This document shows, piece after piece, positions 1 through 64,000 of a stretch of 64,000 nucleotides of DNA (positions within the stretch are counted from its first letter, which is position 1; every line of letters starts with the position of its first letter). The DNA comes from Candidatus Omnitrophota bacterium (lineage in GTDB: Bacteria > Omnitrophota > Gorgyraeia > Gygaellales > Profunditerraquicolaceae). The notes under the pieces are model-generated. The model saw only the letters and a list, made by a program, of their open reading frames with translations, was not told the origin of the DNA and ran no database searches. The stretch is from contig JAQUQW010000001.1 in the NCBI GenBank assembly GCA_028716245.1, positions 232,793 to 296,792 on the forward strand, written 5' to 3'. The position numbers and the translations under genes are program-made.

Positions 1-596
1 AGCGCCAGGTTATCCACTTTACTCCTGATGTCGGTAAGCCCAAAGTCTTATCGGCGCAAGAGAAAATTACCCTTATTAATCCCGAGGTGAAAGTCGTTAC
101 CTATCAGAGCAGGGTATATTCAGGTAATATCGCCGGAATTATCAAGGATTATGATTTTATTATCGATGGGACGGATAATTTTGCCGCTAAATTCCTGATT
201 AACGATGCCTGTGTCTTCGGCGCTAAAGCGTTTTCCCACGGCGGAATTTTACGCTTTGACGGGCAAGCAATGACCTATCTTCCGGGCCAGGCATGTTACC
301 GGTGTATATTCACCGGCCCTCCTCCGAAAGGCGCGGTGCCCACTTGTTCGCAAGCCGGTATCTTAGGGGCGGTTGCCGGTATGCTGGGTACGATCCAGGC
401 AGCTGAGGCCTTGAAATTTCTTATTGGGAAAGGAGAGCTTCTTCTGAACCGGCTGTTAATCTTTAATGCTTTGGATATGAAGTTCCGCCAGGCGGAATTT
501 AAAAAAAATCCGGATTGTCCTGTCTGCGGCAATAATCCAACAATTAAAGAATTGATTGATGAAGAACTGCCGGCTTGTGATTTAAAAAAGAAATGA
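1..596 (+). CDS. ThiF/MoeB/MoeZ-family E1-like adenylyltransferase (HcyF/MoeZ-like). The 5' end is cut by the window edge.
   Basis: The reading frame is open from nt 3 with no stop. The translation ...DVGKPKVLSAQEKITLINPEVKV... matches the ThiF/MoeB fold. The C-terminal CxxC...CPVC zinc motifs are present. Confidence 0.8.
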   Translation, partial: RQVIHFTPDVGKPKVLSAQEKITLINPEVKVVTYQSRVYSGNIAGIIKDYDFIIDGTDNFAAKFLINDACVFGAKAFSHGGILRFDGQAMTYLPGQACYRCIFTGPPPKGAVPTCSQAGILGAVAGMLGTIQAAEALKFLIGKGELLLNRLLIFNALDMKFRQAEFKKNPDCPVCGNNPTIKELIDEELPACDLKKK

Positions 597-991
597 AAAT
601 AACCAAGAAAGTAATTAAAGAAATGGTGGAATATGCTAAGAAAGAGGCGCCGCTTGAGGCCTGTGGGTATCTTGGCGCCAAAGACGGCATCATTACAAAA
701 ATATATGCGTTGACCAATATTGATAAAAGCAATGAGCATTTTTCTTTTGAGCCAAAAGAGCAATTCCTGGCAGTTAAAGATGCCCGTGTTCAAGGATTGG
801 AGATTTGCGCTGTCTACCATAGCCATCCAGCCAGCCCGGCCCTCCCGTCACAGGAGGATGTAAAATTGGCGTATGATCCGGATATGAGTTATTTTATTAT
901 TTCCCTGGCAGGCTGCAATGGACAGGTGCGGGCATTTTCAATAAAGAGCGGTGAAGTGAGTGAAATTAATCTGGAGGTTGTTGATGATTAA
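593..991 (+). CDS. JAMM/MPN+ (Mov34) metalloprotease, Mec+/HcyD/QbsD-like
   Basis: JAMM motif E...HSHPASPALPSQED (HxHx7Sx2D), 132 aa. Its 5' end overlaps the ThiF-like gene and its 3' end (989-991) overlaps the start of the next gene, consistent with translational coupling. Confidence 0.8.
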   Translation: MKITKKVIKEMVEYAKKEAPLEACGYLGAKDGIITKIYALTNIDKSNEHFSFEPKEQFLAVKDARVQGLEICAVYHSHPASPALPSQEDVKLAYDPDMSYFIISLAGCNGQVRAFSIKSGEVSEINLEVVDD

Positions 992-3362
992 AGGGTATGA
1001 TTTACCTGTTGGCTTGGATGCGGAGATCACCCAGCTTGAAGAGTTGATCCGCAAGCATAGGGCAGGTGAGGTTTCGGCAACCGAACTTAAGGCTCATCGC
1101 GTGCCTTTTGGGGTATATGAACAGCGTCAAGCCGATACCTACATGGTGAGGATCAGGTGCGCCGGAGGTTTTGTTACTCCTCAGCAGCTGGAAAGTGTCT
1201 CTGCCATCGCTCAGGAATACGGAGTAAGCGACCTGCATATTACCTCCCGGCAGGAGCTGCAAATTCATTACGTGGAATTGGATGATATTATTACTGTGAT
1301 GCGGCGCTTGAAAGAGATTGGCCTTTCTACAAGGGGAGGCGGCGGCAATACTGTGCGCAATATTGCCGTTTGCGATGATGCCGGGATTGACCCGCAGGAA
1401 GCCTTCGATGTGTCTTTGTATGCCGCAGCCCTAACCACAAGGATGATTGCCGAGGGGGATTCCTGGAATTTACCGAGAAAATTTAAAATTGCTTTTTCCG
1501 GCTCCGCAGAAGATAAGGGATATGCCACTCTTTCTGACCTGGGTTTTATTGCGCAAATAAAAAATAAGTTGGAGAACAATGGTTTGGTTTCCAATAGCCA
1601 AAGCCGCGGGATAAAAGGATTTAGGGTTTATGCGGCCGGAGGCCTGGGCGCTAAATCAGCCGAAGGAAAACTTCTGTTTGATTTTATCCAGGCAAATGAA
1701 GTTTATCCTGTTGCCGAGGCGTTGAAAAGTGTTTTTTTTAAATACGGTAACCGCAGGAATAAGCATGCTGCCCGCCTGCGCTTCTTATGGCAGAACCTCG
1801 GTGCAGAGGAGTTTAAGCAAAAATTTTACCAAGAGTATGACCGGATTAAGGTTGATGGTTTTGAGCCGTTAGATATCATTGATTATGGGCAGAGTTTATC
1901 TTCTCCCGGTTTGCCCAAAGCTAAGCCTTTAGATGCGCGGGGGTTTTCGTTATGGAAAACGCGTTTTGTAAGGCAGCAAAAACAGGAAGGGTTATTTTCG
2001 GTATTAATTCCTATAGAGCTGGGTTTTATTCCTTGCGCGCAGGCCGCTAAATTGGGCCGGTTCCTGAAATCCTTTGGTGCTGATGTAATAAGGATGACCC
2101 GGGATCAGAATTTTCTGATACGCAATATTCCTTTGGATTATTTGGGCGCTGCCTATAATTTTTTTAAAGAGACAATACCTGAATCAAGCCAGCCTGCTCT
2201 TTACGGCAAAATATTATCTTGCGCCGGAGCGGCTACCTGCCAGCTTGGGATTTGCCTTTCCCGTCAGGCAGCAGGCGCCCTGATCGATGAGCTTAAAAAA
2301 AGCGGTTTGGATTTGGATAAAATAGGAGACATTAAAATTAATATCTCCGGATGTCCTAATTCCTGTGGCCACCATCCGGCGGCTGATTTGGGTTTTTCCG
2401 GTAAGGCATTGAGGAATGCCGACAGGTTATATCCGGCATATAATGTGTTTGCCGGAGCTGTTATTGGTGATGGTAAAACTAAACTCGCAGAATATACCGG
2501 AGAGATTCCTGCTAAGGCGCTGGTTCTGTTGGTAAAGGATCTTCTAAAGGCTTATATATCCAAAACCGGACAGTTTAGTAATTTTCGGGAGTATATTAAT
2601 GGTGAAGGAAAAGTGGATTTAAGAGAAATTATTCTACGTTATTCTAAGGCGCCTGATTTTGATAAAGATAAAAATTATTATTTTGACTGGGGAGCGGATA
2701 AACTTTTTTCTTTAGCCGAGCGTAAGGCAGGGGAATGTTCCGCCGGATTTTTCGATCTTCTTGAAATGGATCTAAATAATATAAAAAATACTCAGGCGGT
2801 ACTTGCAACAGGCGCGCAGGATGAAAGGGAGAAGCTGCTCGGTGAGCTGGTATATTATGCCAGCAGGGCGCTTTTGATTACCCGCGGGCTTGACGCAAAA
2901 AACCAGGAGGAGGTATATGCGGGATTTCTTAAATATTTCATCGAAACAGGATTGATTGATGGGGCGTTCAGGGAGATCATTACTATTGCTCAGCATGGTG
3001 ATCTTAAAGAGATTTTAGCAAAGCAAGCTCAGGCATTTGAACTGGCTAAGGCAGTGCAGGCGCTGTATGAAACTATGGATAATAGTTTTAATTTTAAAAC
3101 AACCGTTTCTGCGCAAGAATCCCGTCAGGAACAAATATCCGCAGCAATAATCAAAGATCTGCGGGGAGTTGTCTGCCCGCTTAATTTTGTAAAAACCAAG
3201 ATTGAGCTGGCTAAGCTAAAATCCGGAGATACCTTGGAAATTTGGCTTGATGACGGCGCTCCAATTGAAAATGTCCCCGGGTCAGTCAAAGCCGAAGGCC
3301 ATAAGATTATTTCGCAGAAAAGAATCGCCAATTACTGGTCAGTGGTAATCAATAAAAAATGA
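984..3362 (+). CDS. Assimilatory (ferredoxin-type) sulfite/nitrite reductase hemoprotein with a C-terminal TusA-like domain
   Basis: Two nitrite/sulfite-reductase half-domains are present. The siroheme-[4Fe4S] cysteine cluster CAGAATC...CPNSC is present. The last ~75 aa carry the TusA CPxP motif (VVCPLNFVKTK). The ATG at 984 overlaps the JAMM stop (ATGATTAA) and has a GGAGG RBS at 974; the ORF track offers an alternative start at 960. Confidence 0.8.
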   Translation: MIKGYDLPVGLDAEITQLEELIRKHRAGEVSATELKAHRVPFGVYEQRQADTYMVRIRCAGGFVTPQQLESVSAIAQEYGVSDLHITSRQELQIHYVELDDIITVMRRLKEIGLSTRGGGGNTVRNIAVCDDAGIDPQEAFDVSLYAAALTTRMIAEGDSWNLPRKFKIAFSGSAEDKGYATLSDLGFIAQIKNKLENNGLVSNSQSRGIKGFRVYAAGGLGAKSAEGKLLFDFIQANEVYPVAEALKSVFFKYGNRRNKHAARLRFLWQNLGAEEFKQKFYQEYDRIKVDGFEPLDIIDYGQSLSSPGLPKAKPLDARGFSLWKTRFVRQQKQEGLFSVLIPIELGFIPCAQAAKLGRFLKSFGADVIRMTRDQNFLIRNIPLDYLGAAYNFFKETIPESSQPALYGKILSCAGAATCQLGICLSRQAAGALIDELKKSGLDLDKIGDIKINISGCPNSCGHHPAADLGFSGKALRNADRLYPAYNVFAGAVIGDGKTKLAEYTGEIPAKALVLLVKDLLKAYISKTGQFSNFREYINGEGKVDLREIILRYSKAPDFDKDKNYYFDWGADKLFSLAERKAGECSAGFFDLLEMDLNNIKNTQAVLATGAQDEREKLLGELVYYASRALLITRGLDAKNQEEVYAGFLKYFIETGLIDGAFREIITIAQHGDLKEILAKQAQAFELAKAVQALYETMDNSFNFKTTVSAQESRQEQISAAIIKDLRGVVCPLNFVKTKIELAKLKSGDTLEIWLDDGAPIENVPGSVKAEGHKIISQKRIANYWSVVINKK

Positions 3363-4762
3363 AAACGGGAAAAGGTAAGGTATATTTAGTTGGCGCCGGC
3401 CCCGGAGCTAAGGATTTGATTAGCTTAAGAGGCCAGCAGGTGCTGCAGCAAGCAGAAGTTGTAATCTACGACTATCTTGTGGATAGCCAAATGCTTGAGG
3501 ATGTAAATCCGCAGGCAAGATTGATCAGCTGCGATAAATTTGGTAAGAGGCTGCCGCAAGAAGAATTTTTTGATTCTCAGGCTAAAGTCAACTCCGCGAT
3601 GGTAAAATTTGCAAAAAAAGGCAAATTAGTGGTGCGTTTAAAAAACGGGGATCCTTTTATCTTTGGCCGGGCTCAGGAGGAAATAGAAGCGCTTTTAAAA
3701 AATCGTATAGAGTTTGAAGTTGTTCCGGGAATTACCGCCTCCCAGGCAGCATCTTGTTTTTCCGGTATACCTTTGACCAGCCGTAAAATTTCATCCAGCG
3801 TCATATTTATCAGCGGCCGGCAGGCAAAAGGAGAAAAACCGGCTATTGATTGGAGCTCTATTTCTAAAAATGAAACTATCGTGTTGTATATGGCGGTAAA
3901 AAATATCCGCCAAATAGCCAAACAATTGATTAAAAATGGTAAACCTGCGGATACCCCGGTGGCTGCGATTTCCCAGGCAGGAAAGATTAACCAAAAAGTT
4001 GCCATCGCTAAACTTGAGAATATCGATAGGATAGTTAAGAAAAATAAAATTACTGCCCCTGCTATTTTTATCATTGGTCAGGTTGTGCGTTTGGGTGAAA
4101 AGTTGAATTGGTTTAAAAAAAATAAGCGTGTTTTGTTTACAGGGCTTTCGGCAAAAAGGTTTTTTTTAAAAGGAAATTATTTCCATCTGCCGATGATCAA
4201 GATCGAACCCCTTGACAATTATGCGGATTTTGACAGGCATATTAAGCTAATCCGAAGTTTTAACTGGTTAGTTTTTACGAGCCGTTATGCTGTGCAGTAT
4301 TTTTTCCAGCGCCTGGGTAAAATTGGCCTGGATACGCGTTCACTGCAGAATATAAAAATTGCGGCAATCGGCTCTTCCACAGCCGCAAGCCTTAGGAACC
4401 TGGGGATTATTGCGGATTTAATTCCTAAAGTTGAAACATCAAAAGGCCTGCTCAGTGCCTTAAAGAGGATCTCCTTAAAAGGCAGAAGGATTTTTTTGCC
4501 TCATTCTGATATTTCGGACAAAGGGTTGACAAAAGGGCTGGAGAGTTTTGGTGCTAAGGTTACCGGCTGTGCTGCCTATAGAAATATTATGCCCGAAAAT
4601 CTTCCTAGTTTCGATCTGAATAAGTTTGATGAAATAATTTTTACCAGCCCATCGTGTGTCCGTAATTTTATTAAGCATTATGGGAAACCGCCAAAAAAAA
4701 CGGCTATAAGGTGCGTCGGGGATGTTACTCTGGCCCAAGCTAAAAAGTTACGTTTATTATAA
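3359..4762 (+). CDS. cobA-hemD: Uroporphyrinogen-III C-methyltransferase fused to uroporphyrinogen-III synthase (CobA/HemD)
   Basis: SUMT N-terminus VYLVGAGPGAKDLISLRG...VVIYD followed by a HemD-like C-terminal half, 467 aa. Confidence 0.85.
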   Translation: MKTGKGKVYLVGAGPGAKDLISLRGQQVLQQAEVVIYDYLVDSQMLEDVNPQARLISCDKFGKRLPQEEFFDSQAKVNSAMVKFAKKGKLVVRLKNGDPFIFGRAQEEIEALLKNRIEFEVVPGITASQAASCFSGIPLTSRKISSSVIFISGRQAKGEKPAIDWSSISKNETIVLYMAVKNIRQIAKQLIKNGKPADTPVAAISQAGKINQKVAIAKLENIDRIVKKNKITAPAIFIIGQVVRLGEKLNWFKKNKRVLFTGLSAKRFFLKGNYFHLPMIKIEPLDNYADFDRHIKLIRSFNWLVFTSRYAVQYFFQRLGKIGLDTRSLQNIKIAAIGSSTAASLRNLGIIADLIPKVETSKGLLSALKRISLKGRRIFLPHSDISDKGLTKGLESFGAKVTGCAAYRNIMPENLPSFDLNKFDEIIFTSPSCVRNFIKHYGKPPKKTAIRCVGDVTLAQAKKLRLL

Positions 4763-4764
4763 AA

Positions 4765-5697
4765 ATGCAAAACATATCTGCTAAAGACCTGATTATGCCC
4801 TATTTTGTTATTGAGGGGCGCAACAAGAAAGAACCTGTTGCGAATATGCCTGGTATTTTTAGATTGACTATTGATAATCTCTTGGAGGAAATATCAGAGG
4901 CAAAACGGCTGGGTATATCTAGAGTGCTTCTTTTCGGAGCCTGCCCCCGGCAATATAAGAATGAGTCGGCAAGTTATGCCTACGCCAAAAATAATATTGT
5001 ACCCCGGGCAGTAGCAGGATTAAAGCGTAAAATTAAAGGCGTGTCTGTTATTACCGACGTATGCCTCTGCGCTTATACTTCGCACGGCCACTGCGGCATC
5101 CTTAATAAAAAAAATAAAATAGATAACCGAAAAACTCTGGAGGCACTTTCTAAAATTGCCTTTGTGCATGCTGATAGCGGAGCAGATTGGGTTGCCCCTT
5201 CGGCAATGGCAAAAAAACAAGTATCCGCAATAAGAAGCGCGTTGGATAAAAACGGATTTTCTAAGGTAAAAATTATGGGCTATTCTGCTAAATTCGCGTC
5301 GAATTTTTACGGCCCATTCCGCGATGCAGTAGATTCCGCCCCTAAATTCGGAAACAGGAAGGCTTATCAATTGGATTATACTGATGCAAAAAAGGCGCTA
5401 AGGGAGATAAGGGATGATATCCGGGAAGGCGCGGATATGGTAATGGTCAAACCGGCTTTAAGTTACCTGGATATCATTAAAGAAGCAAAACAGAAATTTA
5501 ATTATCCGTTAGCTGTTTATAATGTTAGCGGAGAGTTTGCGTTGGTAAAAATGGGGGCTAATATCGGTCTTTGGCAGGAGAAGGAGGTTGTTTTTGAGAT
5601 CATTACTTCCCTAAAACGCGCCGGCGCCGATTATATTATTACCTATCACGCAAAAGATATTGCGCAATGGATAAAACAGAAAAATTATTTAATCTAG
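4765..5697 (+). CDS. hemB: Porphobilinogen synthase (delta-aminolevulinate dehydratase)
   Basis: ALAD family. The active-site region MVMVKPALSYLDI is present, 310 aa. Confidence 0.9.
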   Translation: MQNISAKDLIMPYFVIEGRNKKEPVANMPGIFRLTIDNLLEEISEAKRLGISRVLLFGACPRQYKNESASYAYAKNNIVPRAVAGLKRKIKGVSVITDVCLCAYTSHGHCGILNKKNKIDNRKTLEALSKIAFVHADSGADWVAPSAMAKKQVSAIRSALDKNGFSKVKIMGYSAKFASNFYGPFRDAVDSAPKFGNRKAYQLDYTDAKKALREIRDDIREGADMVMVKPALSYLDIIKEAKQKFNYPLAVYNVSGEFALVKMGANIGLWQEKEVVFEIITSLKRAGADYIITYHAKDIAQWIKQKNYLI

Positions 5698-6908
5698 CCA
5701 AGCGATACTTAGTCGGCGGAGTAGACAGCCCGGTGCGCAGCTTTAACTATGTAGGCGGCCGTCCGGTATTGATCAGGGCTGGAAGGGGCGTTAAGGTATT
5801 TGATTATAATAATAAAGAATACCTTGATTATGTTCTTTCCTGGGGAGCGGCAATCTTAGGGCATGCTCATCCGGCCGTGCTCAAAATTATTAAACAAAAA
5901 TTAGAATCAGGTTTAAGTTTTGGCACAACTAATCAAACTGAAATTGAGTTAGCGCAGGAAATCACCCGCGCAATCCCCTTTATTAAGAAAATACGCTTTG
6001 TTAATTCCGGGACTGAAGCGGTGATGGCAGCAGTAAGGCTGGGCCGGGCGTATACAGGAAGAGATAAAATCGTAAAATTCACGAATTCTTACCATGGCCA
6101 CGCGGATTATCTTTTGGTTAAGGCCGGTTCCGGGTTAGCAACTCTGCAGATCCCGGAAAGCGCCGGCGTGCCGAAAGATTTTATTAAACACACACTGATA
6201 GTTCCTTTTGGCGACAAAGAAGCGCTTGAAGCGGTATTTAAAAAATATAAAAATGAAATTGCCGCGGTTTTGGTTGAACCGGTAGGCGGTAATTACGGTG
6301 TTTTGCCGGTGAATATTGGATTTCTGAAGGCAGTAAGGAGTTTGACTAAGAAATATGGATCCCTGCTGATCTGCGATGAAATAATTAACGCATTTCGTTT
6401 TCGATACGGGGCAGCTTCTCAAAGGTTCGGGATTGCTCCGGATTTAATCTGTTTAGGGAAAATTATCGGGGGTGGCTTGCCTATTGGTGCTTATGCGGGA
6501 AGCGCAAAGATCATGAATAAATTAGCTCCATTAGGAAAGGTTTATCAGGCTTCTACTTTTTCCGGTAATCCTATTGTTATGCAGGCAGGTTTGGCTACGC
6601 TCAAAATACTCAAAGGATCAAACTATAAGCGCCTTAAGAATTTGAATGAATATTTGTGTAGTAATCTAAAAAAAGAGGCGTTGATTTGCGGTATAAAATT
6701 AGAAATAAGCCATTATGAAAGTATGTTTAGCTTACGATTTAAATCTAAAAATGAGTTTGCCAGATTTTATAAATTAATGCTTGATCAAGGAATATTTTTG
6801 GCCCCCTCGGAATTTGAAGTAAACTTTTTATCCTTTGCGCATACGCAAAAAGAAATAAATAAAACTTTATTTGCTGTAAAATTGGTTTTTAAAAGAATGG
6901 AGAATTAA
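5667..6908 (+). CDS. hemL: Glutamate-1-semialdehyde 2,1-aminomutase
   Basis: N-terminus LVGGVDSPVRSF. Class-III PLP aminotransferase fold, 413 aa. Confidence 0.9.
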   Translation: MDKTEKLFNLAKRYLVGGVDSPVRSFNYVGGRPVLIRAGRGVKVFDYNNKEYLDYVLSWGAAILGHAHPAVLKIIKQKLESGLSFGTTNQTEIELAQEITRAIPFIKKIRFVNSGTEAVMAAVRLGRAYTGRDKIVKFTNSYHGHADYLLVKAGSGLATLQIPESAGVPKDFIKHTLIVPFGDKEALEAVFKKYKNEIAAVLVEPVGGNYGVLPVNIGFLKAVRSLTKKYGSLLICDEIINAFRFRYGAASQRFGIAPDLICLGKIIGGGLPIGAYAGSAKIMNKLAPLGKVYQASTFSGNPIVMQAGLATLKILKGSNYKRLKNLNEYLCSNLKKEALICGIKLEISHYESMFSLRFKSKNEFARFYKLMLDQGIFLAPSEFEVNFLSFAHTQKEINKTLFAVKLVFKRMEN

Positions 6909-7003
6909 TTTGTTTTTTCTGATAAGTTTGAAAATCAGTGTTAATAAAACGCTTTTAAACAAGAATAGTAGTAGTATAATATAAATCATTCAAGAAGAAA
7001 TAA

Positions 7004-8311
<1,308 letters not shown>

Positions 8312-8317
8312 AATATA

Positions 8318-8358
8318 ACACCCCGCGCTTATAAGGAATTGCGCGGGTGTGCCTTTAT
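8318..8358 (+). terminator. Stem-loop between metY and cysK. The stem is ACACCCCGCGC/GCGCGGGTGT. It may be an attenuator or a weak terminator.
   Basis: A near-perfect 10-bp GC-rich inverted repeat with a 12-nt loop, followed by CCUUUAUGG, which is only a weak U-tract. Confidence 0.35.
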
Positions 8359-8374
8359 GGCAAGGAGGTGTCTG

Positions 8375-9310
8375 ATGGGAAAAATATTTTCTGATATTAC
8401 TCAAACAGTTGGGAAAACCCCGTTAGTCAAGCTCAATCGTATCGGAGAAGGTTTGGGGGCAACCATACTGGCTAAATTAGAATCTTTTAACCCGCTCTCC
8501 AGTGTAAAAGACAGGATTGGAACGGCGATGATCGAAGACGCGGAGAAAAGAGGCGTGCTTAAAAAAAATACCACGATTATTGAGCCCACCAGCGGTAATA
8601 CCGGGATTGCCTTGGCATTTGTCGCCGCTGCTAAAGGTTATAAATTAATCCTGACTATGCCTGATACGATGAGCATAGAGAGAAGGCAGCTTTTGGCGAT
8701 TTTTGGCGCGCAGTTAGTTCTGACTCCGGGCGCCGAAGGGATGAAGGGGGCGGTAAAAAAAGCCGAGGAGTTAGCTAAAGAGATTCCGGATGCGATTATT
8801 TTGCAACAGTTTAATAATCCGGCTAATCCGCAGATTCACCGTAAAACTACTGCCGAAGAGATTTGGGATGATACTGACGGTAAAATTGATATTCTTGTAT
8901 CCGGAGTCGGCACCGGCGGGACAATTACTGGAGTATCTGAAGTGATCAAGAAAAGAAAACCAAGCTTTAAGGCGATTGCGGTTGAACCCGATGCTTCGCC
9001 GGTTTTATCCGGAGGCGCTGCCGGCCCGCATAAGATCCAGGGTATTGGCGCCGGATTTATCCCGCAGGTTTTAAACCGGGAAATTATTGATGAGGTTATC
9101 CGGGTTACTAACGATAATTCCGGAGAAACCGCTCGGCGCCTGGCAAAGTCGGAAGGGATATTAGCCGGGATTTCAAGCGGGGCGGCATTGTGGGCGGCGT
9201 TAGAAGTGGCTAAACGTAAGGAAAATAAAGGGAAGGTCATCGTGGTTATTCTTCCGGATACCGGCGAGCGGTATCTGAGCACCTGGCTTTTTCAAGAGGT
9301 AAAAGTATGA
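8375..9310 (+). CDS. cysK: Cysteine synthase (O-acetylserine or O-phosphoserine sulfhydrylase; CysK/CysM family)
   Basis: PLP fold type II. The N-terminus is [11 protein letters not shown]. The lysine site SVKDR and the glycine loop GTGGT are present. A strong RBS AAGGAGGTG lies 5 nt upstream of the ATG at 8375; the ORF track's 8339 start is unlikely. Confidence 0.9.
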
Positions 9311-10464
9311 TTAAAGAAAAAATAAACCCGGCCAATAGTGTGGGAGTGGTTAAAACTCAAAGTTTTACTTTTGAATCTTTAAAACTTGAGAGCGGGGAGA
9401 AGTTTGGCCCGGTTACTTTGGCTTATGAAACATATGGCGTTTTAAATAAAGAGAAATCCAATGCTATTCTTATTGTGCATGCCCTTTCAGGCGATGCCCA
9501 TGCTGCCGGTCTGCATGAGGGAACTGATGATTTAGGCTGGTGGGATTCTTTTATCGGCCCGGGTAAAGCTTTTGATACGGAAAAATACTTTGTGGTTTGT
9601 TCAAATATACTCGGCGGCTGTAAGGGGTCAACCGGCCCTTCAAGCGTAAATCCTAAAACCAATAAGCCGTACGCTTTGGATTTTCCGTTAATTAGCATTA
9701 ACGATATAGTAAATGCCCAGAGGCGTTTAATTGGCCATTTAGGCATCGAAAAGTTACTTTCTGTGGTCGGCGGCTCAATGGGCGGACAGCAGGTTTTATC
9801 GTGGTTAGCTAACCATGCGGATATAATTCATAGCGCAATTCCGATTGCCACCACGATCAAACATTCTCCTCAACAAATAGCATTTAATGAGGTAGGCCGC
9901 CAAGCGATTATGGCCGACGCCCATTGGAAATCCGGCAATTATTATGACGGCCCGTTTCCTTTAAAAGGATTGGCCGTAGCCAGGATGATCGGCCATATAA
10001 CCTATATGAGCGACAGCTCGATGGCTGAGAAATTCGGCCGCCAAAAAAAAGACAGCGCCGAAGCGTTTAAATTTACGGCTGATTTTGAAGTCGAGGGGTA
10101 TTTACGTTATCGCGGCGATAATTTTGTCAAGCGCTTTGACGCAAATTCCTATCTTTATATAACCAAGGCAATGGATAATTTTGACGCCTCAGGCGCCAGG
10201 CCATTTTGTGAAGTTTTAGCCGGCATCAAGGCCAAGGTTTTGGTCATATCTTTCAAATCCGATTGGCTGTATCCGGCTTATCAATCAAAGGAGATAGTTA
10301 AGGCCTGCAAGCTTGCCGGCATTGCGACAACCTATTGTGAGATTGATTCAAATTATGGCCACGACGCGTTTCTTTTGGAAGTGGAAGAGGAGACGCATTT
10401 GATCAAACATTTCCTTAAAAAAATATTTTATGCTTATGAGGTGACCGGTGTCTACGGAGAGTAA
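9307..10464 (+). CDS. metX: Homoserine O-acetyltransferase
   Basis: Alpha/beta-hydrolase MetX family. The region [15 protein letters not shown] and the catalytic GGSMGG are present. Confidence 0.9.
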
Positions 10465-11047
10465 AGGGATTCAATTGGACCACCAAGTCATACTGGACTT
10501 AGTTGATCAGCAATCCAGCGTTTTAGACTTAGGCTGCGGCGCGGGGGATCTTTTGTATCTTCTGATTAAAGAGAAAAAAGTGAGCGGCCAGGGTATTGAG
10601 ATCGATGACCAGGCAATTTATAAATGCGTCGCTAAGGGCTTAAATGTTTTTCACGGAGATATCGACAGCGGACTTGCCGAATTCAGCGATAAATCTTTTG
10701 ACTATGTGGTGCTTAATCAAAGCATGCAGCAGATTTTGCATGTTGATAAGGTGCTCACCGATGCCTTACGGGTGGGTAAAAAGGTAATCGTAGGATTTCC
10801 CAATTTTGCCTATTATAAGTCCAGGCTGCAGATGTTCTTTCAGGGCAGGTCTCCGGTAACCCCCAGCCTTCCTTATCAATGGTATGAAACTCCGAACCTG
10901 CATTTTTTGAGCATAACTGATTTTAAGGATTATTGCCGTTTGAAAAAGATCAATATTGAGCGCAGTGTTTGTGTCGGGGAAAGAAGGGAAACTCCGTTTT
11001 TACCCAATTTATTTGGCCAGACCGGAATATTTTTGATCTCAAAATAG
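10448..11047 (+). CDS. metW: Methionine biosynthesis protein MetW
   Basis: 199 aa methyltransferase-like protein with VLDLGCGAG. It overlaps the metX 3' end, which is the canonical metXW arrangement. Confidence 0.8.
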
Positions 11048-11066
11048 GAGAAAGGGGAAAAGATAA

Positions 11067-11246
11067 ATGCCTTATATAAATTTAAAATTAGTCGGTAAAC
11101 TCACTAAGGACCAAAAAGAAAAGATCGCTAAAGAGTTTTCCGATACGCTTTTGAAAGTAGCCGGGAAACCCAAAGAGAGCCTTTATTTGGTTATTGATGA
11201 GGTTAATGGTGAAAACTGGGCCAAAGGCGATAAGTTTTTTGGGTAA
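11067..11246 (+). CDS. 4-oxalocrotonate tautomerase family protein
   Basis: 59-aa ORF MPYINLKLVGKLTKDQKEKIAKEFSDTLLKV...LYLVIDEV. The Pro at residue 2 (Pro1 after Met removal) and the beta-alpha-beta fold signature are present. It is below the length cutoff of the supplied ORF track. Confidence 0.65.
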   Translation: MPYINLKLVGKLTKDQKEKIAKEFSDTLLKVAGKPKESLYLVIDEVNGENWAKGDKFFG

Positions 11247-11254
11247 AATAGTCT

Positions 11255-11345
11255 GACGGGGAAGCCGCTATAGCGGTTTGAGAGTTCTGCGTTATAAGCA
11301 GATTACCCTTGTACCTGATCTGGATAATGCCAGCGTAGGAAAGAA
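11255..11345 (+). promoter_or_regulatory. TPP (thiamine pyrophosphate) riboswitch aptamer, THI element
   Basis: GGGGAAGCC...UUGAGAG ... ACCCUUGUACCUGAUCUGGAUAAUGCCAGCGUAGGAAAG is a near-consensus THI-box. It sits upstream of thiSGH. Confidence 0.85.
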
Positions 11346-11347
11346 TC

Positions 11348-11385
11348 AAAACCCTTATGCATTGGCATAAGGGTTTTGATTTTAC
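11348..11385 (+). terminator. Riboswitch expression platform. It is an intrinsic terminator hairpin, AAAACCCUUAUGC-AUUGG-CAUAAGGGUUUU followed by GAUUUU.
   Basis: A perfect 13-bp stem plus a U-tract lies immediately 3' of the TPP aptamer and 11 nt before the thiS ATG. Confidence 0.75.
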
Positions 11386-11395
11386 AAAATAAATT

Positions 11396-11596
11396 ATGCG
11401 TATAACCTTAAACGGTAAAGTCGAGGATGTTGATGCCCAACTAAACCTTAGTGAGCTTGTTTTAGCTAAGGGCCTGCGCGTTGAAAATGTGGTTATTGAA
11501 TATAACTTTCGTATTCTGCCTAAGGGAGAGTGGTTTGATACACTTTTAGGCGAGAATGATTCTATTGAGATCATAAGTTTTATTGGGGGCGGCTAA
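11396..11596 (+). CDS. thiS: Thiamine biosynthesis sulfur-carrier protein ThiS
   Basis: 66 aa ending ...IGGG. ThiS/MoaD fold. Confidence 0.85.
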
Positions 11597-11597
11597 T

Positions 11598-12425
11598 ATG
11601 GAAGATTTTTTAGAGATAGCGGGAGAAAAATTAAGTAACCGGCTTTTTATCGGAACAGGGAAGTTCTCTAGCTATCCGATAATGAAGCAAGCTTTAGAAG
11701 AGGCGAAGGCCCAGGTTGCTACGGTGGCTTTGAGAAGGGTTGACGAGAGCTCTAAAACAGAGAATATCATGGATTATATTCCGCAGAAATGTAAAGTTAT
11801 GATCAATACTTCCGGAGCCAGAGACGCACAAGAAGCGCTGCGTATTGGCCGCCTGGCAAAAGCAGCCGGAGCCGGGAACTGGATAAAAATTGAAGTTATC
11901 CGTGATAATAAATACTTGCTTCCCGATAGTATTGAGACTTTTAAGGCAGTTGAAGTTTTAGCCAAAGAAGGCTTTGTTGTTTTTCCTTATATGAGCCCGG
12001 ATTTATCCATTGGCAGAAGAATGGTTGATGCCGGAGCCAGCGCAATTATGCCTTTGGGTTCTCCGATAGGCAGCAATCGCGGGGTAAAAACCCGTGAGCT
12101 TATCGAAATAATGGTTAATGAAATTAAGCTGCCGATTATTGTTGACGCGGGCCTTGGAAAACCTTCAGAAGCTTGTGAATGTATGGAGTTAGGTTGCGCG
12201 GCAGTATTGGTTAATACCGCCATTGCCGTTTCCGAAGATCCGGTAAAGATGGCCAAGGCTTTTAGTCAGGCAGTTTATGCCGGCAGGCTTGCCTATTTGT
12301 CAGGAATCCCGGCAATGGGAAAAACAGCCCGCGCTTCCAGCCCCTTGACTGGATTTTTAAGAGAAGATAAACCACAAGGCGATGGTTTGGCTTCCGATAG
12401 CCAAAGCCATAATAAACCGCAATGA
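11598..12425 (+). CDS. thiG: Thiazole synthase
   Basis: TIM-barrel ThiG with IGTGKF...VMINTSGA...[14 protein letters not shown]. The ATG at 11598 directly follows the thiS stop. The alternative TTG at 11583 is less likely. Confidence 0.9.
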
Positions 12426-13549
12426 GTTTTTATGGTGTCTATTCCCAAAATAAAGATTTAGACCTAAAGAAAGCTTTTAGTTTTATTTCACCTGCCTCCA
12501 TTCAGGAATCCTTAGAAAAAAATAATCTGGATACAAAACAATTCCTTGGATTGCTTTCTCCGCAAGCCGAAAATAATCTTGAAAGTATGGCTCAGAAAGC
12601 GCAGGCGATAACCAGGAATTATTTTGGCAATACCATCCAGCTTTATGCTCCGATGTATCTATCCAATTATTGCGATAATTCCTGCCTTTATTGTGGTTTT
12701 AACCTGAACAATGACATCCAAAGGAGACAGCTTACTCTGGAAGAAGTGGAAAAAGAGGCGCAATTTATTTCCTCTTCGGGGTTAAAGCACATTCTTATTT
12801 TAACCGGGGAATCAAGGCTTAAGAGCCCGGTCAGCTACATTCAGGATTGTGTCAATGTTCTAAAAAAATATTTTACTTCAATATCTATTGAAGTATATCC
12901 TTTGGCTGAAAATGAATACGCCCGGTTAGTTGTCGGCGGGGTGGACGGCTTGACAATCTATCAGGAAGTATATGATGAACAGCTTTACGCAAAAATACAT
13001 ATTTGCGGCCCTAAAAAAGATTATAAATTCCGTCTGGATGCTCCGGAAAGAGGCGCAAAAGCCAGAATGAGAAGCGTTTCTATCGGGGCCTTGCTTGGTT
13101 TAGGAAACTGGAGAAGGGAAGCATTCTTTCTGGGGTTGCACGCAAAATACCTGCTTGATAAGTTTCCGGATGTTGAAATCGGGATATCTGTCCCCAGAAT
13201 TCGGCCGCAAAACCACCAGCCGCAAGTCGGCGATTTTAAACCAATTTGCCAGGTAAGCGACAGAAATGTCATCCAGATAATTTTGGCTTTCAGGATTTTT
13301 TTGCCCCGGCTTGGTATTGCAATCTCAACGCGGGAAAATCCGGAATTCAGGGAAAATCTTTTATCTCTTGGTATTACCAGGATGTCAGCCGGTTCAGCGA
13401 CTAATGTTGGCGGCCATACTCTTTACAAGGAAGAAAAAGAGCAGTCTTCTCAGTTTGAGATTCAGGATCAAAGAACCGTGGGCCAGATCAAAGCTGTCCT
13501 TGAAGGAAAGGGATACCAGCCGGTTTTTAAGGATTGGCTGTATTTGTAG
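12422..13549 (+). CDS. thiH: 2-iminoacetate synthase (tyrosine lyase), radical SAM
   Basis: [10 protein letters not shown] radical-SAM motif. 375 aa. Follows thiG. Confidence 0.85.
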
Positions 13550-13606
13550 CAGATTTTTTTGTTAGATTTTTCGCCTCCTTGCGTCAATTGGGTAGGAGGT
13601 GACAAA

Positions 13607-15178
13607 ATGCAGAGAATAGTTATTGGTTTTACCGTGGTTTGGTTAGGAATAATGACTGGTGTCCTTCGGGCGCAGGATTTGGATTGGGATGACCTAAGCA
13701 GGGGTAACCATAATGCCCAGGCGATTTTAGTTAATCCAAATGACAGTAAAATTATCTTTACCGGGATAGCCGGGAATATATTAAAGAGTGAGGATGCCGG
13801 TAATAGCTGGCGCATTGTATTATCCATAAGAAGCACAACGCGCAATATCAATGCTTTGGCAATGAATTTGTCCAATTACAATGTAGTTTATGCGGCCACA
13901 GATAATGGCTTATACCGCAGTAATAATTTAGGCGGGCGATGGGATAGAATATTTAGAGGCAAGAATAATTTAGAGAATCGATGCGCCGCTGTGTTGAATA
14001 CTCCGGTTGCTCTATTTGTCGGCACAAGCGCCGGCCTTTTTATAAGCAGGGATAACGGCCGCAGCTGGGATAAAGAAAATAAAATAATCGGCAATACGGC
14101 CATTTTTAATCTTGATGCATTCACTCCGCATTCGATTATTTATTTAGCCGCCACCAGCGGTATATTTAAATCTTTAGATGACGGTAAAAACTGGGAGAGG
14201 ATTTTTTTGAGTTATTCCCGGGAAGATAATAAGAATGAACCTGATGATGGAGAAACAAATGTTCCGGAAAAGTTATCTGACATCCGTTTTGTAAAAGCAG
14301 GTGTTAATAACGTAAACTTGGTATATTTTTCATGCAGCAAAGGAGTTTATCGGAGCCTGGATCAAGGCAGAAGCTGGGATAAATTATCCGAGTATGGTTT
14401 GTTAAACCGGGATGTGAAAATTCTTTGTTTATCGGGTAATTCCGAAATTTTTGCGCTTAGCCCATCGGGTATTTTTCTTTATGCAGATGAGCGTTGGAGA
14501 GAAGTTTCTTTCGGCTTATCCGGAGGTAAATTAAATTATTTTACGTTAGATAATCTGAATAATATTTATGTTGCCGCAGAGGCAGGAATATTTAGGGCTA
14601 ATCAACATAACCAGCCAGCCTTTATGCGCCAGGCTTTAATTCAGGAGTGTCTTTTAGATGAGCCAAAAATAAAAGACGTGCAGGAGGCAGCGATAAAATA
14701 CGCGGAAGTGGGCCCTGAAAAAATATCTCAGTGGAGGAAAAAAGCGGCAAAAAAAGCGTTATTGCCGCAGGTGAGCGTCGGCCTTGACCGCAACACAACT
14801 GATTTGTGGCATTGGGAGAGCGGTTCAACCACTAAAACCGACGATGATGTTTTACGGCGGGGCAGGGATAGCCTTGATTGGGATGTTTCTTTAAGCTGGG
14901 ATTTAGGCAATTTGATCTGGAATGACGCCCAGACAAGCATTGATGTGCGGTCAAAGCTGATGGTCGAGCTGCGTGATGATATCTTAGATCAGGTAAACAA
15001 GCTTTATTTTGAGCGCTTGAGGATAAAATCTGAACTAAATAATTTAGCCATCGAAGATAGGAATAAAAGATTTGATAAACAGTTAAAACTTGAGGAATTA
15101 ACCGCTTCCTTGGATGCGCTTACATCGGGATATTATTCAGAACAGCTGCGCAAGTTAACTCCTAAAGAACAGAGTTAA
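13607..15178 (+). CDS. Secreted BNR/Asp-box repeat protein with a C-terminal coiled-coil region
   Basis: Signal peptide MQRIVIGFTVVWLGIMTGVLRAQ. There are at least 5 SxDxGxxW repeats (SEDAGNSW, SNNLGGRW, SRDNGRSW, SLDDGKNW, SLDQGRSW). RBS AGGAGGTG precedes the ATG at 13607. Confidence 0.7.
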   Translation: MQRIVIGFTVVWLGIMTGVLRAQDLDWDDLSRGNHNAQAILVNPNDSKIIFTGIAGNILKSEDAGNSWRIVLSIRSTTRNINALAMNLSNYNVVYAATDNGLYRSNNLGGRWDRIFRGKNNLENRCAAVLNTPVALFVGTSAGLFISRDNGRSWDKENKIIGNTAIFNLDAFTPHSIIYLAATSGIFKSLDDGKNWERIFLSYSREDNKNEPDDGETNVPEKLSDIRFVKAGVNNVNLVYFSCSKGVYRSLDQGRSWDKLSEYGLLNRDVKILCLSGNSEIFALSPSGIFLYADERWREVSFGLSGGKLNYFTLDNLNNIYVAAEAGIFRANQHNQPAFMRQALIQECLLDEPKIKDVQEAAIKYAEVGPEKISQWRKKAAKKALLPQVSVGLDRNTTDLWHWESGSTTKTDDDVLRRGRDSLDWDVSLSWDLGNLIWNDAQTSIDVRSKLMVELRDDILDQVNKLYFERLRIKSELNNLAIEDRNKRFDKQLKLEELTASLDALTSGYYSEQLRKLTPKEQS

Positions 15179-15523
15179 CTCTTGATTTTCGTCTTTTGCT
15201 TCCGTCGCTGAAATTTTTCGCCGTGTGCTGCGGCTTACGGCTCCTTTCGGCAGCACAGTGTTCCTTACGTATAAAGGTATTGCCTGCACTCGCCGTAATT
15301 CCTTGCACACGTTTGCCGAAAAATTTCTAATGCGCCTCCAGCAAAAGCCGGAAATCTTATAGCGGGTGACGATGGCTGGATTTGAGGCCACTTCAGGTGG
15401 CCGAAAAACAGTCATCGGCAGGACCCGCCTAAGTCTGATTTTCCTTGCAATTGTCAAATCTTTGTGATAATTTAAATAAACCTGCCAATTTTATTAACCC
15501 TTTTAATGCGAAGGATCAAAGTT

Positions 15524-15844
15524 ATGAGTACGTTACATTTTACGGACGCCAATTTCAAGAAAGAGGTACTGGAGTCGGATCTGCCGGTTTTAGTTGATTT
15601 TTGGGCTGCTTGGTGCGGCCCGTGTAAGATGGTTGCTCCTTTTATCGATGCCTTGGCCAAGGAATATTCCGGAAAAATGAAAATCGGTAAACTGGATGTT
15701 GATTCCAATTCTAAAGTGGTGACTCAATACGGGGTAATGTCAATACCGACGATAATATTTTTTAAAAACGGTAAAGTTATGAGCCAGCTGGTTGGGGCGG
15801 TAAGCAAGCTTGATTTGAAGCATAAAATAGAAGAAAACCTTTAA
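15524..15844 (+). CDS. trxA: Thioredoxin
   Basis: WAAWCGPCK active site, about 106 aa. Confidence 0.9.
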   Translation: MSTLHFTDANFKKEVLESDLPVLVDFWAAWCGPCKMVAPFIDALAKEYSGKMKIGKLDVDSNSKVVTQYGVMSIPTIIFFKNGKVMSQLVGAVSKLDLKHKIEENL

Positions 15845-16932
15845 TGCGCAAGATTTTCATTGCCGCGACCAAACAAAATGACGGCAAGACTACGGTTTCC
15901 CTGGGAATAATCAGGAACCTGCAGCAGAAATTCGGTAAGGTCGGTTTTATCAAACCTATCGGCCAAAGGTATCTTGAGGAAGAAGGGCTAAAAATTGACG
16001 AAGATTCGATCCTTATCGAGGAGGTTTGCGGGATAAAATGCGGGCTTAAAGATATGAGCCCGATTGCGGTAGAAAAAGGTTTTACCGAAAAATATATCGC
16101 CAAGCCGGATAAAAATAATATTTCCAAACAGATTCAGGATTCTTTCCGCAGGATTTCTAAAAACCAGGAGTTGGTGGTAATCGAAGGGACAGGCCATGCC
16201 GGAGTGGGTTCGGTATTTGACCACTCTAATGCGACTGTCGCCAAGCTTTTGGGTTCCAAGGTAATTATTATTTCTTCCGGTGGAGTGGGCCGGCCGATAG
16301 ATGAGATAATTTTAAATAAGGCACTTTTTGAAAAAGAAGGAGTTAAAGTTTTAGGGGTAATTATAAATAAGGTCCTTCCCGGAAAATTCGAAAAGATTAA
16401 CCGCCTGGTAAGAAAGGGCTTAGAGAGAAAAGGGGTGGATGTGTTGGGGGTGCTTCCTTATGACCCGATGCTGGCAAGGCCCTCGATTGAGCAGATTTTG
16501 GAAGAAACAGATTTTGAAGTTCTCTGCGGAGAGCAATATTTAGAACGCTCGGTGGCAAAGGTGATTGTCGCGGCAATGGAGCCGCGCGATGCGGAGCGCT
16601 ATATCAGCGAAGATAGCCTAATGATTACTCCCGGCGACCGGCAGGACATGATTAATATTGCCCTTAATTGTTTCCGTGATTCCAGCAATAAAAGATTAAA
16701 GATTTGCGGGATAGTTTTAACTTGCGGCATTACTCCGCAAGGGCCGATTATGGAACTTTTAGCAAAAGCCGAGATTCCGGTTTTATTGGCTAAATCTGAC
16801 ACCTATGATGTGGCTACTTGTGTGCATGATCTAACGGTAAAGATCAGGCCATGCGATACCGAAAAAGTTAATGCGGTAGTAAAATTAATGAAAGAGAATG
16901 TGGATTTCAATAAAATTTTGAAAGGGATTTAA
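15844..16932 (+). CDS. Stand-alone phosphotransacetylase N-terminal-like protein (P-loop BioD/CobQ-like plus DRTGG domain)
   Basis: P-loop ATKQNDGKTTVSLG. A DRTGG-like ITPGDRQD motif is present. It lies immediately upstream of the pta catalytic gene. Confidence 0.7.
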   Translation: MRKIFIAATKQNDGKTTVSLGIIRNLQQKFGKVGFIKPIGQRYLEEEGLKIDEDSILIEEVCGIKCGLKDMSPIAVEKGFTEKYIAKPDKNNISKQIQDSFRRISKNQELVVIEGTGHAGVGSVFDHSNATVAKLLGSKVIIISSGGVGRPIDEIILNKALFEKEGVKVLGVIINKVLPGKFEKINRLVRKGLERKGVDVLGVLPYDPMLARPSIEQILEETDFEVLCGEQYLERSVAKVIVAAMEPRDAERYISEDSLMITPGDRQDMINIALNCFRDSSNKRLKICGIVLTCGITPQGPIMELLAKAEIPVLLAKSDTYDVATCVHDLTVKIRPCDTEKVNAVVKLMKENVDFNKILKGI

Positions 16933-16933
16933 G

Positions 16934-17863
16934 ATGGATGCTGTCATGAGGATTAGGAAGCTGGCGAAAAGAAAAAGCAAAACGATAGTTTTGCCGGAAT
17001 ATGATGATGACCGGACGCTTGAGGCCGCCCGGATTATTGAAAAGGAGAAATTGGCCAAGCCTTTGGTTTTGACTCCGGAGATGGTCGATAAGAACGAATT
17101 AGAGCGTTATATCGAGGAGTATTATAAATTATATCAGTCAAAAGATATTGATCTGGAGACGGTTAAAAAACTTTTTTCAGACAATCTTTATTACGCGGCG
17201 ATGATGACCCGGGAAGGGAAGGTTGATGGTTTGGTCGCCGGAGCAATCCATACTACCGCGGATATGGCCCGCGCTTGTATCCGCTGTATCGGTTTAGAGG
17301 AAAGGTTTACCATTGCTTCAAGTTGTTTCATTATGGATGTGCCTAACTGCCAGTATGGCGATAACGGCACATTTATTTTTGCCGATTGCGGAATTATTCC
17401 TGATCCTAATGCCCGCCAGCTATCCTGCATTGCTTTAACTGCCGCGGAATTGGCGGCTAAAGTTTTGGATCTTACTCCGCGCGTAGCTTTTTTAAGTTAT
17501 TCCACCAAAGGATCGGCAAAAACAAAGTCCGCCGAAAAAATCAGCCAAGCTTTGGCTTTACTCAGAGAGTTATCGCCAAAGATATTAGCTGACGGAGAAA
17601 TACAGGCGGATGCGGCAATTGTTCCGGAAGTGGCCAAGATAAAATGCCCGGATAGCCCGATTAACGGAGAGGCTAACGTGCTGATTTTTCCAAACTTAGA
17701 AGCCGGTAATATCGGCTATAAGCTTGTGCAACGGCTAAGCGGATGCCGGGCAATCGGGCCTTTATTTTTAGGTTTAAATAAACCGGCAAGCGACCTGTCG
17801 CGCGGCTGTTTTGTCGAAGATATCGTGGATAGCGTGGCAGTCACGGCAATCAGGGCGCAATAA
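16934..17863 (+). CDS. pta: Phosphate acetyltransferase, catalytic PTA_PTB domain only
   Basis: 309 aa. PTA_PTB family with ...AIGPLFLGLNKPASDLSRGC... Confidence 0.85.
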   Translation: MDAVMRIRKLAKRKSKTIVLPEYDDDRTLEAARIIEKEKLAKPLVLTPEMVDKNELERYIEEYYKLYQSKDIDLETVKKLFSDNLYYAAMMTREGKVDGLVAGAIHTTADMARACIRCIGLEERFTIASSCFIMDVPNCQYGDNGTFIFADCGIIPDPNARQLSCIALTAAELAAKVLDLTPRVAFLSYSTKGSAKTKSAEKISQALALLRELSPKILADGEIQADAAIVPEVAKIKCPDSPINGEANVLIFPNLEAGNIGYKLVQRLSGCRAIGPLFLGLNKPASDLSRGCFVEDIVDSVAVTAIRAQ

Positions 17864-18921
17864 TGAAGATACTGGTAATTAATAGCGGAAGCTCATCGAT
17901 TAAATATAAACTTTTTGATATGCCTTCCCAGCGCCTGATTACAAAGGGAATAATCGATCATATCGGTGAAGAAGGCTCAAAGTTTAGCAATCATTACTCA
18001 GGTTTAAAGATTATACTGGAGGAGATTAAGTCGGTGGATGCGGTGGGCCATCGCGTAGTTCATGGCGCGGAAAAATTTAAAAAGCCCGCACTGGTTGACC
18101 AAAACGTAATTAAGGGGATTAAAAAATGCTGCGCGATCGCTCCTCTGCACAATCCGGCTAATTTATCCGGGATACTTGCCTGCCAAAAACTTTTGCCCGG
18201 AATAAAACAGGTTGCGATTTTTGATACTGCGTTCCACCAAAGTATTCCGGAATATGCTTATATTTACGGGTTGCCGTATGAGTATTATCAAAGGTTAGGG
18301 GCCCGAAAATATGGTTTTCACGGTACCAGCCACGAATATGTTGCCGCCGAGGCCGGCCGCATTTTAAAGAAACCGCTGAATAAGTTAAAGTTGATTACCT
18401 GCCATCTGGGCAATGGTTGTAGCATCACTGCTGTTGATAATGGTAAATCCGTTGATACCAGTATGGGTTTTACTCCTTTAGAGGGGTTAGTGATGGGCAC
18501 CCGCTGCGGCGATACGGATCCGGCCTTAATTACCCATATTATGCGCAAGAAAAAATTAGACACCAAACAAATGGATCGTATTTTGAACAAAGAAAGCGGC
18601 TTAAAAGGGATATCCGGTATTAGCAATGATATGCGTTTACTGGAGGAAAAAGCAGGCGCCGGGAACAAGCGGGCTAAACTGGCTTTGGATATATTCGTTT
18701 ACCGCATCCGCAAATATATCGGCGCCTACCTGTCGGTTTTAGGCGGGCTTGATGCTTTAATATTTACCGCAGGTATCGGTGAAAATCAGGCTAATATCCG
18801 GGATAATATTTGCCGCGGCTTGTTTAACTGCCTGGGGAAAAAACCAAAGATTATGGTAATCCCTACGAATGAAGAATTGATGATCGCCCGGCAGACCTTT
18901 AAATTAATAACGAAAGGATAA
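17863..18921 (+). CDS. ackA: Acetate kinase
   Basis: N-terminus [19 protein letters not shown] and ...FHGTSH...; ASKHA fold. The protein is short at 352 aa. Confidence 0.85.
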
Positions 18922-18922
18922 A

Positions 18923-19273
18923 ATGTTAAGGACGATGTTAAAATCAAAGATTCACCGGGCAACCGTAACAGAGGCCAATCTTTATTACGAAGGCAGCATT
19001 ACTATTGATGCCGATTTAATCCGGGCAGCCGATATCCTGGAGCATGAAAAAGTTGAGGTATTGAACCTTAATAACGGCCAGCGTATTGAAACTTATGTGA
19101 TTAAAGGTAAGCCCGGAAGCGGGGTAATCTGCCTGAATGGGCCGGCAGCCCGCGCCTCCTGCCCCGGGGACATAGTGATTATTGTTTCGTATGCATCGGT
19201 AGAAGATAGGGAAACCAAATCCTTAAAGCCCAAGATTATTAAAGTAAATGCCAGAAACAAAATTAAAAATTAG
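18923..19273 (+). CDS. panD: Aspartate 1-decarboxylase
   Basis: [29 protein letters not shown]. The pyruvoyl-dependent Gly-Ser cleavage site is present. Confidence 0.9.
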
Positions 19274-19766
19274 AATATTCGGCGACCCTGTTTTACGAAA
19301 AAAGGCAAAGCCGCTCAACCGGGTTAGTGCTGAATACCGGGAGATTTTAAGCCAAATGGCCGGCTTCATGTACGAAGGAGCCGGTATTGGTTTGGCTGCT
19401 CCGCAAATTGGCATAAGCGTGCAATTAATTGTCGTAGACATCGGAGAAGGGCTTTATAAATTAGTTAATCCTAAGATTGTCAAGAGGCTGGGGTCGCAGG
19501 CTATTCAAGAAGGATGTTTGAGTGTGCCCGGAGTTTGCATAAAGGTCAAGCGCGCCCGCCAAGTCTGGGTGCAAGCCAAAGATGAAAATAATAATTCGGT
19601 AAAAATCCAGGCCAAGGATCTTTTTGCCTGTGTTTTACAGCATGAGATTGATCATTTGAAAGGCAAGCTGATAGTTGATTATGCGTCATTCCTAGAGAAG
19701 TTAAGGATCAAAAGAAAACTGGCGGCGTTAAAAACAAGTGTTAAAGCCTGCAAATTACAGCTTTAA
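19248..19766 (+). CDS. def: Peptide deformylase
   Basis: Motifs [18 protein letters not shown] and QHEIDHL. Confidence 0.9.
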
Positions 19767-19786
19767 TAAAAGAGGGAATTTCATCA

Positions 19787-20698
19787 ATGCATGATTTAAT
19801 TATTATCGGAGGCGGGCCGGCGGGATTAACCGCGGCTATCTATGCCGGGCGCAGCCGGCTGGATACATTGTTGATTGAAAAGATGGCGCTCGGCGGCAGG
19901 ATCCTGATGAGTGAAACTATCGAAAATTATCCGGGTTTTCCCGGAGGGATTTCTACGCATGAACTGACCGGGCGTATGGAAACCCAGGTTAAAGAGTTGG
20001 GGGTAAAAATCATAAACGATGAGGTGGTGGATCTAGATTGCCTTAAAAAAACAATCAAGGTCACAAACGGGGATTATCAAGCCTGCGCGATTATTATTGC
20101 CAGCGGAGCCAGGCCGCGTAAATTAAATATACCGGGTGAAGAAAAATATACCGGCAGGGGTGTCTCTTATTGCGCTACCTGCGATGGGCCTTTTTTTAAA
20201 AAAAAGAAGGTGGTCATTATTGGAGGAGGAAATGCGGTTGCCGAAGAAGCGATATATTTGAGCCGTTTTGCCAGTTCGGTGAGCGTGATTCACCGCCGCC
20301 AGGATCTGCGGGCTGCCCTGATACTTCAGGAAAAAATGCAGGAGAATAAAAAAATAAATTTTATTTTAAGCAGCGTAGTTACGCAGATCAAGGGATCGCA
20401 GAAGGTGGAGGCGGTTACAATCAAAGATGTTTTAAGCGGCAAAGAAAAGGATTTTGGCTGTGACGGAGTTTTTATCTACATTGGCTATGAGCCGGAAACG
20501 ACTTTCTTAAAAGGCAAGTTAGAAATGGATGAAGCCGGATTTATGGTTACTGATGAAAATATGGCTACTTCTGTGGAAGGGGTATTTGCTTGCGGCGATT
20601 GCCGTAAAAAAGGGCTATATCAGGTGATCAATGCTTGTGCTGATGGGGCAGTGGCAGCTGACTCCGCCTATAAGTTTATTGCCGGCAGGGGTAAATAG
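19787..20698 (+). CDS. trxB: Thioredoxin-disulfide reductase
   Basis: GGGPAG FAD motif and CATC redox-active site. It ends with a TAG stop. Confidence 0.9.
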   Translation: MHDLIIIGGGPAGLTAAIYAGRSRLDTLLIEKMALGGRILMSETIENYPGFPGGISTHELTGRMETQVKELGVKIINDEVVDLDCLKKTIKVTNGDYQACAIIIASGARPRKLNIPGEEKYTGRGVSYCATCDGPFFKKKKVVIIGGGNAVAEEAIYLSRFASSVSVIHRRQDLRAALILQEKMQENKKINFILSSVVTQIKGSQKVEAVTIKDVLSGKEKDFGCDGVFIYIGYEPETTFLKGKLEMDEAGFMVTDENMATSVEGVFACGDCRKKGLYQVINACADGAVAADSAYKFIAGRGK

Positions 20699-22495
20699 AT
20701 GGAAAAAATTCCTACAACCAATAAAAAACTCCTCGATTGGGTAAATAAAATGGCCAAGCTTTGCGGTCCGCAGGATATCGTCTGGATCGACGGCACCGAA
20801 GAGCAAAAATTAGCTTTGGAAAAACAATCGGTAAGCTCCGGTGACTTGATCCGTTTGAACCAGGAAAAGCTGCCGGGTTGTTTTTTGCACCGCACTGCCC
20901 ATGATGATGTGGCCCGGACTGAACACCTGACTTTTATCTGTACTAAGAAAAAACACGATGCCGGGCCGAATAATAACTGGATGTCGCCTGCTTTGGCATA
21001 TCGAAAAGCCAAGGCAATATTTAAAGGCGCTATGGCCGGCAGGACAATGTATGTCATTCCTTTCTCGATGGGGCCGGTGGGTTCTCCTTTTAGTAAGATC
21101 GGAGTAGAGCTGACTGATTCCCGGTACGTAGTCTTGAATATGTTAATTATGACCCGTTGCGGAGAGCCGGTTTTAAGGCAGCTTGAAAAAGACGACGGTT
21201 TTACCAAATGCCTTCACTCTAAAGCCCAATTAGATATCAAGAAGAGATTAATTTTACATTTTCCGGAGGATAATACTATTTGGAGCGTAGGTTCCGGTTA
21301 CGGCGGAAATGTCCTTTTGGGCAAAAAATGCCTTTCGCTGCGGATTGCCAGTTTTATCGCCAGGAAAGAAAAGTGGATGGCTGAACATATGCTGATTATG
21401 GGTATTGAGGAGCCCAACGGCCATGTTGAATATATTGCCGCGGCTTTTCCCAGCGCTTGCGGAAAAACAAACATGGCGATGATGATTCCTCCGGAAGGGC
21501 TTAAAAATAAGGGTTACCGCATTTGGACCGTGGGCGATGATATTTCCTGGATGCGGGTTGATTCCGACGGTTCGCTTTGGGCGATTAATCCGGAAACAGG
21601 TTTTTTTGGAGTTGCTCCCGGGACAAACTCAAAAGCAAATCCAAATATGGTCGAGACTATAAAAAAAGATACTATTTATACAAACGTTCTTTTACGGCCG
21701 GATAATACGGTTTGGTGGGAGGGCGCTGACGGAGAAGTGCCCAGCCAAGGTATCGATTGGAAAGGCCATTCCTGGAAACCAAACACTTTGGATACCCAAG
21801 GCAAAGTGGTTAAAGGCGCCCATCCTAATTCGCGTTTTACCACCCCGATTACTAACTGTCCTTCGGCATCATTTCGCCTGGAGCAGCATCACGGTGTGCC
21901 GATTTCGGCGATTGTTTTTGGAGGAAGGCGGGAGCATGTCGCTCCGCTGGTTTATGAATCATTTAATTGGCAGCATGGTGTGTTTGTCGGCTCGACGATG
22001 GGTTCAGAGTTAACTGCCGCCCAAGTTGGTAAACTGGGGCAGGTACGCCGGGACCCGATGGCGATGCTTCCTTTCTGCGGCTATAATATGGCGGAATATT
22101 TTCAGCATTGGTTAAATATGGGTAAGCTGATGGCCAAGCAGCCAAAGATCTTCCATGTGAACTGGTTTCGCACGGATGGTCAGGGTAAGTTTTTATGGCC
22201 GGGATTCTGCGAAAATTTAAGGATCTTAGAATGGATATTGGACCGCTGTAATAATAAAGTAAACGCGATGCAAACTCCGATCGGGTATCTTCCTTACCCG
22301 TTTGATATTGACCTGACCGGCCTTAATCTTGCCGAGGGGGCGCTGGAGAAATTATTTAAGATCAATAAGGAGGAGTGGCTGGAGGAATTAAAAGGGGTGA
22401 ATAAATTCTTTGGTGATTTTAAGAAGGACCTGCCCAAAGAGTTATGGAATGAGTATTATGCCTTATTGGAGAGGTTTAAGCGTTATGGGCAGTAA
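20699..22495 (+). CDS. pckG: Phosphoenolpyruvate carboxykinase (GTP)
   Basis: FPSACGKTN kinase-1a motif of GTP-PEPCK. 598 aa. Confidence 0.9.
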
Positions 22496-23375
22496 CGTCC
22501 TTTTAAAAACCGAGTTTAGGGATTTAAAACTTTTTCGCCGCGGTAAAGTCAGGGATGTTTATGATTTAGGGGATAAACTTTTAATTGTTTCTACTGACCG
22601 CATATCCTGTTTTGACGTAGTCCTGCCTTGCGGGATACCGGATAAGGGTAAGGTCTTAACCGGCATATCTGAATTTTGGTTTGATTTTATCAAAGATATA
22701 ATCCCGCACCACCTAATTACTACCGATATAGATAAATATCCTCTTAACTTGAAAAAATATAAATCGGATTTAGCCGGACGCTCGATGCTGGTTTTAAAAA
22801 CCAAGCCTTTGCCGGTTGAGTGCGTTGTGAGGGGGTATCTTTGCGGGTCAGCCTGGAAAGAATATCAAAAAAAACAATCAGTTTGCGGTATCAGCCTGCC
22901 TAAGGGTTTAAGGGAATCGGATAAGCTGCCGGAAGCCATATTTACCCCGTCGACTAAGGCGGATGTCGGGCATGATCAAAATGTTGATCAGGAATATGTT
23001 GAGGATTTAGTAGGAGCGGATATTGCCACGAACCTGAAGAAAATAAGTATCGCTGTTTACCGGCGGGCCGGCGATTATGCTTTGCAAAAAGGGATTATTA
23101 TTGCCGATACCAAGTTTGAGTTTGGCATATATAACGGCCGCTTGATTATTATCGATGAGGTGCTTACCCCGGATTCATCGCGTTTCTGGCCGCTGGATGA
23201 ATATCAGCCGGGCCACCCCCAGCCGAGTTTTGATAAACAATTTGTGCGGGATTACCTTGAGACTCTGGATTGGGATAAGGCCCCGCCTGCTCCGGCGCTA
23301 CCCGAAGAAATAATCGATAGAACAAGGGAAAAATACCTGGACGCTTACCGGAAATTAACCACAAAATCAATATAA
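22485..23375 (+). CDS. purC: Phosphoribosylaminoimidazole-succinocarboxamide synthase
   Basis: SAICAR synthetase N-terminus [22 protein letters not shown]. The ATG at 22485 overlaps the pckG end by 11 nt. The ORF-track start at 22410 is unlikely. Confidence 0.85.
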
Positions 23376-23382
23376 GCTAAAA

Positions 23383-24357
23383 ATGATGAAGTTTAAAAGC
23401 ACATTATCTCTCTTATTAAGAATTGGCGTAAGTATTGTACTTTTAGTCCTTTTGTTTAAGTTTAACAAAATCGATGTCTATGCTTTGCTCGGGGATATAA
23501 AAGGCGCGGATAAAATGTTTTTATTTATTGGCTTTGTGGTGTATTTCCTTATTTATCTTTTTGGTTTTTTCCGTTGGCGGATGCTGCTTAGGGCAGCGGG
23601 ATTTGATATTCCTTTAAAGAGGCTGGTGAGTGCATTTTCCGGAGGTGTTTTTTTTAGCATTTTTTTACCTTCGACTATCGGAGGAGACCTGGTTAGGGCG
23701 GTTGACCTTGCCGGGCATACCAATAAGGCAAAGGAAGTCATTGCCACGGTTTTTTTGGATAGATTCAGCGGCTATATCGGCTTGGTGTTTGTAATCATAC
23801 CTTCTTTATTGCTGGGCAGGAATTTGGTCTTAGATAAAGTTGTTTTTACTTCTGTTTCCGTTATTGTAATTTTGCTGGTAGCTATCCTGTTAATCCTATT
23901 TAATAATTCTATTTATTCCAGGATTAGCAGGTTTTTAACGGTGCCTAACGCGGGAAAAATAAGAGAGACAATCAAAGATATGCACCGGGAAATCCATATC
24001 TTTCGCAACCATAAAAAGATGATCCTCTTTAATTTAGCCCTTTCATTTCTAATCCAGGCTCTTTGCCCGGTCTGCGTTTATTTTATCGGGCTCTCTTTAG
24101 GGATAAAAATAAATTTTATTTATTTCCTCATCTTTTTACCGATTATCAGCGCGATTACCCTGCTTCCTATTGCCATAGGAGGGCTGGGCTTAAGGGAAGG
24201 CCTGTTTGTGGTTTATTTTGCCAAGGCCGGGGTGATAAAACAATTGGCCTTAGCTATGTCACTTTTATCGTTTTCTTTTGTCGTTTTTTACGGTGCTATC
24301 GGAGGACTCATCTATGTCCTTACAGTACATCATCGACGGATACAATCTCATAAATAA
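23383..24357 (+). CDS. Integral membrane protein, UPF0104 / lysylphosphatidylglycerol-synthase-TM-like (flippase-like) family
   Basis: About 8 TM helices. N-terminus RIGVSIVLLVLLFK...FRWRMLL...GGDLVRA is typical of this family. Confidence 0.6.
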   Translation: MMKFKSTLSLLLRIGVSIVLLVLLFKFNKIDVYALLGDIKGADKMFLFIGFVVYFLIYLFGFFRWRMLLRAAGFDIPLKRLVSAFSGGVFFSIFLPSTIGGDLVRAVDLAGHTNKAKEVIATVFLDRFSGYIGLVFVIIPSLLLGRNLVLDKVVFTSVSVIVILLVAILLILFNNSIYSRISRFLTVPNAGKIRETIKDMHREIHIFRNHKKMILFNLALSFLIQALCPVCVYFIGLSLGIKINFIYFLIFLPIISAITLLPIAIGGLGLREGLFVVYFAKAGVIKQLALAMSLLSFSFVVFYGAIGGLIYVLTVHHRRIQSHK

Positions 24358-24802
24358 CCCGCACTTTAGGCCCGCTGTAAAACTACCTGCGAATGTCTGT
24401 CATTGCCTGGCTGATTTTATCAAATTAAACAAGTTAACCGGCAGTAAAAATAATACCCTTACCCTTATTTTTGATGGTTATCCTCCGGCCGGTCAGGATA
24501 TTCCTCAAGAAGCCGGCCTGGTTTGTTTATTTTCGCGGATGATTGAGGCGGATGAATTGATCAAGCAGGTAGTTGAAAAGTCAGCTTGCCCCAGAAATAT
24601 TGTCGTAGTTTCGGATGACAAGGAAGTGCAATTAATGAGCAGGTTTTTACACGCTCGGTCCTGTGGTGTGGAGGAATTTATCTGTGGTAAGAAAAATAAG
24701 AAGCTGAATCCTGCCATAGGATCGGATGCAGCTGATTTCAAGTTGACTTATTCCGCAATGCAGAAAATAAACGCGGAGTTAAAGAAAAAATGGCTGGAAT
24801 AA
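24314..24802 (+). CDS. NYN/PIN-like RNase domain protein (YacP/Rae1-like)
   Basis: N-terminus MSLQYIIDGYNLIN...VVVSDD. RBS GGAGGA at 24301. It overlaps the 3' end of the upstream membrane-protein gene. Confidence 0.6.
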   Translation: MSLQYIIDGYNLINNPHFRPAVKLPANVCHCLADFIKLNKLTGSKNNTLTLIFDGYPPAGQDIPQEAGLVCLFSRMIEADELIKQVVEKSACPRNIVVVSDDKEVQLMSRFLHARSCGVEEFICGKKNKKLNPAIGSDAADFKLTYSAMQKINAELKKKWLE

Positions 24803-24869
24803 ATGAATTGACATAACCGGTTAATCATGATAGAGTTATATAAATAACAACACAAAAAAGGAGGGTAAT

Positions 24870-25547
24870 ATGAGCAGTTGGCAAGTAGTGCTACTAGAAC
24901 CTGCGCGTGTAGTTTTGGCTCAAATTAGCCAATTCATGGTCAACGCATTGCTGGTGATCATTATTTTGATCATTGGTTGGTTACTTTCCAAAGTTGTTAG
25001 GTCTATTATTAGCAAGGCTCTTAAATTAGTCAAACTCGATGATATTTCTGAACGTATTGAACTTAATAAGCTGCTGAGTAAAGGCGGGATAACTTATTCC
25101 TTATCCGATTTAATCGCTATAATTTGTTATTGGTTGGGCCTTTTGATAACCTTTATGGTTGCCATAAACGCTGTGGGGGTAACTATTGCCGCCGATTTAT
25201 TAAAACAAGTTATTCTTTATATCCCCAATGTTATTTCCGCGTTGTTCATCCTGATCTTAGGGATGTTCGTATCAACCTTATTGAAAAATATCGTGAAAAC
25301 CGCGGCAAGTAACGCCGGATTAAGCCATGGCAGGCTTTTAGCTCAAGTAGTGGAGACGGTGGTTATTGCTTTTGCAATTTTCGTGGCATTGGAGCAGTTG
25401 CAAATTGGTATCCGCATAACCGAATTGACCATTTCTATAATCCTAGGCGCTGTGGGATTAGGTTTAGCCCTGGCTTTTGGGTTAGGGTGCAAAGATATCG
25501 CCGGAAAGTTTGTGGCCGAGACTGTGGAAAGATTAAAAAAGAAGTAA
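24870..25547 (+). CDS. Membrane protein with repeated conserved TM-helix (MscS N-terminal 'TM_helix'-like) segments
   Basis: Repeated amphipathic TM segments. RBS AAAAGGAGGG. A TTGACA-17-TAGAGT promoter lies at 24808-24836. Confidence 0.5.
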   Translation: MSSWQVVLLEPARVVLAQISQFMVNALLVIIILIIGWLLSKVVRSIISKALKLVKLDDISERIELNKLLSKGGITYSLSDLIAIICYWLGLLITFMVAINAVGVTIAADLLKQVILYIPNVISALFILILGMFVSTLLKNIVKTAASNAGLSHGRLLAQVVETVVIAFAIFVALEQLQIGIRITELTISIILGAVGLGLALAFGLGCKDIAGKFVAETVERLKKK

Positions 25548-25572
25548 TGTATTTGGTTCTTACCTAAGAAAT

Positions 25573-25608
25573 AAACCCCGTGCCTGGCGGCGCGGGGTTT
25601 ATTTCTTT
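25573..25608 (+). terminator. Intrinsic terminator (AAACCCCG...CGGGGUUU plus U-tract)
   Basis: GC-rich hairpin followed by AUUUCUUU, immediately after the stop at 25547. Confidence 0.6.
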
Positions 25609-25618
25609 AAAGCAGAAT

Positions 25619-25960
25619 ATGATTAAGGTCAAGCGAATTTATGAGCAGCCAGCCAAAGACGATGGTTTTAGGGTCTTGGTTGATCGTCTCTGGCCAAGGG
25701 GTATGAGTAAAGAGAAGGCAAGAATTGATCTTTGGTTAAAAGACATTGCTCCCAGAGATAACTTGAGAAAATGGTTTGCGCATGATCCAGAAAAATGGGC
25801 CATATTTAAGCAGAAGTATTTTAATGAGCTTAGCAGTAAGAAGACCGTTATTGGTGAAATCATGAAAAGAGCTAAAAACGGCGTTACACTATTATATGCG
25901 GCTAAAGACGATCAGTATAATAATGCGCAAGCGTTAAAAGAATACATTGAAGAAAATTAA
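25619..25960 (+). CDS. DUF488 (YeaO-like) family protein
   Basis: [60 protein letters not shown] matches the DUF488 N-terminal consensus. Confidence 0.7.
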
Positions 25961-27368
25961 ACTAGAAAAGAAACGTTTGCCTACTGATAATTCCGGCGTA
26001 TCGCGTATTCGTATTGTCATTGCCAGTATGGTCGGCACGACGATCGAGTTCTACGATTTTTACATCTATGCTACTGCTGCCGTTTCGGTATTCCCGCTTC
26101 TTTTCTTTCCGAAGACTGACGCGGGAGCGGCGCTTCTTGCGTCCATGGCGACTTTTGGTGTTGCTTTTGTGGCGCGGCCGATTGGCTCGGTGGTATTTGG
26201 GCATTTTGGGGATCGAATCGGCCGGAAAGCAACTCTTGTCGGGTCGCTTTTGACTATGGGGATCGCCACATTCCTTATCGGTCTGTTGCCTACAGTTATG
26301 TGCATCGGTTTGCTGGCTCCTGTGTTACTGACGATTTTACGTTTCTGCCAAGGGCTTGGGCTTGGCGGAGAATGGTCGGGTGCTGCGCTTTTGGCGGCTG
26401 AAAACGCAAAAGAGGGCAAAAGAGCCTGGGCTGCGATGTGGCCGCAATTAGGCGCGCCATTCGGTTTTATTCTGGCCAACGGTTTCTTTTTGCTGCTTAC
26501 CATGTTTTTTAACTACAATTCTATCGAGGCTTCTTTGCAAAGTGATTTCCTTGTTTGGGGTTGGCGGATTCCGTTTTTGGCTTCAGTGGTAATGGTGGCA
26601 GTGGGGTTGTATGTGCGATTTAAGCTTGATGAGACGCCGGTGTTTGCGCGGGCCTTGGCTCGCGGCGAAAAACTTAAAACACCCTTGGCCGTTGCGATGA
26701 AGCATCATCTTAAGAAACTTCTGCAAGGTGCTTTTATTATGCTTGCTACGTACGGTTTGTTTTATTTGATGACCACTTGGATACTCTCCTACGCCATCGG
26801 GTCAACAGAGCTGGGTTTTTTAGGCATTGGTTACCGCGGTTTTCTGGTGCTGCAGCTTCTTTCCGTGCTTTTATTCGCGGGGATGATTCCGGTTGCCGGT
26901 TGGCTGGCGGATAAGTACGGCCGCCGCGGCTTTCTTTTGTTGGTGACCGCTGCCATTATCCTGTTTGGTTTAACATTTAAATTTTTTCTTGATCCTGCGG
27001 TTATGGGAACAGGGAACGGGGCGAATATGGGGCTTATGCTGATTTTCTTGTGCATTGGCATGGCGCTAATGGGCCTGACTTTTGGCCCGATGTCAGCAGT
27101 CCTGCCAGAGCTGTTTCCCACGAATGTGCGCTATACCGGTTCGGGTATTTCCTATAATATTTCCTCTATTTTGGGCGCTGCTTTGACTCCGTTTGCGGCT
27201 GTCTGGCTTGCCCGGAATTATGGAGTTGGCGCTGTCGGAGTATATCTTTCGGCGCTTGGAATATTGACATTTATTGCTTTGTGGTTTTCCAAAGAAACCA
27301 AACACACTAGCCTTGATATGGCGGAGGAAAGAAAAGCTGCTGTTGGCATTGAAACAACCTCGCCGTAG
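25947..27368 (+). CDS. MFS transporter, metabolite:H+ symporter (MHS; ProP/KgtP/ShiA-like)
   Basis: 12 TM helices. [10 protein letters not shown] signature after TM2. 473 aa. The gene looks clearly more GC-rich than its neighbours. Confidence 0.8.
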
Positions 27369-27577
27369 TATTAAAAGTAGAGACGCGAAAATTTGTATAA
27401 CAATATGAGCAATAAAGAGATTACAAAAAACAAGGTTTTTGTCCGCACTTTTGGATGGCCGATGGGGGCAGTATTATACGACTATCGTACCGTATTTGAG
27501 CAGGATTTGGTGATAAGGAAACCATAAAAATAACCGAATGCAAGCGATTCTGGTGTATTGACTAGAACTGGTTAAAA

Positions 27578-28921
27578 ATGAGAAGAAGATTAAAAGAAGA
27601 AACTATTTTATTTATAAGTGTAATTAAATGGGTATTCCTGGCCACTCTTGCTGGTGTCGTAGTTGGTTTATCTACCACTGTATTTTTAAAACTCTTAAAT
27701 TGGAGCGCAAGGGCTTGCTCGCAATATCCTTATTATTTTCTTCTATTGCCTGTGGCAATGTTTCTCAGTGCTGTAATGGTGAAATATTTAGCACCTGATG
27801 CTGAAGGGCATGGAACGGAGAAAGTGATCGAGGCGGTTCATAAGCATGCGGGTAAAATAAAAGCAGCAGTTGTTCCGGTTAAGCTGTTGGCTACTATAAT
27901 TACAATAGCTTCGGGCGGTTCGGTTGGTAAAGAAGGACCGTGTGCTCAGATAGGCGCTGGCATCTCATCTATTTTTGCTGATATTTTTAGATTTGATGAC
28001 AATGAGCGCAGGAAACTCGTCATATGCGGTATAAGCGCAGGCTTTGCTTCAGTATTCGGAACTCCTATAGCTGGCGCAATATTCGGTGTAGAGGTTCTTT
28101 TTGTCGGCGCTATTTTATATGATGTTCTTCTGCCCTCATTTATCGCAGGCATCGTTAGTTATCATGTATCAGCATCGCTTAGTGTAACATATTTTCATCA
28201 TCCGGTACTTTTAGCTCCTGTCTTTAGCGAGTGGTTTTTCATTAAGGTCGTTATGGCCGGTATATTCTTCGGGCTTTGTTCGTTAATTCTCATTGAGACG
28301 TTAAAATTCGGAGATAGTCTATCTAAGAAGCTACAGATGTGGGCGCCACTAAAAGGGTTGATTGGCGGTGTTGCCTTAATAGCTCTTACATTCATATTTT
28401 CAAAGCGATATCTTGGGCTGGGGCTTGATACCATAGAACATTCTTTGAGCGGTGTTAAAACAGCCTGGTATGCTTTTCCTATGAAAAGTATTTTTACCGC
28501 CATTACACTCAGCTTTGGCGGGAGCGGAGGTATAGTTACACCTATTTTCTTCGTAGGATCTTCGGCTGGGACTCTATTTGCGTCGCTTGCAGGATTAGAT
28601 ATAGCCACTTTTGCAGCTATAGGCTTAGTGGGCGTTCTTGCCGGAGCAGCCAATACGCCAATCGCAGCAAGTATTATGGCTATGGAACTCTTCGGGACAG
28701 GCATAGCCCCTTATGCCACGGTAGCATGTATAGTAAGTTTCCTTATTACGGGTCATAGAAGTGTATACCCGTCACAAATCCTTTCCATGAAAAAATCTTC
28801 ATCTATTAATGTGGAAACTGGAAAAGCGATGGAAAACGTGCTTGCAGAAGCTAATCCACGTCAGAAAAGCCTTACCGGGACCATATTAAAAATGATTAGA
28901 ATATTTCGTAAAGTAAAATGA
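27578..28921 (+). CDS. CLC-family voltage-gated chloride channel / H+-coupled anion antiporter homolog
   Basis: GKEGP (Glu-gate) motif and GGIVTP (GxFxP-like) motif. The GSGIP position instead reads GHGTE. 447 aa, with no CBS domains. Confidence 0.8.
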   Translation: MRRRLKEETILFISVIKWVFLATLAGVVVGLSTTVFLKLLNWSARACSQYPYYFLLLPVAMFLSAVMVKYLAPDAEGHGTEKVIEAVHKHAGKIKAAVVPVKLLATIITIASGGSVGKEGPCAQIGAGISSIFADIFRFDDNERRKLVICGISAGFASVFGTPIAGAIFGVEVLFVGAILYDVLLPSFIAGIVSYHVSASLSVTYFHHPVLLAPVFSEWFFIKVVMAGIFFGLCSLILIETLKFGDSLSKKLQMWAPLKGLIGGVALIALTFIFSKRYLGLGLDTIEHSLSGVKTAWYAFPMKSIFTAITLSFGGSGGIVTPIFFVGSSAGTLFASLAGLDIATFAAIGLVGVLAGAANTPIAASIMAMELFGTGIAPYATVACIVSFLITGHRSVYPSQILSMKKSSSINVETGKAMENVLAEANPRQKSLTGTILKMIRIFRKVK

Positions 28922-29183
28922 GGCTATGAAAAAAGTTTTCATTCGCAATTTTGGCTGACCGATGGATACCTTATAGACGGATTATGGAGAGGGTAACGGA
29001 GGTTGCGTTGAGCTTGGTTTAGTGTGGCTGTTTTGAGGTAAATTTGAAGAGTGTGGGCGCAAAGAAAAAGGTCAGGAGAAGGCAGAAATAAGGCTTGACA
29101 GAAGCGGTTTTGTAAGGTATATTTCTATTGGATCACGATGAGAGGCAAGCCAAAGGGTTCCGTCCCGCGGTAATGCCTCTTCT

Positions 29184-29669
29184 TCATTTATACCGCAGTT
29201 TATCCTTCAAGCCATTCATAAAAAGCATATCTGGGGCAAATTCGCGCAGAAGAGAAGAGTATTTAAGCTGGTTAGGTATGATTAGCCGCTTTAATTTGCC
29301 TTGTTTCTTAAGATGCTTAATCAGACAGTAGCAATCCCCATCCCCGGTAACGATGACGGCCTTGTCGTAGTTAGGATATTCCAGCATAGCATGCAGCACT
29401 AATTCTGCATCCGTATTACCTTTTACTTTCCCATCTGGTAGACGTAAGGTAGGTTTGAAGATCAAGATATAACCTTTTTGTTGCAGAGAGGTATAAAGGC
29501 TTTGGTTAGTAGGAACAAAGCCTATGAAAATAAAAGCCTTCGTTATATCAAGCGTGTCTTTTAAATACTGCCTGAATCTTTTAAAATCCAATTCCCAGCC
29601 CTGGTCCCGGATAGCTAGGTTAAGATTCTGGCTGTCTATGAAAGCATAATTATTTTCGTTTTGGTTCAT
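29184..29669 (-). CDS. NYN-domain (LabA-like) nuclease-fold protein
   Basis: MNQNENNYAFIDSQNLNLAI...AVIVTGDGDCYCLI matches the NYN/LabA signature. It is the only convincing minus-strand gene in the window. Confidence 0.65.
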   Translation of the reverse strand: MNQNENNYAFIDSQNLNLAIRDQGWELDFKRFRQYLKDTLDITKAFIFIGFVPTNQSLYTSLQQKGYILIFKPTLRLPDGKVKGNTDAELVLHAMLEYPNYDKAVIVTGDGDCYCLIKHLKKQGKLKRLIIPNQLKYSSLLREFAPDMLFMNGLKDKLRYK

Positions 29670-30149
29670 GTGATTATTTTATACCTTTTCAATTATCTGT
29701 CAACCCAAATTAAAATCTTAGGAAATGAAACTATTTAAGAGCATTACTAATGTTATAAAGTGGATAAAAAATGATTGATTCCAGGTCTTTGGAAGAGGAT
29801 AATATAACCTTAGAATCACAACCTGAAGGGGGGTGGGAGTAATGAGCAAATTTATTGCTCATCATCTGAAACAGCCCCTGCCTTCTCGCGCGTAGGGCCC
29901 GGAAACTCTGGCTAATACTCTGGCTGGACTCCGGATAACTTGAAACGAAGGATTCCATTGGGTTGTGGTAATGAAGGGTTGGCTCTTGGCCCGGGAAACC
30001 GGAACCCAAAGGTGATGGTTCTGCTTTAGGGATCTGCAGAGATAAAAAGGCAAAGCAAGCCAGGCGGAGGATAACCTTAGCTGAGTATAGCGAAGGTCCA
30101 CCGCTTAACCCTTCCCATTATTTTATTAGATAAATTAAAGGAGGTTGCT

Positions 30150-30371
30150 GTGTCTGAATTAAAAATAGTTAAGATTGTTTTTGCGAATTCGCCTAACCTT
30201 TGGCATTTCGTAACGTTTAATTCCGGAGAGCATGAAACAGAAGTGGTTGGGGATCGGCACGACATAGATGTAGAGGTTATGATCCCGGGAACTGAAAAGC
30301 TTGAGAATGTAGAAAGTATAGCTCGGGATAAGGCTGAGCGTTTCATCAAAGAATTAGCCAAAACTCTCTAA
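30150..30371 (+). CDS. Hypothetical protein (73 aa)
   Basis: GTG start with RBS AAAGGAGG. No recognisable family. Confidence 0.4.
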   Translation: MSELKIVKIVFANSPNLWHFVTFNSGEHETEVVGDRHDIDVEVMIPGTEKLENVESIARDKAERFIKELAKTL

Positions 30372-30566
30372 ACTATTTAGCAGGAGATAATGCCATAGGT
30401 GGCTGATTTATTATGAGATACCCGAAGGCGAAAGAAAAGGTCTATCTAAATCCGAAGTCGGAATTTCCCAATCTCCGCTTAAAGTCAAGTACAAAGAGCA
30501 GGGGTATTTTGTATTCCCGCAAGAAAAAGTAAGCTGCTTTCTCTAATAATTCTCTAATAATTCTAC

Positions 30567-30595
30567 TTGACAAGTAGCAAGTGATGTGTTAAACT
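30567..30595 (+). promoter_or_regulatory. Sigma-70-like promoter, TTGACA-17-TAAACT. It would give a near-leaderless transcript of the excisionase-like gene.
   Basis: Consensus -35 with a 17-nt spacer. The -10 ends 9 nt before the ATG at 30605 and there is no SD. Confidence 0.5.
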
Positions 30596-30604
30596 AATAC
30601 CAAG

Positions 30605-30781
30605 ATGGAAAATAAAACTAAATTGTATACATCAGAAGAAGCGGCCAAGAGGCTTGGCATTACTCGGCAGGGATTAGCTTATCTTGTAAAAGAAGGAAAG
30701 ATTAAGCCAGTAGAGCATATTGAGAGTAAGTATAAATTTTTCTCGGAAGAAGAAATATATAAATATTTGGCAGAGAAGTAG
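30605..30781 (+). CDS. Excisionase/MerR-superfamily HTH DNA-binding protein (58 aa)
   Basis: MENKTKLYTSEEAAKRLGITRQGLAYLVKEGKIKP... is the HTH_17/Xis-like pattern. Not in the ORF track (<60 aa). Confidence 0.55.
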   Translation: MENKTKLYTSEEAAKRLGITRQGLAYLVKEGKIKPVEHIESKYKFFSEEEIYKYLAEK

Positions 30782-30829
30782 ATTTTTTTACCCCGAAACT
30801 TTACAAGGCGCAAGTAAAAGGAGGTGGTT

Positions 30830-31012
30830 ATGGTAAGAGAAATCGTAGATCTTGAAACTATAGCGTAGCGCCTAAAATACAGTGTTAAGTATTTGCAAAA
30901 CGACTGGCCCAAACTTCTGCCTGGGGTACGGCCGCTTAAGCTTAAGGCAAATTGCAGAAGAATATTATTCTTTTGGGACGATATCGAGAAATTGCTTTTA
31001 AAGGAAAAATAA
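30830..31012 (+). pseudogene. Second excisionase-like HTH ORF interrupted by an in-frame TAG after codon 12
   Basis: RBS GGAGGTGG. MVREIVDLETIA*RLKYSVKYLQNDWPKLLPGVRPLKLKANCRRILFFWDDIEKLL parallels the intact paralog upstream. Confidence 0.45.
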
Positions 31013-31024
31013 GAGGAGGTGATT

Positions 31025-31228
31025 ATGGCAATGAAAAGATTGGCAGATCGAACATCGGAGGACTGGAAGGAAGCGGAAAAAATAGCTAAATTGTGGCAGT
31101 TAGAAGTGGAGAATCCTCAGCTTTTTGAAGCTCTACAGGATCCGTTTGCTCGTTTCGTTGGATTAACAGTTTATAGAGTAAGAAAAATTTTAAGGTTAGT
31201 GACATTCGGGCGTTGCTGCAAAATATAA
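31025..31228 (+). CDS. Hypothetical protein (67 aa)
   Basis: RBS AGGAGG lies 5 nt before the ATG. No recognisable family. Confidence 0.4.
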   Translation: MAMKRLADRTSEDWKEAEKIAKLWQLEVENPQLFEALQDPFARFVGLTVYRVRKILRLVTFGRCCKI

Positions 31229-31250
31229 ACATAATCAAAAGGAGGAAGTT

Positions 31251-31457
31251 ATGGCTAAAAAACAGATAAGTAATTTAGACATCGATCCAGCTTTAAACGA
31301 AATAGAACGCGTGAATAAAAGCATATTCTTTATTGCCGGCGCATTACCTGAGTATCCGCATGACGGCGGTATGGAAGAGTTAAGCATGATACTGGAATGT
31401 CTTTCGGATAGAGCCCAAAAAGCTATCGAAGAGATCAAAGTAACAGCGGGGCTCTAA
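31251..31457 (+). CDS. Hypothetical protein (68 aa)
   Basis: RBS AAAGGAGGAAG. No recognisable family. Confidence 0.4.
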   Translation: MAKKQISNLDIDPALNEIERVNKSIFFIAGALPEYPHDGGMEELSMILECLSDRAQKAIEEIKVTAGL

Positions 31458-31484
31458 TTAGACGGAAGCATAAGGTTGAGTAAG

Positions 31485-32024
31485 ATGGAGAGAATAAAGA
31501 TGAAGATAGCACTATATTGCAGGGTATCGAAAAATGATGAATCACAGGACCCGGGTAATCAGATTAATCCCTTAAGAGACTATGCCCGGGCCCTCGGGGG
31601 AGAAATTACGCATGAGTATGTTGATATGTCTTCTGGCAGCAATGGCGATCGGAAAGAGTTTCTTAAGATGTTTGATGATGCAGATAAGCGAAAATTTGAC
31701 CTGTTGCTTATTTGGTCGCTTGATAGGTTAAGTAGAGAGGGCATATCAAATACCCTTGGCTATATTGAGCGTCTTAGAAAGAACGGAGTTGCTTTAAGAT
31801 CTCTGCAGGAATCGTGGGTTGATACGAATGATGGGCCCGGGGAAGTAATGATCGCAGTCCTTGCTTGGGTGGCGAAGCAAGAGAGAAAGCGGATCGTAGA
31901 GCGTACTAAAGCAGGCCTTGAGCGCGCAAGAAAAGACGGCAAAAGATTAGGTAGACCGAAAGGCAAGAAAGACAGTAAGCCAAGAAGGAAATCAGGTTAT
32001 CTTTTGAGGTATCATAAAAGATAA
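31485..32024 (+). CDS. Small serine recombinase (resolvase/invertase catalytic domain)
   Basis: IALYCRVSKNDES (catalytic Ser) and ...LLIWSLDRLSREG... are present. The basic C-terminus has no obvious HTH. Start alternatives are 31476, 31485 and 31500. Confidence 0.75.
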   Translation: MERIKMKIALYCRVSKNDESQDPGNQINPLRDYARALGGEITHEYVDMSSGSNGDRKEFLKMFDDADKRKFDLLLIWSLDRLSREGISNTLGYIERLRKNGVALRSLQESWVDTNDGPGEVMIAVLAWVAKQERKRIVERTKAGLERARKDGKRLGRPKGKKDSKPRRKSGYLLRYHKR

Positions 32025-32086
32025 CGAAGTGATATAATAATAAACATGAGATTTCTCTAAAGCATCAAAAATAGTAGTATGATAAA

Positions 32087-32290
32087 ATGACGTATAAAGA
32101 CATTAGGGAGTTCCTAAAGAAACCTACTATAAGGAAAATTCTTTTTTTCCTGTTAGCAGCTATCTTGTTAAGATGGGCAATAAGCTCGGGAACAGCTAAA
32201 TTAAGCAGGTCCTTGTATCGTATAGAAGATTCTTTAAATCAAATCGATAATTCATTGGTCGATATAAATCGAGCAATACTTTTGAAATAG
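32087..32290 (+). CDS. Small hypothetical membrane protein (67 aa)
   Basis: It has one TM helix. Confidence 0.35.
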   Translation: MTYKDIREFLKKPTIRKILFFLLAAILLRWAISSGTAKLSRSLYRIEDSLNQIDNSLVDINRAILLK

Positions 32291-32358
32291 TAAGTTTTCC
32301 CCATATTATCAGAGAAAAAAGACGAGATTACGAAGAAGGTGAGAGAAGGGTTAAAGGA

Positions 32359-33399
32359 ATGCCAAGGAATAGCCGGTATTTGAACCCAACAGTCTGGGGG
32401 GAGATAGTTGAACGTCGCCCCGTTAACTATCCTAAAAAGATAGAAAACAAGATTGCTTCACATTTTCTACCAGACCAGGAAGAATCCGCATTGCAGGAGA
32501 CTAGAGAGTGCGTTTCTCTTTTGGCTGGTAGATTATCTTCAAGTATAGGTTCAAAAAAGGCAACCCCAGAAGAAGTAAATAAACTCGCTGATAAGCTTTT
32601 CTGTGAACTGGATATTGGCCTTAACGATAAACAGAAAAATAACCTCAAGAATTTAATTAAGAATTCACTATCTCAGGAGAGTACATTCGGGAAGGAAATA
32701 GATACTTGGGTTAAAGAAGCAGCACTAAAGGCGATAAAAATCGCGTCCCAAACAAAAACATCTTCATCTATAAAAGAAACAAAAGTAGACTTATCATTAA
32801 TCAGTAAAAGAGCTAAAATTGAAGATTTCTTTTCGGAGAATATAGTAGGTGCTTATAAAGATCCGTTAACCCTCAAACGCACAGAAAGTATTTCTCGATT
32901 TAAGAGATTATATGAGAGTATACAGTCTTTAGAGAAGGAATTAGAGTTTTTCTTGCAACAATCCTCCCACCCAGATACAATTCAACTTAAAAAAGAATTC
33001 CTATGGTTTCCTTATTCATCATTCCCTGAATACGCCAAATCTCTTGGCAGTCAACCTTACACCAATATAACATTACAAGCAGTGGATGATTCAATCTATC
33101 GTCTCAAAATAATATGTGGTAAGCTCATAGATGATCCTGGTAAACCCGGTATAGGTCACCCTGCCATTTTTAAAACTGTTTATGGTTTAGCTGATGTCTG
33201 GAAGAAATATACAGGGAAAGAACCAACCCTTATTAATTATCCTGATTACAGTAAAGGTCCGACTCATGGCCCATTCCTTGATTATCTCAAAGAATCTATT
33301 GAATCCGTTATTCCTTTAGAGAAACATATAAGTCTCCGTAATATCGCCAAAGAAGTCATTTCTCACCGCAAACGTATGGCGAAAACCTCTCCAAAATAG
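32359..33399 (+). CDS. Hypothetical protein (346 aa). Between aa 69 and 128 it carries a ~60-aa module paralogous to one in the 982-aa protein.
   Basis: The segment EEVNKLADKL..LNDKQKNNLKNL...KEAALKAIK aligns with aa 381-439 of ORF 36551-39499. Confidence 0.5.
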   Translation: MPRNSRYLNPTVWGEIVERRPVNYPKKIENKIASHFLPDQEESALQETRECVSLLAGRLSSSIGSKKATPEEVNKLADKLFCELDIGLNDKQKNNLKNLIKNSLSQESTFGKEIDTWVKEAALKAIKIASQTKTSSSIKETKVDLSLISKRAKIEDFFSENIVGAYKDPLTLKRTESISRFKRLYESIQSLEKELEFFLQQSSHPDTIQLKKEFLWFPYSSFPEYAKSLGSQPYTNITLQAVDDSIYRLKIICGKLIDDPGKPGIGHPAIFKTVYGLADVWKKYTGKEPTLINYPDYSKGPTHGPFLDYLKESIESVIPLEKHISLRNIAKEVISHRKRMAKTSPK

Positions 33400-33523
33400 C
33401 CACAAAAAACACCATTATCTAAGATTGAAAGAATTAATTATAATTTAGCCGTGATGATTGAATAAATCAAAACGGTTTTTTTATTTAGAACTCTTCTAAG
33501 TTTTAAACTGGTAGGAGAATCGA

Positions 33524-33733
33524 ATGAAAAAAGAGAAGCGAATCAAGAATAGAACGAGCGTAGAAAGCATTCTGGCAGAAGCGGGTTTCTACGGCCTGAC
33601 TGAAAAAGACCTTGCTAACAGAGAAAAATTGGATGAGGTCTGTATCCGTCTCAATGCAGATGTTCAACTCAAAAAGAAGCATCAACCATTATATTTCGCC
33701 CAAATGTCCTCTAAACCTGTAGTAGGTGGTTAA
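33524..33733 (+). CDS. Hypothetical protein (69 aa)
   Basis: ORF with RBS GGTAGGAG. Confidence 0.35.
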   Translation: MKKEKRIKNRTSVESILAEAGFYGLTEKDLANREKLDEVCIRLNADVQLKKKHQPLYFAQMSSKPVVGG

Positions 33734-33734
33734 T

Positions 33735-34238
33735 ATGCAAACAGTGCAAGAGCGGAAATATTATTATAAATCAAAACTCGCATTAGTCAGAGATGCGGAA
33801 ATAAGTGACGTATTCCAGTTGGCAAGCAATGTGCGTGAAGCGGATATCCGAGAGATATGGAAATCACACCATATGACTCCAGAGACAGCTCTTCTGGGTG
33901 GGTTCCAAGAATCTGAATTATGTTTTACCATAGAGCGCAACGAAAAGGCGATCGCAATGCTGGGAATTTGCCCTCAGACTTTACTTGGCAATTCTGCAAT
34001 CATCTGGCTTCTGGCTTCTCCGGAATTGGAGAAAATACAAAGAGCCTTCATAAAGCGTTCAAGATATTTTATAAAAGGAATGCTTCAACGCTACCCCATG
34101 TTAGAGAACTGGGTAGACATGCAGAACGTTCAGTCTATTAAATGGCTCCGCTGGTGCGGGGCCAAGATAGAAGAACCAAAACCTTATGGTATCGAAGGCA
34201 AGCTATTTTGTTATTTCTATTTTAGGAGGACATTATAA
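33735..34238 (+). CDS. Hypothetical protein (about 167 aa)
   Basis: The ATG at 33735 follows GGTGG. No recognisable family. Confidence 0.45.
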   Translation: MQTVQERKYYYKSKLALVRDAEISDVFQLASNVREADIREIWKSHHMTPETALLGGFQESELCFTIERNEKAIAMLGICPQTLLGNSAIIWLLASPELEKIQRAFIKRSRYFIKGMLQRYPMLENWVDMQNVQSIKWLRWCGAKIEEPKPYGIEGKLFCYFYFRRTL

Positions 34239-34903
34239 TGTGTGTTTTTGCCGCGGCAATACCGATAGCAACTGCTTTCGCAACAAGCGCAGCAGGTGTC
34301 ACTACGGCCGTAGCGGGAACAGCCGGGATGACCGCTGCCGCAGCAACAGCAGCTAACTTAACATTAGCGGCAGCAGGTTTAGCCGCTGCAAGCGGAGGTT
34401 TATCGGCCTACGGTGCGTACCAACAAGGCCAGTCTCAAGACAAATATTACAAATATTTAGCCGACCAAAACGCCCGCGAAGCAGAAGCAGCGGTAAAAAC
34501 TGCAGATCAGCAAACAACTATACTGCAGAATGAGGCAGCCCAAAAAAGTAAAGAATTAGCAGGAGATATCAAGACTGTTAAAGGTGCTCAGAAAGCGGCC
34601 ATGGGGGCCTTGGGGATCTATGGGGTCACAGCTGACGACATCTTAGGAGACACCACAAACAAAGCTAAGCTTGATGCTGCCAACATCCGCTACAATGCTG
34701 ACATTCAGTCCTGGGCTGTAAAAAAAGAGGCGGCCGAAAAGGGGTGGGCATTGAATAGTCAGGGCAACCTATTTAGAGCGGCTGGCCAACAAGCAAAAAC
34801 AGCTTCATATTTAAACATAGGTACCACTTTGCTAGGGACTGCCGCATCGATAACGGGAATAGACGCATTTAACAAACGCTGGTACCCAGGTAAATTATAT
34901 TGA
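34238..34903 (+). CDS. Hypothetical Ala/Gly/Thr-rich protein with a hydrophobic N-terminus (221 aa). It may be a phage internal/ejection-type protein.
   Basis: N-terminus MCVFAAAIPIATAFATSAAGVTTAVAGTAGMTAAAATAANLTLAAAGLAAASGG followed by a Q/K/A-rich region. The function call is by composition only. Confidence 0.35.
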   Translation: MCVFAAAIPIATAFATSAAGVTTAVAGTAGMTAAAATAANLTLAAAGLAAASGGLSAYGAYQQGQSQDKYYKYLADQNAREAEAAVKTADQQTTILQNEAAQKSKELAGDIKTVKGAQKAAMGALGIYGVTADDILGDTTNKAKLDAANIRYNADIQSWAVKKEAAEKGWALNSQGNLFRAAGQQAKTASYLNIGTTLLGTAASITGIDAFNKRWYPGKLY

Positions 34904-34913
34904 GAGAAATAAC

Positions 34914-36389
34914 ATGAGTATAAAAGTAGTTCCATACGAAAGACAGATTAATAGAGTAACCCCGAGCATATCGGCGCCTCAAGAATTAAGACCGCCCCCG
35001 GGAGCCTTTGGAACAGACGTTGCCGAAGCAACTACTAAACTTGGCGAGACAGGGATGAAGATAGCCAGTCTTATAATTCAAAGAGCACAGGAACGTCAAA
35101 AAGAATTAATGGTAAGGGATAACCTGAATAAAGATACTGCATTTGGTCAAACGATGATGGATGTTCAATACAATAATGAATTAGATGATAGTGGTAAGCC
35201 TAAGGGATTACTAAACCGAAAATTAGAACAAGTTCATGGGATAACCCAGGAATTCAATCAGACATATTATACAATGAGAAAGCAACTCCTTGATGGTGTT
35301 AAAGATCCGGAGCAGCAAGATGCTTTAGCCAAAATGCTTGATTCCAGATTTGAGTCTATTCAAAGTAGGGTAGCCAATCATGAACGTCAGCAAACGGATG
35401 AGAGTATCAAGGTTGCTCACGAATCCAGCCAAGTTCTCCAGGAAAATGATGCTGCACAACTGCGAGACACTCCATCGTTGATTAATGCAATAGGTAAAGC
35501 TGTAGTTTTCAATGACGATTATAATCGGTTTATGGGCTATGACGAGAATACCGCACAAGTAAAGAACGGCGAGGTAGCAACTAAAATAGTAAAATCAGCG
35601 GTATTGGCTACTTTCAATACAAATGGCCTTCTGCCGGCGCAAAGACTTTTAAATGATGTGCAAGATAGGATTCCAAAATCTGCTTTCGATGATTTAAGTA
35701 AACAAATCGAGATAGACGCGAAGCAAACTACTGAACGGGCGAGATTCCAAGCAATGGTTGCTCAGGATCAGACTGAATCGGGTTTGATAGATAAATACTT
35801 TAAAGGCGAGCTTACCAGAGACGAGGTTAAACAACTCCACTTTAATAAAAAAATATCCGATGGATTTGCAACGACGATGATGAATAATCTGAATAGTTTA
35901 CAAAAAATAGGGGCAAAAACCAAAGCAAGTACTTTTAATGATATTGCGGAGATGATGGTTGACACAACAAAGAAGCCAGCAGATATCAGGATGAAACTTT
36001 TGCAAAAAAACGCTACTGGTGAATTAACAGATAATGACTTTCAGGTTTTGTATACTTTCAATCAAAGCGTAACCAAAGATACAGTTGACAAATCCCTACC
36101 TAAACGTACCTGGTTACAGCGGTTATTTAATAACGGTAAAGATACTGGATTAAGGCAGGAAGTAATAACCGATATGTTCAAGCAATATATGCAAAGAGTA
36201 AACACTGGCGAAGATCCGGCAAGGGCAGTAAGCGAAATAATCTCTACTCATCTGGACAATCATTTAGCAGAAGAAGCAAAGAAACCTAATAGGCAATATG
36301 CTGTTAATCCGGCCACAAAACAAAAGATATATTCTGAAGATGGCGGATTGACTTGGTATGACGAAAAAACTAATAAGCCGATAAAATAA
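34914..36389 (+). CDS. Hypothetical protein (491 aa)
   Basis: Long predicted-helical, charged protein. No recognisable family. Confidence 0.45.
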   Translation: MSIKVVPYERQINRVTPSISAPQELRPPPGAFGTDVAEATTKLGETGMKIASLIIQRAQERQKELMVRDNLNKDTAFGQTMMDVQYNNELDDSGKPKGLLNRKLEQVHGITQEFNQTYYTMRKQLLDGVKDPEQQDALAKMLDSRFESIQSRVANHERQQTDESIKVAHESSQVLQENDAAQLRDTPSLINAIGKAVVFNDDYNRFMGYDENTAQVKNGEVATKIVKSAVLATFNTNGLLPAQRLLNDVQDRIPKSAFDDLSKQIEIDAKQTTERARFQAMVAQDQTESGLIDKYFKGELTRDEVKQLHFNKKISDGFATTMMNNLNSLQKIGAKTKASTFNDIAEMMVDTTKKPADIRMKLLQKNATGELTDNDFQVLYTFNQSVTKDTVDKSLPKRTWLQRLFNNGKDTGLRQEVITDMFKQYMQRVNTGEDPARAVSEIISTHLDNHLAEEAKKPNRQYAVNPATKQKIYSEDGGLTWYDEKTNKPIK

Positions 36390-36550
36390 AATGTTTGGCC
36401 AAGAAACCGAATTAATATGACACACCTTTATCCCTTAGATGACTGGATAGAACATAAACTTGAAGGGACTGGATGTGTGTGCGAGCCGAGACTTGAGATA
36501 GAAGACGGAGAAATGATAGTGATACATAACGCAGCAGACGGAAGAGAAAA

Positions 36551-39499
36551 ATGTCCATACCCGCTGGTTTTGAATTAGAGGAACAGGCAGCAGTTACCCC
36601 GGAAGCCTCAGGAGTAGAAACGGCCACGGCATCTTTGCCTTCTGGTTTTGTTCAGGAAGATAAGGTTATCCCCGAAATTAGACAGGCGCCTCAATCCGGA
36701 ATGTTTGATAAGATGATAAATTTCTTTAAAGACCCTGAAAGAGATGTTGCAAAAGCACAGAATATCTATGCTTTATCGGATGTTACGGGATTACCCTTAA
36801 GCGAAGTAAATAAGAATTATGAAGTATTGCGCCGTTCCGTAAAAGTTACCGGCATTACTCCTGATTTGGATAGAAAAGAATTTATGGGGATGGCTATGCT
36901 TCCTGCAGTGGCCGCAGGTGCGGTAACTAATCCAATAGGCACAGCTGCTGGATTGATTGCTTTCGGGGCCTTGGATAAGGCAATCCCTACTGATAAGCTC
37001 ATAAATAATTTAAAAGAACAAGGAATTAGCGACGAGGTAACTACGACCATAGAATTGGCCGACTTTATCGGTAAGGCTATGATTGTGGGCGGTGTATTTA
37101 ATAAAGCCCCTAAATTAGCAGAGGGATTTTTAAGACATAAAATTACCGGCTATAAAATGCCAAATACTATAAATTTATCTGCCGAGCAAGTAAGAGATAT
37201 ATATCAAACAGGTAGGTTAACTACTCCTGAGCAGCAATCTTTATTCGGTAGTTTGGGATTAAATAGTTATGATACGCGTGGGGCATTAGAACACGGGATA
37301 AATATCAATATGCCGGCAGAAAAGATTGTTACATTAACAGATAAGCCTTATTGGGCTAAAGTTAAGGGTATTTTTGGGGCCGAGCCCGCTGTTGAAACAA
37401 GAGTAGATATAGCAGGAAAACCCATCCAGGCCCCAGCGGGTTTAATTGAAGGTAAAGTTGAAACGCCTATACCTGCCATAAAACCGCCTGATTTATCCAC
37501 CGAGCAAAGCAAAATAGATTTTATGGCCCAGAAGATCAATGAACATAAAGCCCTTTCTACTGAAGAAATTTATAACCGCGCAGAGGTATTAAGTAGGAAT
37601 ATGGAAAATTGGACGGAAGAGCAGGGATTAGAAGCCGAGGTTCTTAATAGAGAGTTAAACCGGCGCGAAGCTAAAGAGCCAATAAAAATATCCGATGAAG
37701 AAGTAGATGAACTTACCGATAAACTTTCTGCGAAATTGGATGTTACTCTTACCGAAGACCAAAAAAATAACCTGGAGGATCTCTCCAGAGAGATGCTTGC
37801 GCAGGATAAAGTATCAGGAGAAAAAGTAGATAAGAGATATAAAGAGGCGGCATTAAAGGCGATAAAAGAAAAAAACATCATTACGGGGAAACCGCCAATA
37901 GAGCCTCCAAAGGTCATAGAAGGGCAACCACAACAACCCTCTGGTGATCCCGTCCAGAAAGTTATCTCTGTACTTAAGGAAGCTAAATCAGTAAGAGGAA
38001 CACAGGAAACTCTCTATGCTAAAGCCCGCGCTCAGAAGTTCGCCAAGATGCTGGCGGTAGGGAAAAAGGTAAGAGGGGAAAAAGGTTATTATGCACAATT
38101 AGGAGCGTTGAAGGGTGAGTTGCCTAAAGCCGAATTTGAGGCGATCCGTAATAAGCTTACTCAAGAAGACATAGATATTCTTTTTAATATGGTTAAGGAT
38201 AGCCCAAAAATAGGCGAATGGGATAAATTATCAGCCAGGGAAGGCCTTGGAAAGTTATTCGGAGAATATGGCGGCAAGGTCCCTACGGAGAACGAAGTAT
38301 CTTTGCTTAATAAAGTATTCGGTGAGGAATTTACAAAAGCTATTTTAGAAAAGAAACCTTTATTTGAGAAAGTAAAATATGTTTTGAATCAGACAATAAA
38401 CATTCCTAAATCCATCATGGCTTCTTACGATTTATCTGCTCCGTTTAGACAGGGGATATTTTTAATTGGAAAACCTAAACAATTCTGGGGTTCATTTAAG
38501 CGTATGTTTGGGGCCTTTAAGAGCGAAGTCGCGTTTAACGCAATCCAAGACACAATTATTAAAGACCCTGATTTTCAATTAGCCCGCGACAGCAAGCTTT
38601 CTCTTACGGACATGGATGTTTTACTCGGCGAAAGAGAAGAGGCATTTTTATCAAGTTGGGCTGAAAAAATACCTCTTGTCGGGATAGGTATTAAGGCCTC
38701 TAATCGGGCCTATGTAGGTTTTCTTAATAAATTAAGATTTGATGTTTTTAAGGATTTAGTAGATAAGGCAGAATTATCTGGACTTAAAGCACGAGAGAAT
38801 AGGGATTTATCAATGGCGATAGCAGATTTTGTTAATAACGCTACCGGCAGAGGAACGCTTCCGGGCGGGTTACAAAAGGCATCAGTAACACTTAATTCTT
38901 TTTTCTTCTCTCCGCGGCTCGTTATGTCAAGGATAAATCTCCTTAATCCTGTTTATTATATTAAGCAGGACCCTTTTGTCAGAAAGGAAGCCTTAAAATC
39001 TCTGTTGGCTTTTTTAGGATTCGGGGTAACCGTTTTGACTTTAGCAAAGATGGCAGGATCAGAGGTTGGCACAGATCCCAAGAGTTCAGATTTTGGTAAG
39101 GTAAAGATAGGTAATACTCGCATCGATGTCTGGGGTGGTTTTCAGCAATTATCTGTAATGGCCTCTCGGATTATAACTGGCAAGATTGTCAGTTCTACCA
39201 CAGGCAAGGAGATGACTTTAGGCGAAGGCTATAAGCCGATGACAAGGGCTGATATTATTCAGCACTTTATCGAATCAAAAGAATCTCCAGTAGCCTCGTT
39301 CATTACTTCTTTATTAAAGGGCCAGGATGCAACCGGACAAAAGATAGATATACCAAAAGAGATAGGACAAAGATTCGTTCCAATGGTTATTCAAGATATG
39401 TACGATATTTTGCAGGAAGCGCCCGGGTTATTGCCAGTTTCTTTATTGGGAATATTTGGAGTGGGGATTCAGACTTATAAACAAGGAACTTATCGGTAA
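36551..39499 (+). CDS. Large hypothetical protein (982 aa) with C-terminal TM segments. It shares a module with ORF 32359-33399.
   Basis: Largest ORF in the element. The C-terminal hydrophobic stretch is LLAFLGFGVTVLTLAKMAG. No recognisable catalytic motifs. Confidence 0.5.
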   Translation: MSIPAGFELEEQAAVTPEASGVETATASLPSGFVQEDKVIPEIRQAPQSGMFDKMINFFKDPERDVAKAQNIYALSDVTGLPLSEVNKNYEVLRRSVKVTGITPDLDRKEFMGMAMLPAVAAGAVTNPIGTAAGLIAFGALDKAIPTDKLINNLKEQGISDEVTTTIELADFIGKAMIVGGVFNKAPKLAEGFLRHKITGYKMPNTINLSAEQVRDIYQTGRLTTPEQQSLFGSLGLNSYDTRGALEHGININMPAEKIVTLTDKPYWAKVKGIFGAEPAVETRVDIAGKPIQAPAGLIEGKVETPIPAIKPPDLSTEQSKIDFMAQKINEHKALSTEEIYNRAEVLSRNMENWTEEQGLEAEVLNRELNRREAKEPIKISDEEVDELTDKLSAKLDVTLTEDQKNNLEDLSREMLAQDKVSGEKVDKRYKEAALKAIKEKNIITGKPPIEPPKVIEGQPQQPSGDPVQKVISVLKEAKSVRGTQETLYAKARAQKFAKMLAVGKKVRGEKGYYAQLGALKGELPKAEFEAIRNKLTQEDIDILFNMVKDSPKIGEWDKLSAREGLGKLFGEYGGKVPTENEVSLLNKVFGEEFTKAILEKKPLFEKVKYVLNQTINIPKSIMASYDLSAPFRQGIFLIGKPKQFWGSFKRMFGAFKSEVAFNAIQDTIIKDPDFQLARDSKLSLTDMDVLLGEREEAFLSSWAEKIPLVGIGIKASNRAYVGFLNKLRFDVFKDLVDKAELSGLKARENRDLSMAIADFVNNATGRGTLPGGLQKASVTLNSFFFSPRLVMSRINLLNPVYYIKQDPFVRKEALKSLLAFLGFGVTVLTLAKMAGSEVGTDPKSSDFGKVKIGNTRIDVWGGFQQLSVMASRIITGKIVSSTTGKEMTLGEGYKPMTRADIIQHFIESKESPVASFITSLLKGQDATGQKIDIPKEIGQRFVPMVIQDMYDILQEAPGLLPVSLLGIFGVGIQTYKQGTYR

Positions 39500-39661
39500 A
39501 CAGGTGGCGGTAGCTTTATTATATGTTGGAGTAGCCAGATGATACCCAAAATTAAAGTAAGCTTAACCAGGAATTCTTTAGACCATATTTTTTGTAGTAG
39601 AAGCTTAATTTTCATCACGCTTTTAATATAGCAGGGATCCTTAATTATTGCAATAAAGAAA

Positions 39662-39928
39662 ATGAGTAGAGCCAAAGAAAAAGTAGGAAAACGTAAGTCA
39701 GTAATTGAGAAAGTTCGCATATGCTGCCCGGGCAAGATTTCTGCGCTTGAGCGATCTAAGCTTCATGCGCAAAACCTGCTTAACAAAGTAATTCCTTTTG
39801 AGATTTGGAGCACAACTGAGAAAAGGACGGAATCAGAGATTAAAGTATATTGGTTAGTAGTAAACGGACTTAAGAAGATTACCAAAGAAGGGCAGCCAGA
39901 GGAGTTAAAATGTCACGGCAGAAATTAA
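39662..39928 (+). CDS. Hypothetical protein (88 aa)
   Basis: ORF overlapping the terS start. No recognisable family. Confidence 0.35.
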   Translation: MSRAKEKVGKRKSVIEKVRICCPGKISALERSKLHAQNLLNKVIPFEIWSTTEKRTESEIKVYWLVVNGLKKITKEGQPEELKCHGRN

Positions 39929-40347
39929 CTTCACGACAAAAGAAGTTTGTTGATTTATACGAAGGTAACGCTACTAAGGCGGCTATTAAGGCTGGATATT
40001 CAAAGAGAACGGCTTATTCAATAGGCCAGGAGAACCTGAAGAAACCTGAAGTCATAAAAGCTCTGCAGGAGCGTGAAAAAAAGGAAACAGGTCCCTTAAT
40101 AGCTGACAGGATAGAACGACAGCAGTTTTGGACTTCTGTATTAAGAGGCAAGATAGGAAAGGTTAGGAAAGTTAAGATGAATGACAGACTGAAAGCTTCA
40201 GAATTGCTGGGGAAGAGTGAAGCTGATTTTACGGAAAAGGTTTCGCATGAAGGCTTAAATAACCTGGCTGAGGAACTCAAAGCAGCTCGCTTAAGGAGCG
40301 GCCAAACTCAGCCATGCCAGACATCGCGGTCCACGAAGAACAAATAA
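39910..40347 (+). CDS. terS: Phage terminase small subunit (Terminase_2/P27 family)
   Basis: LTSRQKKFVDLYEGNATKAAIKAGYSKRTAYSIGQENLKKPEVIKALQE matches the Terminase_2 N-terminal HTH consensus. Confidence 0.8.
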   Translation: MSRQKLTSRQKKFVDLYEGNATKAAIKAGYSKRTAYSIGQENLKKPEVIKALQEREKKETGPLIADRIERQQFWTSVLRGKIGKVRKVKMNDRLKASELLGKSEADFTEKVSHEGLNNLAEELKAARLRSGQTQPCQTSRSTKNK

Positions 40348-40395
40348 AATTAGAGAATCAGTATTAAAAAGAGAAGCGCGACAGAGAGAAATAAG

Positions 40396-40698
40396 ATGAA
40401 GAAAAGCACACCCACAAATAGCCCTAAAGTTTTTAGGTCAATAAGCCTCCAGCTGGCCGCAGCGCTCCTTACGGATATCTCCGAAGCGACCTTTATCGGT
40501 CTCGAAAACAACACCTTAGAAAAAGATAGAAAGGTAATCTTAATAGCTTACCCGGAGTCAGCGGAGCTCGGGTTCAAAAGGGTACTTGATGAGTTTGAGA
40601 GTAAGACTTTATGCGTAAACCTGTTTTATTATAACCGGAATCTTAATTTTCTTAGGGACCGGATATTCAACAGGAAGGTGGATAGAAAAATTGGCTAA
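40396..40698 (+). CDS. Hypothetical protein (100 aa)
   Basis: ORF only. Confidence 0.35.
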   Translation: MKKSTPTNSPKVFRSISLQLAAALLTDISEATFIGLENNTLEKDRKVILIAYPESAELGFKRVLDEFESKTLCVNLFYYNRNLNFLRDRIFNRKVDRKIG

Positions 40699-41299
40699 TC
40701 CACAGAAAGAAAACGGACATACCGATATCGCAAATGAGATAGTTGAAATCTTGGCAAGGATAAATTTCAGGCCTTATGAATCCCGTACGCTTTGGGCTCT
40801 TTGGCGGAAAACCTGGGGATGGCATAAAAAAGAAGACAAGATCAGCTTAACGCAATTTCAGGCATTAACAGGATTGGAAAGAAGACACCAGCATAAGGCA
40901 TTAAAGACACTTATCGAAAAAAATATCATTACCCGCAATACGGATAGCTATGTTGTAAGCTATAGTTTCCAAAAGGATTATACCCGTTGGAAAGTAGTGC
41001 TTAAACAAGCACCAGTTAGTGATGTTCTAAGTAGTGCATATTTGAGCACTACCCCAGTGCTTAAACAAGCACCAAAAGTAGTGCCTAAATCGGCACCCAC
41101 AAAAGAAAATAAAGAAACTATACAAAAGAAAGGTAATTTTTCTAATCATCTTTTAATTTTTAAAACCCAGATTATTCAATTAGCGGAGCAGTATTCCGGA
41201 AACATAGATCTAATTAAGCAGCATCTTTTTAAAGATGGCTATACTGAAAAGCAGATAGAGGAAGCCTTGAATAAGTATATTACTACAATTAGCAAATAA
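40691..41299 (+). CDS. Phage replication initiator, lambda O-like N-terminal domain protein
   Basis: HTDIANEIVEILARINFRPYESRTLWALWRKTWGWHKKEDKISLTQFQALTGLERRHQHKALKTLIEKNII matches Phage_rep_O. Confidence 0.8.
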   Translation: MANPQKENGHTDIANEIVEILARINFRPYESRTLWALWRKTWGWHKKEDKISLTQFQALTGLERRHQHKALKTLIEKNIITRNTDSYVVSYSFQKDYTRWKVVLKQAPVSDVLSSAYLSTTPVLKQAPKVVPKSAPTKENKETIQKKGNFSNHLLIFKTQIIQLAEQYSGNIDLIKQHLFKDGYTEKQIEEALNKYITTISK

Positions 41300-41374
41300 T
41301 CCTCCCAGCTAAGGTATAGGTATTTTGTAGGGAGGAAAGTAATAAAAACTAGGGTTAAATAAACGACCGATTAT

Positions 41375-41674
41375 TTGGTAAACATGGGAAAGATAAAAGG
41401 GCAATTAGAATACGAGAAGTTTAAAGAAAGCAAGCCGTTAACCCGGAAAGAGGCGATCTTGGCGCAATGTTATGTATGCAACGGGGAAGATGAGGGCGGT
41501 GAGGATTGCCATGGGTTAAGCTGTCCGTTATACCGATTTCACCCCTATAAGCAGGGGAAAGGTACTGTTGCGCCAAGAAAATCGATTCTACGCGCTGAAA
41601 GTGGCAGTTCTATGGCTTCTCAAGGCAAGGAAATGGCAGGTGTCGGGGTTAGTAGCTTAGTGGTGGCAATATGA
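41375..41674 (+). CDS. Small Cys-rich (zinc-finger-like) hypothetical protein
   Basis: CYVCNGEDEGGEDCHGLSCPLYRF. The alternative start is 41384. Confidence 0.4.
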   Translation: MVNMGKIKGQLEYEKFKESKPLTRKEAILAQCYVCNGEDEGGEDCHGLSCPLYRFHPYKQGKGTVAPRKSILRAESGSSMASQGKEMAGVGVSSLVVAI

Positions 41675-41901
41675 TTAAGGAAGCGATAATGACAGAGCGG
41701 GGATGGGATGCTTTAGAGATAAAGCTCAAGGCCCGCGGTCTATCTGGTCCGGAAATACAGGAGGCCCGGAAATCTTTTCAGGATGGCATAGAAACTTTGT
41801 GTAAAATGTTTTTACTGAACTGTTCAGTTGATAATAAACCTGTTGTTTAAGGTTGGATATTATTATATACTGATTCCCATAAAACGGCGTGAGGCGTTAG
41901 A

Positions 41902-43572
41902 ATGAGAGTTGCGTTATATACCAGAGTAAGTACGGAGGATCAGGCGCGCGAAGGTTTCTCTCTTGAAGTGCAGAGGACCTATCTTCTGCAACACGCGAGA
42001 AATTCCGGCTGGGAAGTTTTTTGCAGCATATCAGGCCAGGATGTTTATATGGATGATGGATATTCTGGCGGTACTATGGATCGGCCGGCATTGCAGAGGC
42101 TTCTATTTGACGCGCGTAATAAGCAGTTTGACCTGGTGTTGGTATATAAGCAGGATCGTTTGAGTAGGAAACTGAAGGACCTTCTGGCACTGCTTGAGGA
42201 ATTTGAGAATCTGGGTATAGGTTACAAATCAGCTACAGAACCATTCGATACTACGTCCAGCGCGGGCAAGATGGCAATACAAATGCTCGGCAGCTGTGCG
42301 GAGTTTGAACGGAATCGTCTCGTTGAACGCGTTTTCCCCGGGATGGTAGTCGGTGTTAATAAAGGACACTGGCAAGGCGCACGCTATGCGCCGTATGGAT
42401 ATCGCTATAACAAAGAGATTAAGAAACTGGAGATCTATCCGGAAGAAGCAAAGATTGTAAAAGAGATTTATGTTATGTATCTTGGTGGTAAGAGTACTTC
42501 ACAAATTGCCGGGCATTATTATGCTCTTGGGATTCCTTCAAGGCAAGGAGGGAAATTTTATAACAAGTTTATCTCTAATATCCTGCAAAATAAGGCGTAT
42601 TTAGGAATATTGGTATGGAATAAACGGCACTATGACACGAAAGCGAAGACTAAGAATGGAGATGGCAAAGGGTATCGGTACGTTAATAACGATTCGTCCA
42701 AGATAATAGAGGTGTCTAATACCCACGAGGCGATTATTACTCAAAAAGAATTCGATGAAGTTGCCAGGCTTCTTAAGCGTAACCGGACTAATAGCGTAGT
42801 TAGATTCAGAAATAACGTCTATCATTTATCTGGTATTTTGAAATGCAATGAGTGCGGAGGTAATTACCGCGGAATGACCGCGACTGTTAACCACCGGACC
42901 AAGGACCGGCGGCCGTGGTATAGGTGCTCTTCCAAAGGAGTGCCGTATATTAAATGTAGCAATAAATCAGTTACGGCAGACGCTATCAACAGACAGGTAT
43001 GGGATATTGTGGATGTGGTAGCGCGAAATTTACACGTCCTGGAGGCACTCGGAGATATGATTAAACTGAGCGCCTCTGAGCCTGAGCAGTTGTATGTGGA
43101 GCAGCTGGAAGAGAAAGAAACTCTCCTGCATAAAAACCTTGAGAAACAGAAGGGGCTTTATGAGGTATTCGCCTCTGATAGTATCAATCTTGAGATTTAC
43201 AAAGAGCGGGCCGAGATGTTACGGAACGAAGAGAAGAAGTTCAAGCAAGATATAAAAGCGGTTCAGTTAAAGATTCTGGAGAAAAGGAACGCGGTCGATC
43301 TGACGAAGGCGGCGCAGGACTTTCTTTTACGGCTGCGGAGCAATCCGAGTAATGTACAGATGGACTACCTGGTTAAAACCTTTATGCGGATTCTCTTTAA
43401 GTCTATCTATATTCAGAACCAGGAAATCGTGAAATTTGACCTTAATCAACCTTGGAAGATGTGTTACGAAGAAGGGACAAAATGGCTGAAAACAGAGCAA
43501 ATACAGGCAGTTCCGGAGGCAAAAGCCCGAAGAAGTTACGAGTGCTTTTGCGCACCTTCGGATGCCAGATGA
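41902..43572 (+). CDS. Large serine recombinase (integrase)
   Basis: N-terminal resolvase domain VALYTRVSTEDQ. A recombinase domain is present. The zinc ribbon is CNECGG...YRCSSKGVPYIKC. A coiled-coil C-terminus is present. 556 aa. Confidence 0.9.
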   Translation: MRVALYTRVSTEDQAREGFSLEVQRTYLLQHARNSGWEVFCSISGQDVYMDDGYSGGTMDRPALQRLLFDARNKQFDLVLVYKQDRLSRKLKDLLALLEEFENLGIGYKSATEPFDTTSSAGKMAIQMLGSCAEFERNRLVERVFPGMVVGVNKGHWQGARYAPYGYRYNKEIKKLEIYPEEAKIVKEIYVMYLGGKSTSQIAGHYYALGIPSRQGGKFYNKFISNILQNKAYLGILVWNKRHYDTKAKTKNGDGKGYRYVNNDSSKIIEVSNTHEAIITQKEFDEVARLLKRNRTNSVVRFRNNVYHLSGILKCNECGGNYRGMTATVNHRTKDRRPWYRCSSKGVPYIKCSNKSVTADAINRQVWDIVDVVARNLHVLEALGDMIKLSASEPEQLYVEQLEEKETLLHKNLEKQKGLYEVFASDSINLEIYKERAEMLRNEEKKFKQDIKAVQLKILEKRNAVDLTKAAQDFLLRLRSNPSNVQMDYLVKTFMRILFKSIYIQNQEIVKFDLNQPWKMCYEEGTKWLKTEQIQAVPEAKARRSYECFCAPSDAR

Positions 43573-44690
43573 ATGAGCGGGATTCAGAGGTGATCGGCGG
43601 TTTGCTCAAAAAATCGGGTTATCAAATCAGCGCAAGCGATAAAGAGGCGGATGTTATTATTTTTAACACCTGTTCAGTACGCAAGCACGCTGAAGACAGG
43701 GTGTGGAGCTTAATCGGCAGTTATAAGGGCTCTAAGATAATCGGCTTAGTTGGATGTATGGCCCAGAATTACAAAGAAAAAGCTTTTGAGCGGGATACCA
43801 ATATTAGTTTTGTTGTCGGACCGCAGGATATTGGGAAGATTCCGGAAGTGCTTGGTAAGATATTAAAAACAAGGGGACAGTCCCCGTCCGAGGACAGTCC
43901 CCTTTTATTGGAACGCAAGATTTGGGAGACAGATAGCATTAGCCGCCCCGAAGAAATTTATCATACTGAATTTTATCAGGATAAAAATCATGCCCATGTA
44001 GTTATTTCCGAAGGATGCTCTAATTTTTGTTCTTATTGCGTAGTGCCTTACGTGCGCGGGCCGTTGCGTCATCGTAGAAGTAAAGATATCCTGGTTGAGA
44101 TTCAGGCTGCCATTGCGCGGGGAATAACCAGGGTGACACTTTTAGGCCAGAATGTTAATGCCTATTTAGATGGGAAAATTAATTTTAATAAGTTGCTTGC
44201 GCAGGTTAACGGCCTTGGCGGCCTAAAGGAGTTTGATTTTTTTACCTCCCATCCTAAGGACGCCAATACGGATTCTTTTAAAGCAATCCGTGACCTGGAT
44301 AAATTAGTTAAGCGATTGCATTTACCGCTGCAGTCAGGCTCAGACAGGATTCTTAAATTAATGAATAGAGGGTATTCGGTAAAAGAATACTTGGATTTAA
44401 TCGATTCTTATCGTAAAATTGTTAAAGGCGGCTTGTTGACCACGGATATTATCGCAGGGTTTCCGACAGAGACTGAAAAAGAGTTTAAGGAAACTTACAA
44501 TCTGGTTAAAAAGATAGAGTTTAACGCGGCTTATCTTTTTAAGTATTCATCCCGGCCGGGAACGCAGGCGGAAAAAATTGGCGCAGACTTAAGCAAAGAA
44601 GAAAAAGAAAAACGGCATAAACAGATCCTGGATTTACAGAGGGATATCTCAAAAAAGTTAAGACAGAAACATGCAGATGGAAAAGAATAA
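43482..44690 (+). CDS. miaB: tRNA-2-methylthio-N6-dimethylallyladenosine synthase (radical SAM methylthiotransferase)
   Basis: MTTase N-terminus FGCQMNERDSE. Radical SAM CSNFCSYC and a TRAM domain are present. The start is ambiguous: ATG 43452 or ATG 43482. Both lie inside the 3' end of the integrase ORF, in another frame. Confidence 0.85.
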   Translation: MAENRANTGSSGGKSPKKLRVLLRTFGCQMNERDSEVIGGLLKKSGYQISASDKEADVIIFNTCSVRKHAEDRVWSLIGSYKGSKIIGLVGCMAQNYKEKAFERDTNISFVVGPQDIGKIPEVLGKILKTRGQSPSEDSPLLLERKIWETDSISRPEEIYHTEFYQDKNHAHVVISEGCSNFCSYCVVPYVRGPLRHRRSKDILVEIQAAIARGITRVTLLGQNVNAYLDGKINFNKLLAQVNGLGGLKEFDFFTSHPKDANTDSFKAIRDLDKLVKRLHLPLQSGSDRILKLMNRGYSVKEYLDLIDSYRKIVKGGLLTTDIIAGFPTETEKEFKETYNLVKKIEFNAAYLFKYSSRPGTQAEKIGADLSKEEKEKRHKQILDLQRDISKKLRQKHADGKE

Positions 44691-45447
44691 ATTATTATTT
44701 GTATCTTTAATTTTTTTTATAATTCCCGCGATAGCTCAGGCGGCGGATTTGGACAGCTTGAAGGCTGACTTCTTGCAGGGAAATTATCGCCGGGTTATTT
44801 TTGAAGCCCAGCCGCTTGCTGACAGGGCTGATGCCGGCAAAGCTGAGGAATTAAATTACATTTTAGGTTTAAGCTACCTTAAGGAAGGCAAATTAGAGCA
44901 AGCTCATGACTGTTTTAAACATATTTTAAGTACTTCATCCGGCAAATTCAAGGCGCCTGCAAACCTGGGCCTGGCCGATACTTATTTAATGGCTGGCAGA
45001 TTTCAGGAAGCTCGGGATATCTACGATAAGTTGATCGTTGATGATTCAGACAGCAGCCAAAAGGCGGCGGTATTGTACCGCTTGAGCCAATTAGAGTTTA
45101 AAAAAGGCGATATTCAGCAAGGCAATGATTATTTGTTTAAGTTAAGAAGGGAGTTTCCTTTAAGCCCGGAATTAAGATTGGAAAAAGGGTTGTCTTTAAT
45201 TACTCCGCCAGCTCCATCGGTAAAGGATACCGGCGCAGAATATTCTGTACAGGTAGGTTTTTTTACCAATAGCAGCAATGCGGATATTCTTAAAAATAAA
45301 TTATTGGCTGGAAATTACCCTGCTTATCTGGAAGATTCCGGCGCAGGTTACCGGGTAAGAGTTGGCAAGTTTAAAACCCAGCAAGAAGCATTGGAATTAG
45401 AGGGCAAACTTTCCAAAGAAGGTTTCCAAACCAAGATTTGTCCGTAG
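44671..45447 (+). CDS. Secreted TPR-repeat protein with a C-terminal SPOR (peptidoglycan-binding) domain
   Basis: Signal peptide ...AIAQA, TPR-like helices, and a C-terminal YSVQVGFF...YRVRVGKFKTQQEA SPOR signature. Confidence 0.65.
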   Translation: MQMEKNKLLFVSLIFFIIPAIAQAADLDSLKADFLQGNYRRVIFEAQPLADRADAGKAEELNYILGLSYLKEGKLEQAHDCFKHILSTSSGKFKAPANLGLADTYLMAGRFQEARDIYDKLIVDDSDSSQKAAVLYRLSQLEFKKGDIQQGNDYLFKLRREFPLSPELRLEKGLSLITPPAPSVKDTGAEYSVQVGFFTNSSNADILKNKLLAGNYPAYLEDSGAGYRVRVGKFKTQQEALELEGKLSKEGFQTKICP

Positions 45448-45453
45448 TATCTT

Positions 45454-46378
45454 ATGTTAAAAAAAAAAGATAATTTTTCTGGTTGGTCCTACCGGTATCG
45501 GTAAATCCGCGGTAGCCATAAGCCTGGCTAAAAAAATCAACGCCGAAATTGTTTCTTGCGATTCGATGCAGGTATACCGGAAGATGGATATCATTACTTC
45601 AAAGGTCGCTTTAGCGCAAAGGAAAAAAATCAAACACCATTTACTCGGGATACTTAATCCCACTCAGGAATATGATGTTGCTAAATACCGCCAAGACGCC
45701 TTGTCAATTTGCGAAAAAATATTTTTAAAAGGCAAGATCCCCCTGTTCACCGGAGGTACCGGGCTTTACTATTCGATTATTATTGACGGATTATTTCCCG
45801 CAGTCCCGCAGGATAAAATAATCCGGACGAAATTAAATAAACAGTTAGCGCTTAAGGGCAGCGCGTATCTTTATAAAAAATTAACTGAAATTGACCCGCA
45901 AGCCAGCGCCAAAATCCACCCTAATGATGCCCGCAGGATTATCCGGGCCCTGGAAGTTTATTTAAAAACCGGCAAACGGATTTCGCTGTTACAGAAAAAC
46001 AGGATCGGGCTGGGCCAGGAATATAAAATAAAGGTTTTTGGATTAAACGCGAAGAGAAAGTTTCTTTATGATCGGATCGACCGCAGAGCCGATGAAATGT
46101 TTGATTTAGGATTAATTAACGAAGTTAGGAGACTGCTTAAACAGAAATTAAGCAAGACTGCTGTTTGCGCAATCGGGATCCGCCAGCTAAAAGGGTATTT
46201 CGACGGCCTGTATTCTTTAAGCGATGCCCGGCGCCTTATTCAGCGGGACAGCCGCCATTACGCTAAACGTCAGCTTACCTGGTTTAGAAAAGACAAACGT
46301 ATTGCTTGGATTAATATTAAGGAAAAAGAAACCCCCGGAGAAATTGCCAAACGCATTTATGCCAAAATTCTACGATAA
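45454..46378 (+). CDS. miaA: tRNA dimethylallyltransferase. The N-terminus is out of frame at an A10 homopolymer (45459-45468).
   Basis: P-loop IIFLVGPTGIGKSA plus the complete MiaA body in frame 2. The ATG at 45454 is in frame 1 and terminates at 45502. A9 instead of A10 would restore a single ORF. Confidence 0.75.
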
Positions 46379-46380
46379 CT

Positions 46381-47640
46381 ATGGAAAAAGCCCTCTTAGT
46401 CAGCATTCAATTAAAAACAGATAAAGGCCATTGGCGCATCGAAGATATTTCTTCGGAGCTGGAGGAGTTGGTGTTTTCAACTTCGGTTGAGGTGGTTGAG
46501 AATATAATTTGTATCTGTGATAAAGCCACCGCCAATTACCTTATCGGAAAAGGCAAGGTTGAGGAGATCAGCCTTATCGCCAATGAAGAAGGGGTGGATA
46601 CGGTAATCTTTAGCCATGATTTAAGCGGAACGCAGCAACGCAACCTGGAAGAGGCGATCGGTAAAAAAACCATCGACCGCACGCAATTAATTTTGGATAT
46701 TTTTTGCCGCCGGGCCAAGAGCCCTGAAGGCAAAATGCAGGTAGAATTAGCTCAATTGCAGTATTTGCTTCCGCGTTTGAGCGGTAAGGGGATAATGCTT
46801 TCAAATTTAGGCGGCGGTATCGGTACCCGCGGCCCCGGCGAAACCAAGCTTGAGGTTGACCGCCGCCAGATCCGCAAAAAGATCGATAAATTAAAGAATG
46901 ATCTTAAAGCATTTGGGTCCCACCGTTTGACCATGCATAAAAAAAGGGAGGCAAACAACTTGCCGGTAGTGGCGCTGGTTGGTTATACCAGCGCGGGCAA
47001 ATCTACGCTGCTTAACCGGCTGACCGAATCTAATCAGGTTACCTCGGAAAAATTATTTACGACCTTGGACCCGCTCTCTAAAAGCCTGCAGCTTCCTAAC
47101 GGGCAAAATATTATTGTTTCCGATACGGTGGGGTTTTTGCATGATCTTCCGCACCATTTAATCGAGGCTTTTAAAGCAACATTAGAGGAGGTTAATGACG
47201 CGGATTTATTAATCCATGTTTTAGATGTGGCTAACAGCCGGCTTTATCAGCATAATCAGGCTGTGCTTAGTGTTTTGGATGAACTGGGGATACATGAGAA
47301 GCCGATCTTAACGGCTTTAAATAAAATTGATTTAGTCGAGGATCGCTCCTGGCTGGAAGTTTCCCGAAAAGATTTTTCCGATTCTATCCTTTTGTCTGCC
47401 AAGACAGGAGAGAATTTAGGCGCATTGATTGAGCGGATCCAGGAGTATTTTTCCGGGCTCATGCTAAGTTTAAAAATAATCATTCCTCATGGCCGGATGG
47501 AACTGGTAGACTTTTTTTATCGGATGGCCAAAGTAAATAAGATCGATTATCTGCAAGAGGGGGTAAAGATTGATTTAAATATTCCCCGTAAGCTTTATGA
47601 TAAGATCGCCCAAGACAAAGATATAAAAATTATAAATTAG
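46381..47640 (+). CDS. hflX: GTPase HflX
   Basis: HflX N-domain plus G-domain GYTSAGKSTLLN...DTVGF. 419 aa. Confidence 0.9.
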   Translation: MEKALLVSIQLKTDKGHWRIEDISSELEELVFSTSVEVVENIICICDKATANYLIGKGKVEEISLIANEEGVDTVIFSHDLSGTQQRNLEEAIGKKTIDRTQLILDIFCRRAKSPEGKMQVELAQLQYLLPRLSGKGIMLSNLGGGIGTRGPGETKLEVDRRQIRKKIDKLKNDLKAFGSHRLTMHKKREANNLPVVALVGYTSAGKSTLLNRLTESNQVTSEKLFTTLDPLSKSLQLPNGQNIIVSDTVGFLHDLPHHLIEAFKATLEEVNDADLLIHVLDVANSRLYQHNQAVLSVLDELGIHEKPILTALNKIDLVEDRSWLEVSRKDFSDSILLSAKTGENLGALIERIQEYFSGLMLSLKIIIPHGRMELVDFFYRMAKVNKIDYLQEGVKIDLNIPRKLYDKIAQDKDIKIIN

Positions 47641-47663
47641 CACTCTGGTGATTTAACTGCTAA
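47637..47663 (+). promoter_or_regulatory. CIRCE-like HrcA operator, TTAGCACTC-N9-AACTGCTAA. A TTGACA-16-TAAAAT promoter follows at 47669-47696.
   Basis: The left half is a perfect CIRCE arm. The right half has 2 mismatches to GAGTGCTAA. It sits upstream of hrcA-grpE-dnaK-dnaJ. Confidence 0.6.
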
Positions 47664-47735
47664 TATTATTGACAAAATAGAAAATTATGTTAAAATCACC
47701 ACTTAACGTCAAACTGTTATATAGGAGATAAAAAA

Positions 47736-48470
47736 GTGCGTAGTGTTGATTATAGCTCCCGGAGAAAGTCAGTTTTAAACGCGGCGATCAACCGGTATAT
47801 CAAAAACGCGCTTCCCGTGGCTTCTGATGAAATCGCCGATGAATTTGATTTAAGTTCGGCAACGATCAGGAATATTTTTTCCGAACTTGATCAGTCTGGA
47901 TACTTAAAACATCCTTATACCTCAGGCGGCAGGGTTCCTACAGACAAGGGTTACCGTTATTACGTCGATTTCCTTATCCAGCAAATGGAGCTTATGGATG
48001 ATGAGAAGCAGCGTATTCTTAAGGATTGTAAAAGGAAGATGCGCCGGCTTGATGATACCCTGGAGAACACCTCAGAGGTAATCTCCGAGATTACCCATTA
48101 CGCCGGGATTGTTTCGTTTTTAGAGTGGCAGGATAAGATTTTTTACAAAGGGATCAGCCGGATATTGGATCAGCCGGAGTTTAGGGATGCTGATAAGATC
48201 CGCCTTTTGGTCAGGTTGATGGAGGATAAGAAGCGCCTATTGGATATCATTAACCGGGATTTCTCCGGTAAGGTGAAGGTTTATATCGGGAGTGAACTGG
48301 GTTTTCCGGAAATGGAGAGTTGTTCTTTGGTTGTCTCCAGCTTTAAGCTTAAGAACCAGCCATCAGGGAGGCTGGCGGTATTGGGCCCGATGCGTATGGA
48401 ATACAATCATATTATTCCGGCGATGGAATATATTTCCGATGTTTTAAGCCAGGTCTTGGAGGAGTTTTAA
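47736..48470 (+). CDS. hrcA: Heat-inducible transcription repressor HrcA (short form, 244 aa)
   Basis: GTG start after AGGAG. The winged-helix N-terminus is ...NRYIKNALPVASDEIADEFDLSSATIRN. Confidence 0.8.
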   Translation: MRSVDYSSRRKSVLNAAINRYIKNALPVASDEIADEFDLSSATIRNIFSELDQSGYLKHPYTSGGRVPTDKGYRYYVDFLIQQMELMDDEKQRILKDCKRKMRRLDDTLENTSEVISEITHYAGIVSFLEWQDKIFYKGISRILDQPEFRDADKIRLLVRLMEDKKRLLDIINRDFSGKVKVYIGSELGFPEMESCSLVVSSFKLKNQPSGRLAVLGPMRMEYNHIIPAMEYISDVLSQVLEEF

Positions 48471-48473
48471 AAT

Positions 48474-48998
48474 ATGGAAGAGCATAAAAATAATAAAAAA
48501 GAAGAAAAAACGGTTACCTTAAACGAAGCCGAATATTTGGCGCTTTTGGAAGAGGCAAAAAAAGGCAAGGATAGCTGGGACAAAATGCTCAGGAATCAGG
48601 CTGACCTGGAAAATACCCGTAAGCGTTTAGACCGGGAAAAACAGGAATTTATAAAATTTGCCAATGAAGGTTTGGTGCTGGATCTGCTCAATGTGCTTGA
48701 TGATCTTGAGCGGACGGTTAATTTAGCGGAATCAACTAAACAGGATCTGGCCGCTTTTTTAAAAGGCGTAGAGATGATCCTGGCACATTTATATGAAATG
48801 TTAAAAGAGCATGGAGTAAAGCCGATTGAGGCCGAGGGTAAAATATTTGATCCAAATTACCACGAAGCCTTAATGCAGGTTGAAAGCAAGGATTTACCGG
48901 AACATACAATAATTGAGGTTTTACAAAAAGGATATTTAATTCACGAGCGGGTACTGCGTACCGCTAAAGTAAAAGTTTCGAAAAAAACGGGAGGTTGA
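48474..48998 (+). CDS. grpE: Nucleotide exchange factor GrpE
   Basis: GrpE coiled-coil plus beta-domain. 174 aa. Confidence 0.9.
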
Positions 48999-48999
48999 T

Positions 49000-50901
49000 A
49001 TGGCAAAGGTGATTGGTATTGATTTGGGGACATCTAACTCAGCGGCAGCGGTTATGGAAGGGGGCAGGCCGGTAATTATTCCCTCGGCAGAAGGCGCCGG
49101 AGTTGCTTCGGGTAAAGCTTTTCCTTCTTATGTAGCTTTTACTAAAGACGGACAGCGTTTAGTCGGTGAGCCGGCAAGGCGCCAGGCAGCCATTAACGCC
49201 GAAGGGACAATTCAAGCGGCTAAGCGCAAGATGGGTACGGATTTTAAATTCAAAGTTTATGGCAAAGAGTATACTCCGCAGCAGATTTCAGCGTTTATAT
49301 TACAGAAAATTAAACAGGATGCCGAGGCTTATTTGGGAGATAAGGTTGAGGATGTGGTCATTACCTGCCCGGCTTATTTTAACGATAATCAGCGCCAGGC
49401 AACTAAAGACGCCGGAGAAATCGCGGGGCTAAAAGTTTTGCGGATTATCAACGAACCTACAGCCGCCTGTCTTGCTTATGGCTTGGAGAAAGCAGGCAAA
49501 GAGCAGAAGATCATGGTTTTTGATTTAGGCGGAGGTACACTGGATGTAACAATTATGGAAATGGCCCAAGGTGTGTTTCATGTACAGTCAACCAGCGGGG
49601 ATACGCAGTTGGGCGGTACGGATATGGATCGGGTGCTTCTTGAATATATTGTCGGTCAGTTTAAGCGCGAAACAGGTATTGAATTGATGAATGATAAGAT
49701 GGCAGTCCAGAGGGTGCGCGAAGCAGCGGAAAAGGCTAAGATTGAATTATCTTCTACTGTGAGTACGGATATTAACCTGCCTTTTATTACCGCTGATGCT
49801 ACCGGGCCTAAGCACTTAACCATGAATATTACGCGCGCGAAATTAGAGGATTTGGTTGGGCCGATCATTGAGAAATGCCGCCATCCTATGGAGCAAGCTT
49901 TGAATGACGCGAAATTAACCTCAAAAGAGGTTGACCGGATTATTATGGTCGGTGGGCCGACGCGTATGCCTATCGTGCAGAAATTTGTTGAGGATTATGT
50001 TGGTAAAAAGATCGAGCGTGGGGTTGATCCAATGGAATGCGTTGCTTTAGGAGCGGCAGTTCAGGCGGCAATTATTACCGGAGAGGTCAAAGACGTGCTT
50101 CTTTTGGATGTTACCCCGCTTTCTTTAGGTATTGAAACATTAGGCGGAGTAAATACCAAATTAATCGAAAGGAATGCCTCCATACCCACGCAAAAAAGCC
50201 AGATTTTTTCAACCGCGGCGGATAATCAAACCGCGGTTACCATCCGGGTCCTGCAGGGTGAACGTCAATTGGCAGATGATAATGTGGAATTAGGCAGGTT
50301 TGACCTGGTGGGTATTCCGGCTGCTCCGCGCGGTGTTCCGCAGATTGAGGTTAAATTCGATATCGACCGCGATGGGATCGTGCATGTATCTGCCAAAGAT
50401 TTAGGCACCGGTAAAGAACAGTCTATCCGGATTAGCGCTCCGAAAAAGCTGTCCAAGGAAGAAATTGATAAAATGGTTAAGGATGCCGAGAGGTTCGCGG
50501 CTGACGACGCCAAAAAGAAAGAGGAGATCGAGACAATTAATCAGGCGGATAACCTGGTATATGCGACTGAAAAATCGTTAAAGGATTATGGCGATAAGGT
50601 GGGCCAGGCCGAGCGGGCGGATATTGAAGCCAAGGCCAATGATTTAAAGGCAGCGATAAAAGATAAAAATGTAGACAGGATCAAGAAAGGTATGGAGGAG
50701 TTAACTAAAGTTTCGCACAAGCTTGCGGAGGAAATTTATAAGCAGGCTGCCGCCAAACAGCAGCAGTCGCAACAAGGCCAGGCTGGGTCGGGTCCAGGGC
50801 AAGAGGATGCCACTGAGGGGCCGGATAAAGGCGCGAAAAAAGACGAGGATATTATCGACGCTGAATATAAAGAAGAGGACAACGACGGTAAGAAAAAATA
50901 A
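49000..50901 (+). CDS. dnaK: Chaperone DnaK (Hsp70)
   Basis: [18 protein letters not shown], and a GPGQEDA C-terminal tail. Confidence 0.95.
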
Positions 50902-50903
50902 AG

Positions 50904-52037
50904 ATGTCGGTTAAAGGTGATTATTATCAAATATTGGGAGTATCCAAAACCGCCAGCCTTGATGAGATAAAAAAGGCTTACCGGGAGATGGCGCTTAAAT
51001 ACCATCCCGATCGGGTTGCGCCCGAGCAAAAAAAAGAAGCCGAAGATAAATTTAAGGGGATTTCCGAGGCTTACGCGGTGCTTTCCGATTCTTCCAAGCG
51101 TGATCTTTATGATCAATATGGCCATGCCGGTATCGACCAGAAATACGCCCAAGAGGATATTTTTAGAGGCGCTGACTTTAGCAGTATCTTTAGAGAGATG
51201 GGTGGTGGTTATGGAGGGGGCGCCAGCATATTTGAAGAATTATTCGGTGATTTAGGATTTGATATCGGCGGTTCCAGGCAGTCTAGGGGCCAATCTGCCA
51301 GGCGCCGCGGCAGGGATTTGCAGATTGCGATTGAAATTTCGCTTGAAGAAGCATCTGTTGGGGTAGAAAGAATAATTACTGTGCCCCGTTATGAAAGTTG
51401 CGCCAGCTGTTCCGGAAGCGGGGCCAGGGCCGGGACAAAGCGGAGCGTCTGTCCGCAATGCAAGGGCGCGGGTAAAACAGTAGTTTCAAACGGTTTTTTT
51501 CAGTTGGCGCAAACTTGTTCGCGTTGCGGCGGGGAGGGCTCGACTATCGGCACCCCTTGTCCGGATTGCCGGGGAGAAGGCCGGGTTAAAGTTATTAAAA
51601 AAATTAAAGTTAAGATCCCCGCCGGAGTTGATAATGGCTCGCAATTACGCGTCCGGGGAGAAGGGGAAGCGGGTATAAATAGCCGGGGAGATTTGTATGT
51701 AGTTATTGAGGTCAGGGAGCATGATGTGTTCCAGAGGCATAATAATGATATTGCCACTTCCGTGAATATAAGTTTAGCCAAGGCTGTTTTAGGTGGAGAG
51801 GTTCAGGTTCCCACTTTAGGTGGAAGGTTGACGATGAAGATACCCGCGGGCACGCAGTGCGGTAAAACCTTTCGCCTTAAAGGCAAAGGTATTGCGGATT
51901 TGCATTCCCGGGAGCTGGGTGATGAGTTGGTAAAAGTAGAGGTGGATATTCCCACAAGATTATCTCCCCAGCAGAGGCAATTAATCGAAGAGTTTGCCCG
52001 TTTAAACGGCGAAGACCTAAGATCAAAAGGAAGATAA
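50904..52037 (+). CDS. dnaJ: Chaperone DnaJ
   Basis: J-domain HPD, a G/F region, and four CxxCxGxG zinc repeats. Confidence 0.95.
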   Translation: MSVKGDYYQILGVSKTASLDEIKKAYREMALKYHPDRVAPEQKKEAEDKFKGISEAYAVLSDSSKRDLYDQYGHAGIDQKYAQEDIFRGADFSSIFREMGGGYGGGASIFEELFGDLGFDIGGSRQSRGQSARRRGRDLQIAIEISLEEASVGVERIITVPRYESCASCSGSGARAGTKRSVCPQCKGAGKTVVSNGFFQLAQTCSRCGGEGSTIGTPCPDCRGEGRVKVIKKIKVKIPAGVDNGSQLRVRGEGEAGINSRGDLYVVIEVREHDVFQRHNNDIATSVNISLAKAVLGGEVQVPTLGGRLTMKIPAGTQCGKTFRLKGKGIADLHSRELGDELVKVEVDIPTRLSPQQRQLIEEFARLNGEDLRSKGR

Positions 52038-52038
52038 T

Positions 52039-52278
52039 ATGCCTACTTACGAATACGAATGTTTAGCTTGTAAACATAAATTTGAGATCTTACAGAGCAT
52101 AACGGCAAAGCCCATGACAAAATGCCCAAAATGCGGTAAAAAGATAAGAAAATTGATCAGTAGTTCCGGAGGGTTTATCTTTAAAGGGCCGGGTTTTTAC
52201 GCTACGGACTATAAGAAAACAGTTTGTCCTAAAACACAAGAAGGCTGCGCCGGCTGCCCCGGGCATCAGGGTAAATAA
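52039..52278 (+). CDS. FmdB-family zinc-ribbon putative regulatory protein
   Basis: MPTYEYECLACKHKFE...CPKCG zinc ribbon. 79 aa. Confidence 0.7.
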   Translation: MPTYEYECLACKHKFEILQSITAKPMTKCPKCGKKIRKLISSSGGFIFKGPGFYATDYKKTVCPKTQEGCAGCPGHQGK

Positions 52279-52327
52279 GCTTTTAATTTATTGTTTTTGT
52301 TATTTTCTGTGGTAGAATATTTTCTCT

Positions 52328-53617
52328 ATGACTAAAATAAGGGCTTTTAAGTCAGTAGTTTACAACCAAGAAAAAATCGGGGATCTTAAACAAGTTGTCT
52401 GCCCGCCATATGATGTAATCTCTATCTCTGCTCAAGAGATGTTCCATGAGCGTTCGCTTTATAATTTCATTCACGTACTTTTAGCAAAAGATTCTCCTGA
52501 CGAAGACAGATATCACCGGGCCGCAGCGATATTCCGGCAATGGCTTAAAGACAGCATCCTTATTCAGGATGAGCGGCCAAGCATATACTTTTATAGCCAG
52601 CAGTATATCATCCGCGGAGAAAAGAAAACCCGATTGGGATTTATTTCTCTGCTTAGGCTTGGAGATGAAAAGGGCTCTTCTGTTTTTGGGCACGAAAATA
52701 CACACAGCGCAGCCAAGCTGGATAGGTTTAAGCTGATCAAGCAGGTAAAAGCAAACCTTAGCCCGATATTTATAATCTGCCAGGATAAGAAACGTATTAT
52801 CCAGCGGATTTTTCAGAAATATATCCCTGCACAAACGGCCTTTATTGAAGTTACCGATGATGAAAAAACCGTGCATAAATTATGGCGGATAGATGATCCG
52901 CAGGTTTTAAAGGCTATCGAATCCGGCATGAGCGAAGAAAACATGTTTATTGCCGACGGCCATCATCGCTATGAGGTTTCCTGCGCTTACCGTGATCTTA
53001 TGCGTGAAAAACTCAAGGAGCAATTTGACGGGGAAGAAGATTTTAATTATTGTTTAGCGTATTTCACCAATACTGACCCGCGCGGGCTGTCCATTTTAGC
53101 TATCCATCGCCTGCTCAAGTTAGATAACGGATTGGATATAAATGATTTTATCGCTAAGGCCAAAGAATATTTTGATGTTGACCCGGTAAAAGATAAAACG
53201 CGTTTTTTCTTCCTTCTGGAGAAAGCCGGCTGCACGGAGCACCTTATCGGGGTATATAAAGATAAAAAATATTTCCTTCTGCGTTTAAAGAACGTAAAGA
53301 TCCTGGATAAGTTGATCGCCGAGAAGCCAAAAGAATACAGGGCGCTGGACGTGGCTATCTTCAATTATCTGGTATTAAAGAATATCTTAAAACTTGATTT
53401 AAATAACCTGCCGGATATAAAATATAGCCCGGACCCTTTAGAATTCTTAGGGGAGGTTGATAGCGATCCCTCAAATATCGCCTTTTTCCTTAATCCGGTT
53501 AAAATCGAGCAGATCATTAATGTTGCTTTGGGGGGCAATAAAATGCCTCCTAAGTCTACTTATTTTTATCCCAAGGTGCTTTCGGGGCTTTTAATCAATA
53601 AATTCGAGAAGGATTAA
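52328..53617 (+). CDS. DUF1015 family protein
   Basis: N-terminus IRAFKSVVYNQEKIGDLKQVVCPPYDVIS is typical of DUF1015. Confidence 0.65.
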   Translation: MTKIRAFKSVVYNQEKIGDLKQVVCPPYDVISISAQEMFHERSLYNFIHVLLAKDSPDEDRYHRAAAIFRQWLKDSILIQDERPSIYFYSQQYIIRGEKKTRLGFISLLRLGDEKGSSVFGHENTHSAAKLDRFKLIKQVKANLSPIFIICQDKKRIIQRIFQKYIPAQTAFIEVTDDEKTVHKLWRIDDPQVLKAIESGMSEENMFIADGHHRYEVSCAYRDLMREKLKEQFDGEEDFNYCLAYFTNTDPRGLSILAIHRLLKLDNGLDINDFIAKAKEYFDVDPVKDKTRFFFLLEKAGCTEHLIGVYKDKKYFLLRLKNVKILDKLIAEKPKEYRALDVAIFNYLVLKNILKLDLNNLPDIKYSPDPLEFLGEVDSDPSNIAFFLNPVKIEQIINVALGGNKMPPKSTYFYPKVLSGLLINKFEKD

Positions 53618-53620
53618 AAA

Positions 53621-54460
53621 GTGGCTTTATTCGGTAAACCAAAATACACGATAGTCAGGTTAAAGAAGAAAGAGATTCCCGACGGATTATGGACAAAGTG
53701 CGAGGAGTGCTCGGAAACACTTTATAATAAAACTTTGGAAGAAAATTCCAGGGTTTGCCCCAAATGCAATTATCATTTTGGGTTAACTGCTTACCAGAGA
53801 GTGGATTTATTGCTGGATAAAGATACCTTTACGGAGTTTGACAAAGATATGATTTCCGTTGACCCGCTTGATTTTAAGGGGCCGAAAACCTATAAGGATA
53901 AATTAAAGCAGGATCAGGAGGCCACAGGTTTAAAGGATGCGGTGGTATCCGGTGAAGGTAAAATTAACGCAAGGGGCGCGGTTATTGCCGTGACCGATTC
54001 ACGTTTTATTATGGGGTCAATGGGTTCAGTAGTTGGCGAAAAGATCACAAGGTCTGTCGAATATGCCACCAAAAATAAGCTTCCTATGATTATTGTTTCC
54101 GGTTCAGGCGGCGGGGCGCGGATGTATGAAGGGATGTATAGCCTTATGCAAATGGCTAAAACCTGCGCTGCTTTGTGTTACCATCGTAAAACAAAATTGC
54201 CGTATATTTCAGTGTTAACCAACCCGACTATGGCCGGGATTATGGCTTCATTTGCCGGGGTGGGGGATATAATTATGGCCGAGCCTAACGCTTTAATTGG
54301 TTTTACCGGCCCCCGGGTCATCGAACAGACCATAAGGCAGAAATTGCCTATTGGTTTTCAGCGTTCGGAGTTTTTGTTGGACCATGGTCTTATTGATATG
54401 ATTGTGCATCGCAAGAATATGAAAAATACTTTAAGCCAATTGCTTAATTATTTTAGTTAA
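53621..54460 (+). CDS. accD: Acetyl-CoA carboxylase carboxyltransferase beta subunit
   Basis: N-terminal zinc ribbon CEECSE...CPKCNYHF plus the carboxyltransferase domain. No accA lies adjacent. Confidence 0.85.
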   Translation: MALFGKPKYTIVRLKKKEIPDGLWTKCEECSETLYNKTLEENSRVCPKCNYHFGLTAYQRVDLLLDKDTFTEFDKDMISVDPLDFKGPKTYKDKLKQDQEATGLKDAVVSGEGKINARGAVIAVTDSRFIMGSMGSVVGEKITRSVEYATKNKLPMIIVSGSGGGARMYEGMYSLMQMAKTCAALCYHRKTKLPYISVLTNPTMAGIMASFAGVGDIIMAEPNALIGFTGPRVIEQTIRQKLPIGFQRSEFLLDHGLIDMIVHRKNMKNTLSQLLNYFS

Positions 54461-54504
54461 TTCTATATAATAATTTAAGTTTCTTTTTAATGAGGAGTAA
54501 TTAA

Positions 54505-55608
54505 ATGGCCCAGGTAAGTTTAAAAGATGTTTGTAAGGTTTTCCCCGGAAATGTGCTGGCGGTTAATAAAGTGAATCTAGGTATTGAAAATAAGGAGTTT
54601 ATGGTCCTGGTAGGGCCTTCCGGTTGCGGTAAATCTACCAGCTTAAGGATGATCGCCGGCTTAGAAGAGATCAGCTCCGGTGATGTCTATATCGGAAATA
54701 AACGCGTTAACGATGTTCCGGCAAAAGACCGGGATATCGCCATGGTTTTTCAGAATTACGCCCTTTATCCCCATATGACCGTTGAAGAAAACATGTCATT
54801 TGGCTTGAGGCTTCGGCATATTCCTAAACCGGAGATCACTCAGCGGGTTAATGAGGCTGCGGAGATCTTGGGGATTAAGCGCTTGCTGAAACGTAAGCCT
54901 CGTGAGCTTTCCGGAGGCGAGCGCCAGCGGGTGGCAGTAGGAAGGGCGATCGTGAGAAAGCCTTTGGTTTTCCTGTTCGATGAGCCTTTAAGCAATCTTG
55001 ATGCTAAGATGCGCGTGCAGATGCGCACCGAGATCCATAAGCTGCACATCAGGCTGCAAACCACGATTATTTATGTAACTCATGACCAGGTTGAAGCGAT
55101 GACTATGGGGGACCGTATCGCGGTTATGAAAGACGGGATTATTTCCCAATTAGGCGATCCGATTGATGTCTATGATCATCCAAAAAATAAGTTTGTTGCC
55201 GGTTTCATTGGTTCCCCGCCGATGAATTTTATGCTGGGTAAGATTATCAAAAAAGAAGGCAAATTTTACTTTGATGAAGGCAAGATCCGGGTAAAACTGG
55301 TTGAAGACATGCATAAAAAGATGGCTAATTATGCCGGCAGCGAGGTGTTTTTTGGTATCCGCTCCGAAGATATTTATGATAAATTGTTTGTTTCCGAAGC
55401 CCCGCCGGAAAATATCGTCCGGGTAAACTGCGAAGTATTTGAACCTATGGGTTCGGAGGTTTATCTCTACCTGAACACAGGCAAGCATACCTTTATTGCC
55501 CGAGTCGGCGCCCATGACCGGCCCAGGGTTAATCAGGAGATGGACGTGGTTTTTGATATGAGCAAGGTGCATTTTTTTGACAAAAGCACCGAAGAAACTA
55601 TTATTTAA
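54505..55608 (+). CDS. ABC transporter ATP-binding protein, MalK/UgpC/MsmK-like, with a C-terminal regulatory domain
   Basis: Walker [10 protein letters not shown], signature LSGGERQRV, Walker [11 protein letters not shown]. It is an orphan: no permease or substrate-binding protein lies nearby. Confidence 0.85.
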
Positions 55609-55648
55609 GCTTCAAAGACTTACCTTAAAAGCTAAAATAAGCTTAATG

Positions 55649-56929
55649 CGGCAAAATACCATCCGTAAATTCTTCCTCCTTTTTTTAATTACCTTATCGG
55701 TTACCCTCTTAATAATAAACTCTGTTTTATTGCATCAAAAAATCAATCTTGCCGTTTTTTTGGTATTTATCTCAACCAATGTTTTTATTTTATTTTACTT
55801 GTTAAAAACATTCTCCAACCGCTCCTTACTTATCCATTCTCAGGATGAGCGTAGTCTAGAGCAAATAAATATTATCAAAGCCGAAAATAAAAAAGACCAG
55901 GAATTCGCTCTGGCGCTTAAATTTAAGATCACCCGTTATGATAATTTAAAAAAGGTAATTGAAGACCTTAACCGCAGTTTGAAATTAGATACCGTTATCC
56001 ATGTGTTAAGCTCCGCTGTTTACTCTTTAATCTCAAATAATAGCGGATGTGCCCTGTTTTATCTGGTGAATAACCAGTATCAGAAGCTGAATTTGGCCTA
56101 TTCCATAAAAGATGACAGCGACCTGGTTGTCCTTACTAAAGAAGGGGATATTTTTGATCAATGGGTCCTGAGGCATTCCAGCCAGCTTATCATTGAGGAC
56201 CTGAAAAATGATTTCCGTTTTGATTTAGAGGCTCTGCCTAAGCAGGAGGCGCGGCCGGTATCATCTTTAATCAGTTCGCCGTTAATCAGTCACAACTCTC
56301 TGTTTGGCCTTTTGCGCCTTGAAAGTAAAACCAGCGGTGCTTTTAATCAGGATGATTTGCGTTTTCTCTCCCTAGTTGCCGATCTTGGGGCGGCAGCGGT
56401 AGAAAATAGTTTACTTTTTCAGAAGGAACAGGATTTGGCTATCCACGACGGTTTAACCGCGCTTTTTACAAAGCAGCATTTTATCACCAGGTTAAAAGAT
56501 GAATCCAGGCGCCTCCTGCGCCTGGACCAGCATTTATCGTTAATGATGATCGATATTGATTTTTTTAAGCAATATAACGATAAATTCGGGCATACTGCCG
56601 GTGATATTGTTTTAAAGAAAATGGGGCACTTATTAAAAGATGCTTTAAGGGAATTTAACCCGCTGTTATGCCGGTTCGGAGGAGAAGAATTTTTAGTTAT
56701 GCTGCCAGGGATAAATAAGCAGAAAGCATTGGGGATAGCCGAAGATTTACGCCGCAGGATTGAGAAGGAGAATATCGTGCTGCGCCGGCAGGATACGCAT
56801 GTAACCGTTTCTATCGGGGTAGCCAGCCTGCCGTTTGACACAAAAGATGAAGATGAACTAATCCAGAAGGCGGATAAGGCGATGTACAGCGCCAAGGGGA
56901 AGGGAAGAAACCGGGTATGCTCTATATAA
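55649..56929 (+). CDS. Membrane-anchored diguanylate cyclase (GGDEF; GGEEF active site) with a GAF-like sensor region
   Basis: N-terminal TM helices. RFGGEEF. The start was taken as the ATG at 55649, 37 nt downstream of the upstream gene's stop; the ORF-track start at 55577 overlaps that gene. Confidence 0.8.
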   Translation, partial: RQNTIRKFFLLFLITLSVTLLIINSVLLHQKINLAVFLVFISTNVFILFYLLKTFSNRSLLIHSQDERSLEQINIIKAENKKDQEFALALKFKITRYDNLKKVIEDLNRSLKLDTVIHVLSSAVYSLISNNSGCALFYLVNNQYQKLNLAYSIKDDSDLVVLTKEGDIFDQWVLRHSSQLIIEDLKNDFRFDLEALPKQEARPVSSLISSPLISHNSLFGLLRLESKTSGAFNQDDLRFLSLVADLGAAAVENSLLFQKEQDLAIHDGLTALFTKQHFITRLKDESRRLLRLDQHLSLMMIDIDFFKQYNDKFGHTAGDIVLKKMGHLLKDALREFNPLLCRFGGEEFLVMLPGINKQKALGIAEDLRRRIEKENIVLRRQDTHVTVSIGVASLPFDTKDEDELIQKADKAMYSAKGKGRNRVCSI

Positions 56930-57912
56930 TAGCATTTTTAATTTTAACCGTTGCCTGGTATATGTCATTACGCCGGATTTTTGCCGGACGCATCGAATAT
57001 GAACAGGCAAAAAGTACCAGCCTGATTAATGAGCTTAAAAATTTGGTTGATTTAAAAAAACGCTTAAATTCGGAAAATGCCCGGCTGAATAAAGTATTCG
57101 CGGAAACCCTGGCGCTTTATGAATTGACCAAGGATATTTGTAAGCATCTGGATGAGGAAAAAGTTTTTACAACTTTTAACCAGAGCCTGAAAAAATATAT
57201 CAGCATCGGCGATTGCCGCTATATAAAAGACGCCGCGGATTTGGTTAAATATAAAAATTATACGATCCTGCCTTTAGCTGTCGAAGAAAATCAAATCGCC
57301 GGTTATTTAGCGGTAGACAGGATTTCGCCAGCGGATAAAGAGAAGTTTGGGATCCTGGCCCAACAATTTTTAATCGGCTTAAGAAGAGCCTTGCTTTATC
57401 AGAAGGTTCAAGGAATGACCATTACCGATTCTCTTACCCAGGTCTACTGCCGAAGATATTTCCTGGAGCGTTTTAGCGAAGAGATGAGGCGTTCCAAGAA
57501 GAACAGGTTAAACTTAAGCTTCCTGATGATCGATATAGATAATTTTAAACGCTTTAATGACCGTTATGGGCATTTGGTCGGCGACGCTATATTGCGCCAG
57601 GTTTCTAAAACTATAAGTGAAGCGGTCAGGCAGATAGATTTTATCGGCCGCTACGGAGGAGAGGAGCTTTCGATCGTCCTGGCTGAAACAGACAGGGAGC
57701 AGGCTAATTTTGCCGCCGAACGTATCCGCCAGGCAATCGCCGCAGCGGCAATCAAGGTTTATGATGAAGAGTTAAAAGTTACCGTAAGCATAGGTGTTTC
57801 TACTTTTCCGGATAATACTTTGAATATGCAGGATTTGATTGAAATGGCGGACCAGGCTTTATACCTGGCCAAGGAAACCGGAAAGAACAGGGTTTGTTTT
57901 TCTCCCGCCTAA
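56917..57912 (+). CDS. Membrane-anchored diguanylate cyclase (GGDEF; GGEEL active site)
   Basis: RYGGEEL. It overlaps the upstream GGDEF gene by 13 nt. Confidence 0.8.
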   Translation: MLYIIAFLILTVAWYMSLRRIFAGRIEYEQAKSTSLINELKNLVDLKKRLNSENARLNKVFAETLALYELTKDICKHLDEEKVFTTFNQSLKKYISIGDCRYIKDAADLVKYKNYTILPLAVEENQIAGYLAVDRISPADKEKFGILAQQFLIGLRRALLYQKVQGMTITDSLTQVYCRRYFLERFSEEMRRSKKNRLNLSFLMIDIDNFKRFNDRYGHLVGDAILRQVSKTISEAVRQIDFIGRYGGEELSIVLAETDREQANFAAERIRQAIAAAAIKVYDEELKVTVSIGVSTFPDNTLNMQDLIEMADQALYLAKETGKNRVCFSPA

Positions 57913-57955
57913 TTATATCCTTGAAAAATTATGTATTTTAATATAGAATACCACA

Positions 57956-58882
57956 ATGGTTAAAAAATATATTATCGCCATAGATTTAGGCGGCACTAAT
58001 TTAAAATGCGCTTTGCTCGATAGCAGTTTAAGGATTAAAGCCAGAAACTCTTTTAGCACAAAGAGTTTTGATAATAAACATAAGCTTATTGATGGGGTTG
58101 TTGATTCCGTAAATAGTTTTATGTTAAGCCATAAGTTGGCCAGGGGTATTATCTTGGGAGTGGGTATTGGTTTGCCGGGCCCGGTTGATACCTTAAGGGG
58201 AATCGTGCATTTTTTGCCGAACATCCCGGGATGGAAAAGCGTAGAGTTTAAAAAAATTTTAGAGCGTAAAACTAAACTGCCGGTTTTTATCGATAATGAC
58301 GCTAAGCTGATGACCTTAGCCGAGCAAAAAAGCGGTTCGGCAAAAGGATATGCAAATGCCTTATGTTTGACCTTGGGCACCGGAGTCGGTGGGGGGTTAA
58401 TTATTAACGGAGCTCTTTACCGGGGCAGGGATAATGCCGCCGGAGAGCTCGGTCATCTTCCTCTTAACGAAAAAGGGCCGCTTTGCGGTTGCGGAGGGCA
58501 AGCCTGTCTTGAGGCATATGTTGGCAATGCCGCTATTATCAGGCAGGCGCGTAAACTATTTGGACCCGGGATTTCCCTTGAGGAGTTAAGCCGCTTGGCC
58601 CGCGATAATAATGCAAAGGCAATGAAATTCTGGAGACAGGTTGGGGAAAAGCTGGGATTGGCTTTAAGCGGGATTGTAAATTTACTTAACCTGGAGGCGA
58701 TTGTAATTGGCGGCGGGGTTTCTGAGGCCGGAGGAGTATTGTTTAAAAGCCTAAAACAAACTATTTTGCGGCGGGCAATGAGCGTGCAGGCAAAAAGGGT
58801 AAAAATATTTAAAGCCAAATTAGGTAATAATGCCGGAATCATCGGAGCCGGATTGCTGGTTAAGGAAAGGTTAAGGGGATAA
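57956..58882 (+). CDS. glk: ROK-family glucokinase
   Basis: IDLGGTNLK and the CGCGGQACLE zinc motif of the ROK family. Confidence 0.85.
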   Translation: MVKKYIIAIDLGGTNLKCALLDSSLRIKARNSFSTKSFDNKHKLIDGVVDSVNSFMLSHKLARGIILGVGIGLPGPVDTLRGIVHFLPNIPGWKSVEFKKILERKTKLPVFIDNDAKLMTLAEQKSGSAKGYANALCLTLGTGVGGGLIINGALYRGRDNAAGELGHLPLNEKGPLCGCGGQACLEAYVGNAAIIRQARKLFGPGISLEELSRLARDNNAKAMKFWRQVGEKLGLALSGIVNLLNLEAIVIGGGVSEAGGVLFKSLKQTILRRAMSVQAKRVKIFKAKLGNNAGIIGAGLLVKERLRG

Positions 58883-58924
58883 ACAGGTTTCTGGAAGATT
58901 ACAAAAAATACCCTCAGGAAAACA

Positions 58925-61135
58925 ATGCTAAAAAAAATTAGTAATTTTAAACTGTTTAATCTTGCGGCTGTTGTTCCGGCCGTTGTTTTTTTATCCGTAG
59001 CCCTGCTATTTGCGGAGGAGAACAAAGAGTCACCGATAATTATCAACGGCGATAATGTTGAATATTCAGCCGACAGTAAAGAGGTGACTGCTACCGGAAA
59101 TATTGAAGTTACTTATAAAGGTTCGAAGTTAACTTGTAATAAGTTAAAAGTTAACATGCAGACTAAAGAGGGACAAGCTGAGGGTAATGCCCGGCTCCAG
59201 GATCCAAAGGGGATAGTTACCGGTGAAAAGATTGTTTATGATTTTGCCAATAAAACAGGTGTGATTCTTAACGCCGATTTTCGGGCCAACCCTTATTTTG
59301 GAAAAGCCAGGAATGTGGAGAAAGTAAGTGATAGTGAATATATCGCTAAGTACGGATATTTTACTACTTGCAGTTTTGACCATCCGCATTATCGTTTCGG
59401 GGTAAAGAAGTTAGGCATGTTCCCCGGTGATAAAATGGAAGCTCAACAAGTTATGCTTTACCTGGGGACTGTTCCTGTTGTCTATCTTCCGCGCTTTAAT
59501 TATTCGATGAAGGAGCCAATTATGCATGTGCAAGTTGAGCCGGGTAAGCGTAAGGATTGGGGCCCGTATGTTTTGAATACCTGGCGTTATAGTATTTCCG
59601 ATAATGTCAGTGCTTTGGCTTCGCTGGATTATCGCAGTAAGCTGGGTTTTGCCGAAGGGTTTGAAGTAAACTATAAAAATTCGCCCGTTGGCAATGGTAA
59701 TTTTAAATTTTACTACACCAATGAAAGCCCTGCTAATCAACCAACCGGGGCACCCACGGAGTTTCAACGTTATTTTATGCGTTGGAGGGATAAGTGGAAC
59801 ATTGATGATCGGACAAATGTTATCGCAGAGTTATATAAAATTACCGACCAGAGAAGGAAATATGATCTTACGCACAATATCCTTAAAGATTATTTCTTCC
59901 GTGAGTATGAGAAAGACAGCCAGCCGCTTAGTTATGGGTTATTCCACCATGCATTCAATTATTCCAGTTTGGATATACTCTTGCAAGAGCGCACAAACCA
60001 TTGGTTTGACCAGATCGAGAAAACTCCGGAGATAAACTATAACCTGCCAAGCTTACAGTTGGCAGAGAGCCCATTTTATTTTGAGAATACAACTCAGCTG
60101 GGAAATTATAATAAAAAGGAGGTTGTGACTCCAGCAATAACACAAGATAGGGATAATGTTACGGTTGCCAGATTGGATACGAAGAATACTTTTTCCATGC
60201 CGGCCAAGATCGCCTTTGTGCAATTTAAGCCTTTTGTTGCCAGCAGGCAGACCTTTTATGATAAAGGAGCAAATGACCAAACAGGAATTGTGCGGACTAT
60301 TTTTTACAGCGGCGCGGATATGAGCACTAAGTTTTATCGTGTATTTGATGTCAAAACTAATTTCTTAGGTTTAGATGTCAATGGTTTAAGGCATGTAATT
60401 ACTCCTACCGTAGGATATTTATATACGCATGTGCCCACTATCCCGGGAACCAACATAAAACAGATTGATGCTACTATAGATTCGATAAACCGCGGCAATA
60501 CCGCATCTTTAGGTTTATCCAACAAACTGCAGACTAAGCGTAACGGCGCGAGCGTGGATTTTGTAGATTTTTTAATTACTACCAATTATGTACTTGATCC
60601 GAAGACCGGCGATAACGCCATCCTTACACCCCGCGCTGGAGAAAATTTAAAAAGTAATTTTTCAGATATACTCTATCAATTGAAAATATTGCCATATTCA
60701 TGGCTTAGGTTTGAATCTGACGCTACTTTTGCGCATTCCGACCATACCAATGTCAATTACAATAAATTTTCCTTGGCTAGCTATGATTTAAGCTTTGATC
60801 TAGGTAATGAGCGTTCATTTTCTATTGGGCAGCGCTACGAAAGAAAAGGAAAGAATGAGGTCACTGCCGGTTTTACTGGCCGCCTGAACCCCAAGTGGAA
60901 ATTTGCCATGTATCAGCGTTATAACTTTAAAAAGACCGATGTTCTTGAAGCCGGCTCTCAGGAGCAGGAATATACTTTGACCCGTGATTTGCATTGTTGG
61001 GATTTGGATCTTACCTTGGACAAGAAAAAGATCAGCGGCACGAGCATATATTTTACCTTCAGGCTTAAGGCTTTTCCTGAAAACCAATTTGGTTTTAATC
61101 AATCTGTAAGCGCAAAGAAATCTGGGACTCCATAA
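58925..61135 (+). CDS. lptD: LPS-assembly protein LptD (OstA)
   Basis: Signal peptide, an OstA_N beta-jellyroll, and a large C-terminal beta-barrel. 736 aa. This marks a diderm envelope. Confidence 0.75.
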   Translation: MLKKISNFKLFNLAAVVPAVVFLSVALLFAEENKESPIIINGDNVEYSADSKEVTATGNIEVTYKGSKLTCNKLKVNMQTKEGQAEGNARLQDPKGIVTGEKIVYDFANKTGVILNADFRANPYFGKARNVEKVSDSEYIAKYGYFTTCSFDHPHYRFGVKKLGMFPGDKMEAQQVMLYLGTVPVVYLPRFNYSMKEPIMHVQVEPGKRKDWGPYVLNTWRYSISDNVSALASLDYRSKLGFAEGFEVNYKNSPVGNGNFKFYYTNESPANQPTGAPTEFQRYFMRWRDKWNIDDRTNVIAELYKITDQRRKYDLTHNILKDYFFREYEKDSQPLSYGLFHHAFNYSSLDILLQERTNHWFDQIEKTPEINYNLPSLQLAESPFYFENTTQLGNYNKKEVVTPAITQDRDNVTVARLDTKNTFSMPAKIAFVQFKPFVASRQTFYDKGANDQTGIVRTIFYSGADMSTKFYRVFDVKTNFLGLDVNGLRHVITPTVGYLYTHVPTIPGTNIKQIDATIDSINRGNTASLGLSNKLQTKRNGASVDFVDFLITTNYVLDPKTGDNAILTPRAGENLKSNFSDILYQLKILPYSWLRFESDATFAHSDHTNVNYNKFSLASYDLSFDLGNERSFSIGQRYERKGKNEVTAGFTGRLNPKWKFAMYQRYNFKKTDVLEAGSQEQEYTLTRDLHCWDLDLTLDKKKISGTSIYFTFRLKAFPENQFGFNQSVSAKKSGTP

Positions 61136-61136
61136 A

Positions 61137-62435
61137 ATGAATATCTCAATTATTGGTTCAGGTTATGTCGGATTAGTCAGCGGCGCTTGTTTTGCTGAAC
61201 TGGGAAACCATGTTATTTGCGCTGACAATGACAAGAAGAAGATTAACGGGCTTAAGAAAGGGATAGTCCCTATTTATGAGCCGGGCTTACAGGAGCTGAT
61301 TACCAATAACCTTAAGAATAAAAGGCTTAAATTTACCTCCAGCATTAAGGATGCGGTAGAAGCCAGTGAAGTAATTTTTATTGCCGTAGGGACTCCGGCT
61401 CTGGAAAATGGCGAAGCGGATTTAACCGGCATCGAAAATGTTGCCCGCAACATTGCCCAGAATATGGACGGCTACCGTTTAATTGTTGAAAAATCTACCG
61501 TGCCGGTTGAGACCTGCGCCTGGATCAAGAAAACAATTGCTACTTATATTAAAAATAAGCATAAGTTTGATGTGGTTTCTAATCCGGAGTTTTTACGGGA
61601 GGGTTCGGCAATTAATGATTTCAATCATTCGGATCGCATTGTTTTAGGAGTAGAAAGTATTAGGGCCAGACAGATAATGACTGATCTTTATCAACCTTTG
61701 AACAGGCCTATTTTAATTACCAATATTAAATCCGCTGAATTGATCAAACACGCTTCCAATGCTTTCCTGGCGACTAAAATCTCTTTTATTAACGCCTTAT
61801 CCCGTATTTGCGACCGGGTGGGGGCCGATGTTAAAGAAGTGGCCCAGGGCATGGGCCTGGATAACCGTATTGGCCGTCATTTTTTGCATGCCGGGATCGG
61901 CTATGGCGGTTCTTGTTTTCCCAAAGACATTGAAGCCTTTATTACTATCGCGGATAAATTAGGTTACGATTTTCAAATTCTTAAAGCGGTAAGGGATACT
62001 AATGATGAACAAAAGAAATATGTTTTGCAAAAAATCAAGGATAGCCTCTGGATTATCAAAGATAAAACAATTGCTGTTTTGGGCCTGGCCTTTAAGCCGA
62101 ATACCGATGATTTAAGGAATTCTTCCAGTATTGATTTAATTAACGCCTTGGCGCAAGAGGGGGCCAAGATCAAAGTTTATGACCCCAAGGCAATGGAGAA
62201 AGCAAGAAGAGTTTTAAAAGATGTAATCTTCTGTAAAAATCCATACCAGGCGGCATTAAATTCCGATTGCCTTATTATTGCCACAGAATGGAATGAATTT
62301 AAAGAACTGGATTTTAGAAAATTAAAAAAGAAGTTAAAACGAGCCTTGATCGTAGATGGAAGGAATATTTATGATTCCAAGCTGCTTAAAAAACTCGGTT
62401 TTACTTACGTCGGTATAGGAAGGGGTAATGCATAA
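61137..62435 (+). CDS. ugd: UDP-glucose 6-dehydrogenase
   Basis: IIGSGYVGL Rossmann fold and GYGGSCFPKD catalytic Cys motif. Confidence 0.85.
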   Translation: MNISIIGSGYVGLVSGACFAELGNHVICADNDKKKINGLKKGIVPIYEPGLQELITNNLKNKRLKFTSSIKDAVEASEVIFIAVGTPALENGEADLTGIENVARNIAQNMDGYRLIVEKSTVPVETCAWIKKTIATYIKNKHKFDVVSNPEFLREGSAINDFNHSDRIVLGVESIRARQIMTDLYQPLNRPILITNIKSAELIKHASNAFLATKISFINALSRICDRVGADVKEVAQGMGLDNRIGRHFLHAGIGYGGSCFPKDIEAFITIADKLGYDFQILKAVRDTNDEQKKYVLQKIKDSLWIIKDKTIAVLGLAFKPNTDDLRNSSSIDLINALAQEGAKIKVYDPKAMEKARRVLKDVIFCKNPYQAALNSDCLIIATEWNEFKELDFRKLKKKLKRALIVDGRNIYDSKLLKKLGFTYVGIGRGNA

Positions 62436-63738
62436 AGTCTTGCTGGATTTAGGCAAAAAAATAAAAAATCGACAGCTAGAGTTGGCCGTTGTCGGTTTGG
62501 GCTATGTGGGATTTCCTTTGGCTTTAGAATTTGCCAAGAAAGGCATCAAGGTAACTGGGATTGAAATAGATTCCGGCCGCCTAAGTTCTATTGCCAGGCG
62601 AAAGTCTTATATTAGCGATATTAGCAGTAATGAGTTAAAAGATGCGCTGGAGAGCGGATATTTTAGGGCCAGCGCGGATTTTTCGGATATCCGCCAGGCC
62701 GATGTTGTCTTAATTTGCGTGCCCACCCCGCTTAAAGGAAAATATTTGCCGGATATTTCTTTTATTAAGAATGCGGTTAGAGCGGTGGCAGCGCATATGA
62801 GAAACGGGGCGCTGGTTATTTTAGAAAGTACCACCTATCCCGGGACTACAGAAGAGGAAATTTTGCCAATTTTCCAAAACAGCGGTTTTAAGCATGGGAA
62901 AGATTTTTATCTTTGTTTTTCACCGGAAAGGATTGATCCGGGCAATAAAAAATTCCCCGTGCATAAAATCCCTAAGGTCGTCGGCGGCCTTAACCGCCAA
63001 GCTACGCAACTTGCCACGGCGGTTTACCGGATTATTATTAAACAGGTTGTCCCGGTAAGCAGCGCCCGGGCCGCCGAAACCGTGAAGCTTCTTGAAAATA
63101 CCTTCCGCCTGATTAATATCGGGTTAATCGATGAGTTATCGATGATGGCGCATAAAATGAAAATTGATATCTGGGAGGTAATCCAGGCAGCCAGCACCAA
63201 ACCGTTTGGTTTTATGCCTTTTTATCCCGGGCCCGGGGTAGGCGGCCACTGTATTCCCAAAGACCCCTTGTATTTGCATTGGAAAGCAAAAAGTTTCGGT
63301 TTTCATTCGCGTTTTATTCAACTGGCCTCAGATGTGATAAATTATATGCCGGTTTATGTCGTAAAACGGATCAAGGAAGCCTTGGCAGAAGATAAGCGTA
63401 AACTTAAAGGAGCAAAAATATTAGTTATTGGCGTAACTTATAAGAGAGATGTTAAAGACTTGCGTAAATCTCCGGGTGTTGATGTGATCAACTGCCTGAA
63501 AAAACAGGGTGTCCAGGTTTCCTACTTTGACCCGCTAATACCCTTTTTAAAAGTAAAAGGCCTGGATTTAAAATCCGTCAAATTAAATAACAAAAAAATA
63601 AATGAATTTGATTGCGTATTGATCGCTACCGACCATACCGGAGTGGATTATGCGTCTTTATTAAATAACGCGAAATTAATTTTTGATTCCCGGAATGTTT
63701 ATAAGGGAAAGAATAAAGAAAAGGTGCATAGGTTATGA
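62428..63738 (+). CDS. UDP-N-acetyl-D-glucosamine/mannosamine 6-dehydrogenase (WecC/TviB/CapL family)
   Basis: GLGYVGFPLA and GGHCIPKDP motifs. Confidence 0.8.
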   Translation: MHKVLLDLGKKIKNRQLELAVVGLGYVGFPLALEFAKKGIKVTGIEIDSGRLSSIARRKSYISDISSNELKDALESGYFRASADFSDIRQADVVLICVPTPLKGKYLPDISFIKNAVRAVAAHMRNGALVILESTTYPGTTEEEILPIFQNSGFKHGKDFYLCFSPERIDPGNKKFPVHKIPKVVGGLNRQATQLATAVYRIIIKQVVPVSSARAAETVKLLENTFRLINIGLIDELSMMAHKMKIDIWEVIQAASTKPFGFMPFYPGPGVGGHCIPKDPLYLHWKAKSFGFHSRFIQLASDVINYMPVYVVKRIKEALAEDKRKLKGAKILVIGVTYKRDVKDLRKSPGVDVINCLKKQGVQVSYFDPLIPFLKVKGLDLKSVKLNNKKINEFDCVLIATDHTGVDYASLLNNAKLIFDSRNVYKGKNKEKVHRL

Positions 63739-64000
63739 GCAGGTTTTTAGTAACCGGAGGCGCGGGTTTTATCGGTTCGCATATTGTCGAAGCATTGGTT
63801 GAGCAGGGCCATTATGTGCGCGTTTTGGATAATTTCTCCAATGGAAAATTTTCCAATCTTAAGAATTTTAAAGAAAAGATCGATTTAATTAAGGGGGATA
63901 TTTGTTCTAAATCCATTTGTATCAAGGCAACAAAAAACATCGATTTTGTTTTGCATCAGGCTGCTTTAAGAAGCGTGCCAAAGTCCATGAAAGAGCCTCA
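63735..64000 (+). CDS. NAD-dependent nucleotide-sugar epimerase (TviC/WbpP/CapD-like). The 3' end is cut by the window edge.
   Basis: MSRFLVTGGAGFIGSH Rossmann N-terminus. It directly follows the TviB-like gene. Confidence 0.7.
   Translation, partial: MSRFLVTGGAGFIGSHIVEALVEQGHYVRVLDNFSNGKFSNLKNFKEKIDLIKGDICSKSICIKATKNIDFVLHQAALRSVPKSMKEP

What the first reader, a model, noticed from the sequence alone, without database searches (positions are those of the whole stretch)
1..11047. Protein-thiocarboxylate-style sulfur assimilation supercluster: ThiF-like E1, JAMM protease, sulfite reductase, siroheme genes, then metY-cysK-metX-metW
A ThiF/MoeZ-type adenylyltransferase and a JAMM metalloprotease sit directly upstream of a sulfite reductase and overlap it. 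They are followed without gaps by the siroheme-branch genes (cobA-hemD, hemB, hemL). Next come O-acetylhomoserine sulfhydrylase, cysteine synthase and the O-acetylhomoserine-forming metX/metW pair. This composition (E1, JAMM, Sir, MetY) matches the protein-thiocarboxylate-dependent homocysteine pathway characterised in Wolinella succinogenes (HcyS/HcyF/HcyD/MetY/Sir). It also matches the CysO/MoeZ/Mec+/CysM cysteine route of Mycobacterium tuberculosis. Here both a MetY and a CysK/CysM homolog are co-clustered with the machinery that makes the siroheme cofactor. That would make this a self-contained sulfite-to-Cys/Met module. The small sulfur-carrier (ThiS/MoaD-like) gene expected with such a system is not in the window. 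It presumably lies just upstream of position 1.
Basis: partly seen in the sequence, partly recalled or inferred. Interest (0 to 1): 0.6.

Follow-up and report, generated by a model that had tools for sequence, protein, structure and literature searches.

The report
Sulfur-carrier homocysteine gene cluster, Omnitrophota
They form the right-hand part of an already described type of bacterial operon that passes reduced sulfur to a small ubiquitin-like carrier protein to make homocysteine, here in an uncultured Omnitrophota bacterium, so this is a new example of a known system and not a new one.

Summary
**Observation.** Confirmed.

**Interpretation.** Partly supported.
- The E1 (no rhodanese domain), the JAMM protease and the siroheme sulfite reductase are the 3' part of a conserved module. 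In relatives its order is ThiS-like carrier (…FMGGG plus a short tail), MetY paralogue, E1, JAMM, Sir.
- The carrier and its likely partner lie upstream, outside the window. In three of the four closest relatives with enough upstream sequence (L002, L081, L009) the carrier is fused in frame to the MetY paralogue.
- That paralogue, not the window's metY, resembles the Wolinella succinogenes enzyme (PDB 3RI6): 45-53% identity against 39%.
- The window's metY and cysK are canonical sulfide-using types. cysK is CysK, not CysM. The Mycobacterium CysO/MoeZ/CysM analogy fails on the E1 and on the cysteine synthase.

- Sir carries a C-terminal helical domain plus a TusA domain, each with one invariant cysteine.
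- A thiS-thiG-thiH operon behind a TPP riboswitch lies at 11247-13549.

**Novelty.** This operon class was described by Iyer et al. 2006 (Table 1, row 4e), and the pathway by Krishnamoorthy & Begley 2011. The window adds a new member of a known kind. Interest is modest.

The parts
1..596 (+). 3' part (197 codons) of a ThiF/MoeB-family E1-like adenylyltransferase. It has no rhodanese domain. It keeps the crossover-loop Cys (PTCSQAG) and the Zn-ribbon CYRC…CPVC.
   Evidence: PF00899, 165.7 bits. No NCBIfam equivalog cutoff is reached, even by the full-length 93%-identical homologue L002:8804-9613 (269 aa). Only the MoeB 'subfamily' model PRK05690 passes, 271.3 against 266. PDB: MoeB 1JW9 and ThiF 1ZFN tie at 193 bits.
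593..991 (+). JAMM/MPN+ metalloprotease (132 aa). It is the predicted processing protease for the carrier's C-terminal extension or fusion, and for the carrier-homocysteine adduct.
   Evidence: PF14464 Prok-JAB, 79.2 bits. Motif E…HSHPASPALPSQED read from the sequence. PDB 2KKS 110 bits and PfJAMM1 5LD9 44 bits. The NCBIfam desampylase model scores 65.4, below its cutoff of 130.
984..3362 (+). NirA-type siroheme/[4Fe-4S] sulfite reductase (792 aa from ATG 984; the ORF opens at GTG 960) with a C-terminal extension.
   Evidence: NIR_SIR 133.7 bits and NIR_SIR_ferr 109 bits. Best PDB matches are plant NiR and M. tuberculosis NirA, 122-127 bits. C413, C419, C457 and C461 are invariant in 78 homologues. 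Homologues are named 'sulfite reductase (ferredoxin)' by JGI.
2541..3143 (+). Helical middle domain of Sir (about aa 520-720) with an invariant Cys585 in the motif GECSAG. Its function is unknown.
   Evidence: No Pfam or PDB sequence match. AF2 model has mean pLDDT 87. Only weak HEPN-like four-helix-bundle fold matches were found, TM 0.55-0.56. C585 is invariant in 78 of 78 homologues and in 38 of 38 sequences in A1.
3156..3359 (+). TusA/SirA sulfurtransferase domain fused to the C-terminus of Sir, with invariant Cys731 (GVVCPLN).
   Evidence: PF01206, 68.3 bits. Foldseek TM 0.85 and rmsd 1.6 Å to E. coli TusA 3LVJ_C. The Cys is invariant.
3359..4762 (+). cobA-hemD fusion: uroporphyrinogen-III C-methyltransferase plus uroporphyrinogen-III synthase (siroheme branch).
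   Evidence: TP_methylase 165.4 bits and HEM4 154.1 bits. NF004790 scores 282.3, above its cutoff of 198.
4765..5697 (+). hemB, porphobilinogen synthase.
   Evidence: PF00490, 420.6 bits. NF006762 scores 421.6, above its cutoff of 297.
5667..6908 (+). hemL, glutamate-1-semialdehyde 2,1-aminomutase.
   Evidence: NF000818 scores 531.4, above its cutoff of 398.
7019..8311 (+). Canonical metY (O-acetylhomoserine sulfhydrylase / homocysteine synthase), after a 110-nt AT-rich gap.
   Evidence: TIGR01326 scores 680.7, above its cutoff of 495.1. PDB best match is 7KB0 at 604 bits; 3RI6 scores only 283 bits, 39% identity.
8375..9310 (+). cysK, O-acetylserine sulfhydrylase A type (ORF opens at TTG 8339; the probable start is ATG 8375).
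   Evidence: TIGR01139 cysK scores 479.8, above its cutoff of 350.95. cysM TIGR01138 scores 310.5, below its cutoff of 394.2. PDB best matches are 3RR2 and 2Q3B at 437-442 bits.
9307..10464 (+). metX, homoserine O-acetyltransferase.
   Evidence: NF001209 scores 498.9, above its cutoff of 331.
10448..11047 (+). metW.
   Evidence: PF07021, 231.2 bits. TIGR02081 scores 239.6, above its cutoff of 189.5.
11067..11246 (+). 59-aa 4-oxalocrotonate-tautomerase-family protein, conserved after metW in relatives.
   Evidence: PF01361, 43.4 bits. Present after metW in L003, L009 and L011.
11247..11356 (+). TPP riboswitch in front of thiS-thiG-thiH. It marks the start of a separate thiamin regulon.
   Evidence: RF00059, 51.1 bits (gathering score 54.3), E 5.5e-9, full-length model match. 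Not reported at the gathering threshold.
11396..13549 (+). thiS (11396..11596, ends …IGGG with no extension), thiG (11583..12425), thiH (12422..13549). There is no thiF here.
   Evidence: TIGR01683 thiS, 62.5 bits. The thiG and thiH names rest on my reading of the translations and on reciprocal BLAST matches to ORFs I labelled the same way in L003 and L013; they were not scanned against a family library. The window's ThiS scores only 39.7 bits on the cluster-carrier HMM, against 71 bits or more for the E1-adjacent carriers, and is 33% identical.

Best explanation
Window 1-3362 is the 3' half of a conserved five-gene module for protein-thiocarboxylate-dependent homocysteine synthesis, of the type characterised in Wolinella succinogenes (HcyS/MetY/HcyF/HcyD/Sir). 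The host is a Candidatus Omnitrophota bacterium.

**Proposed mechanism (inferred unless marked otherwise).**
1. A ThiS-family carrier is encoded about 1.3 kb upstream of the E1, outside the window. It is made with residues after its Gly-Gly. In the closest relatives it is an N-terminal fusion to a dedicated MetY paralogue.
2. The JAMM protease trims it to expose Gly-Gly.
3. The rhodanese-less E1 adenylates the carrier's C-terminus.
4. Sir reduces sulfite at its siroheme/[4Fe-4S] centre. The reduced sulfur converts the acyl-adenylate to a thiocarboxylate. Sir's fused TusA domain and a second invariant Cys probably take the sulfur-relay or docking role that a rhodanese domain has in MoeZ-type E1s.
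5. The 3RI6-like MetY paralogue adds the thiocarboxylate to O-acetylhomoserine.
6. JAMM releases homocysteine.

**Supporting genes.**
- cobA-hemD, hemB and hemL (plus hemA and hemC upstream in relatives) supply the siroheme precursor for Sir.
- metX and metW make O-acetylhomoserine.
- The window's own metY and cysK are ordinary sulfide-dependent enzymes. They form a parallel direct-sulfhydrylation route and a cysteine branch, probably a separate transcription unit.
- thiS-thiG-thiH behind a TPP riboswitch is a separate thiamin unit that may borrow the same E1.

**What is shown and what is inferred.** Shown here: gene identities, domain architecture, conserved synteny, and which MetY resembles 3RI6. 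Inferred: every chemical step, and the content of the window's own upstream DNA.
For: - **Gene and domain identities:**
- **Synteny anchored on Sir.** In 51 genome loci with enough flanking sequence, 41 have the E1. Of those 41, 39 have JAMM, 38 have the carrier and 28 have the MetY paralogue.
- **Synteny anchored on the E1.** In metagenome loci, 45 of 48 have the carrier within 1.9 kb upstream, 30 of 48 have the MetY paralogue abutting the E1, and 43 of 50 have JAMM downstream.
- **Carriers.** They match the ThiS model (TIGR01683, 52-56 bits) and end …(F/Y)(L/F)YFMGGG plus a short extension, or are fused.
- **The paralogue and 3RI6.** 437 bits against 298 for the next structure, and 45-53% identity. 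3RI6 is the W. succinogenes enzyme according to PMC11568248.
- **E1 length.** The E1 stops after the Zn ribbon, and its full-length homologue is 269 aa.
- **TusA domain.** Confirmed by sequence and by predicted fold. C585 and C731 are invariant.
- **Closest relatives.** L009 is collinear with the whole finding. Upstream it carries cysH, a porin, an ABC transporter whose ATPase has a TusA-like tail, hemA, hemC and the carrier-MetY fusion.
- **Prior description.** Iyer et al. 2006 (PMC1779556, Table 1 row 4e) describe this neighbourhood class: E1 always without rhodanese, always with SirA, with sulfite reductase and O-acetylhomoserine sulfhydrylase, and including W. succinogenes.
Against: - The carrier and the MetY paralogue are not in the window. 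The window's own upstream sequence could not be retrieved, so their presence rests on relatives whose E1 is at most 93% identical.
- No HcyF, HcyD or HcyS sequences were available for direct comparison. The E1 is equidistant from MoeB and ThiF and passes no equivalog model.
- Sequence alone cannot separate sulfite from nitrite as the Sir substrate. The best NCBIfam models are 'NirA family' and 'ferredoxin-nitrite reductase', both below cutoff.
- In 13 loci, mostly Bacteroidales, the carrier-E1-JAMM set occurs without the paralogue. In two of them (L063, L077) a window-type MetY lies nearby, so use of the carrier by a canonical MetY or CysK cannot be excluded.
- Nothing explains why two routes to homocysteine are kept side by side.
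Confidence: 0.75

Rival explanations
1. The whole 11-kb block is one thiocarboxylate-dependent sulfite-to-Cys/Met module in which the window's own MetY and CysK take sulfur from the carrier, combining the HcyS and CysO routes.
For: - All the genes are adjacent on one strand, and the arrangement is conserved in L009, L010, L003 and L011.
- Many loci place a CysK homologue directly upstream of the carrier.
- Some Bacteroidales loci have carrier-E1-JAMM without the MetY paralogue but with a window-type MetY or a CysK nearby.
Against: - The window's MetY groups with canonical sulfide-using enzymes (39% identity to 3RI6; best match 7KB0 at 604 bits), while a dedicated 3RI6-like paralogue abuts the E1.
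- CysK passes the CysK equivalog model and fails the CysM one.
- PDB neighbours are CysK-type.
- A 110-nt AT-rich gap separates hemL from metY.
- Outside Omnitrophota the metY-cysK-metX-metW block is usually not linked to the core.
Confidence: 0.12
2. The E1 (with or without JAMM) is a housekeeping ThiF/MoeB that serves thiamin or molybdopterin synthesis. For example, it could activate the window's ThiS (11396), and its position next to Sir would be incidental.
For: - thiS-thiG-thiH in the window has no thiF of its own.
- The E1 scores like MoeB and ThiF, 193 bits to each.
- It passes only the MoeB subfamily model.
- From my own knowledge: a single E1 that serves several carriers is known, for example Thermus TtuC.
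Against: - The E1 is almost always flanked by its own distinct carrier family and by JAMM across phyla (45 of 48 and 43 of 50).
- According to Iyer et al., thiamin and MoCo operons never include a JAB protein.
- The window's ThiS scores 39.7 bits on the carrier HMM against 71 bits or more for the cluster carriers, and it needs no processing because it ends GGG.
- The ThiF equivalog TIGR02356 is below cutoff, 245.8 against 275.25.
- Dual use remains possible and is compatible with the main explanation.
Confidence: 0.08
3. The carrier/E1/JAMM trio is a ubiquitin-like protein-conjugation (SAMP/TtuB-like) system that reversibly modifies and regulates the sulfur-assimilation enzymes, and is not a sulfur donor.
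For: - The best NCBIfam match for JAMM is the haloarchaeal desampylase, and UbaA is the second-best model for the E1.
- From my own knowledge: archaeal SAMPs act both as sulfur carriers and as protein modifiers.
Against: - Both scores are far below the cutoffs (65 against 130; 330 against 450).
- No E2- or E3-like genes were seen.
- The neighbourhood is purely metabolic.
- The closest characterised homologue of the adjacent enzyme (3RI6) belongs to a sulfur-carrier pathway.
Confidence: 0.05

Closest known systems
Wolinella succinogenes HcyS/HcyF/HcyD/MetY/Sir protein-thiocarboxylate homocysteine pathway (Krishnamoorthy & Begley 2011, JACS 133:379; MetY structure 3RI6, Tran et al. 2011). Neither paper was held in the library, so pathway details are from my own knowledge.
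   Same: - E1 without a rhodanese domain, a JAMM protease and a siroheme sulfite reductase are adjacent.
- Relatives have a ThiS-family carrier with residues after Gly-Gly.
- Relatives also have a MetY that is 45-53% identical to 3RI6.
   Different: - The carrier and the 3RI6-like MetY are outside the window.
- In the nearest relatives they are one fused polypeptide.
- Sir carries a fused helical domain and a TusA domain.
- Siroheme-precursor genes and a second, canonical metY-cysK-metX-metW set are appended.
- HcyF and HcyD themselves could not be compared.
Iyer, Burroughs & Aravind 2006 (PMC1779556), Table 1 row 4e: ThiS/MoaD + JAB + E1 operons with sulfur-metabolism genes.
   Same: The defining combination is present: E1 lacking rhodanese, SirA/TusA always present, JAB, sulfite reductase and O-acetylhomoserine sulfhydrylase. 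PAPS reductase and an ABC transporter lie upstream in relatives.
   Different: - SirA/TusA is a C-terminal domain of Sir here, not a separate gene. Separate TusA genes do occur in other loci.
- Omnitrophota is not among the lineages listed in 2006.
- Carrier-MetY fusions are not mentioned in the passages I read.
Mycobacterium tuberculosis CysO/MoeZ/Mec+/CysM cysteine pathway (Burns et al. 2005; cited in PMC6225789).
   Same: The general logic is shared: a β-grasp carrier thiocarboxylate, an E1, a JAMM protease, and a PLP enzyme that forms a carrier-amino-acid adduct.
   Different: - The E1 has no rhodanese domain.
- The cysteine synthase is CysK-type, not CysM.
- The carrier family is ThiS-like and is linked to MetY, not to CysM.
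Bacterial thiamin ThiS/ThiF/ThiG/ThiH system.
   Same: The carrier belongs to the ThiS family, and the E1 is as similar to ThiF as to MoeB. A genuine thiS-thiG-thiH operon sits 300 nt downstream of the finding.
   Different: - That ThiS is a different subfamily (33% identity) with a free GG end and its own TPP riboswitch.
- Thiamin operons lack JAB proteins.
Archaeal SAMP/UbaA/HvJAMM1.
   Same: The E1 and JAMM are distant homologues. From my own knowledge, HvJAMM1 cleaves linear SAMP fusions, which is a precedent for processing a carrier-MetY fusion.
   Different: Scores are well below the family cutoffs. The context is metabolic, and there is no evidence of conjugation.

Membership tests
HcyS-type protein-thiocarboxylate homocysteine pathway (W. 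succinogenes) | ThiS/MoaD-fold carrier with Gly-Gly followed by extra residues, encoded next to the E1 | tested here: inconclusive
   The carrier is not in the window, because the E1 is cut at position 1, and the source contig could not be retrieved. In relatives it is present in 38 of 41 and in 45 of 48 loci, ending …FMGGG plus a 1-20 aa extension, or fused to MetY'.
HcyS-type protein-thiocarboxylate homocysteine pathway (W. succinogenes) | E1-like adenylyltransferase without a rhodanese domain | tested here: met
   The window ORF stops 20 aa after the CPVC Zn-ribbon motif. The 93%-identical full-length homologue is 269 aa and matches only adenylyltransferase models, none of them covering a rhodanese domain.
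HcyS-type protein-thiocarboxylate homocysteine pathway (W. succinogenes) | JAMM/MPN+ metalloprotease with an intact Zn site | tested here: met
   PF14464, 79.2 bits. The motifs E22 and H-S-H-x7-S-x2-D were read from the sequence.
HcyS-type protein-thiocarboxylate homocysteine pathway (W. succinogenes) | Adjacent assimilatory siroheme sulfite reductase | tested here: met
   NIR_SIR and NIR_SIR_ferr domains. The four cluster/siroheme Cys are invariant. Substrate (sulfite or nitrite) cannot be tested here.
HcyS-type protein-thiocarboxylate homocysteine pathway (W. succinogenes) | MetY of the thiocarboxylate-using (3RI6) type | tested here: not met
   This result is for the window's metY (7019-8311): 39% identity and 283 bits to 3RI6, against 604 bits to the canonical 7KB0. 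The feature is met by the paralogue abutting the E1 in relatives: 437 bits, 45-53% identity.
HcyS-type protein-thiocarboxylate homocysteine pathway (W. succinogenes) | Orthology of the E1 and JAMM to HcyF and HcyD | not testable with these tools
   No HcyF or HcyD sequences or models were available. Both Begley papers are not held.
HcyS-type protein-thiocarboxylate homocysteine pathway (W. succinogenes) | Carrier thiocarboxylate formation and transfer to O-acetylhomoserine | not testable with these tools
   This needs biochemistry.
M. tuberculosis CysO/MoeZ/Mec+/CysM pathway | E1 fused to a C-terminal rhodanese domain (MoeZ) | tested here: not met
   No rhodanese domain. The MoeZ model PRK07878 scores 304.7 against a cutoff of 647 for the full-length homologue.
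M. tuberculosis CysO/MoeZ/Mec+/CysM pathway | CysM-type (O-phosphoserine / thiocarboxylate-using) cysteine synthase | tested here: not met
   The cysK equivalog model scores 479.8, above its cutoff of 350.95. cysM scores 310.5, below its cutoff of 394.2. The 60 listed PDB matches are headed by CysK-type enzymes (3RR2, 2Q3B); none is named CysM.
Iyer et al. 2006 class 4e sulfur-assimilation Ubl/E1/JAB neighbourhood | E1 without rhodanese + JAB + SirA/TusA + sulfite reductase + O-acetylhomoserine sulfhydrylase in one neighbourhood | tested here: met
   All are present in window 1-8311, with SirA/TusA as the C-terminal domain of Sir. The class definition is quoted. PAPS reductase and an ABC transporter lie upstream in L002, L009 and L004.
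Thiamin ThiS/ThiF system | E1 is a ThiF equivalog that sits with thiS/thiG | tested here: not met
   TIGR02356 scores 245.8, below its cutoff of 275.25. The E1 is 10.8 kb from thiS-thiG-thiH, which has its own TPP riboswitch. The cluster carrier and the window's ThiS are 33% identical.

The most novel reading that the evidence does not exclude
This reading has two parts.

1. The C-terminal extension of Sir (a helical domain with invariant Cys585, plus TusA with invariant Cys731) might work as a built-in two-cysteine sulfur acceptor, by analogy with DsrC on dissimilatory sulfite reductase or with a rhodanese persulfide relay. Reduced sulfur would then pass from the siroheme site directly to the adenylated carrier without release of free sulfide.
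2. In this Omnitrophota lineage the carrier might be translated as a polyprotein with its own MetY, and JAMM would have to cleave it. That would be a ubiquitin-fusion-like maturation step in a biosynthetic pathway.

The evidence establishes the invariant cysteines and the in-frame fusions in L002, L009, L081, L005, L103 and L130. It establishes neither the chemistry nor the state of the window's own upstream gene.
Probability: 0.15. Interest if true: 0.6.

Novelty: new member of a known kind. Interest (0 to 1): 0.3.

Why it matters
- **Metabolic reconstruction.** In Omnitrophota and many other uncultured lineages, annotation pipelines call these genes 'MoeB', 'Mov34', 'nitrite/sulfite reductase' or 'TusA family protein', so the thiocarboxylate route to homocysteine is missed. 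Price et al. 2018 noted that the pathway was absent from KEGG and MetaCyc.
- **Which MetY is the partner.** The analysis shows which MetY is the likely thiocarboxylate partner. It also shows that the Sir-TusA fusion with two invariant cysteines is the common form of this reductase across phyla.
- **Testable side result.** The carrier-MetY fusion offers a direct test of JAMM-dependent maturation.
- **Limits.** None of this overturns current understanding.

Tried and rejected
- **Source contig.** Exact-protein look-ups of the window's JAMM and CobA-HemD found nothing. An exact 40-mer search of metagenome contigs also found nothing. The window's own upstream DNA could not be read.
- **Primary papers.** The two W. 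succinogenes papers (PMC3089676, PMC3176619) are not held. Pathway details are from my own knowledge, and the 3RI6 organism was confirmed indirectly.
- **Wasted search.** One literature search was lost because 'ThiS' matched the English word 'this'.
- **RNA elements.**
  - Rfam at the gathering threshold found nothing in the whole window.
  - The TPP riboswitch appeared only in E-value mode, 3 bits under the gathering score.
  - No SAM or other riboswitch was found in the hemL-metY gap.
- **Promoters and terminators.** The consensus scans were no better than shuffled sequence and were not used as evidence.
- **Ideas rejected.**
  - The window's ThiS as the missing carrier. It is a different subfamily, has no extension and has its own riboswitch.
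  - CysM or MoeZ identity.
  - An anti-phage E1/JAB system (Cap2/Cap3-like). This was rejected because the context is purely metabolic and the only defence-type NCBIfam match was weak (38.9 bits against a cutoff of 320).
- **Sir middle domain.** The fold search gave only weak HEPN-like helical-bundle matches, so the domain is left unassigned.

Full report
**1. What is in the sequence**

All large ORFs in 1-15 kb are on the + strand.
- a ThiF-family E1, cut by the window edge (3..596);
- a Prok-JAB/JAMM protease (593..991);
- a NirA-type siroheme reductase (984..3362; the ORF opens at GTG 960);
- a cobA-hemD fusion (3359..4762);
- hemB (4765..5697);
- hemL (5667..6908);
- metY (7019..8311);
- cysK (8375..9310);
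- metX (9307..10464);
- metW (10448..11047).

The overlaps are real: E1/JAMM by 4 nt, JAMM/Sir by 8 nt and Sir/cobA by 4 nt. 'Without gaps' needs one correction. A 110-nt AT-rich spacer with a good ribosome-binding site lies before metY. The block is therefore probably at least two transcription units. The consensus promoter and terminator scans were no better than shuffles, so I do not lean on them.

**2.

- *Extra domains on Sir.* Sir is 792-800 aa. After the reductase core it has a helical region of about 200 aa with no Pfam or PDB sequence match, and then a TusA/SirA domain (PF01206, 68.3 bits).
  - An AlphaFold model of aa 520-792, built on 38 sequences, has mean pLDDT 87.
  - Its last 70 residues superpose on E. 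coli TusA with TM 0.85.
  - The helical part gives only weak HEPN-like bundle matches.
- *Invariant cysteines.* Exactly six cysteines are invariant across 78 homologues. Four are the cluster/siroheme ligands (C413, C419, C457, C461). The others are C585 in the helical domain (GECSAG) and C731 in TusA.
- *A separate thiamin unit.* Just past the finding there is a 59-aa tautomerase-family gene. It is followed by a TPP riboswitch (11247-11356; 51.1 bits against a gathering score of 54.3; E 5.5e-9) and then thiS-thiG-thiH. The window therefore does contain a ThiS. It ends GGG with no extension, it is under thiamin control, and it is only 33% identical to the carrier family discussed below.

**3. 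Where it comes from and what lies upstream in relatives**

The window's own contig is not in the searchable collections. A Sir-anchored scan of species-representative genomes returned 80 loci.
- The best are Candidatus Omnitrophota MAGs. In L002 the Sir is 84% identical and the E1 93%. L009 and L001 follow.
- The same Sir-TusA protein also occurs in Bacteroidota, Calditrichota, Acidobacteriota, Spirochaetota and others.

My ORF/BLAST/HMM analysis of these loci shows a conserved core order:
1. a carrier of about 69 aa ending …DFLYFMGGG plus 1-20 residues;
2. a MetY paralogue of about 410 aa;
3. the E1 (269 aa);
4. JAMM;
5. Sir.

Of 51 loci with enough flanking sequence, 41 have the E1. Of those 41, 39 have JAMM, 38 have the carrier and 28 have the paralogue. 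An independent E1-anchored scan of metagenome contigs gives these counts:

| Feature | Loci |
|---|---|
| Carrier within 1.9 kb upstream of the E1 | 45 of 48 |
| MetY paralogue abutting the E1 | 30 of 48 |
| JAMM downstream | 43 of 50 |
| Sir within 5 kb | 24 of 37 |

The carrier passes the NCBIfam ThiS model (52-56 bits).

In L002, L009 and L081 the carrier runs in frame into the paralogue (…FMGGG(N/S)GLRFITKILHTK…). Their E1s are 93%, 89% and 92% identical to the window's. These are three separately assembled records (two MAGs under different accession prefixes and one metagenome contig). The same fusion occurs in L005, L103 and L130. L001 (91%) has a stop codon after GGGRG.

L009 is collinear with the window across the whole finding. 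Upstream, L009, L002 and L004 carry:
- cysH;
- a porin;
- a PstS-like binding protein;
- two permeases;
- an ABC ATPase with a Cys-less TusA-like tail;
- hemA and hemC (absent from L004);
- the carrier and the MetY paralogue.

**4. Which MetY belongs to the carrier system**

The paralogue from L002 has PDB 3RI6 as its clear best match: 437 bits against 298 for the next structure. 3RI6 is the W. succinogenes O-acetylhomoserine sulfhydrylase of Tran, Krishnamoorthy, Begley & Ealick 2011 (confirmed through PMC11568248).

The window's metY has canonical sulfhydrylases as its best matches (7KB0, 604 bits), and 3RI6 ranks 27th at 283 bits. In a joint alignment the two groups are cleanly bimodal:

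| Group | Identity to 3RI6 | Identity to the window's MetY |
|---|---|---|
| E1-adjacent paralogues | 45-53% | 34-39% |
| Window-type MetYs of Omnitrophota relatives | 39-41% | 83-94% |

The most likely thiocarboxylate partner is therefore a gene outside the window. The window's metY and cysK look like ordinary sulfide-using enzymes. cysK passes the CysK equivalog model and fails the CysM one, and its PDB neighbours are CysK-type.

**5. Mechanism**

The best-supported reading is a HcyS-type pathway. Every step below is inferred from homology and synteny.
1. JAMM exposes the carrier's Gly-Gly. In the fused forms this means cutting the carrier off MetY'.
2. The rhodanese-less E1 adenylates the carrier.
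3. Sulfur from Sir-catalysed sulfite reduction gives the thiocarboxylate.
4. MetY' couples the thiocarboxylate to O-acetylhomoserine, which is made by MetX/MetW.
5. JAMM releases homocysteine.

The TusA domain and the second invariant Cys on Sir are the obvious candidates for the relay or docking role that rhodanese plays in MoeZ-type E1s. Iyer et al. made the same suggestion for the SirA proteins of this operon class.

The cobA-hemD, hemB and hemL genes, with hemA and hemC upstream in relatives, supply precorrin-2 for the siroheme of Sir. No dehydrogenase or chelatase, no cysE and no sulfate-activation gene was seen among the window ORFs I scanned. ORFs under 150 aa beyond 13.5 kb were not scanned. 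'Self-contained' is therefore too strong.

The thiS-thiG-thiH operon has no thiF nearby, so the E1 may be shared between the two carriers. That would be compatible with the main explanation.

**6. Rivals**

It is not excluded, because some Bacteroidales loci lack the paralogue.
- *A purely housekeeping ThiF/MoeB role.* The near-obligate linkage to a dedicated carrier and to JAMM argues against it.
- *A SAMP-like conjugation role.* Its only support is sub-threshold model matches.

**7. Comparison with what is known, and novelty**

The neighbourhood class is described in Iyer, Burroughs & Aravind 2006, Table 1 row 4e. Its features are ThiS/MoaD, JAB, an E1 that always lacks rhodanese, an ever-present SirA, sulfite reductase, O-acetylhomoserine sulfhydrylase, PAPS reductase and ABC transporters. 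W. succinogenes is listed as a member. The chemistry was established for W. succinogenes by Krishnamoorthy & Begley 2011, cited. That paper is not held, so the details are from my own knowledge.

The M. tuberculosis CysO system shares the logic. It fails on two defining features here: the rhodanese-bearing E1 and CysM.

I therefore file the finding as a new member of a known kind, in Omnitrophota. It has lineage-specific additions: appended siroheme-precursor genes and a canonical metY-cysK-metX-metW unit. Two features deserve a note but not a high score: the Sir-helical-TusA fusion with two invariant cysteines, which is widespread, and the carrier-MetY' fusion in the nearest relatives.

**8. 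Verdict**

- Observation: confirmed.
- Interpretation: partly supported.
- Confidence in the main explanation: 0.75.
- Interest: 0.3.

Noticed in passing
window 29000-43600: Probable integrated mobile element or prophage remnant. It holds a small serine resolvase (31476-32024), a T7 Gp13-like ORF (33726-34238), several ORFs with no Pfam match including a 982-aa protein (36551-39499), a phage Rep-O-like protein (40691-41299), and a large serine recombinase (41902-43572) that abuts or overlaps a MiaB-like radical-SAM gene (43452-44690). GC drops to 0.367 at 32-34 kb and the AT skew jumps.
   Followed up: partly
window 11247-13549: A TPP riboswitch scores just under Rfam's gathering score (51.1 against 54.3 bits, E 5.5e-9). 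It is followed by thiS-thiG-thiH with no thiF. The only E1 seen among the genes examined in the window is the one in the sulfur cluster, so it may serve both carriers.
   Followed up: partly
window 11067-11246: A 59-aa 4-oxalocrotonate-tautomerase-family gene directly follows metW. It is conserved there in L003, L009 and L011 (76-95% identity). Its role next to methionine genes is unexplained.
   Followed up: no
L002:7347-8807; L009:7371-8807; L081:1079-2518; L005:7323-8756; L103:4313-5791; L130:2541-3983: In-frame fusions of the ThiS-like carrier to the N-terminus of the 3RI6-like MetY paralogue (…FMGGG-x-GLRFITK…). The carrier would need proteolytic release before it could be adenylated. The fusion occurs in separately assembled records and in at least two sequence contexts.
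   Followed up: partly
L002:4687-5709 (also L009:4695-5729, L004:5598-6416, L081:181-1053): A PstB-like ABC-transporter ATPase carries a C-terminal TusA-like domain (PF01206, 43 bits) in which the catalytic Cys is replaced (GVIYPDN). It is part of a porin / binding-protein / two-permease set between cysH and the carrier gene, and may be the cluster's sulfate, sulfite or thiosulfate importer.
   Followed up: partly
window 2541-3143 (Sir aa ~520-720): A conserved helical domain between the reductase core and TusA, with an invariant GECSAG cysteine. It has no sequence-family match and only weak HEPN-like fold matches, so its function is unexplained.
   Followed up: partly
window 1564-1607: The window's Sir has a 14-aa insertion (…KLENNGLVSNSQSR…) relative to L002 and L009, in a poorly conserved loop of the reductase core.
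   Followed up: no
L103, L104, L106, L119, L146, L157 (about 1-2.5 kb downstream of the E1): In these metagenome variants the long Sir-TusA is replaced by a Sir-like ORF of about 290-320 aa (23-28% identity) and a separate TusA-like gene of about 78-110 aa. In L103, L104, L106 and L119 one or two PAPS-reductase-like genes follow. This appears to be a split or alternative reductase version of the same module.
   Followed up: no
window 58925-61135 and 32359-36389: Large ORFs with no Pfam match at E≤1e-5: 736 aa at 58925-61135, and 346, 221 and 491 aa within 32359-36389.
   Followed up: no

Follow-up and report, generated by a model that had tools for sequence, protein, structure and literature searches.

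In many bacteria and archaea, sulfur reaches carrier proteins of the ThiS/MoaD/SAMP type although the E1 enzyme lacks a rhodanese domain. In Wolinella succinogenes, a protein-thiocarboxylate pathway to methionine that comprises HcyS, HcyD, HcyF, MetY, and Sir was reportedly reconstituted in 2011, and we know of no role for a TusA domain in its published mechanism. The CysO/MoeZ/Mec/CysM pathway of Mycobacterium tuberculosis likewise runs through a carrier thiocarboxylate and includes a JAMM protease. Escherichia coli TusA takes part in a relay from IscS to TusBCD/TusE/MnmA and also feeds MoeB/MoaD; it is said to carry a persulfide and to supply the thiocarboxylation of MoaD via MoeB, which lacks a rhodanese domain.

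Operons that combine ThiS, JAB, and E1 proteins with sulfite reductase and O-acetylhomoserine sulfhydrylase were described by Iyer, Burroughs & Aravind (2006; PMC1779556), who stated that they always include SirA (=TusA), predicted that SirA takes the place of the rhodanese domain that the E1 lacks, and reported sulfite reductase-ThiS fusions in actinobacteria. The locus studied here belongs to the same operon type (their Table 1, row 4e), for which the same replacement of rhodanese by SirA was predicted. In that text, however, SirA is a neighborhood protein and only ThiS is fused to sulfite reductase; the Sir-TusA fusion, the Cys585 arm, and the helical domain are absent from it. A full-text literature search, whose reach did not extend to the Wolinella HcyS papers, found no published characterization of a Sir-TusA fusion. 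An earlier note on this DNA likewise knew of no characterization of the fusion; in kind, the idea had been put forward before, and the fusion is common.

Architecture and spread of the fused reductase

The window is the whole stretch of DNA that was analyzed, 64,000 nucleotides from a Candidatus Omnitrophota bacterium (GCA_028716245.1, JAQUQW010000001.1:232793-296792); its features are listed in Table 1. The fused gene is a single unbroken ORF from an ATG at 984 to a TGA at 3360-3362. Translation from an in-frame GTG (960) would yield a product of 800 aa, the length proposed earlier, but the ATG is backed by homologues and by an identical NCBI protein (P0001), which gives 792 aa. The start overlaps the stop of the JAMM gene by 8 nt (984-991), and the stop overlaps the start of cobA/hemD as ATGA (3359-3362); the translational coupling with the ThiF and JAMM genes that had been read from overlapping starts and stops is correct. 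Rfam and tRNA scans of the whole window returned no RNA elements.

Table 1. Features of the operon and of the fused protein, in window coordinates
Feature	Position	Strand	Basis or detail
E1-like ThiF/MoeB adenylyltransferase, 3' part (gene cut by window start)	3..596	+	Pfam ThiF, E 7e-38
JAMM/Prok-JAB metalloprotease (HcyD/Mec-like)	593..991	+	Pfam Prok-JAB, E 3e-22
Fused reductase gene (SiR core + Cys-arm/helical domain + TusA)	984..3362	+	792 aa
Siroheme/[4Fe-4S] sulfite reductase core, residues 1-555	984..2648	+	Pfam; PDB sequence/fold matches
Conserved arm, residues 560-596, DKNYYFDWG-x5-FS-x6-GECSAG-FDL	2661..2771	+	Cys585 codon 2736-2738
All-helical bundle, residues 589-700, ends LYExMDNSFNF	2748..3083	+	AF2 pLDDT 82-97
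Flexible A/E/K/P-rich tether, residues 701-722	3084..3149	+	AF2
TusA/SirA-type sulfur-carrier domain, residues 723-792	3150..3359	+	Cys731 codon 3174-3176
cobA/hemD fusion, siroheme precursor gene	3359..4762	+	Pfam TP_methylase + HEM4
hemB, siroheme precursor gene	4765..5697	+	Pfam ALAD
hemL, siroheme precursor gene	5667..6908	+	Pfam Aminotran_3
Conventional MetY	7019..8311	+	Pfam
CysK-like PLP enzyme	8339..9310	+	Pfam
MetX	9307..10464	+	Pfam
MetW	10448..11047	+	Pfam
Canonical thiS, thiG, thiH	11396..13549	+	thiS 66 aa, ends IGGG-stop

A Pfam profile scan matched three domains (NIR_SIR_ferr, NIR_SIR, and TusA) with the boundaries given in the earlier note, and confirmed that a sulfite reductase (SiR) core (residues 1 to ~555) is followed by a conserved middle region, with TusA as the C-terminal domain. 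This last domain matches PF01206 over residues 725-791 (E 5e-19, 68 bits against a cutoff of 28.6), and the reading frame is continuous, such that positions 3130-3362 are not a separate gene. The same architecture in one gene recurs in thousands of database proteins.

Far from rare, the fusion is very widespread and occurs in many phyla. Clustering at 90% identity leaves more than 100 clusters, as distant as 46% identity, that keep the whole length and the three Pfam domains; at 50% clustering, 135 clusters have a match to the C-terminal 242 aa with E<1e-30. Of the 80 related genome loci, which span more than 10 phyla, 79 retain the architecture, and members of the family occur in no fewer than 328 species-level genomes, among them those of gut and rumen Bacteroidales. 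Public labels for the protein are inconsistent (NCBI, "sulfurtransferase TusA family protein"; JGI, "sulfite reductase (ferredoxin)"). Matches of ~250 aa that looked like autonomous proteins made of the middle region and TusA were also considered; the one examined (P0147, locus L086) comes from a full-length gene that is broken by a frameshift.

The core matches NIR_SIR_ferr (E 1e-31) and NIR_SIR (E 5e-39) in two stretches each. Its cluster/siroheme ligands, C413-x5-C419 and C457-x3-C461 (codons 2220, 2238, 2352, and 2364), never vary among the 64 representatives at 50% clustering and form the cysteine cluster CAGAATC...CPNSC exactly as first written. By sequence and fold, the core matches tobacco nitrite reductase (NiR; PDB 3b0l) and M. 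tuberculosis NirA (1zj8) at E of about 1e-28 to 1e-36, the Foldseek matches to both having E of about 2e-28 and TMt of 0.76-0.79. NirA (sulfite reductase SirA) is among the closest (E 2e-34 by sequence, 2e-28 by fold) but, unlike the fused protein, has no C-terminal module. Of the putative anion-binding residues R56, R125, K166, and K168, the first three align with R109, R179, and K224 of tobacco NiR, and K168 aligns with N226; K166 and K168 are invariant among homologues. Mutants with the N226K exchange in tobacco NiR are represented by PDB 3vlx. We take this position to be where sulfite reductases have Lys, and Lys is reportedly of the sulfite type and Asn of the nitrite type. None of the named NCBIfam equivalogs (NirA, ferredoxin-NiR, CysI, and Sir) was reached: NirA scored best, with 217 bits against a cutoff of 523, and the others fell far below theirs; the core forms a subfamily of its own. 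We read the core as a ferredoxin-type, assimilatory sulfite reductase, and from the operon context (PAPS reductase, CysD/N, permease, MetY, CysK, and siroheme genes) it is predicted to carry out the six-electron reduction of sulfite to sulfide.

The cysteine arm, helical bundle, and TusA domain

The middle region had been described as a helical linker of ~170 aa. It is indeed helical and belongs to no recognized family, but it is a conserved domain and more than a linker, and it includes the invariant Cys585 arm, so the C-terminal module has two cysteines, not one. The arm motif GEC[SGA][AG]G with Cys585 is found in 64/64 representatives at 50% clustering, and D568, W569, G583, E584, C585, and G588 are invariant in 64 homologues; the Cys585 loop itself is modeled with low AF2 confidence (pLDDT of about 57). 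Within the bundle, the conserved residues are R628, L630, L631, R634, F648, F652, L694, and M698. The bundle had no match in Pfam (at E<=10, just a chance match to PriX), and a PDB profile search with the middle region returned nothing below E 0.5. Its top Foldseek matches in the PDB are HEPN proteins, at weak E values of 0.15-0.5; the HEPN Rx4-6H motif is absent, residues 589-700 hold no conserved His, and the modeled fold may be called weakly HEPN-like. In a natural variant (P0099, 650 aa, 5 contigs), the bundle is lost, and GECSAG and TusA are retained about 21 residues apart.

The tether has pLDDT below 50 at residues 708-717 and is 15-45 aa long across the 64 representatives; this low confidence and variable length fit a TusA domain acting as a mobile carrier. 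The domain resembles E. coli TusA (3lvj_C) in fold (Foldseek TM 0.87, rmsd 1.9 A) and in the conserved Cys at the N terminus of helix 1. The Cys-Pro pair at the start of this helix (C731 and P732) is invariant among homologues, and at 50% clustering all 64 representatives have Cys731. The earlier note had read the sequence CPLNF as the diagnostic CPxP; the domain is of TusA type and carries the expected cysteine, but the motif is CPxN, which is found in 77/77 fused homologues with Asn734 invariant, whereas the full CPxP motif is found in 0 of the 77. Standalone TusA paralogues in related operons have CPMT. Unlike E. coli TusA, which has CPxP, is a free protein, and draws on a cysteine desulfurase, the domain studied here has CPxN, is fused, and has sulfite reductase as its presumed sulfur source. 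Cys731 may carry a persulfide or thiosulfonate.

Operon context in the window and in relatives

The window opens inside thiF, and the carrier and MetY context upstream of it is taken from the loci of relatives. The ThiF frame is open from base 3, the Pfam match covers ThiF profile positions 91-238, and the protein has two CxxC zinc motifs, ending 25 aa after CPVC. It has no rhodanese domain, and its orthologues (268-275 aa) consist of the ThiF domain only, in contrast to MoeZ, which has a rhodanese domain of its own. The JAMM protease carries the motif HSHPASPALPSQED (HxHx7Sx2D) and matches the NCBIfam desampylase at E 5e-18, under the cutoff. The best PDB match of the MetY in the window is T. 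maritima MetY (7kb0, 604 bits), and Wolinella MetY (3ri6) reaches just 283 bits. With the canonical thiS, there is a second ThiS-type carrier close to the sole ThiF seen.

Genes for ThiS/ThiF/JAB lie within 6 kb of the fused reductase in 58 of the 80 related loci; the 22 loci without them include several short contigs and many from Prevotellaceae/Bacteroidales. ThiF and JAB are both present in 51/80, mostly translationally coupled to the reductase, and a ThiS-like ORF stands beside them in 43/80, including the closest relative (L006). The ThiS-like carriers directly upstream either end in DFLYFMGGG with 1-25 further residues behind it or form a fusion with a MetY paralogue. This ThiS-fused paralogue, located upstream of ThiF, has its best PDB match in Wolinella MetY (3RI6, 442 bits; next, 298), which we take to be the thiocarboxylate-dependent enzyme. 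Siroheme precursor genes follow the reductase in 36/80 loci. The operons of relatives also contain genes for PAPS reductase, CysD/N, and a PHO4-type permease. In some loci there is an extra pair of DsrE2 and standalone TusA, which suggests that the fused TusA may be insufficient or have another partner.

The JAMM protease, the rhodanese-less ThiF-like E1, and the sulfite reductase, together with the extended ThiS-like carrier and the putatively thiocarboxylate-type MetY of relatives (the ThiS-fused paralogue of the closest relative matches 3RI6 best), correspond to the gene set of the Wolinella HcyS pathway. One difference from that pathway is that relatives often have the carrier and MetY as a single in-frame fusion; the module of Cys arm, bundle, and TusA on the reductase may be another. 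Judged by its gene content, the operon is probably of the protein-thiocarboxylate (HcyS/ThiS) type and serves homocysteine and cysteine biosynthesis.

A proposed sulfur relay and its alternatives

We propose, with a probability of roughly 55%, that the C-terminal module picks up sulfur at the reductase and brings it to the adenylated carrier, thereby standing in for the rhodanese domain of MoeZ/Uba4-type E1 enzymes. What is observed is the architecture, together with the residues that never vary and the linkage to the operon; each step of sulfur transfer is our inference. Based on the operon context, sulfate would be activated and reduced to sulfite by CysD/N and PAPS reductase, with a PHO4-type permease, and the core would reduce the sulfite at its siroheme. 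The module, with its flexible Cys585 arm, anchoring helical bundle, and tethered TusA domain (Cys731), would take up the sulfur produced by the core. Once the JAMM protease had exposed the GG end of the ThiS-like carrier, the module would hand the sulfur to the ThiF-bound acyl-adenylate, and the resulting carrier thiocarboxylate would be used by a Wolinella-type MetY. Sulfur may thus be passed from protein to protein instead of being released as free sulfide. The earlier suggestion that sulfur goes directly to a carrier protein is in line with the conserved operon (58/80 loci) and a ThiF without rhodanese; for its other half, that no free H2S is released, we claim no support.

In a cycle that is consistent with the chemistry but purely conjectural, a Cys585-Cys731 disulfide could trap HS- to give a Cys731 persulfide, which could attack the carrier-CO-AMP to form an acyl disulfide; Cys585 could then resolve it, freeing carrier-COSH and re-forming the disulfide. 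A stricter version, in which sulfur travels in cis from the siroheme site through the Cys585 arm and Cys731 to the ThiF-activated ThiS-like carriers and is at no point free sulfide, is tentative, and we doubt it more than we favor it. A point against the relay is that the sulfur leaving a sulfite reductase is S(-II), whereas the usual load of TusA is S(0) from a cysteine desulfurase, and we know of no experimental precedent for the redox chemistry that a relay requires.

The module may instead serve as a scaffold or regulator, with free sulfide released and with the bundle and TusA docking ThiF, the carrier, or MetY, or sensing sulfur status by redox; local sulfide would be raised or activity gated with no covalent transfer of sulfur. 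Free bisulfide is reportedly enough for the Wolinella carrier adenylate in vitro, and a relay is thus chemically dispensable. The presence in the same operon of conventional MetY and CysK, both users of free sulfide, also counts against the relay, and the CPxN motif and the Prevotellaceae loci that have the fused gene without neighboring ThiS/ThiF/JAB are in keeping with docking or sensing. However, both cysteines are invariant across representatives that are <50% identical, which exceeds what docking needs, and the bundle-less variant retains exactly the two Cys elements. The E1 partner has no rhodanese domain, and in most of the operons examined no other persulfide donor was seen. We regard a scaffold or regulatory role as unlikely, if well worth keeping in mind.

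Rather more improbable is a carrier on the substrate side, acting upstream of the siroheme. The module would present a Cys-S-sulfonate or thiosulfonate for reduction to a persulfide, or resolve the Cys-S-SO3 of PAPS reductase, in a second form as a dithiol that releases sulfite beside the active site. The GEC[SG]AG loop may bear a loose resemblance to the flexible Cys tail (ECGLH) of PAPS/APS reductases, and pairs of DsrE2 and TusA, as well as PAPS reductase genes, occur in several related operons. TusA and DsrE proteins are able to carry thiosulfonate, as reported for DsrE3/TusA (PMC4175335). PAPS reductase is, however, adjacent in only 11/80 loci and DsrE2 in only 7/80, the protein has no thioredoxin-like fold, and the sequence gives nothing by which this direction of transfer could be told apart.

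An interception like that of DsrC, for which the DsrAB/DsrC partnership is reportedly a precedent, seems to us quite improbable. Here the Cys585 arm would enter the substrate channel and capture partly reduced sulfur at the siroheme, S(0) being delivered directly as a persulfide or as a trisulfide spanning Cys585 and Cys731. As in DsrAB-DsrC, a siroheme sulfite reductase has a partner with two conserved cysteines, one on a flexible arm: the invariant Cys585 sits on a low-confidence, presumably mobile loop right after the core, and the second cysteine lies on a tethered domain. The likeness is one of analogy, as the module is not homologous to DsrC and has no sequence similarity to it, and the core is of the assimilatory, monomeric type; such reductases characteristically finish the six-electron reduction without releasing intermediates. 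Lastly, an assembly or frameshift artifact, suggested by one short database fragment that resembles a free-standing module but is a frameshifted contig, is ruled out by the same continuous ORF in thousands of independent assemblies, and the related idea of a nitrite reductase followed by an unrelated TusA gene is scarcely credible given the sulfur assimilation context and the SiR-type Lys168.

Returning to the relay, the family offers a compact system in which to examine the sulfur supply of carriers, because it links the source of reduced sulfur covalently to a candidate carrier whose two cysteines never vary. Were the relay real, sulfate assimilation in such organisms would be drawn differently, the way in which anaerobes avoid the loss or toxicity of free sulfide would be explained, and the GEC[SG]AG arm and bundle, which today have no Pfam family, would be a defined domain. 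If the stricter in cis version were true, sulfur from sulfate would reach homocysteine and cysteine, and possibly thiazole, without passing through free sulfide. The fused protein would then give the DsrAB-DsrC partnership its first assimilatory counterpart, and the long-missing physiological sulfur donor of rhodanese-less E1/ThiS-type systems would be identified.

One reading frame joins a reductase core, a middle domain and TusA

We conclude that the fused protein reduces sulfite in a sulfur assimilation operon that depends on a carrier protein, and this assignment is well supported. The union of a sulfite reductase with a C-terminal TusA domain, put forward in the earlier note, was confirmed by Pfam, which finds two NIR_SIR_ferr/NIR_SIR repeats (E values of 1e-31 and 5e-39) and TusA at residues 725-791 (E = 5e-19; 68 bits versus a gathering score of 28.6), and by the positions of the cluster/siroheme cysteines (C413-x5-C419 and C457-x3-C461) and of the TusA cysteine (C731). 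An in-frame GTG at 960 is an alternative start that would add 8 residues; the equivalent Met is the start in all homologues. An NCBI entry of 792 aa is identical to the window protein ([quoted passage not shown]). A check for a separate gene or frameshift revealed neither, and a single open reading frame (ORF) spans core, middle domain and TusA at 79 of the 80 genome loci kept from the scan described below. The overlap of starts and stops with the ThiF/JAMM genes was also read correctly: the stop of the preceding JAMM protease gene and the start of the fused gene share 8 nt, and the fused-gene stop overlaps the start of cobA/hemD as ATGA, which bears out translational coupling of these three genes.

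The fusion is real, common and present in many phyla. More than 100 clusters (90% identity), mostly from Omnitrophota, match the window protein from end to end, at identities as low as 46%, and carry all three Pfam domains. Starting from a distant member, a second protein search returned 6600 matches at E<=1e-30; the best 120 of these all have the same architecture, with Nitrospinota, Nitrospirota and Thermodesulfobacteriota among them. When the C-terminal 242 residues alone were used as the query, an exhaustive HMMER search returned 135 clusters (50% identity) at E<1e-30, and full-length matches were essentially all proteins of 750-810 aa, matched at about 535-790. When one genome per species was scanned with a pattern that covered only the GECSAG variant, the middle domain was found encoded in 328 genomes, including Omnitrophota, Planctomycetia, Lentisphaeria, Ignavibacteriales, Calditrichota, Acidobacteriota, Verrucomicrobiota, Spirochaetes, Fibrobacterota, Desulfobacterales, Syntrophales and Bacteroidales (Prevotella, Tannerella, Parabacteroides and Dysgonomonadaceae). 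A short database protein suggesting a free-standing middle-TusA module proved to be a frameshifted fragment. At L071, a locus of an uncultured Desulfobacterales MAG, a single frame without stops runs through the JAMM protease and the reductase, which may form a four-part fusion.

A predicted sulfite-reducing core and a two-cysteine extension

The closest solved structures by sequence are the tobacco and spinach nitrite reductases and the sulfite reductase NirA of Mycobacterium tuberculosis (E about 1e-34 to 1e-36), and the same proteins are closest by fold (Foldseek E about 2e-28, TM 0.76-0.79 on target). The AlphaFold2 model, made from 64 homologues, has a mean pLDDT of 85.7 and a pTM of 0.82. 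In the HMMER alignment, R56, R125 and K166 correspond to the anion-binding R109, R179 and K224 of tobacco nitrite reductase, and K168 corresponds to its N226, a position occupied by Lys in sulfite reductases (K217 in Escherichia coli); N226K mutants of the tobacco enzyme are present in the PDB (3vlx). Both K166 and K168 are invariant among fused-reductase homologues. Given the residues aligned around K168 and the neighboring sulfur assimilation genes, sulfite is the predicted substrate. No NCBIfam equivalog cutoff was reached ("NirA family," 217 bits versus 523), and we therefore regard these proteins as a distinct subfamily. The window protein also carries a 14-residue insertion, KLENNGLVSNSQSR (window 1563-1604, residues ~194-207), that is predicted to be disordered (pLDDT <50) and is missing from the other 19 aligned homologues; the site spans 5 residues in 57 of 64 representatives versus 19 here.

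What the earlier note described as an uncharacterized helical linker of ~170 aa is rather a domain, with an invariant cysteine of its own and a helical bundle predicted with confidence. Outside the active site, conservation is highest over residues 560-596 (DKNYYFDWG-x5-FS-x6-GECSAG-FDL-E-D; alignments of 20 and 64 homologues). Cys585, in the motif [GAP]EC[SGA][AG]G, occurs in all 64 full-length representatives sharing <50% identity, as do the four cluster ligands and Cys731; the remaining cysteines of the window protein are not conserved across these 64. The Cys585 loop is the lowest-confidence part of the middle region (pLDDT about 57) and is followed by the bundle (residues 589-700, pLDDT 82-97), for which neither a Pfam family nor a relative by sequence in the PDB was found. 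HEPN-domain proteins are its best structural matches, at only E = 0.15-0.5, and as the bundle lacks the Rx4-6H motif we do not class it as HEPN. A low-confidence tether of 15-45 residues (median, 23; 22 in the window protein), rich in A, E, K and P, leads to the TusA domain, which superposes on E. coli TusA with a TM of 0.87. In 77/77 fused homologues its motif reads CPxN, and the canonical CPxP first assigned to it is absent; standalone TusA paralogues in some related operons have CPMT. In a natural 650-aa variant (homologues P0094 and P0099, the latter present on five contigs of up to 426 kb), the bundle is gone, GECSAG is kept, and the TusA cysteine follows about 21 residues on. Because both cysteines are invariant and the bundle-less variant retains both elements, the part of the extension conserved for function is predicted to be a pair of cysteines, the first on an arm and the second on a tethered carrier domain.

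Operon setting and the carrier protein

Features of the window and of related genome loci (L numbers)
Feature	Coordinates	Strand	Remarks
thiF (E1-like adenylyltransferase)	from base 3 (open frame)		Cut by window start; no rhodanese domain
JAMM protease			Between thiF and fused reductase; HxHx7Sx2D present
Fused reductase	984..3362	+	Single ORF, 792 codons, ATG start
cobA/hemD, hemB, hemL			After fused reductase; siroheme precursors
metY, then cysK-like, metX, metW			After siroheme precursor genes
Tautomerase-like ORF			Between metW and thiS
thiS, thiG, thiH	11396-13549		Canonical thiS, 66 aa, ends IGGG-stop
ThiS-MetY fusion	L001:5368-6807		Upstream of thiF
ThiS-MetY fusion	L002:5344-6786		Upstream of thiF
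ThiS-MetY fusion	L004:4552-5997		Upstream of thiF
ThiS-MetY fusion	L006:1712-3190		Upstream of thiF
DsrE2-like gene and standalone TusA paralogue (CPMT)	L004:6859-7610		Between thiF and JAMM

Operons combining ThiS/MoaD, JAB, E1, SirA, sulfite reductase and O-acetylhomoserine sulfhydrylase have been described, in which E1 always lacks a rhodanese domain and a SirA protein, possibly in the rhodanese role, is always present; in some actinobacteria ThiS is fused at the C terminus of the sulfite reductase (Iyer, Burroughs and Aravind, 2006; PMC1779556). The operon of the fused gene is of the same type. On homologue contigs the upstream order is PAPS reductase, PHO4-type permease, CysK/M-like enzyme, ThiS-MetY fusion, thiF, JAMM and reductase. 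ThiS, ThiF or JAB lies within 6 kb at 58/80 loci, ThiF and JAB together at 51/80, and all three at 43/80.

The ThiS-like carrier domain has a near-invariant end, DFLYFMGGG, followed by either 1-25 residues or a whole MetY paralogue. In the closest relatives of the window (L001, L002, L004, L006, L009 and L012), carrier and paralogue (about 405 aa) are in frame, at a position that would immediately precede the window. In the PDB this paralogue scores highest against 3RI6, the thiocarboxylate-dependent MetY of Wolinella succinogenes (442 bits versus 298 for the next); the in-window MetY is closest to conventional MetY (Thermotoga maritima 7kb0, 604 bits versus 283 for 3RI6). As in ubiquitin-fusion precursors, a whole enzyme would be the removable C-terminal extension of the carrier, which implies that the adjoining JAMM protease must cleave it. 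Carriers not fused to MetY (ThiS-like ORFs adjoining thiF, L007-L084) have FMGGG plus 1-25 residues and never end at GG, consistent with JAMM trimming being obligatory, as for HcyS-Ala and HcyD.

The thiS-thiG-thiH genes lie just downstream of the sulfur assimilation operon in L001 and L002 too. The sole ThiF visible near them in the window is the one upstream of the fused reductase, so its E1 and the TusA module might have a further role in thiazole synthesis. Within the 64-kb window, ORFs of 150 aa or longer are nearly all encoded on the + strand, with positive GC skew in each 2-kb bin. Scans of the 64 kb for tRNA genes and Rfam families found none; in particular, the Met/Cys genes are not preceded by a SAM or other riboswitch.

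A putative sulfur relay

Krishnamoorthy and Begley (2011) reportedly reconstituted the W. succinogenes pathway, in which HcyD trims HcyS-Ala, HcyF adenylates it, sulfide from Sir thiocarboxylates it and MetY uses the product. We infer that the arm, bundle and TusA pass sulfur to the ThiF-bound carrier adenylate in place of a rhodanese; the precedent is E. coli TusA, which supplies MoaD thiocarboxylation via the rhodanese-less MoeB. The two invariant cysteines would allow a redox-neutral cycle: HS- would react with a Cys585-Cys731 disulfide to give a Cys731 persulfide, which would attack the acyl-adenylate to form an acyl disulfide, and Cys585 would resolve this to the thiocarboxylate as the disulfide re-forms.

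The earlier note had suggested direct channeling of sulfur to a carrier. That interpretation is supported in part; it missed that the "linker" is a domain and that there is a second cysteine, and it overstated the novelty. Several observations count against obligatory channeling: conventional MetY and CysK are also in the operon, free bisulfide is reportedly active in vitro in the Wolinella system, some loci have an extra DsrE2-TusA pair, and at 22/80 loci, many from Prevotellaceae/Bacteroidales, the fused gene stands beside siroheme genes only, with no ThiS, ThiF or JAB within 6 kb. In these gut and rumen bacteria of the Prevotellaceae/Bacteroidales (e.g., L033, L036, L037, L039, L042, L049, L050 and L060), either the genome carries ThiS, ThiF and JAB at another site or the module acts independently of a carrier. 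Alternatively, the role of the module could be purely docking or regulatory; it could act on the substrate side, in thiosulfonate presentation or in resolving a PAPS-reductase intermediate; or it could be a DsrC-like interceptor of a partially reduced intermediate. The extra pair of a DsrE2-like gene and TusA (CPMT), present between thiF and the JAMM gene also in L025, L031, L034, L059, L067, L075 and L083, suggests that sulfur runs through a longer relay in those lineages.

The operon type and the idea of SirA replacing a rhodanese are already published. Full-text literature searches returned no publication that describes or tests the Cys585 arm, the bundle or the joining of a sulfite reductase to TusA. 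The three-part fused protein, whose arm bears an invariant cysteine, is widespread, and we have not found it described.

Follow-up and report, generated by a model that had tools for sequence, protein, structure and literature searches.

A probable phage satellite with a T7-type internal core gene block, integrated in miaB of a Candidatus Omnitrophota bacterium

Gram-negative PICIs are about 15 kb long, integrate site-specifically and have an AlpA- or excisionase-type HTH gene leading a one-way operon. They encode their own replication initiator and a terminase small subunit (TerS) that redirects helper packaging, and have a variable accessory or defence slot and no virion gene set. Capsid-forming PICIs (cf-PICIs) make a capsid and take helper tails, and the PLE of Vibrio cholerae has a RepA_N-type initiator. 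Among reference satellites, PLEs alone have a large serine recombinase (PMC9618062). Marine VEIMEs are metagenomic satellites of 5–25 kb that carry replication genes, TerS and recombinases of the tyrosine and/or serine type, and the terms internal virion, internal core and ejection are absent from the VEIME paper (PMC9618062).

The window, meaning the whole 64-kb stretch of contig JAQUQW010000001.1 (GCA_028716245.1, from an uncultivated Candidatus Omnitrophota bacterium) to which all coordinates refer, contains a 14.6 kb element at 28,958–43,564. It probably belongs, in integrated form, to a hitherto undescribed phage-satellite family parasitising T7-architecture podophages of Omnitrophota, and the best reading is that this family supplies its own core/ejectosome and TerS. 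The element is like a PICI in its size, site-specific integration, operon-leading HTH gene, initiator, TerS, accessory slot and lack of a virion gene set, but its large serine recombinase lies at the far end, whereas in PICIs the near end carries a tyrosine integrase. It also differs from PICIs in lacking a primase-helicase, in carrying four virion core genes, in its presumed podophage helper and in its host phylum, Omnitrophota. Compared by description, it resembles PLE in integrating by a large serine recombinase and differs in its Phage_rep_O-type initiator, helper type and host; also by description, it is like the marine VEIMEs a probable environmental satellite detected by metagenomics, within their size range and with recombinases, a replication gene and TerS. 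As with cf-PICIs, part of the virion is brought along rather than left wholly to the helper, but this part includes no shell, only internal core/ejection proteins. The features are as follows.

27405..27470, plus strand: second, more diverged miaB-5′/P′ junction, MSNKEITKNKVFVRTFG then TG then GCCGATGG...
28926..29040, plus: attL (miaB 5′ remnant, core TG, element P′ arm)
29184..29669, minus: NYN-domain (LabA-like) nuclease gene (Pfam NYN 1.6e-12; PADLOC NYN 2e-8)
29700..30110, unstranded: ORF-free stretch of raised GC, no plus-strand ORF
30150..30371, plus: 73-aa familyless ORF, gene call repeated in independent assembly L007
30409..30535, plus: 127-nt phage-like piece, 88% identical to the inside of the L010 gp16-position gene (2271-aa)
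30567..30781, plus: promoter-like site and 58-aa HTH_17 excisionase/AlpA-like gene (30605–30781)
30830..31012, plus: conserved 60-codon gene, broken here (CAG to TAG at codon 13)
31019..31457, plus: two small ORFs of 69 and 68 aa, Shine-Dalgarno motif AAGGAGG; repeat family D1
31476..32024, plus: small serine recombinase, resolvase catalytic domain with short basic tail (Pfam Resolvase 1.4e-35)
32087..32290, plus: 67-aa hydrophobic protein, 70% identical in L014
32359..33399, plus: 346-aa family-specific protein with a 61-aa motif in common with the 982-aa protein
33524..33733, plus: 69-aa protein in all members, weakly related to an internal gp14 segment
33726..34238, plus: T7 gp13-type internal virion protein, 170 aa (PHROG 308, 9e-38)
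34238..34903, plus: T7 gp14-type internal virion protein, 221 aa (PHROG 418, 2e-12)
34914..36389, plus: 491-aa protein in gp15 position; podophage homologues lie between gp14 and the giant protein
36551..39499, plus: 982-aa protein in gp16 position, counterpart in podophage contig L012
39539..39631, plus: conserved 30-codon ORF, MIPKIKVSLTRNSLDHIFCSRSLIFITLLI, GGAG upstream (alignment A5)
39662..39928, plus: 88-aa protein overlapping the TerS start, 63–84% identical in L001, L005 and L008
39910..40347, plus: TerS, Terminase_2 (PF03592 7e-21; PHROG 51 3e-26)
40396..40698, plus: 100-aa protein always preceding the replication gene, 66–84% identical in all members
40691..41299, plus: Lambda-O-type replication initiator (PF04492 Phage_rep_O 4.5e-19)
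41375..41850, plus: Cys-rich 99-aa and 59-aa proteins, 51–96% and 80–85% identical in other members
41902..43572, plus: large serine recombinase, 556 aa (Pfam Resolvase, Recombinase and Zn_ribbon_recom)
43482..43600, plus: attR (replacement miaB 5′ end, core TG, native miaB)

An earlier note had placed an integrated element of about 14 kb at 29700–43572; the element holds up, but its left end lies further out, with attL at 28,956. Judged from sequence, the element's own large serine recombinase inserted it at codon 11 of miaB, where a 2-bp TG core is found on both flanks. In attL the native miaB 5′ remnant runs from ATG to GGC (MKKVFIRNFG, 28926–28955) and is followed by the core TG (28956–57) and a P′ arm with 77% and 91% identity to the attL of L008 and L016, respectively. 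At the other end, the element encodes a replacement miaB 5′ end, MAENRANTGSSGGKSPKKLRVLLRTFG (43482–43562), before the core TG (43563–64); this right end thus brings a new in-frame 27-codon start and the host gene remains whole. The replacement frame overlaps the 3′ end of the recombinase gene and the crossover TG falls within a miaB Cys codon, leaving the final three recombinase codons before the stop past the crossover, so the recombinase does adjoin miaB as noted earlier, though by overlapping gene ends rather than mere abutment. The empty-site comparison that the note proposed found an unoccupied miaB site in a relative and defined attL and attR: the TG core is the sole part common to attL, attR and attB, with flanks exchanged as predicted (alignment A4, L082 empty site), and similarity to L082 restarts at 43551. 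In Omnitrophota MAG JAQURC010000002.1 the miaB site is intact and unoccupied, with flanks 87–89% identical. An attP-like junction in L005 fits an excised form or, equally, a tandem array. The second miaB-5′/P′ junction lies outside the element, 1.5 kb upstream of it and on the upstream side of a ClC channel gene, and is possibly left over from a previous insertion.

Counting this one, Omnitrophota metagenomes yielded seven distinct elements with one reduced gene set in one gene order: small resolvase, 260–380-aa protein, gp14–16, TerS (in five of seven), replication initiator and integrase. In L014 only a 77-aa remnant of TerS is left, and the L016 contig stops short of the TerS position. Portal, capsid, tail and TerL genes are found in none of the seven. 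Three different integrases or insertion sites are represented: L008 and L016 occupy miaB in other genomes, while L083 and L014 have other recombinases and other sites, that of L083 being empty in this window. The gene block is not fixed in all relatives: miaB is unoccupied in a genome of about 88% identity, and the six further members have recombinases and lie at sites of three kinds. The resolvase, gp15- and gp16-position, TerS and large serine recombinase genes have dN/dS of 0.03–0.28. Element dS against L008 is 0.23–0.94 whereas host genes are saturated, making the elements far less diverged than their hosts.

A TerL, portal or capsid gene had been named beforehand as evidence against a satellite. 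Searches of all ORFs with Pfam and PHROGs turned up no TerL, portal, capsid or tail protein, and tblastn of every ORF from four phage contigs against the entire 64-kb window matched only the gp13–16 block and TerS. That block had been described as large proteins of no recognisable family, which fails for two of them. The 170-aa protein scored 27.1 bits against PF11090 (Phage_T7_Gp13; cut-off 25), is 76% identical to the L010 gene adjoining the nozzle gene and was matched in 182 GenBank podophage records; within the element family, this member alone has the gene. The 221-aa protein scored 25.5 bits against PF24072 (T7_gp14), below the cut-off of 27, and has the N-terminus MC.AAAIPIA as in T7 gp14 and 70% identity to L010. 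Homologues of the 491-aa protein, modelled by AF2 as all helices (pLDDT 78), occupy the gp15 position in complete podophage contigs L010, L012, L084 and L085. The 982-aa protein is 60–74% identical to an 829-aa protein of L012, next after the gp15-position gene, and 31% identical to a 1582-aa protein of GenBank phage MW202497; its L016 counterpart bears Peptidase_M15. Similarity of the 491-aa protein to T7 gp15 and of the 982-aa protein to T7 gp16 was undetectable, and Foldseek against the PDB gave no significant match, so their ejectosome role rests on position and on their counterparts in complete podophage contigs (44–74% identity). These contigs carry portal, capsid, nozzle and then gp13-gp14-gp15-gp16, whose products are 44–76% identical to their counterparts in the element. 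Two elements and one of these contigs were recovered from a single metagenome, and DNA patches are common to the element and these contigs. These close counterparts bear out the earlier suggestion of hijacked internal or ejection virion proteins. With T7 itself the element shares gp13 and gp14 family members, an equal gene order and, in the complete phages related to it, a block placed after the nozzle gene; it differs in its shorter gp15- and gp16-position proteins (491 and 982 aa versus 747 and 1318) and in having the block without a capsid gene. The neighbouring 346-aa protein matched no family in Pfam or PHROG and has 6 relatives among 5.8e9 proteins and 24 clusters among 1.84e9 representatives; its AF2 model is all-helical at low confidence (pLDDT 47).

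Pfam bore out the small resolvase, Terminase_2 TerS, Phage_rep_O initiator and 556-aa large serine recombinase recognised in the earlier note. The small resolvase is the family's most conserved gene (tblastn identity 89–93% in L001, L008, L014 and L016; 94% identity to L083; dN/dS 0.03–0.04), and the large recombinase is 93–95% identical in L001, L005 and L008. TerS stands without an adjacent TerL. Its nearest relatives of known context are other members (93% in L001, L005 and L008; 82% in L083), and database matches at 83–86% are contigs of about 1 kb without gene context. A 60% homologue in phage contig L018 lies directly upstream of 470-aa and 671-aa ORFs that we read as putative TerL and portal; no TerS or TerL match to one specific phage was found. 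Three 23-nt direct repeats within the initiator gene (40991–41097, repeat family D3) are candidate iterons/ori. The gap at 39.5–39.66 kb, previously taken as noncoding, contains the 30-codon ORF, which L008, L005, L083 and phage contig L012 keep intact while showing synonymous changes.

The gp13-14-15-16 ... TerS order corresponds to the right-hand portion of a T7-type genome, and together with the nonsense mutation in one conserved small gene and the relic junction upstream it could indicate a decaying temperate T7-like prophage from which capsid, portal, tail and TerL were deleted. This is very improbable and already largely refuted: seven members have the same reduced content with differing integrases and sites, all large ORFs are intact with the dN/dS values given above, the elements have diverged much less than their hosts, and the att sites are intact with an empty site in a near relative. 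The small resolvase and 346-aa protein also have no tblastn match in the compared parts of L010 and L012. It is harder still to credit a minimal virus or virus-like element that is complete but highly unusual, with capsid, portal and motor genes hidden among unannotated ORFs, even given ten familyless ORFs and a 346-aa protein of about capsid-protein size. Apart from the gp15- and gp16-position proteins, the unassigned ORFs do not exceed 346 aa, a length insufficient for a TerL or portal; the low-confidence all-helical prediction is unlike an HK97-fold capsid protein, and in the related complete phages the portal and capsid genes are of the ordinary kind.

Somewhat less remote, though still unlikely, is an integrative island that is not transduced, with core proteins and TerS acting mainly against phages by poisoning virions or blocking DNA entry or packaging. 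Known satellites interfere with helpers, the left-end genes are defence-like (NYN nuclease, ParE toxins, SLFN_AlbA_2), and the core proteins, at 60–76% identity to phage versions, are close enough to co-assemble. However, TerS, a replication initiator and an excision system make a packaging tool kit rather than one for blocking alone, and interference and transduction can coexist. Furthermore, the elements move between hosts with saturated dS, so some vehicle is needed, and family searches of the element ORFs found no conjugation genes.

The phage-satellite reading, already put forward in the earlier note, is supported by the missing TerL, portal and capsid, the empty site in a relative and the six further members, and we infer that the element depends on a helper. 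Upon helper podophage infection or induction, the HTH_17 regulator and recombinase would excise the element, which the O-type initiator would then replicate. Its TerS would steer helper TerL onto element DNA, and its core proteins would be assembled on the helper portal within hijacked capsids, giving a particle that could deliver satellite DNA via a satellite-made ejectosome. The most likely reasons for an own ejectosome are DNA-entry compatibility of a genome without helper leading-end signals, or exclusion of the helper core (interference).

The variable left end is best explained as accessory, defence-like cargo, in this copy the minus-strand NYN nuclease gene, which lies inside the element; other members have a ParE toxin or SLFN_AlbA_2 in this slot. 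The adjoining ORF-free stretch had no match in Rfam and RNA fold z-scores of −2.4 (plus strand) and −1.7 (minus). As anticipated, an excisionase-like HTH gene follows a promoter-like site at close range: HTH_17 (Pfam E 1.4e-8; PHROG excisionase 1.6e-7) is 88–97% identical in L008 and L014, and a promoter-like TTGACA-17-TAAACT with TG ends 9 nt upstream of its ATG. The ORFs at 30.1–43.6 kb are all on the plus strand, but this co-orientation is not special, as nearly all genes of the window are. The broken 60-codon gene is unbroken in L008, L014, L016 and L083, and its codon-13 TAG is also present in Logan assembly L007; with this premature stop, the present copy may no longer be inducible. Of the two small ORFs that follow, the 68-aa one is 71% identical in L016.

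The limits of the element were set by comparison with its empty site, as the earlier note had advised. The related Omnitrophota genome L082 (JAQURC010000002.1) lacks the element, is 87–89% identical to the window on both flanks (23542-27368 and 43551-44960) and has an unoccupied miaB, which defines attB, attL and attR. A direct-repeat search missed the att sites because attL and attR have only 2 bp in common; a search for the miaB motif TFGCQM, together with alignment to L082 and to L008 (GCA_037134795.1), a related element, located them. The unoccupied miaB site of L082 and both window junctions are compared in alignment A4:

Junction sequences, with the shared dinucleotide set off by hyphens
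attB (L082): …CGCACTTTCGGC-TG-CCAGATGAATGAG…
attL, 28.96 kb: …CGCAATTTTGGC-TG-ACCGATGGATACC…
attR, 43.56 kb: …CGCACCTTCGGA-TG-CCAGATGAATGAG…

TG is the sole sequence common to the three, and the attB sequence continues to the left of it in attL and to the right of it in attR. Since the attB halves swap around the shared TG, which is the pattern expected of a serine recombinase with a 2-bp core, we infer from the alignment that TG is the crossover core. It forms part of the Cys codon in the conserved TFGCQMN motif (miaB codon 11). The element thus spans 28,958-43,564 (14.6 kb), and a minus-strand NYN nuclease gene that had been placed outside it falls inside.

Insertion is site-specific and repairs the target gene. 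The native miaB start (MKKVFIRNFG) is displaced and still present at attL, and the right arm of the element gives miaB a replacement start (MAENRANTGSSGGKSPKKLRVLLRTFG, beginning at 43482) that reads in frame into the remaining miaB. This arm overlaps the last recombinase codons in another frame, a dual coding also found in L005 and L008, so that the recombinase ORF does not merely abut miaB, as first described, and instead overlaps its reading frame. Since the recombinase ORF crosses the core (43549-43572), integration swaps the C-terminal tail of the enzyme: the ORF ends three codons past the core when integrated and is 25 codons longer at an attP-like junction of the related element L005 (11380-11455), which could be either a genuine attP or the joint of a tandem array. 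The result is a well-defined att pair with a 2-bp core, an attP that both imitates and restores the gene it targets, and a recombinase ORF reaching across the crossover point. A site-specific recombinase, defined att sites and absence from a close relative, as expected of a satellite, are all present here.

From 30.1 to 43.6 kb the ORFs follow one another on the plus strand without a break. The earlier note remarked on this co-orientation, which has no diagnostic value, since nearly every gene in the 64-kb window lies on the plus strand. The HTH, small resolvase, TerS (small terminase), Phage_rep_O and large serine recombinase genes named in the earlier note were all recovered by family searches:

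Genes of the element assigned by family searches
30605-30781, plus strand: HTH_17 excisionase/AlpA-type protein
31476-32024, plus strand: small serine recombinase
39910-40347, plus strand: Terminase_2 small terminase, TerS (Terminase_2, 7e-21)
40691-41299, plus strand: Phage_rep_O initiator (Phage_rep_O, 4.5e-19), with three internal 23-nt repeats
41902-43572, plus strand: large serine recombinase with three domains (Resolvase catalytic, Recombinase and zinc ribbon)

Judging from homology and the internal repeats, the element appears to bring its own replication initiator and a candidate origin. The claim of a TerS in company with no large terminase (TerL), portal, capsid or tail gene stands: no element ORF matched these families in Pfam or PHROGs, and when all ORFs of four phage contigs were compared with the whole 64-kb window by tblastn, only TerS and the block in the gp13–gp16 positions of T7-type phages matched. 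Shell, tail and packaging motor are absent from the element. Searches with Rfam returned nothing relevant, either over the whole window at the gathering threshold or over 28.9-30.65 kb at E <= 1, no tRNA was found in the 64-kb window, and of ten element proteins submitted to PADLOC the NYN protein was the sole match. The small serine recombinase has a resolvase catalytic domain and, by eye, a short basic tail in place of the usual C-terminal HTH domain; it is 89–94% identical among members of the family that are otherwise widely different.

The remaining cargo had been described as having no recognisable family, which does not hold for two of its proteins. One of them, 170 aa long, belongs to the gp13 type of internal virion proteins (PF11090 at 27.1 bits, above the cut-off of 25; PHROG 308, 9e-38). 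The 221-aa protein is of the gp14 type (PHROG 418, 2e-12); its PF24072 score of 25.5 bits is slightly below the cut-off of 27, and its N-terminus, MC.AAAIPIA, is like that of T7 gp14. The next two proteins, of 491 and 982 aa, have no detectable similarity to T7 gp15 and gp16 (hhalign probability 0.2; BLASTP E = 1). The AF2 model of the 491-aa protein is all-helical (pLDDT 78) and had no significant Foldseek match in the PDB (best E = 0.19), the non-significant ranks including a cyanophage A4 pre-ejectosome at 2 and the T7 ejectosome tunnel 7k5c at 22. PDB sequence searches with the 982-aa protein, the 346-aa protein encoded further upstream and a 491-aa profile gave nothing meaningful.

More distant homologues of the 491-aa protein sit on contigs whose podophage structural module is complete (L010/L011, L012/L013, L084 and L085). 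Their structural genes follow the T7 order, beginning with a Head-tail_con portal, scaffold, capsid, adaptor and nozzle and continuing with gp13 (not in every case), gp14, a 450-560-aa protein, an 825-2271-aa protein and fibre-like proteins. The 491-aa and 982-aa proteins are equivalent in position to gp15 and gp16 in L010, L012, L084 and L085. Since similarity to T7 gp15 and gp16 is undetectable, their assignment as putative core/ejectosome proteins rests on position and on these phage homologues. Identity to phage counterparts is 76% (gp13) and 70% (gp14) with L010 and 60–74% between the 982-aa protein and the 829-aa protein of L012. We regard L010, L012, L084 and L085 as relatives of candidate helpers, and L012 comes from the same metagenome as two elements of the family (L001 and L016). 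Two short stretches add to this link. A 127-nt piece between a 73-aa ORF and the HTH promoter (30409-30535) matches, at 88% identity, an internal section of the L010 gene in the gp16 position (2271 aa). The second, at 39.5-39.66 kb after the 982-aa gene, had been called noncoding and in fact contains a 30-codon ORF, MIPKIKVSLTRNSLDHIFCSRSLIFITLLI, at 39539-39631 with GGAG upstream. Three other elements and L012 retain this ORF, with synonymous substitutions, and by our estimate from alignment A5 the stretch is about 80–85% identical between element and L012, more alike than the flanking gp16-position gene (75%, blastn).

Six further distinct members of the family (L001, L005, L008, L014/L015, L016 and L083) turned up when the 491-aa and 982-aa proteins, TerS and the recombinase were used as queries. 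All share one gene order: HTH_17, small ORFs, small resolvase, a 260-380-aa protein, a ~70-aa protein and gp14, followed by proteins of ~490-520, 840-1780 and ~100 aa, a replication protein, small ORFs and the integrase. Portal, capsid, tail and TerL genes are absent from the window's element and from the six others. TerS is present in five members (the window, L001, L005, L008 and L083), between the giant and the ~100-aa protein; in L014 it is a 77-aa remnant placed after the replication gene, and the L016 contig stops short of its position. Around this order modules are exchanged, as is seen in other mobile elements. The window and L083 have an O-type replication protein and the others a DnaD-like/replisome-organiser protein, and the left end carries NYN in the window and ParE toxins or SLFN_AlbA_2 elsewhere. 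A miaB-specific recombinase with its junctions in miaB is seen in the window and L008; L001 and L005 carry this recombinase too (93–95% identical), and L016 has a matching attL in miaB on a contig that stops before the integrase. L083 has a different large serine recombinase and a different site, which is empty in the window, and L014 has a tyrosine integrase.

A prophage remnant in decay was considered as the main explanation for a set of phage genes with no shell or motor. Between the window and L008 dS is 0.23–0.94 for element genes, compared with saturation in the flanking host genes (only 71% DNA identity), so the elements moved between hosts much later than the hosts diverged, and this recent movement rules out decay as the main explanation. 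The gene set of TerS, replication protein and core proteins is conserved and under selection: dN/dS between members is 0.03–0.28 (Nei-Gojobori), and 0.09–0.19 for the two large proteins. Retention of TerS and ejectosome under purifying selection points to a need in genome delivery or helper interference that lies outside current satellite models.

Compared with known satellites, the element would act like one of the PICI type and lacks defining features of PICIs, cf-PICIs and, as far as they were compared, PLEs. PICIs have a tyrosine integrase and a replication module of the primase/helicase type, whereas the element has a large serine recombinase and no primase or helicase domain was found in it; the tyrosine integrase of L014 is a PICI-like feature in one relative. 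The major capsid protein, portal and head-completion proteins that cf-PICIs encode for themselves were not detected. A large serine recombinase is shared with PLEs, which belong to an ICP1/Vibrio cholerae context, unlike the Omnitrophota host of this element. We would class it as a candidate for a new family of satellites, one equipped with an ejectosome module. To our knowledge, known satellites steal and sometimes reshape capsids, and none has been reported with internal core or ejection proteins. Full-text literature searches turned up no earlier satellite reported to have internal virion, internal core, ejection or ejectosome proteins and none from Omnitrophota, and the terms internal virion, internal core and ejection do not occur in the VEIME paper (PMC9618062).

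In the life cycle that we propose, a helper would trigger excision and replication of the element, the element's TerS would direct packaging by the helper TerL, and the element's own core proteins would be built into helper capsids. We looked at whether the core had been miniaturised for a small capsid and set this aside: gp16-position proteins are 841–1784 aa in the elements and 825–2271 aa in the phages, and a size-reduction reason for an own core is unsupported, since the proteins of the elements show no consistent reduction relative to those of the phages. The reading we favour is that the element would carry its own core for DNA entry, or for competitive exclusion of helper core proteins. 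In T7, gp15 and gp16 control genome internalisation, and transcription from promoters at the leading end pulls in the remaining genome; by analogy, a satellite with no leading-end promoters could require a core of its own to enter. We see it as a real possibility, falling a little short of probable, that this is a satellite lineage that replaces the DNA-ejection machinery of its helper, setting its own gp14/gp15/gp16-type core on a portal and capsid stolen from the helper. In that case it would be the ejectosome of the podophage virion, and not the shell, that a parasite has to tailor, for example so that a small foreign genome can cross the envelope when the helper's entry signals are missing. 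Neither Omnitrophota nor helpers of T7 architecture would have had a described satellite family before this one. The family also offers a handle on phage–host–parasite interactions in an uncultivated phylum.

A 61-aa motif occurs in both the 346-aa protein (32359-33399) and the 982-aa protein (…LTDKQKNNL…KEAALKAIK…; 32530-32740 and 37685-37870, about 51% identity). In the part of phage contig L012 that was examined, tblastn gave no match to the 346-aa protein; the 829-aa phage counterpart therefore seems to lack the motif. A profile search of 1.84e9 representatives detected no relatives of the 346-aa protein beyond about 24 clusters, Pfam gave no functional clue on the matches of that search, and the AF2 model (pLDDT 47) was too poor for a structure search.

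The window's copy is intact except for a conserved 60-codon gene (30830-31012), in which codon 13 is changed from CAG to TAG. Among the five members in which this gene was compared it is intact in L008, L014, L016 and L083, and the premature TAG is also present in L007, an independent Logan assembly. This copy may be impaired in regulation or excision. Within its variable left end lies an ORF-free, GC-richer stretch (29790-30110) with RNA folding z-scores of −2.4 on the plus strand and −1.7 on the minus strand and no Rfam match; a counterpart was seen for 30042-30121 only, in L014.

Looking up the exact protein sequences of the recombinase, the NYN protein and one downstream host gene returned no contigs. 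Our first candidate for attL, at 27.46 kb, was demoted to a possible relic, as it is the 28.96-kb junction that matches attL of L008 and L016. The stretch concerned (27405-27470) directly follows an MFS transporter gene, with a ClC channel gene (27578-28921) downstream of it, and has a second miaB 5′ end (MSNKEITKNKVFVRTFG), TG and a P′-like arm that resembles the L005 junction. It may be the relic attL of a related element, left by an earlier or tandem insertion. Where the window has the ClC gene, L082 has three unrelated genes between the MFS gene and miaB (3507-6587), with products of 276 aa (RhuM-like by eye), 205 aa and 370 aa; this part of the genome, upstream of miaB, is variable. GC content is distinctly raised over the MFS transporter gene (25947-27368), at 0.50 compared with about 0.41 around it.
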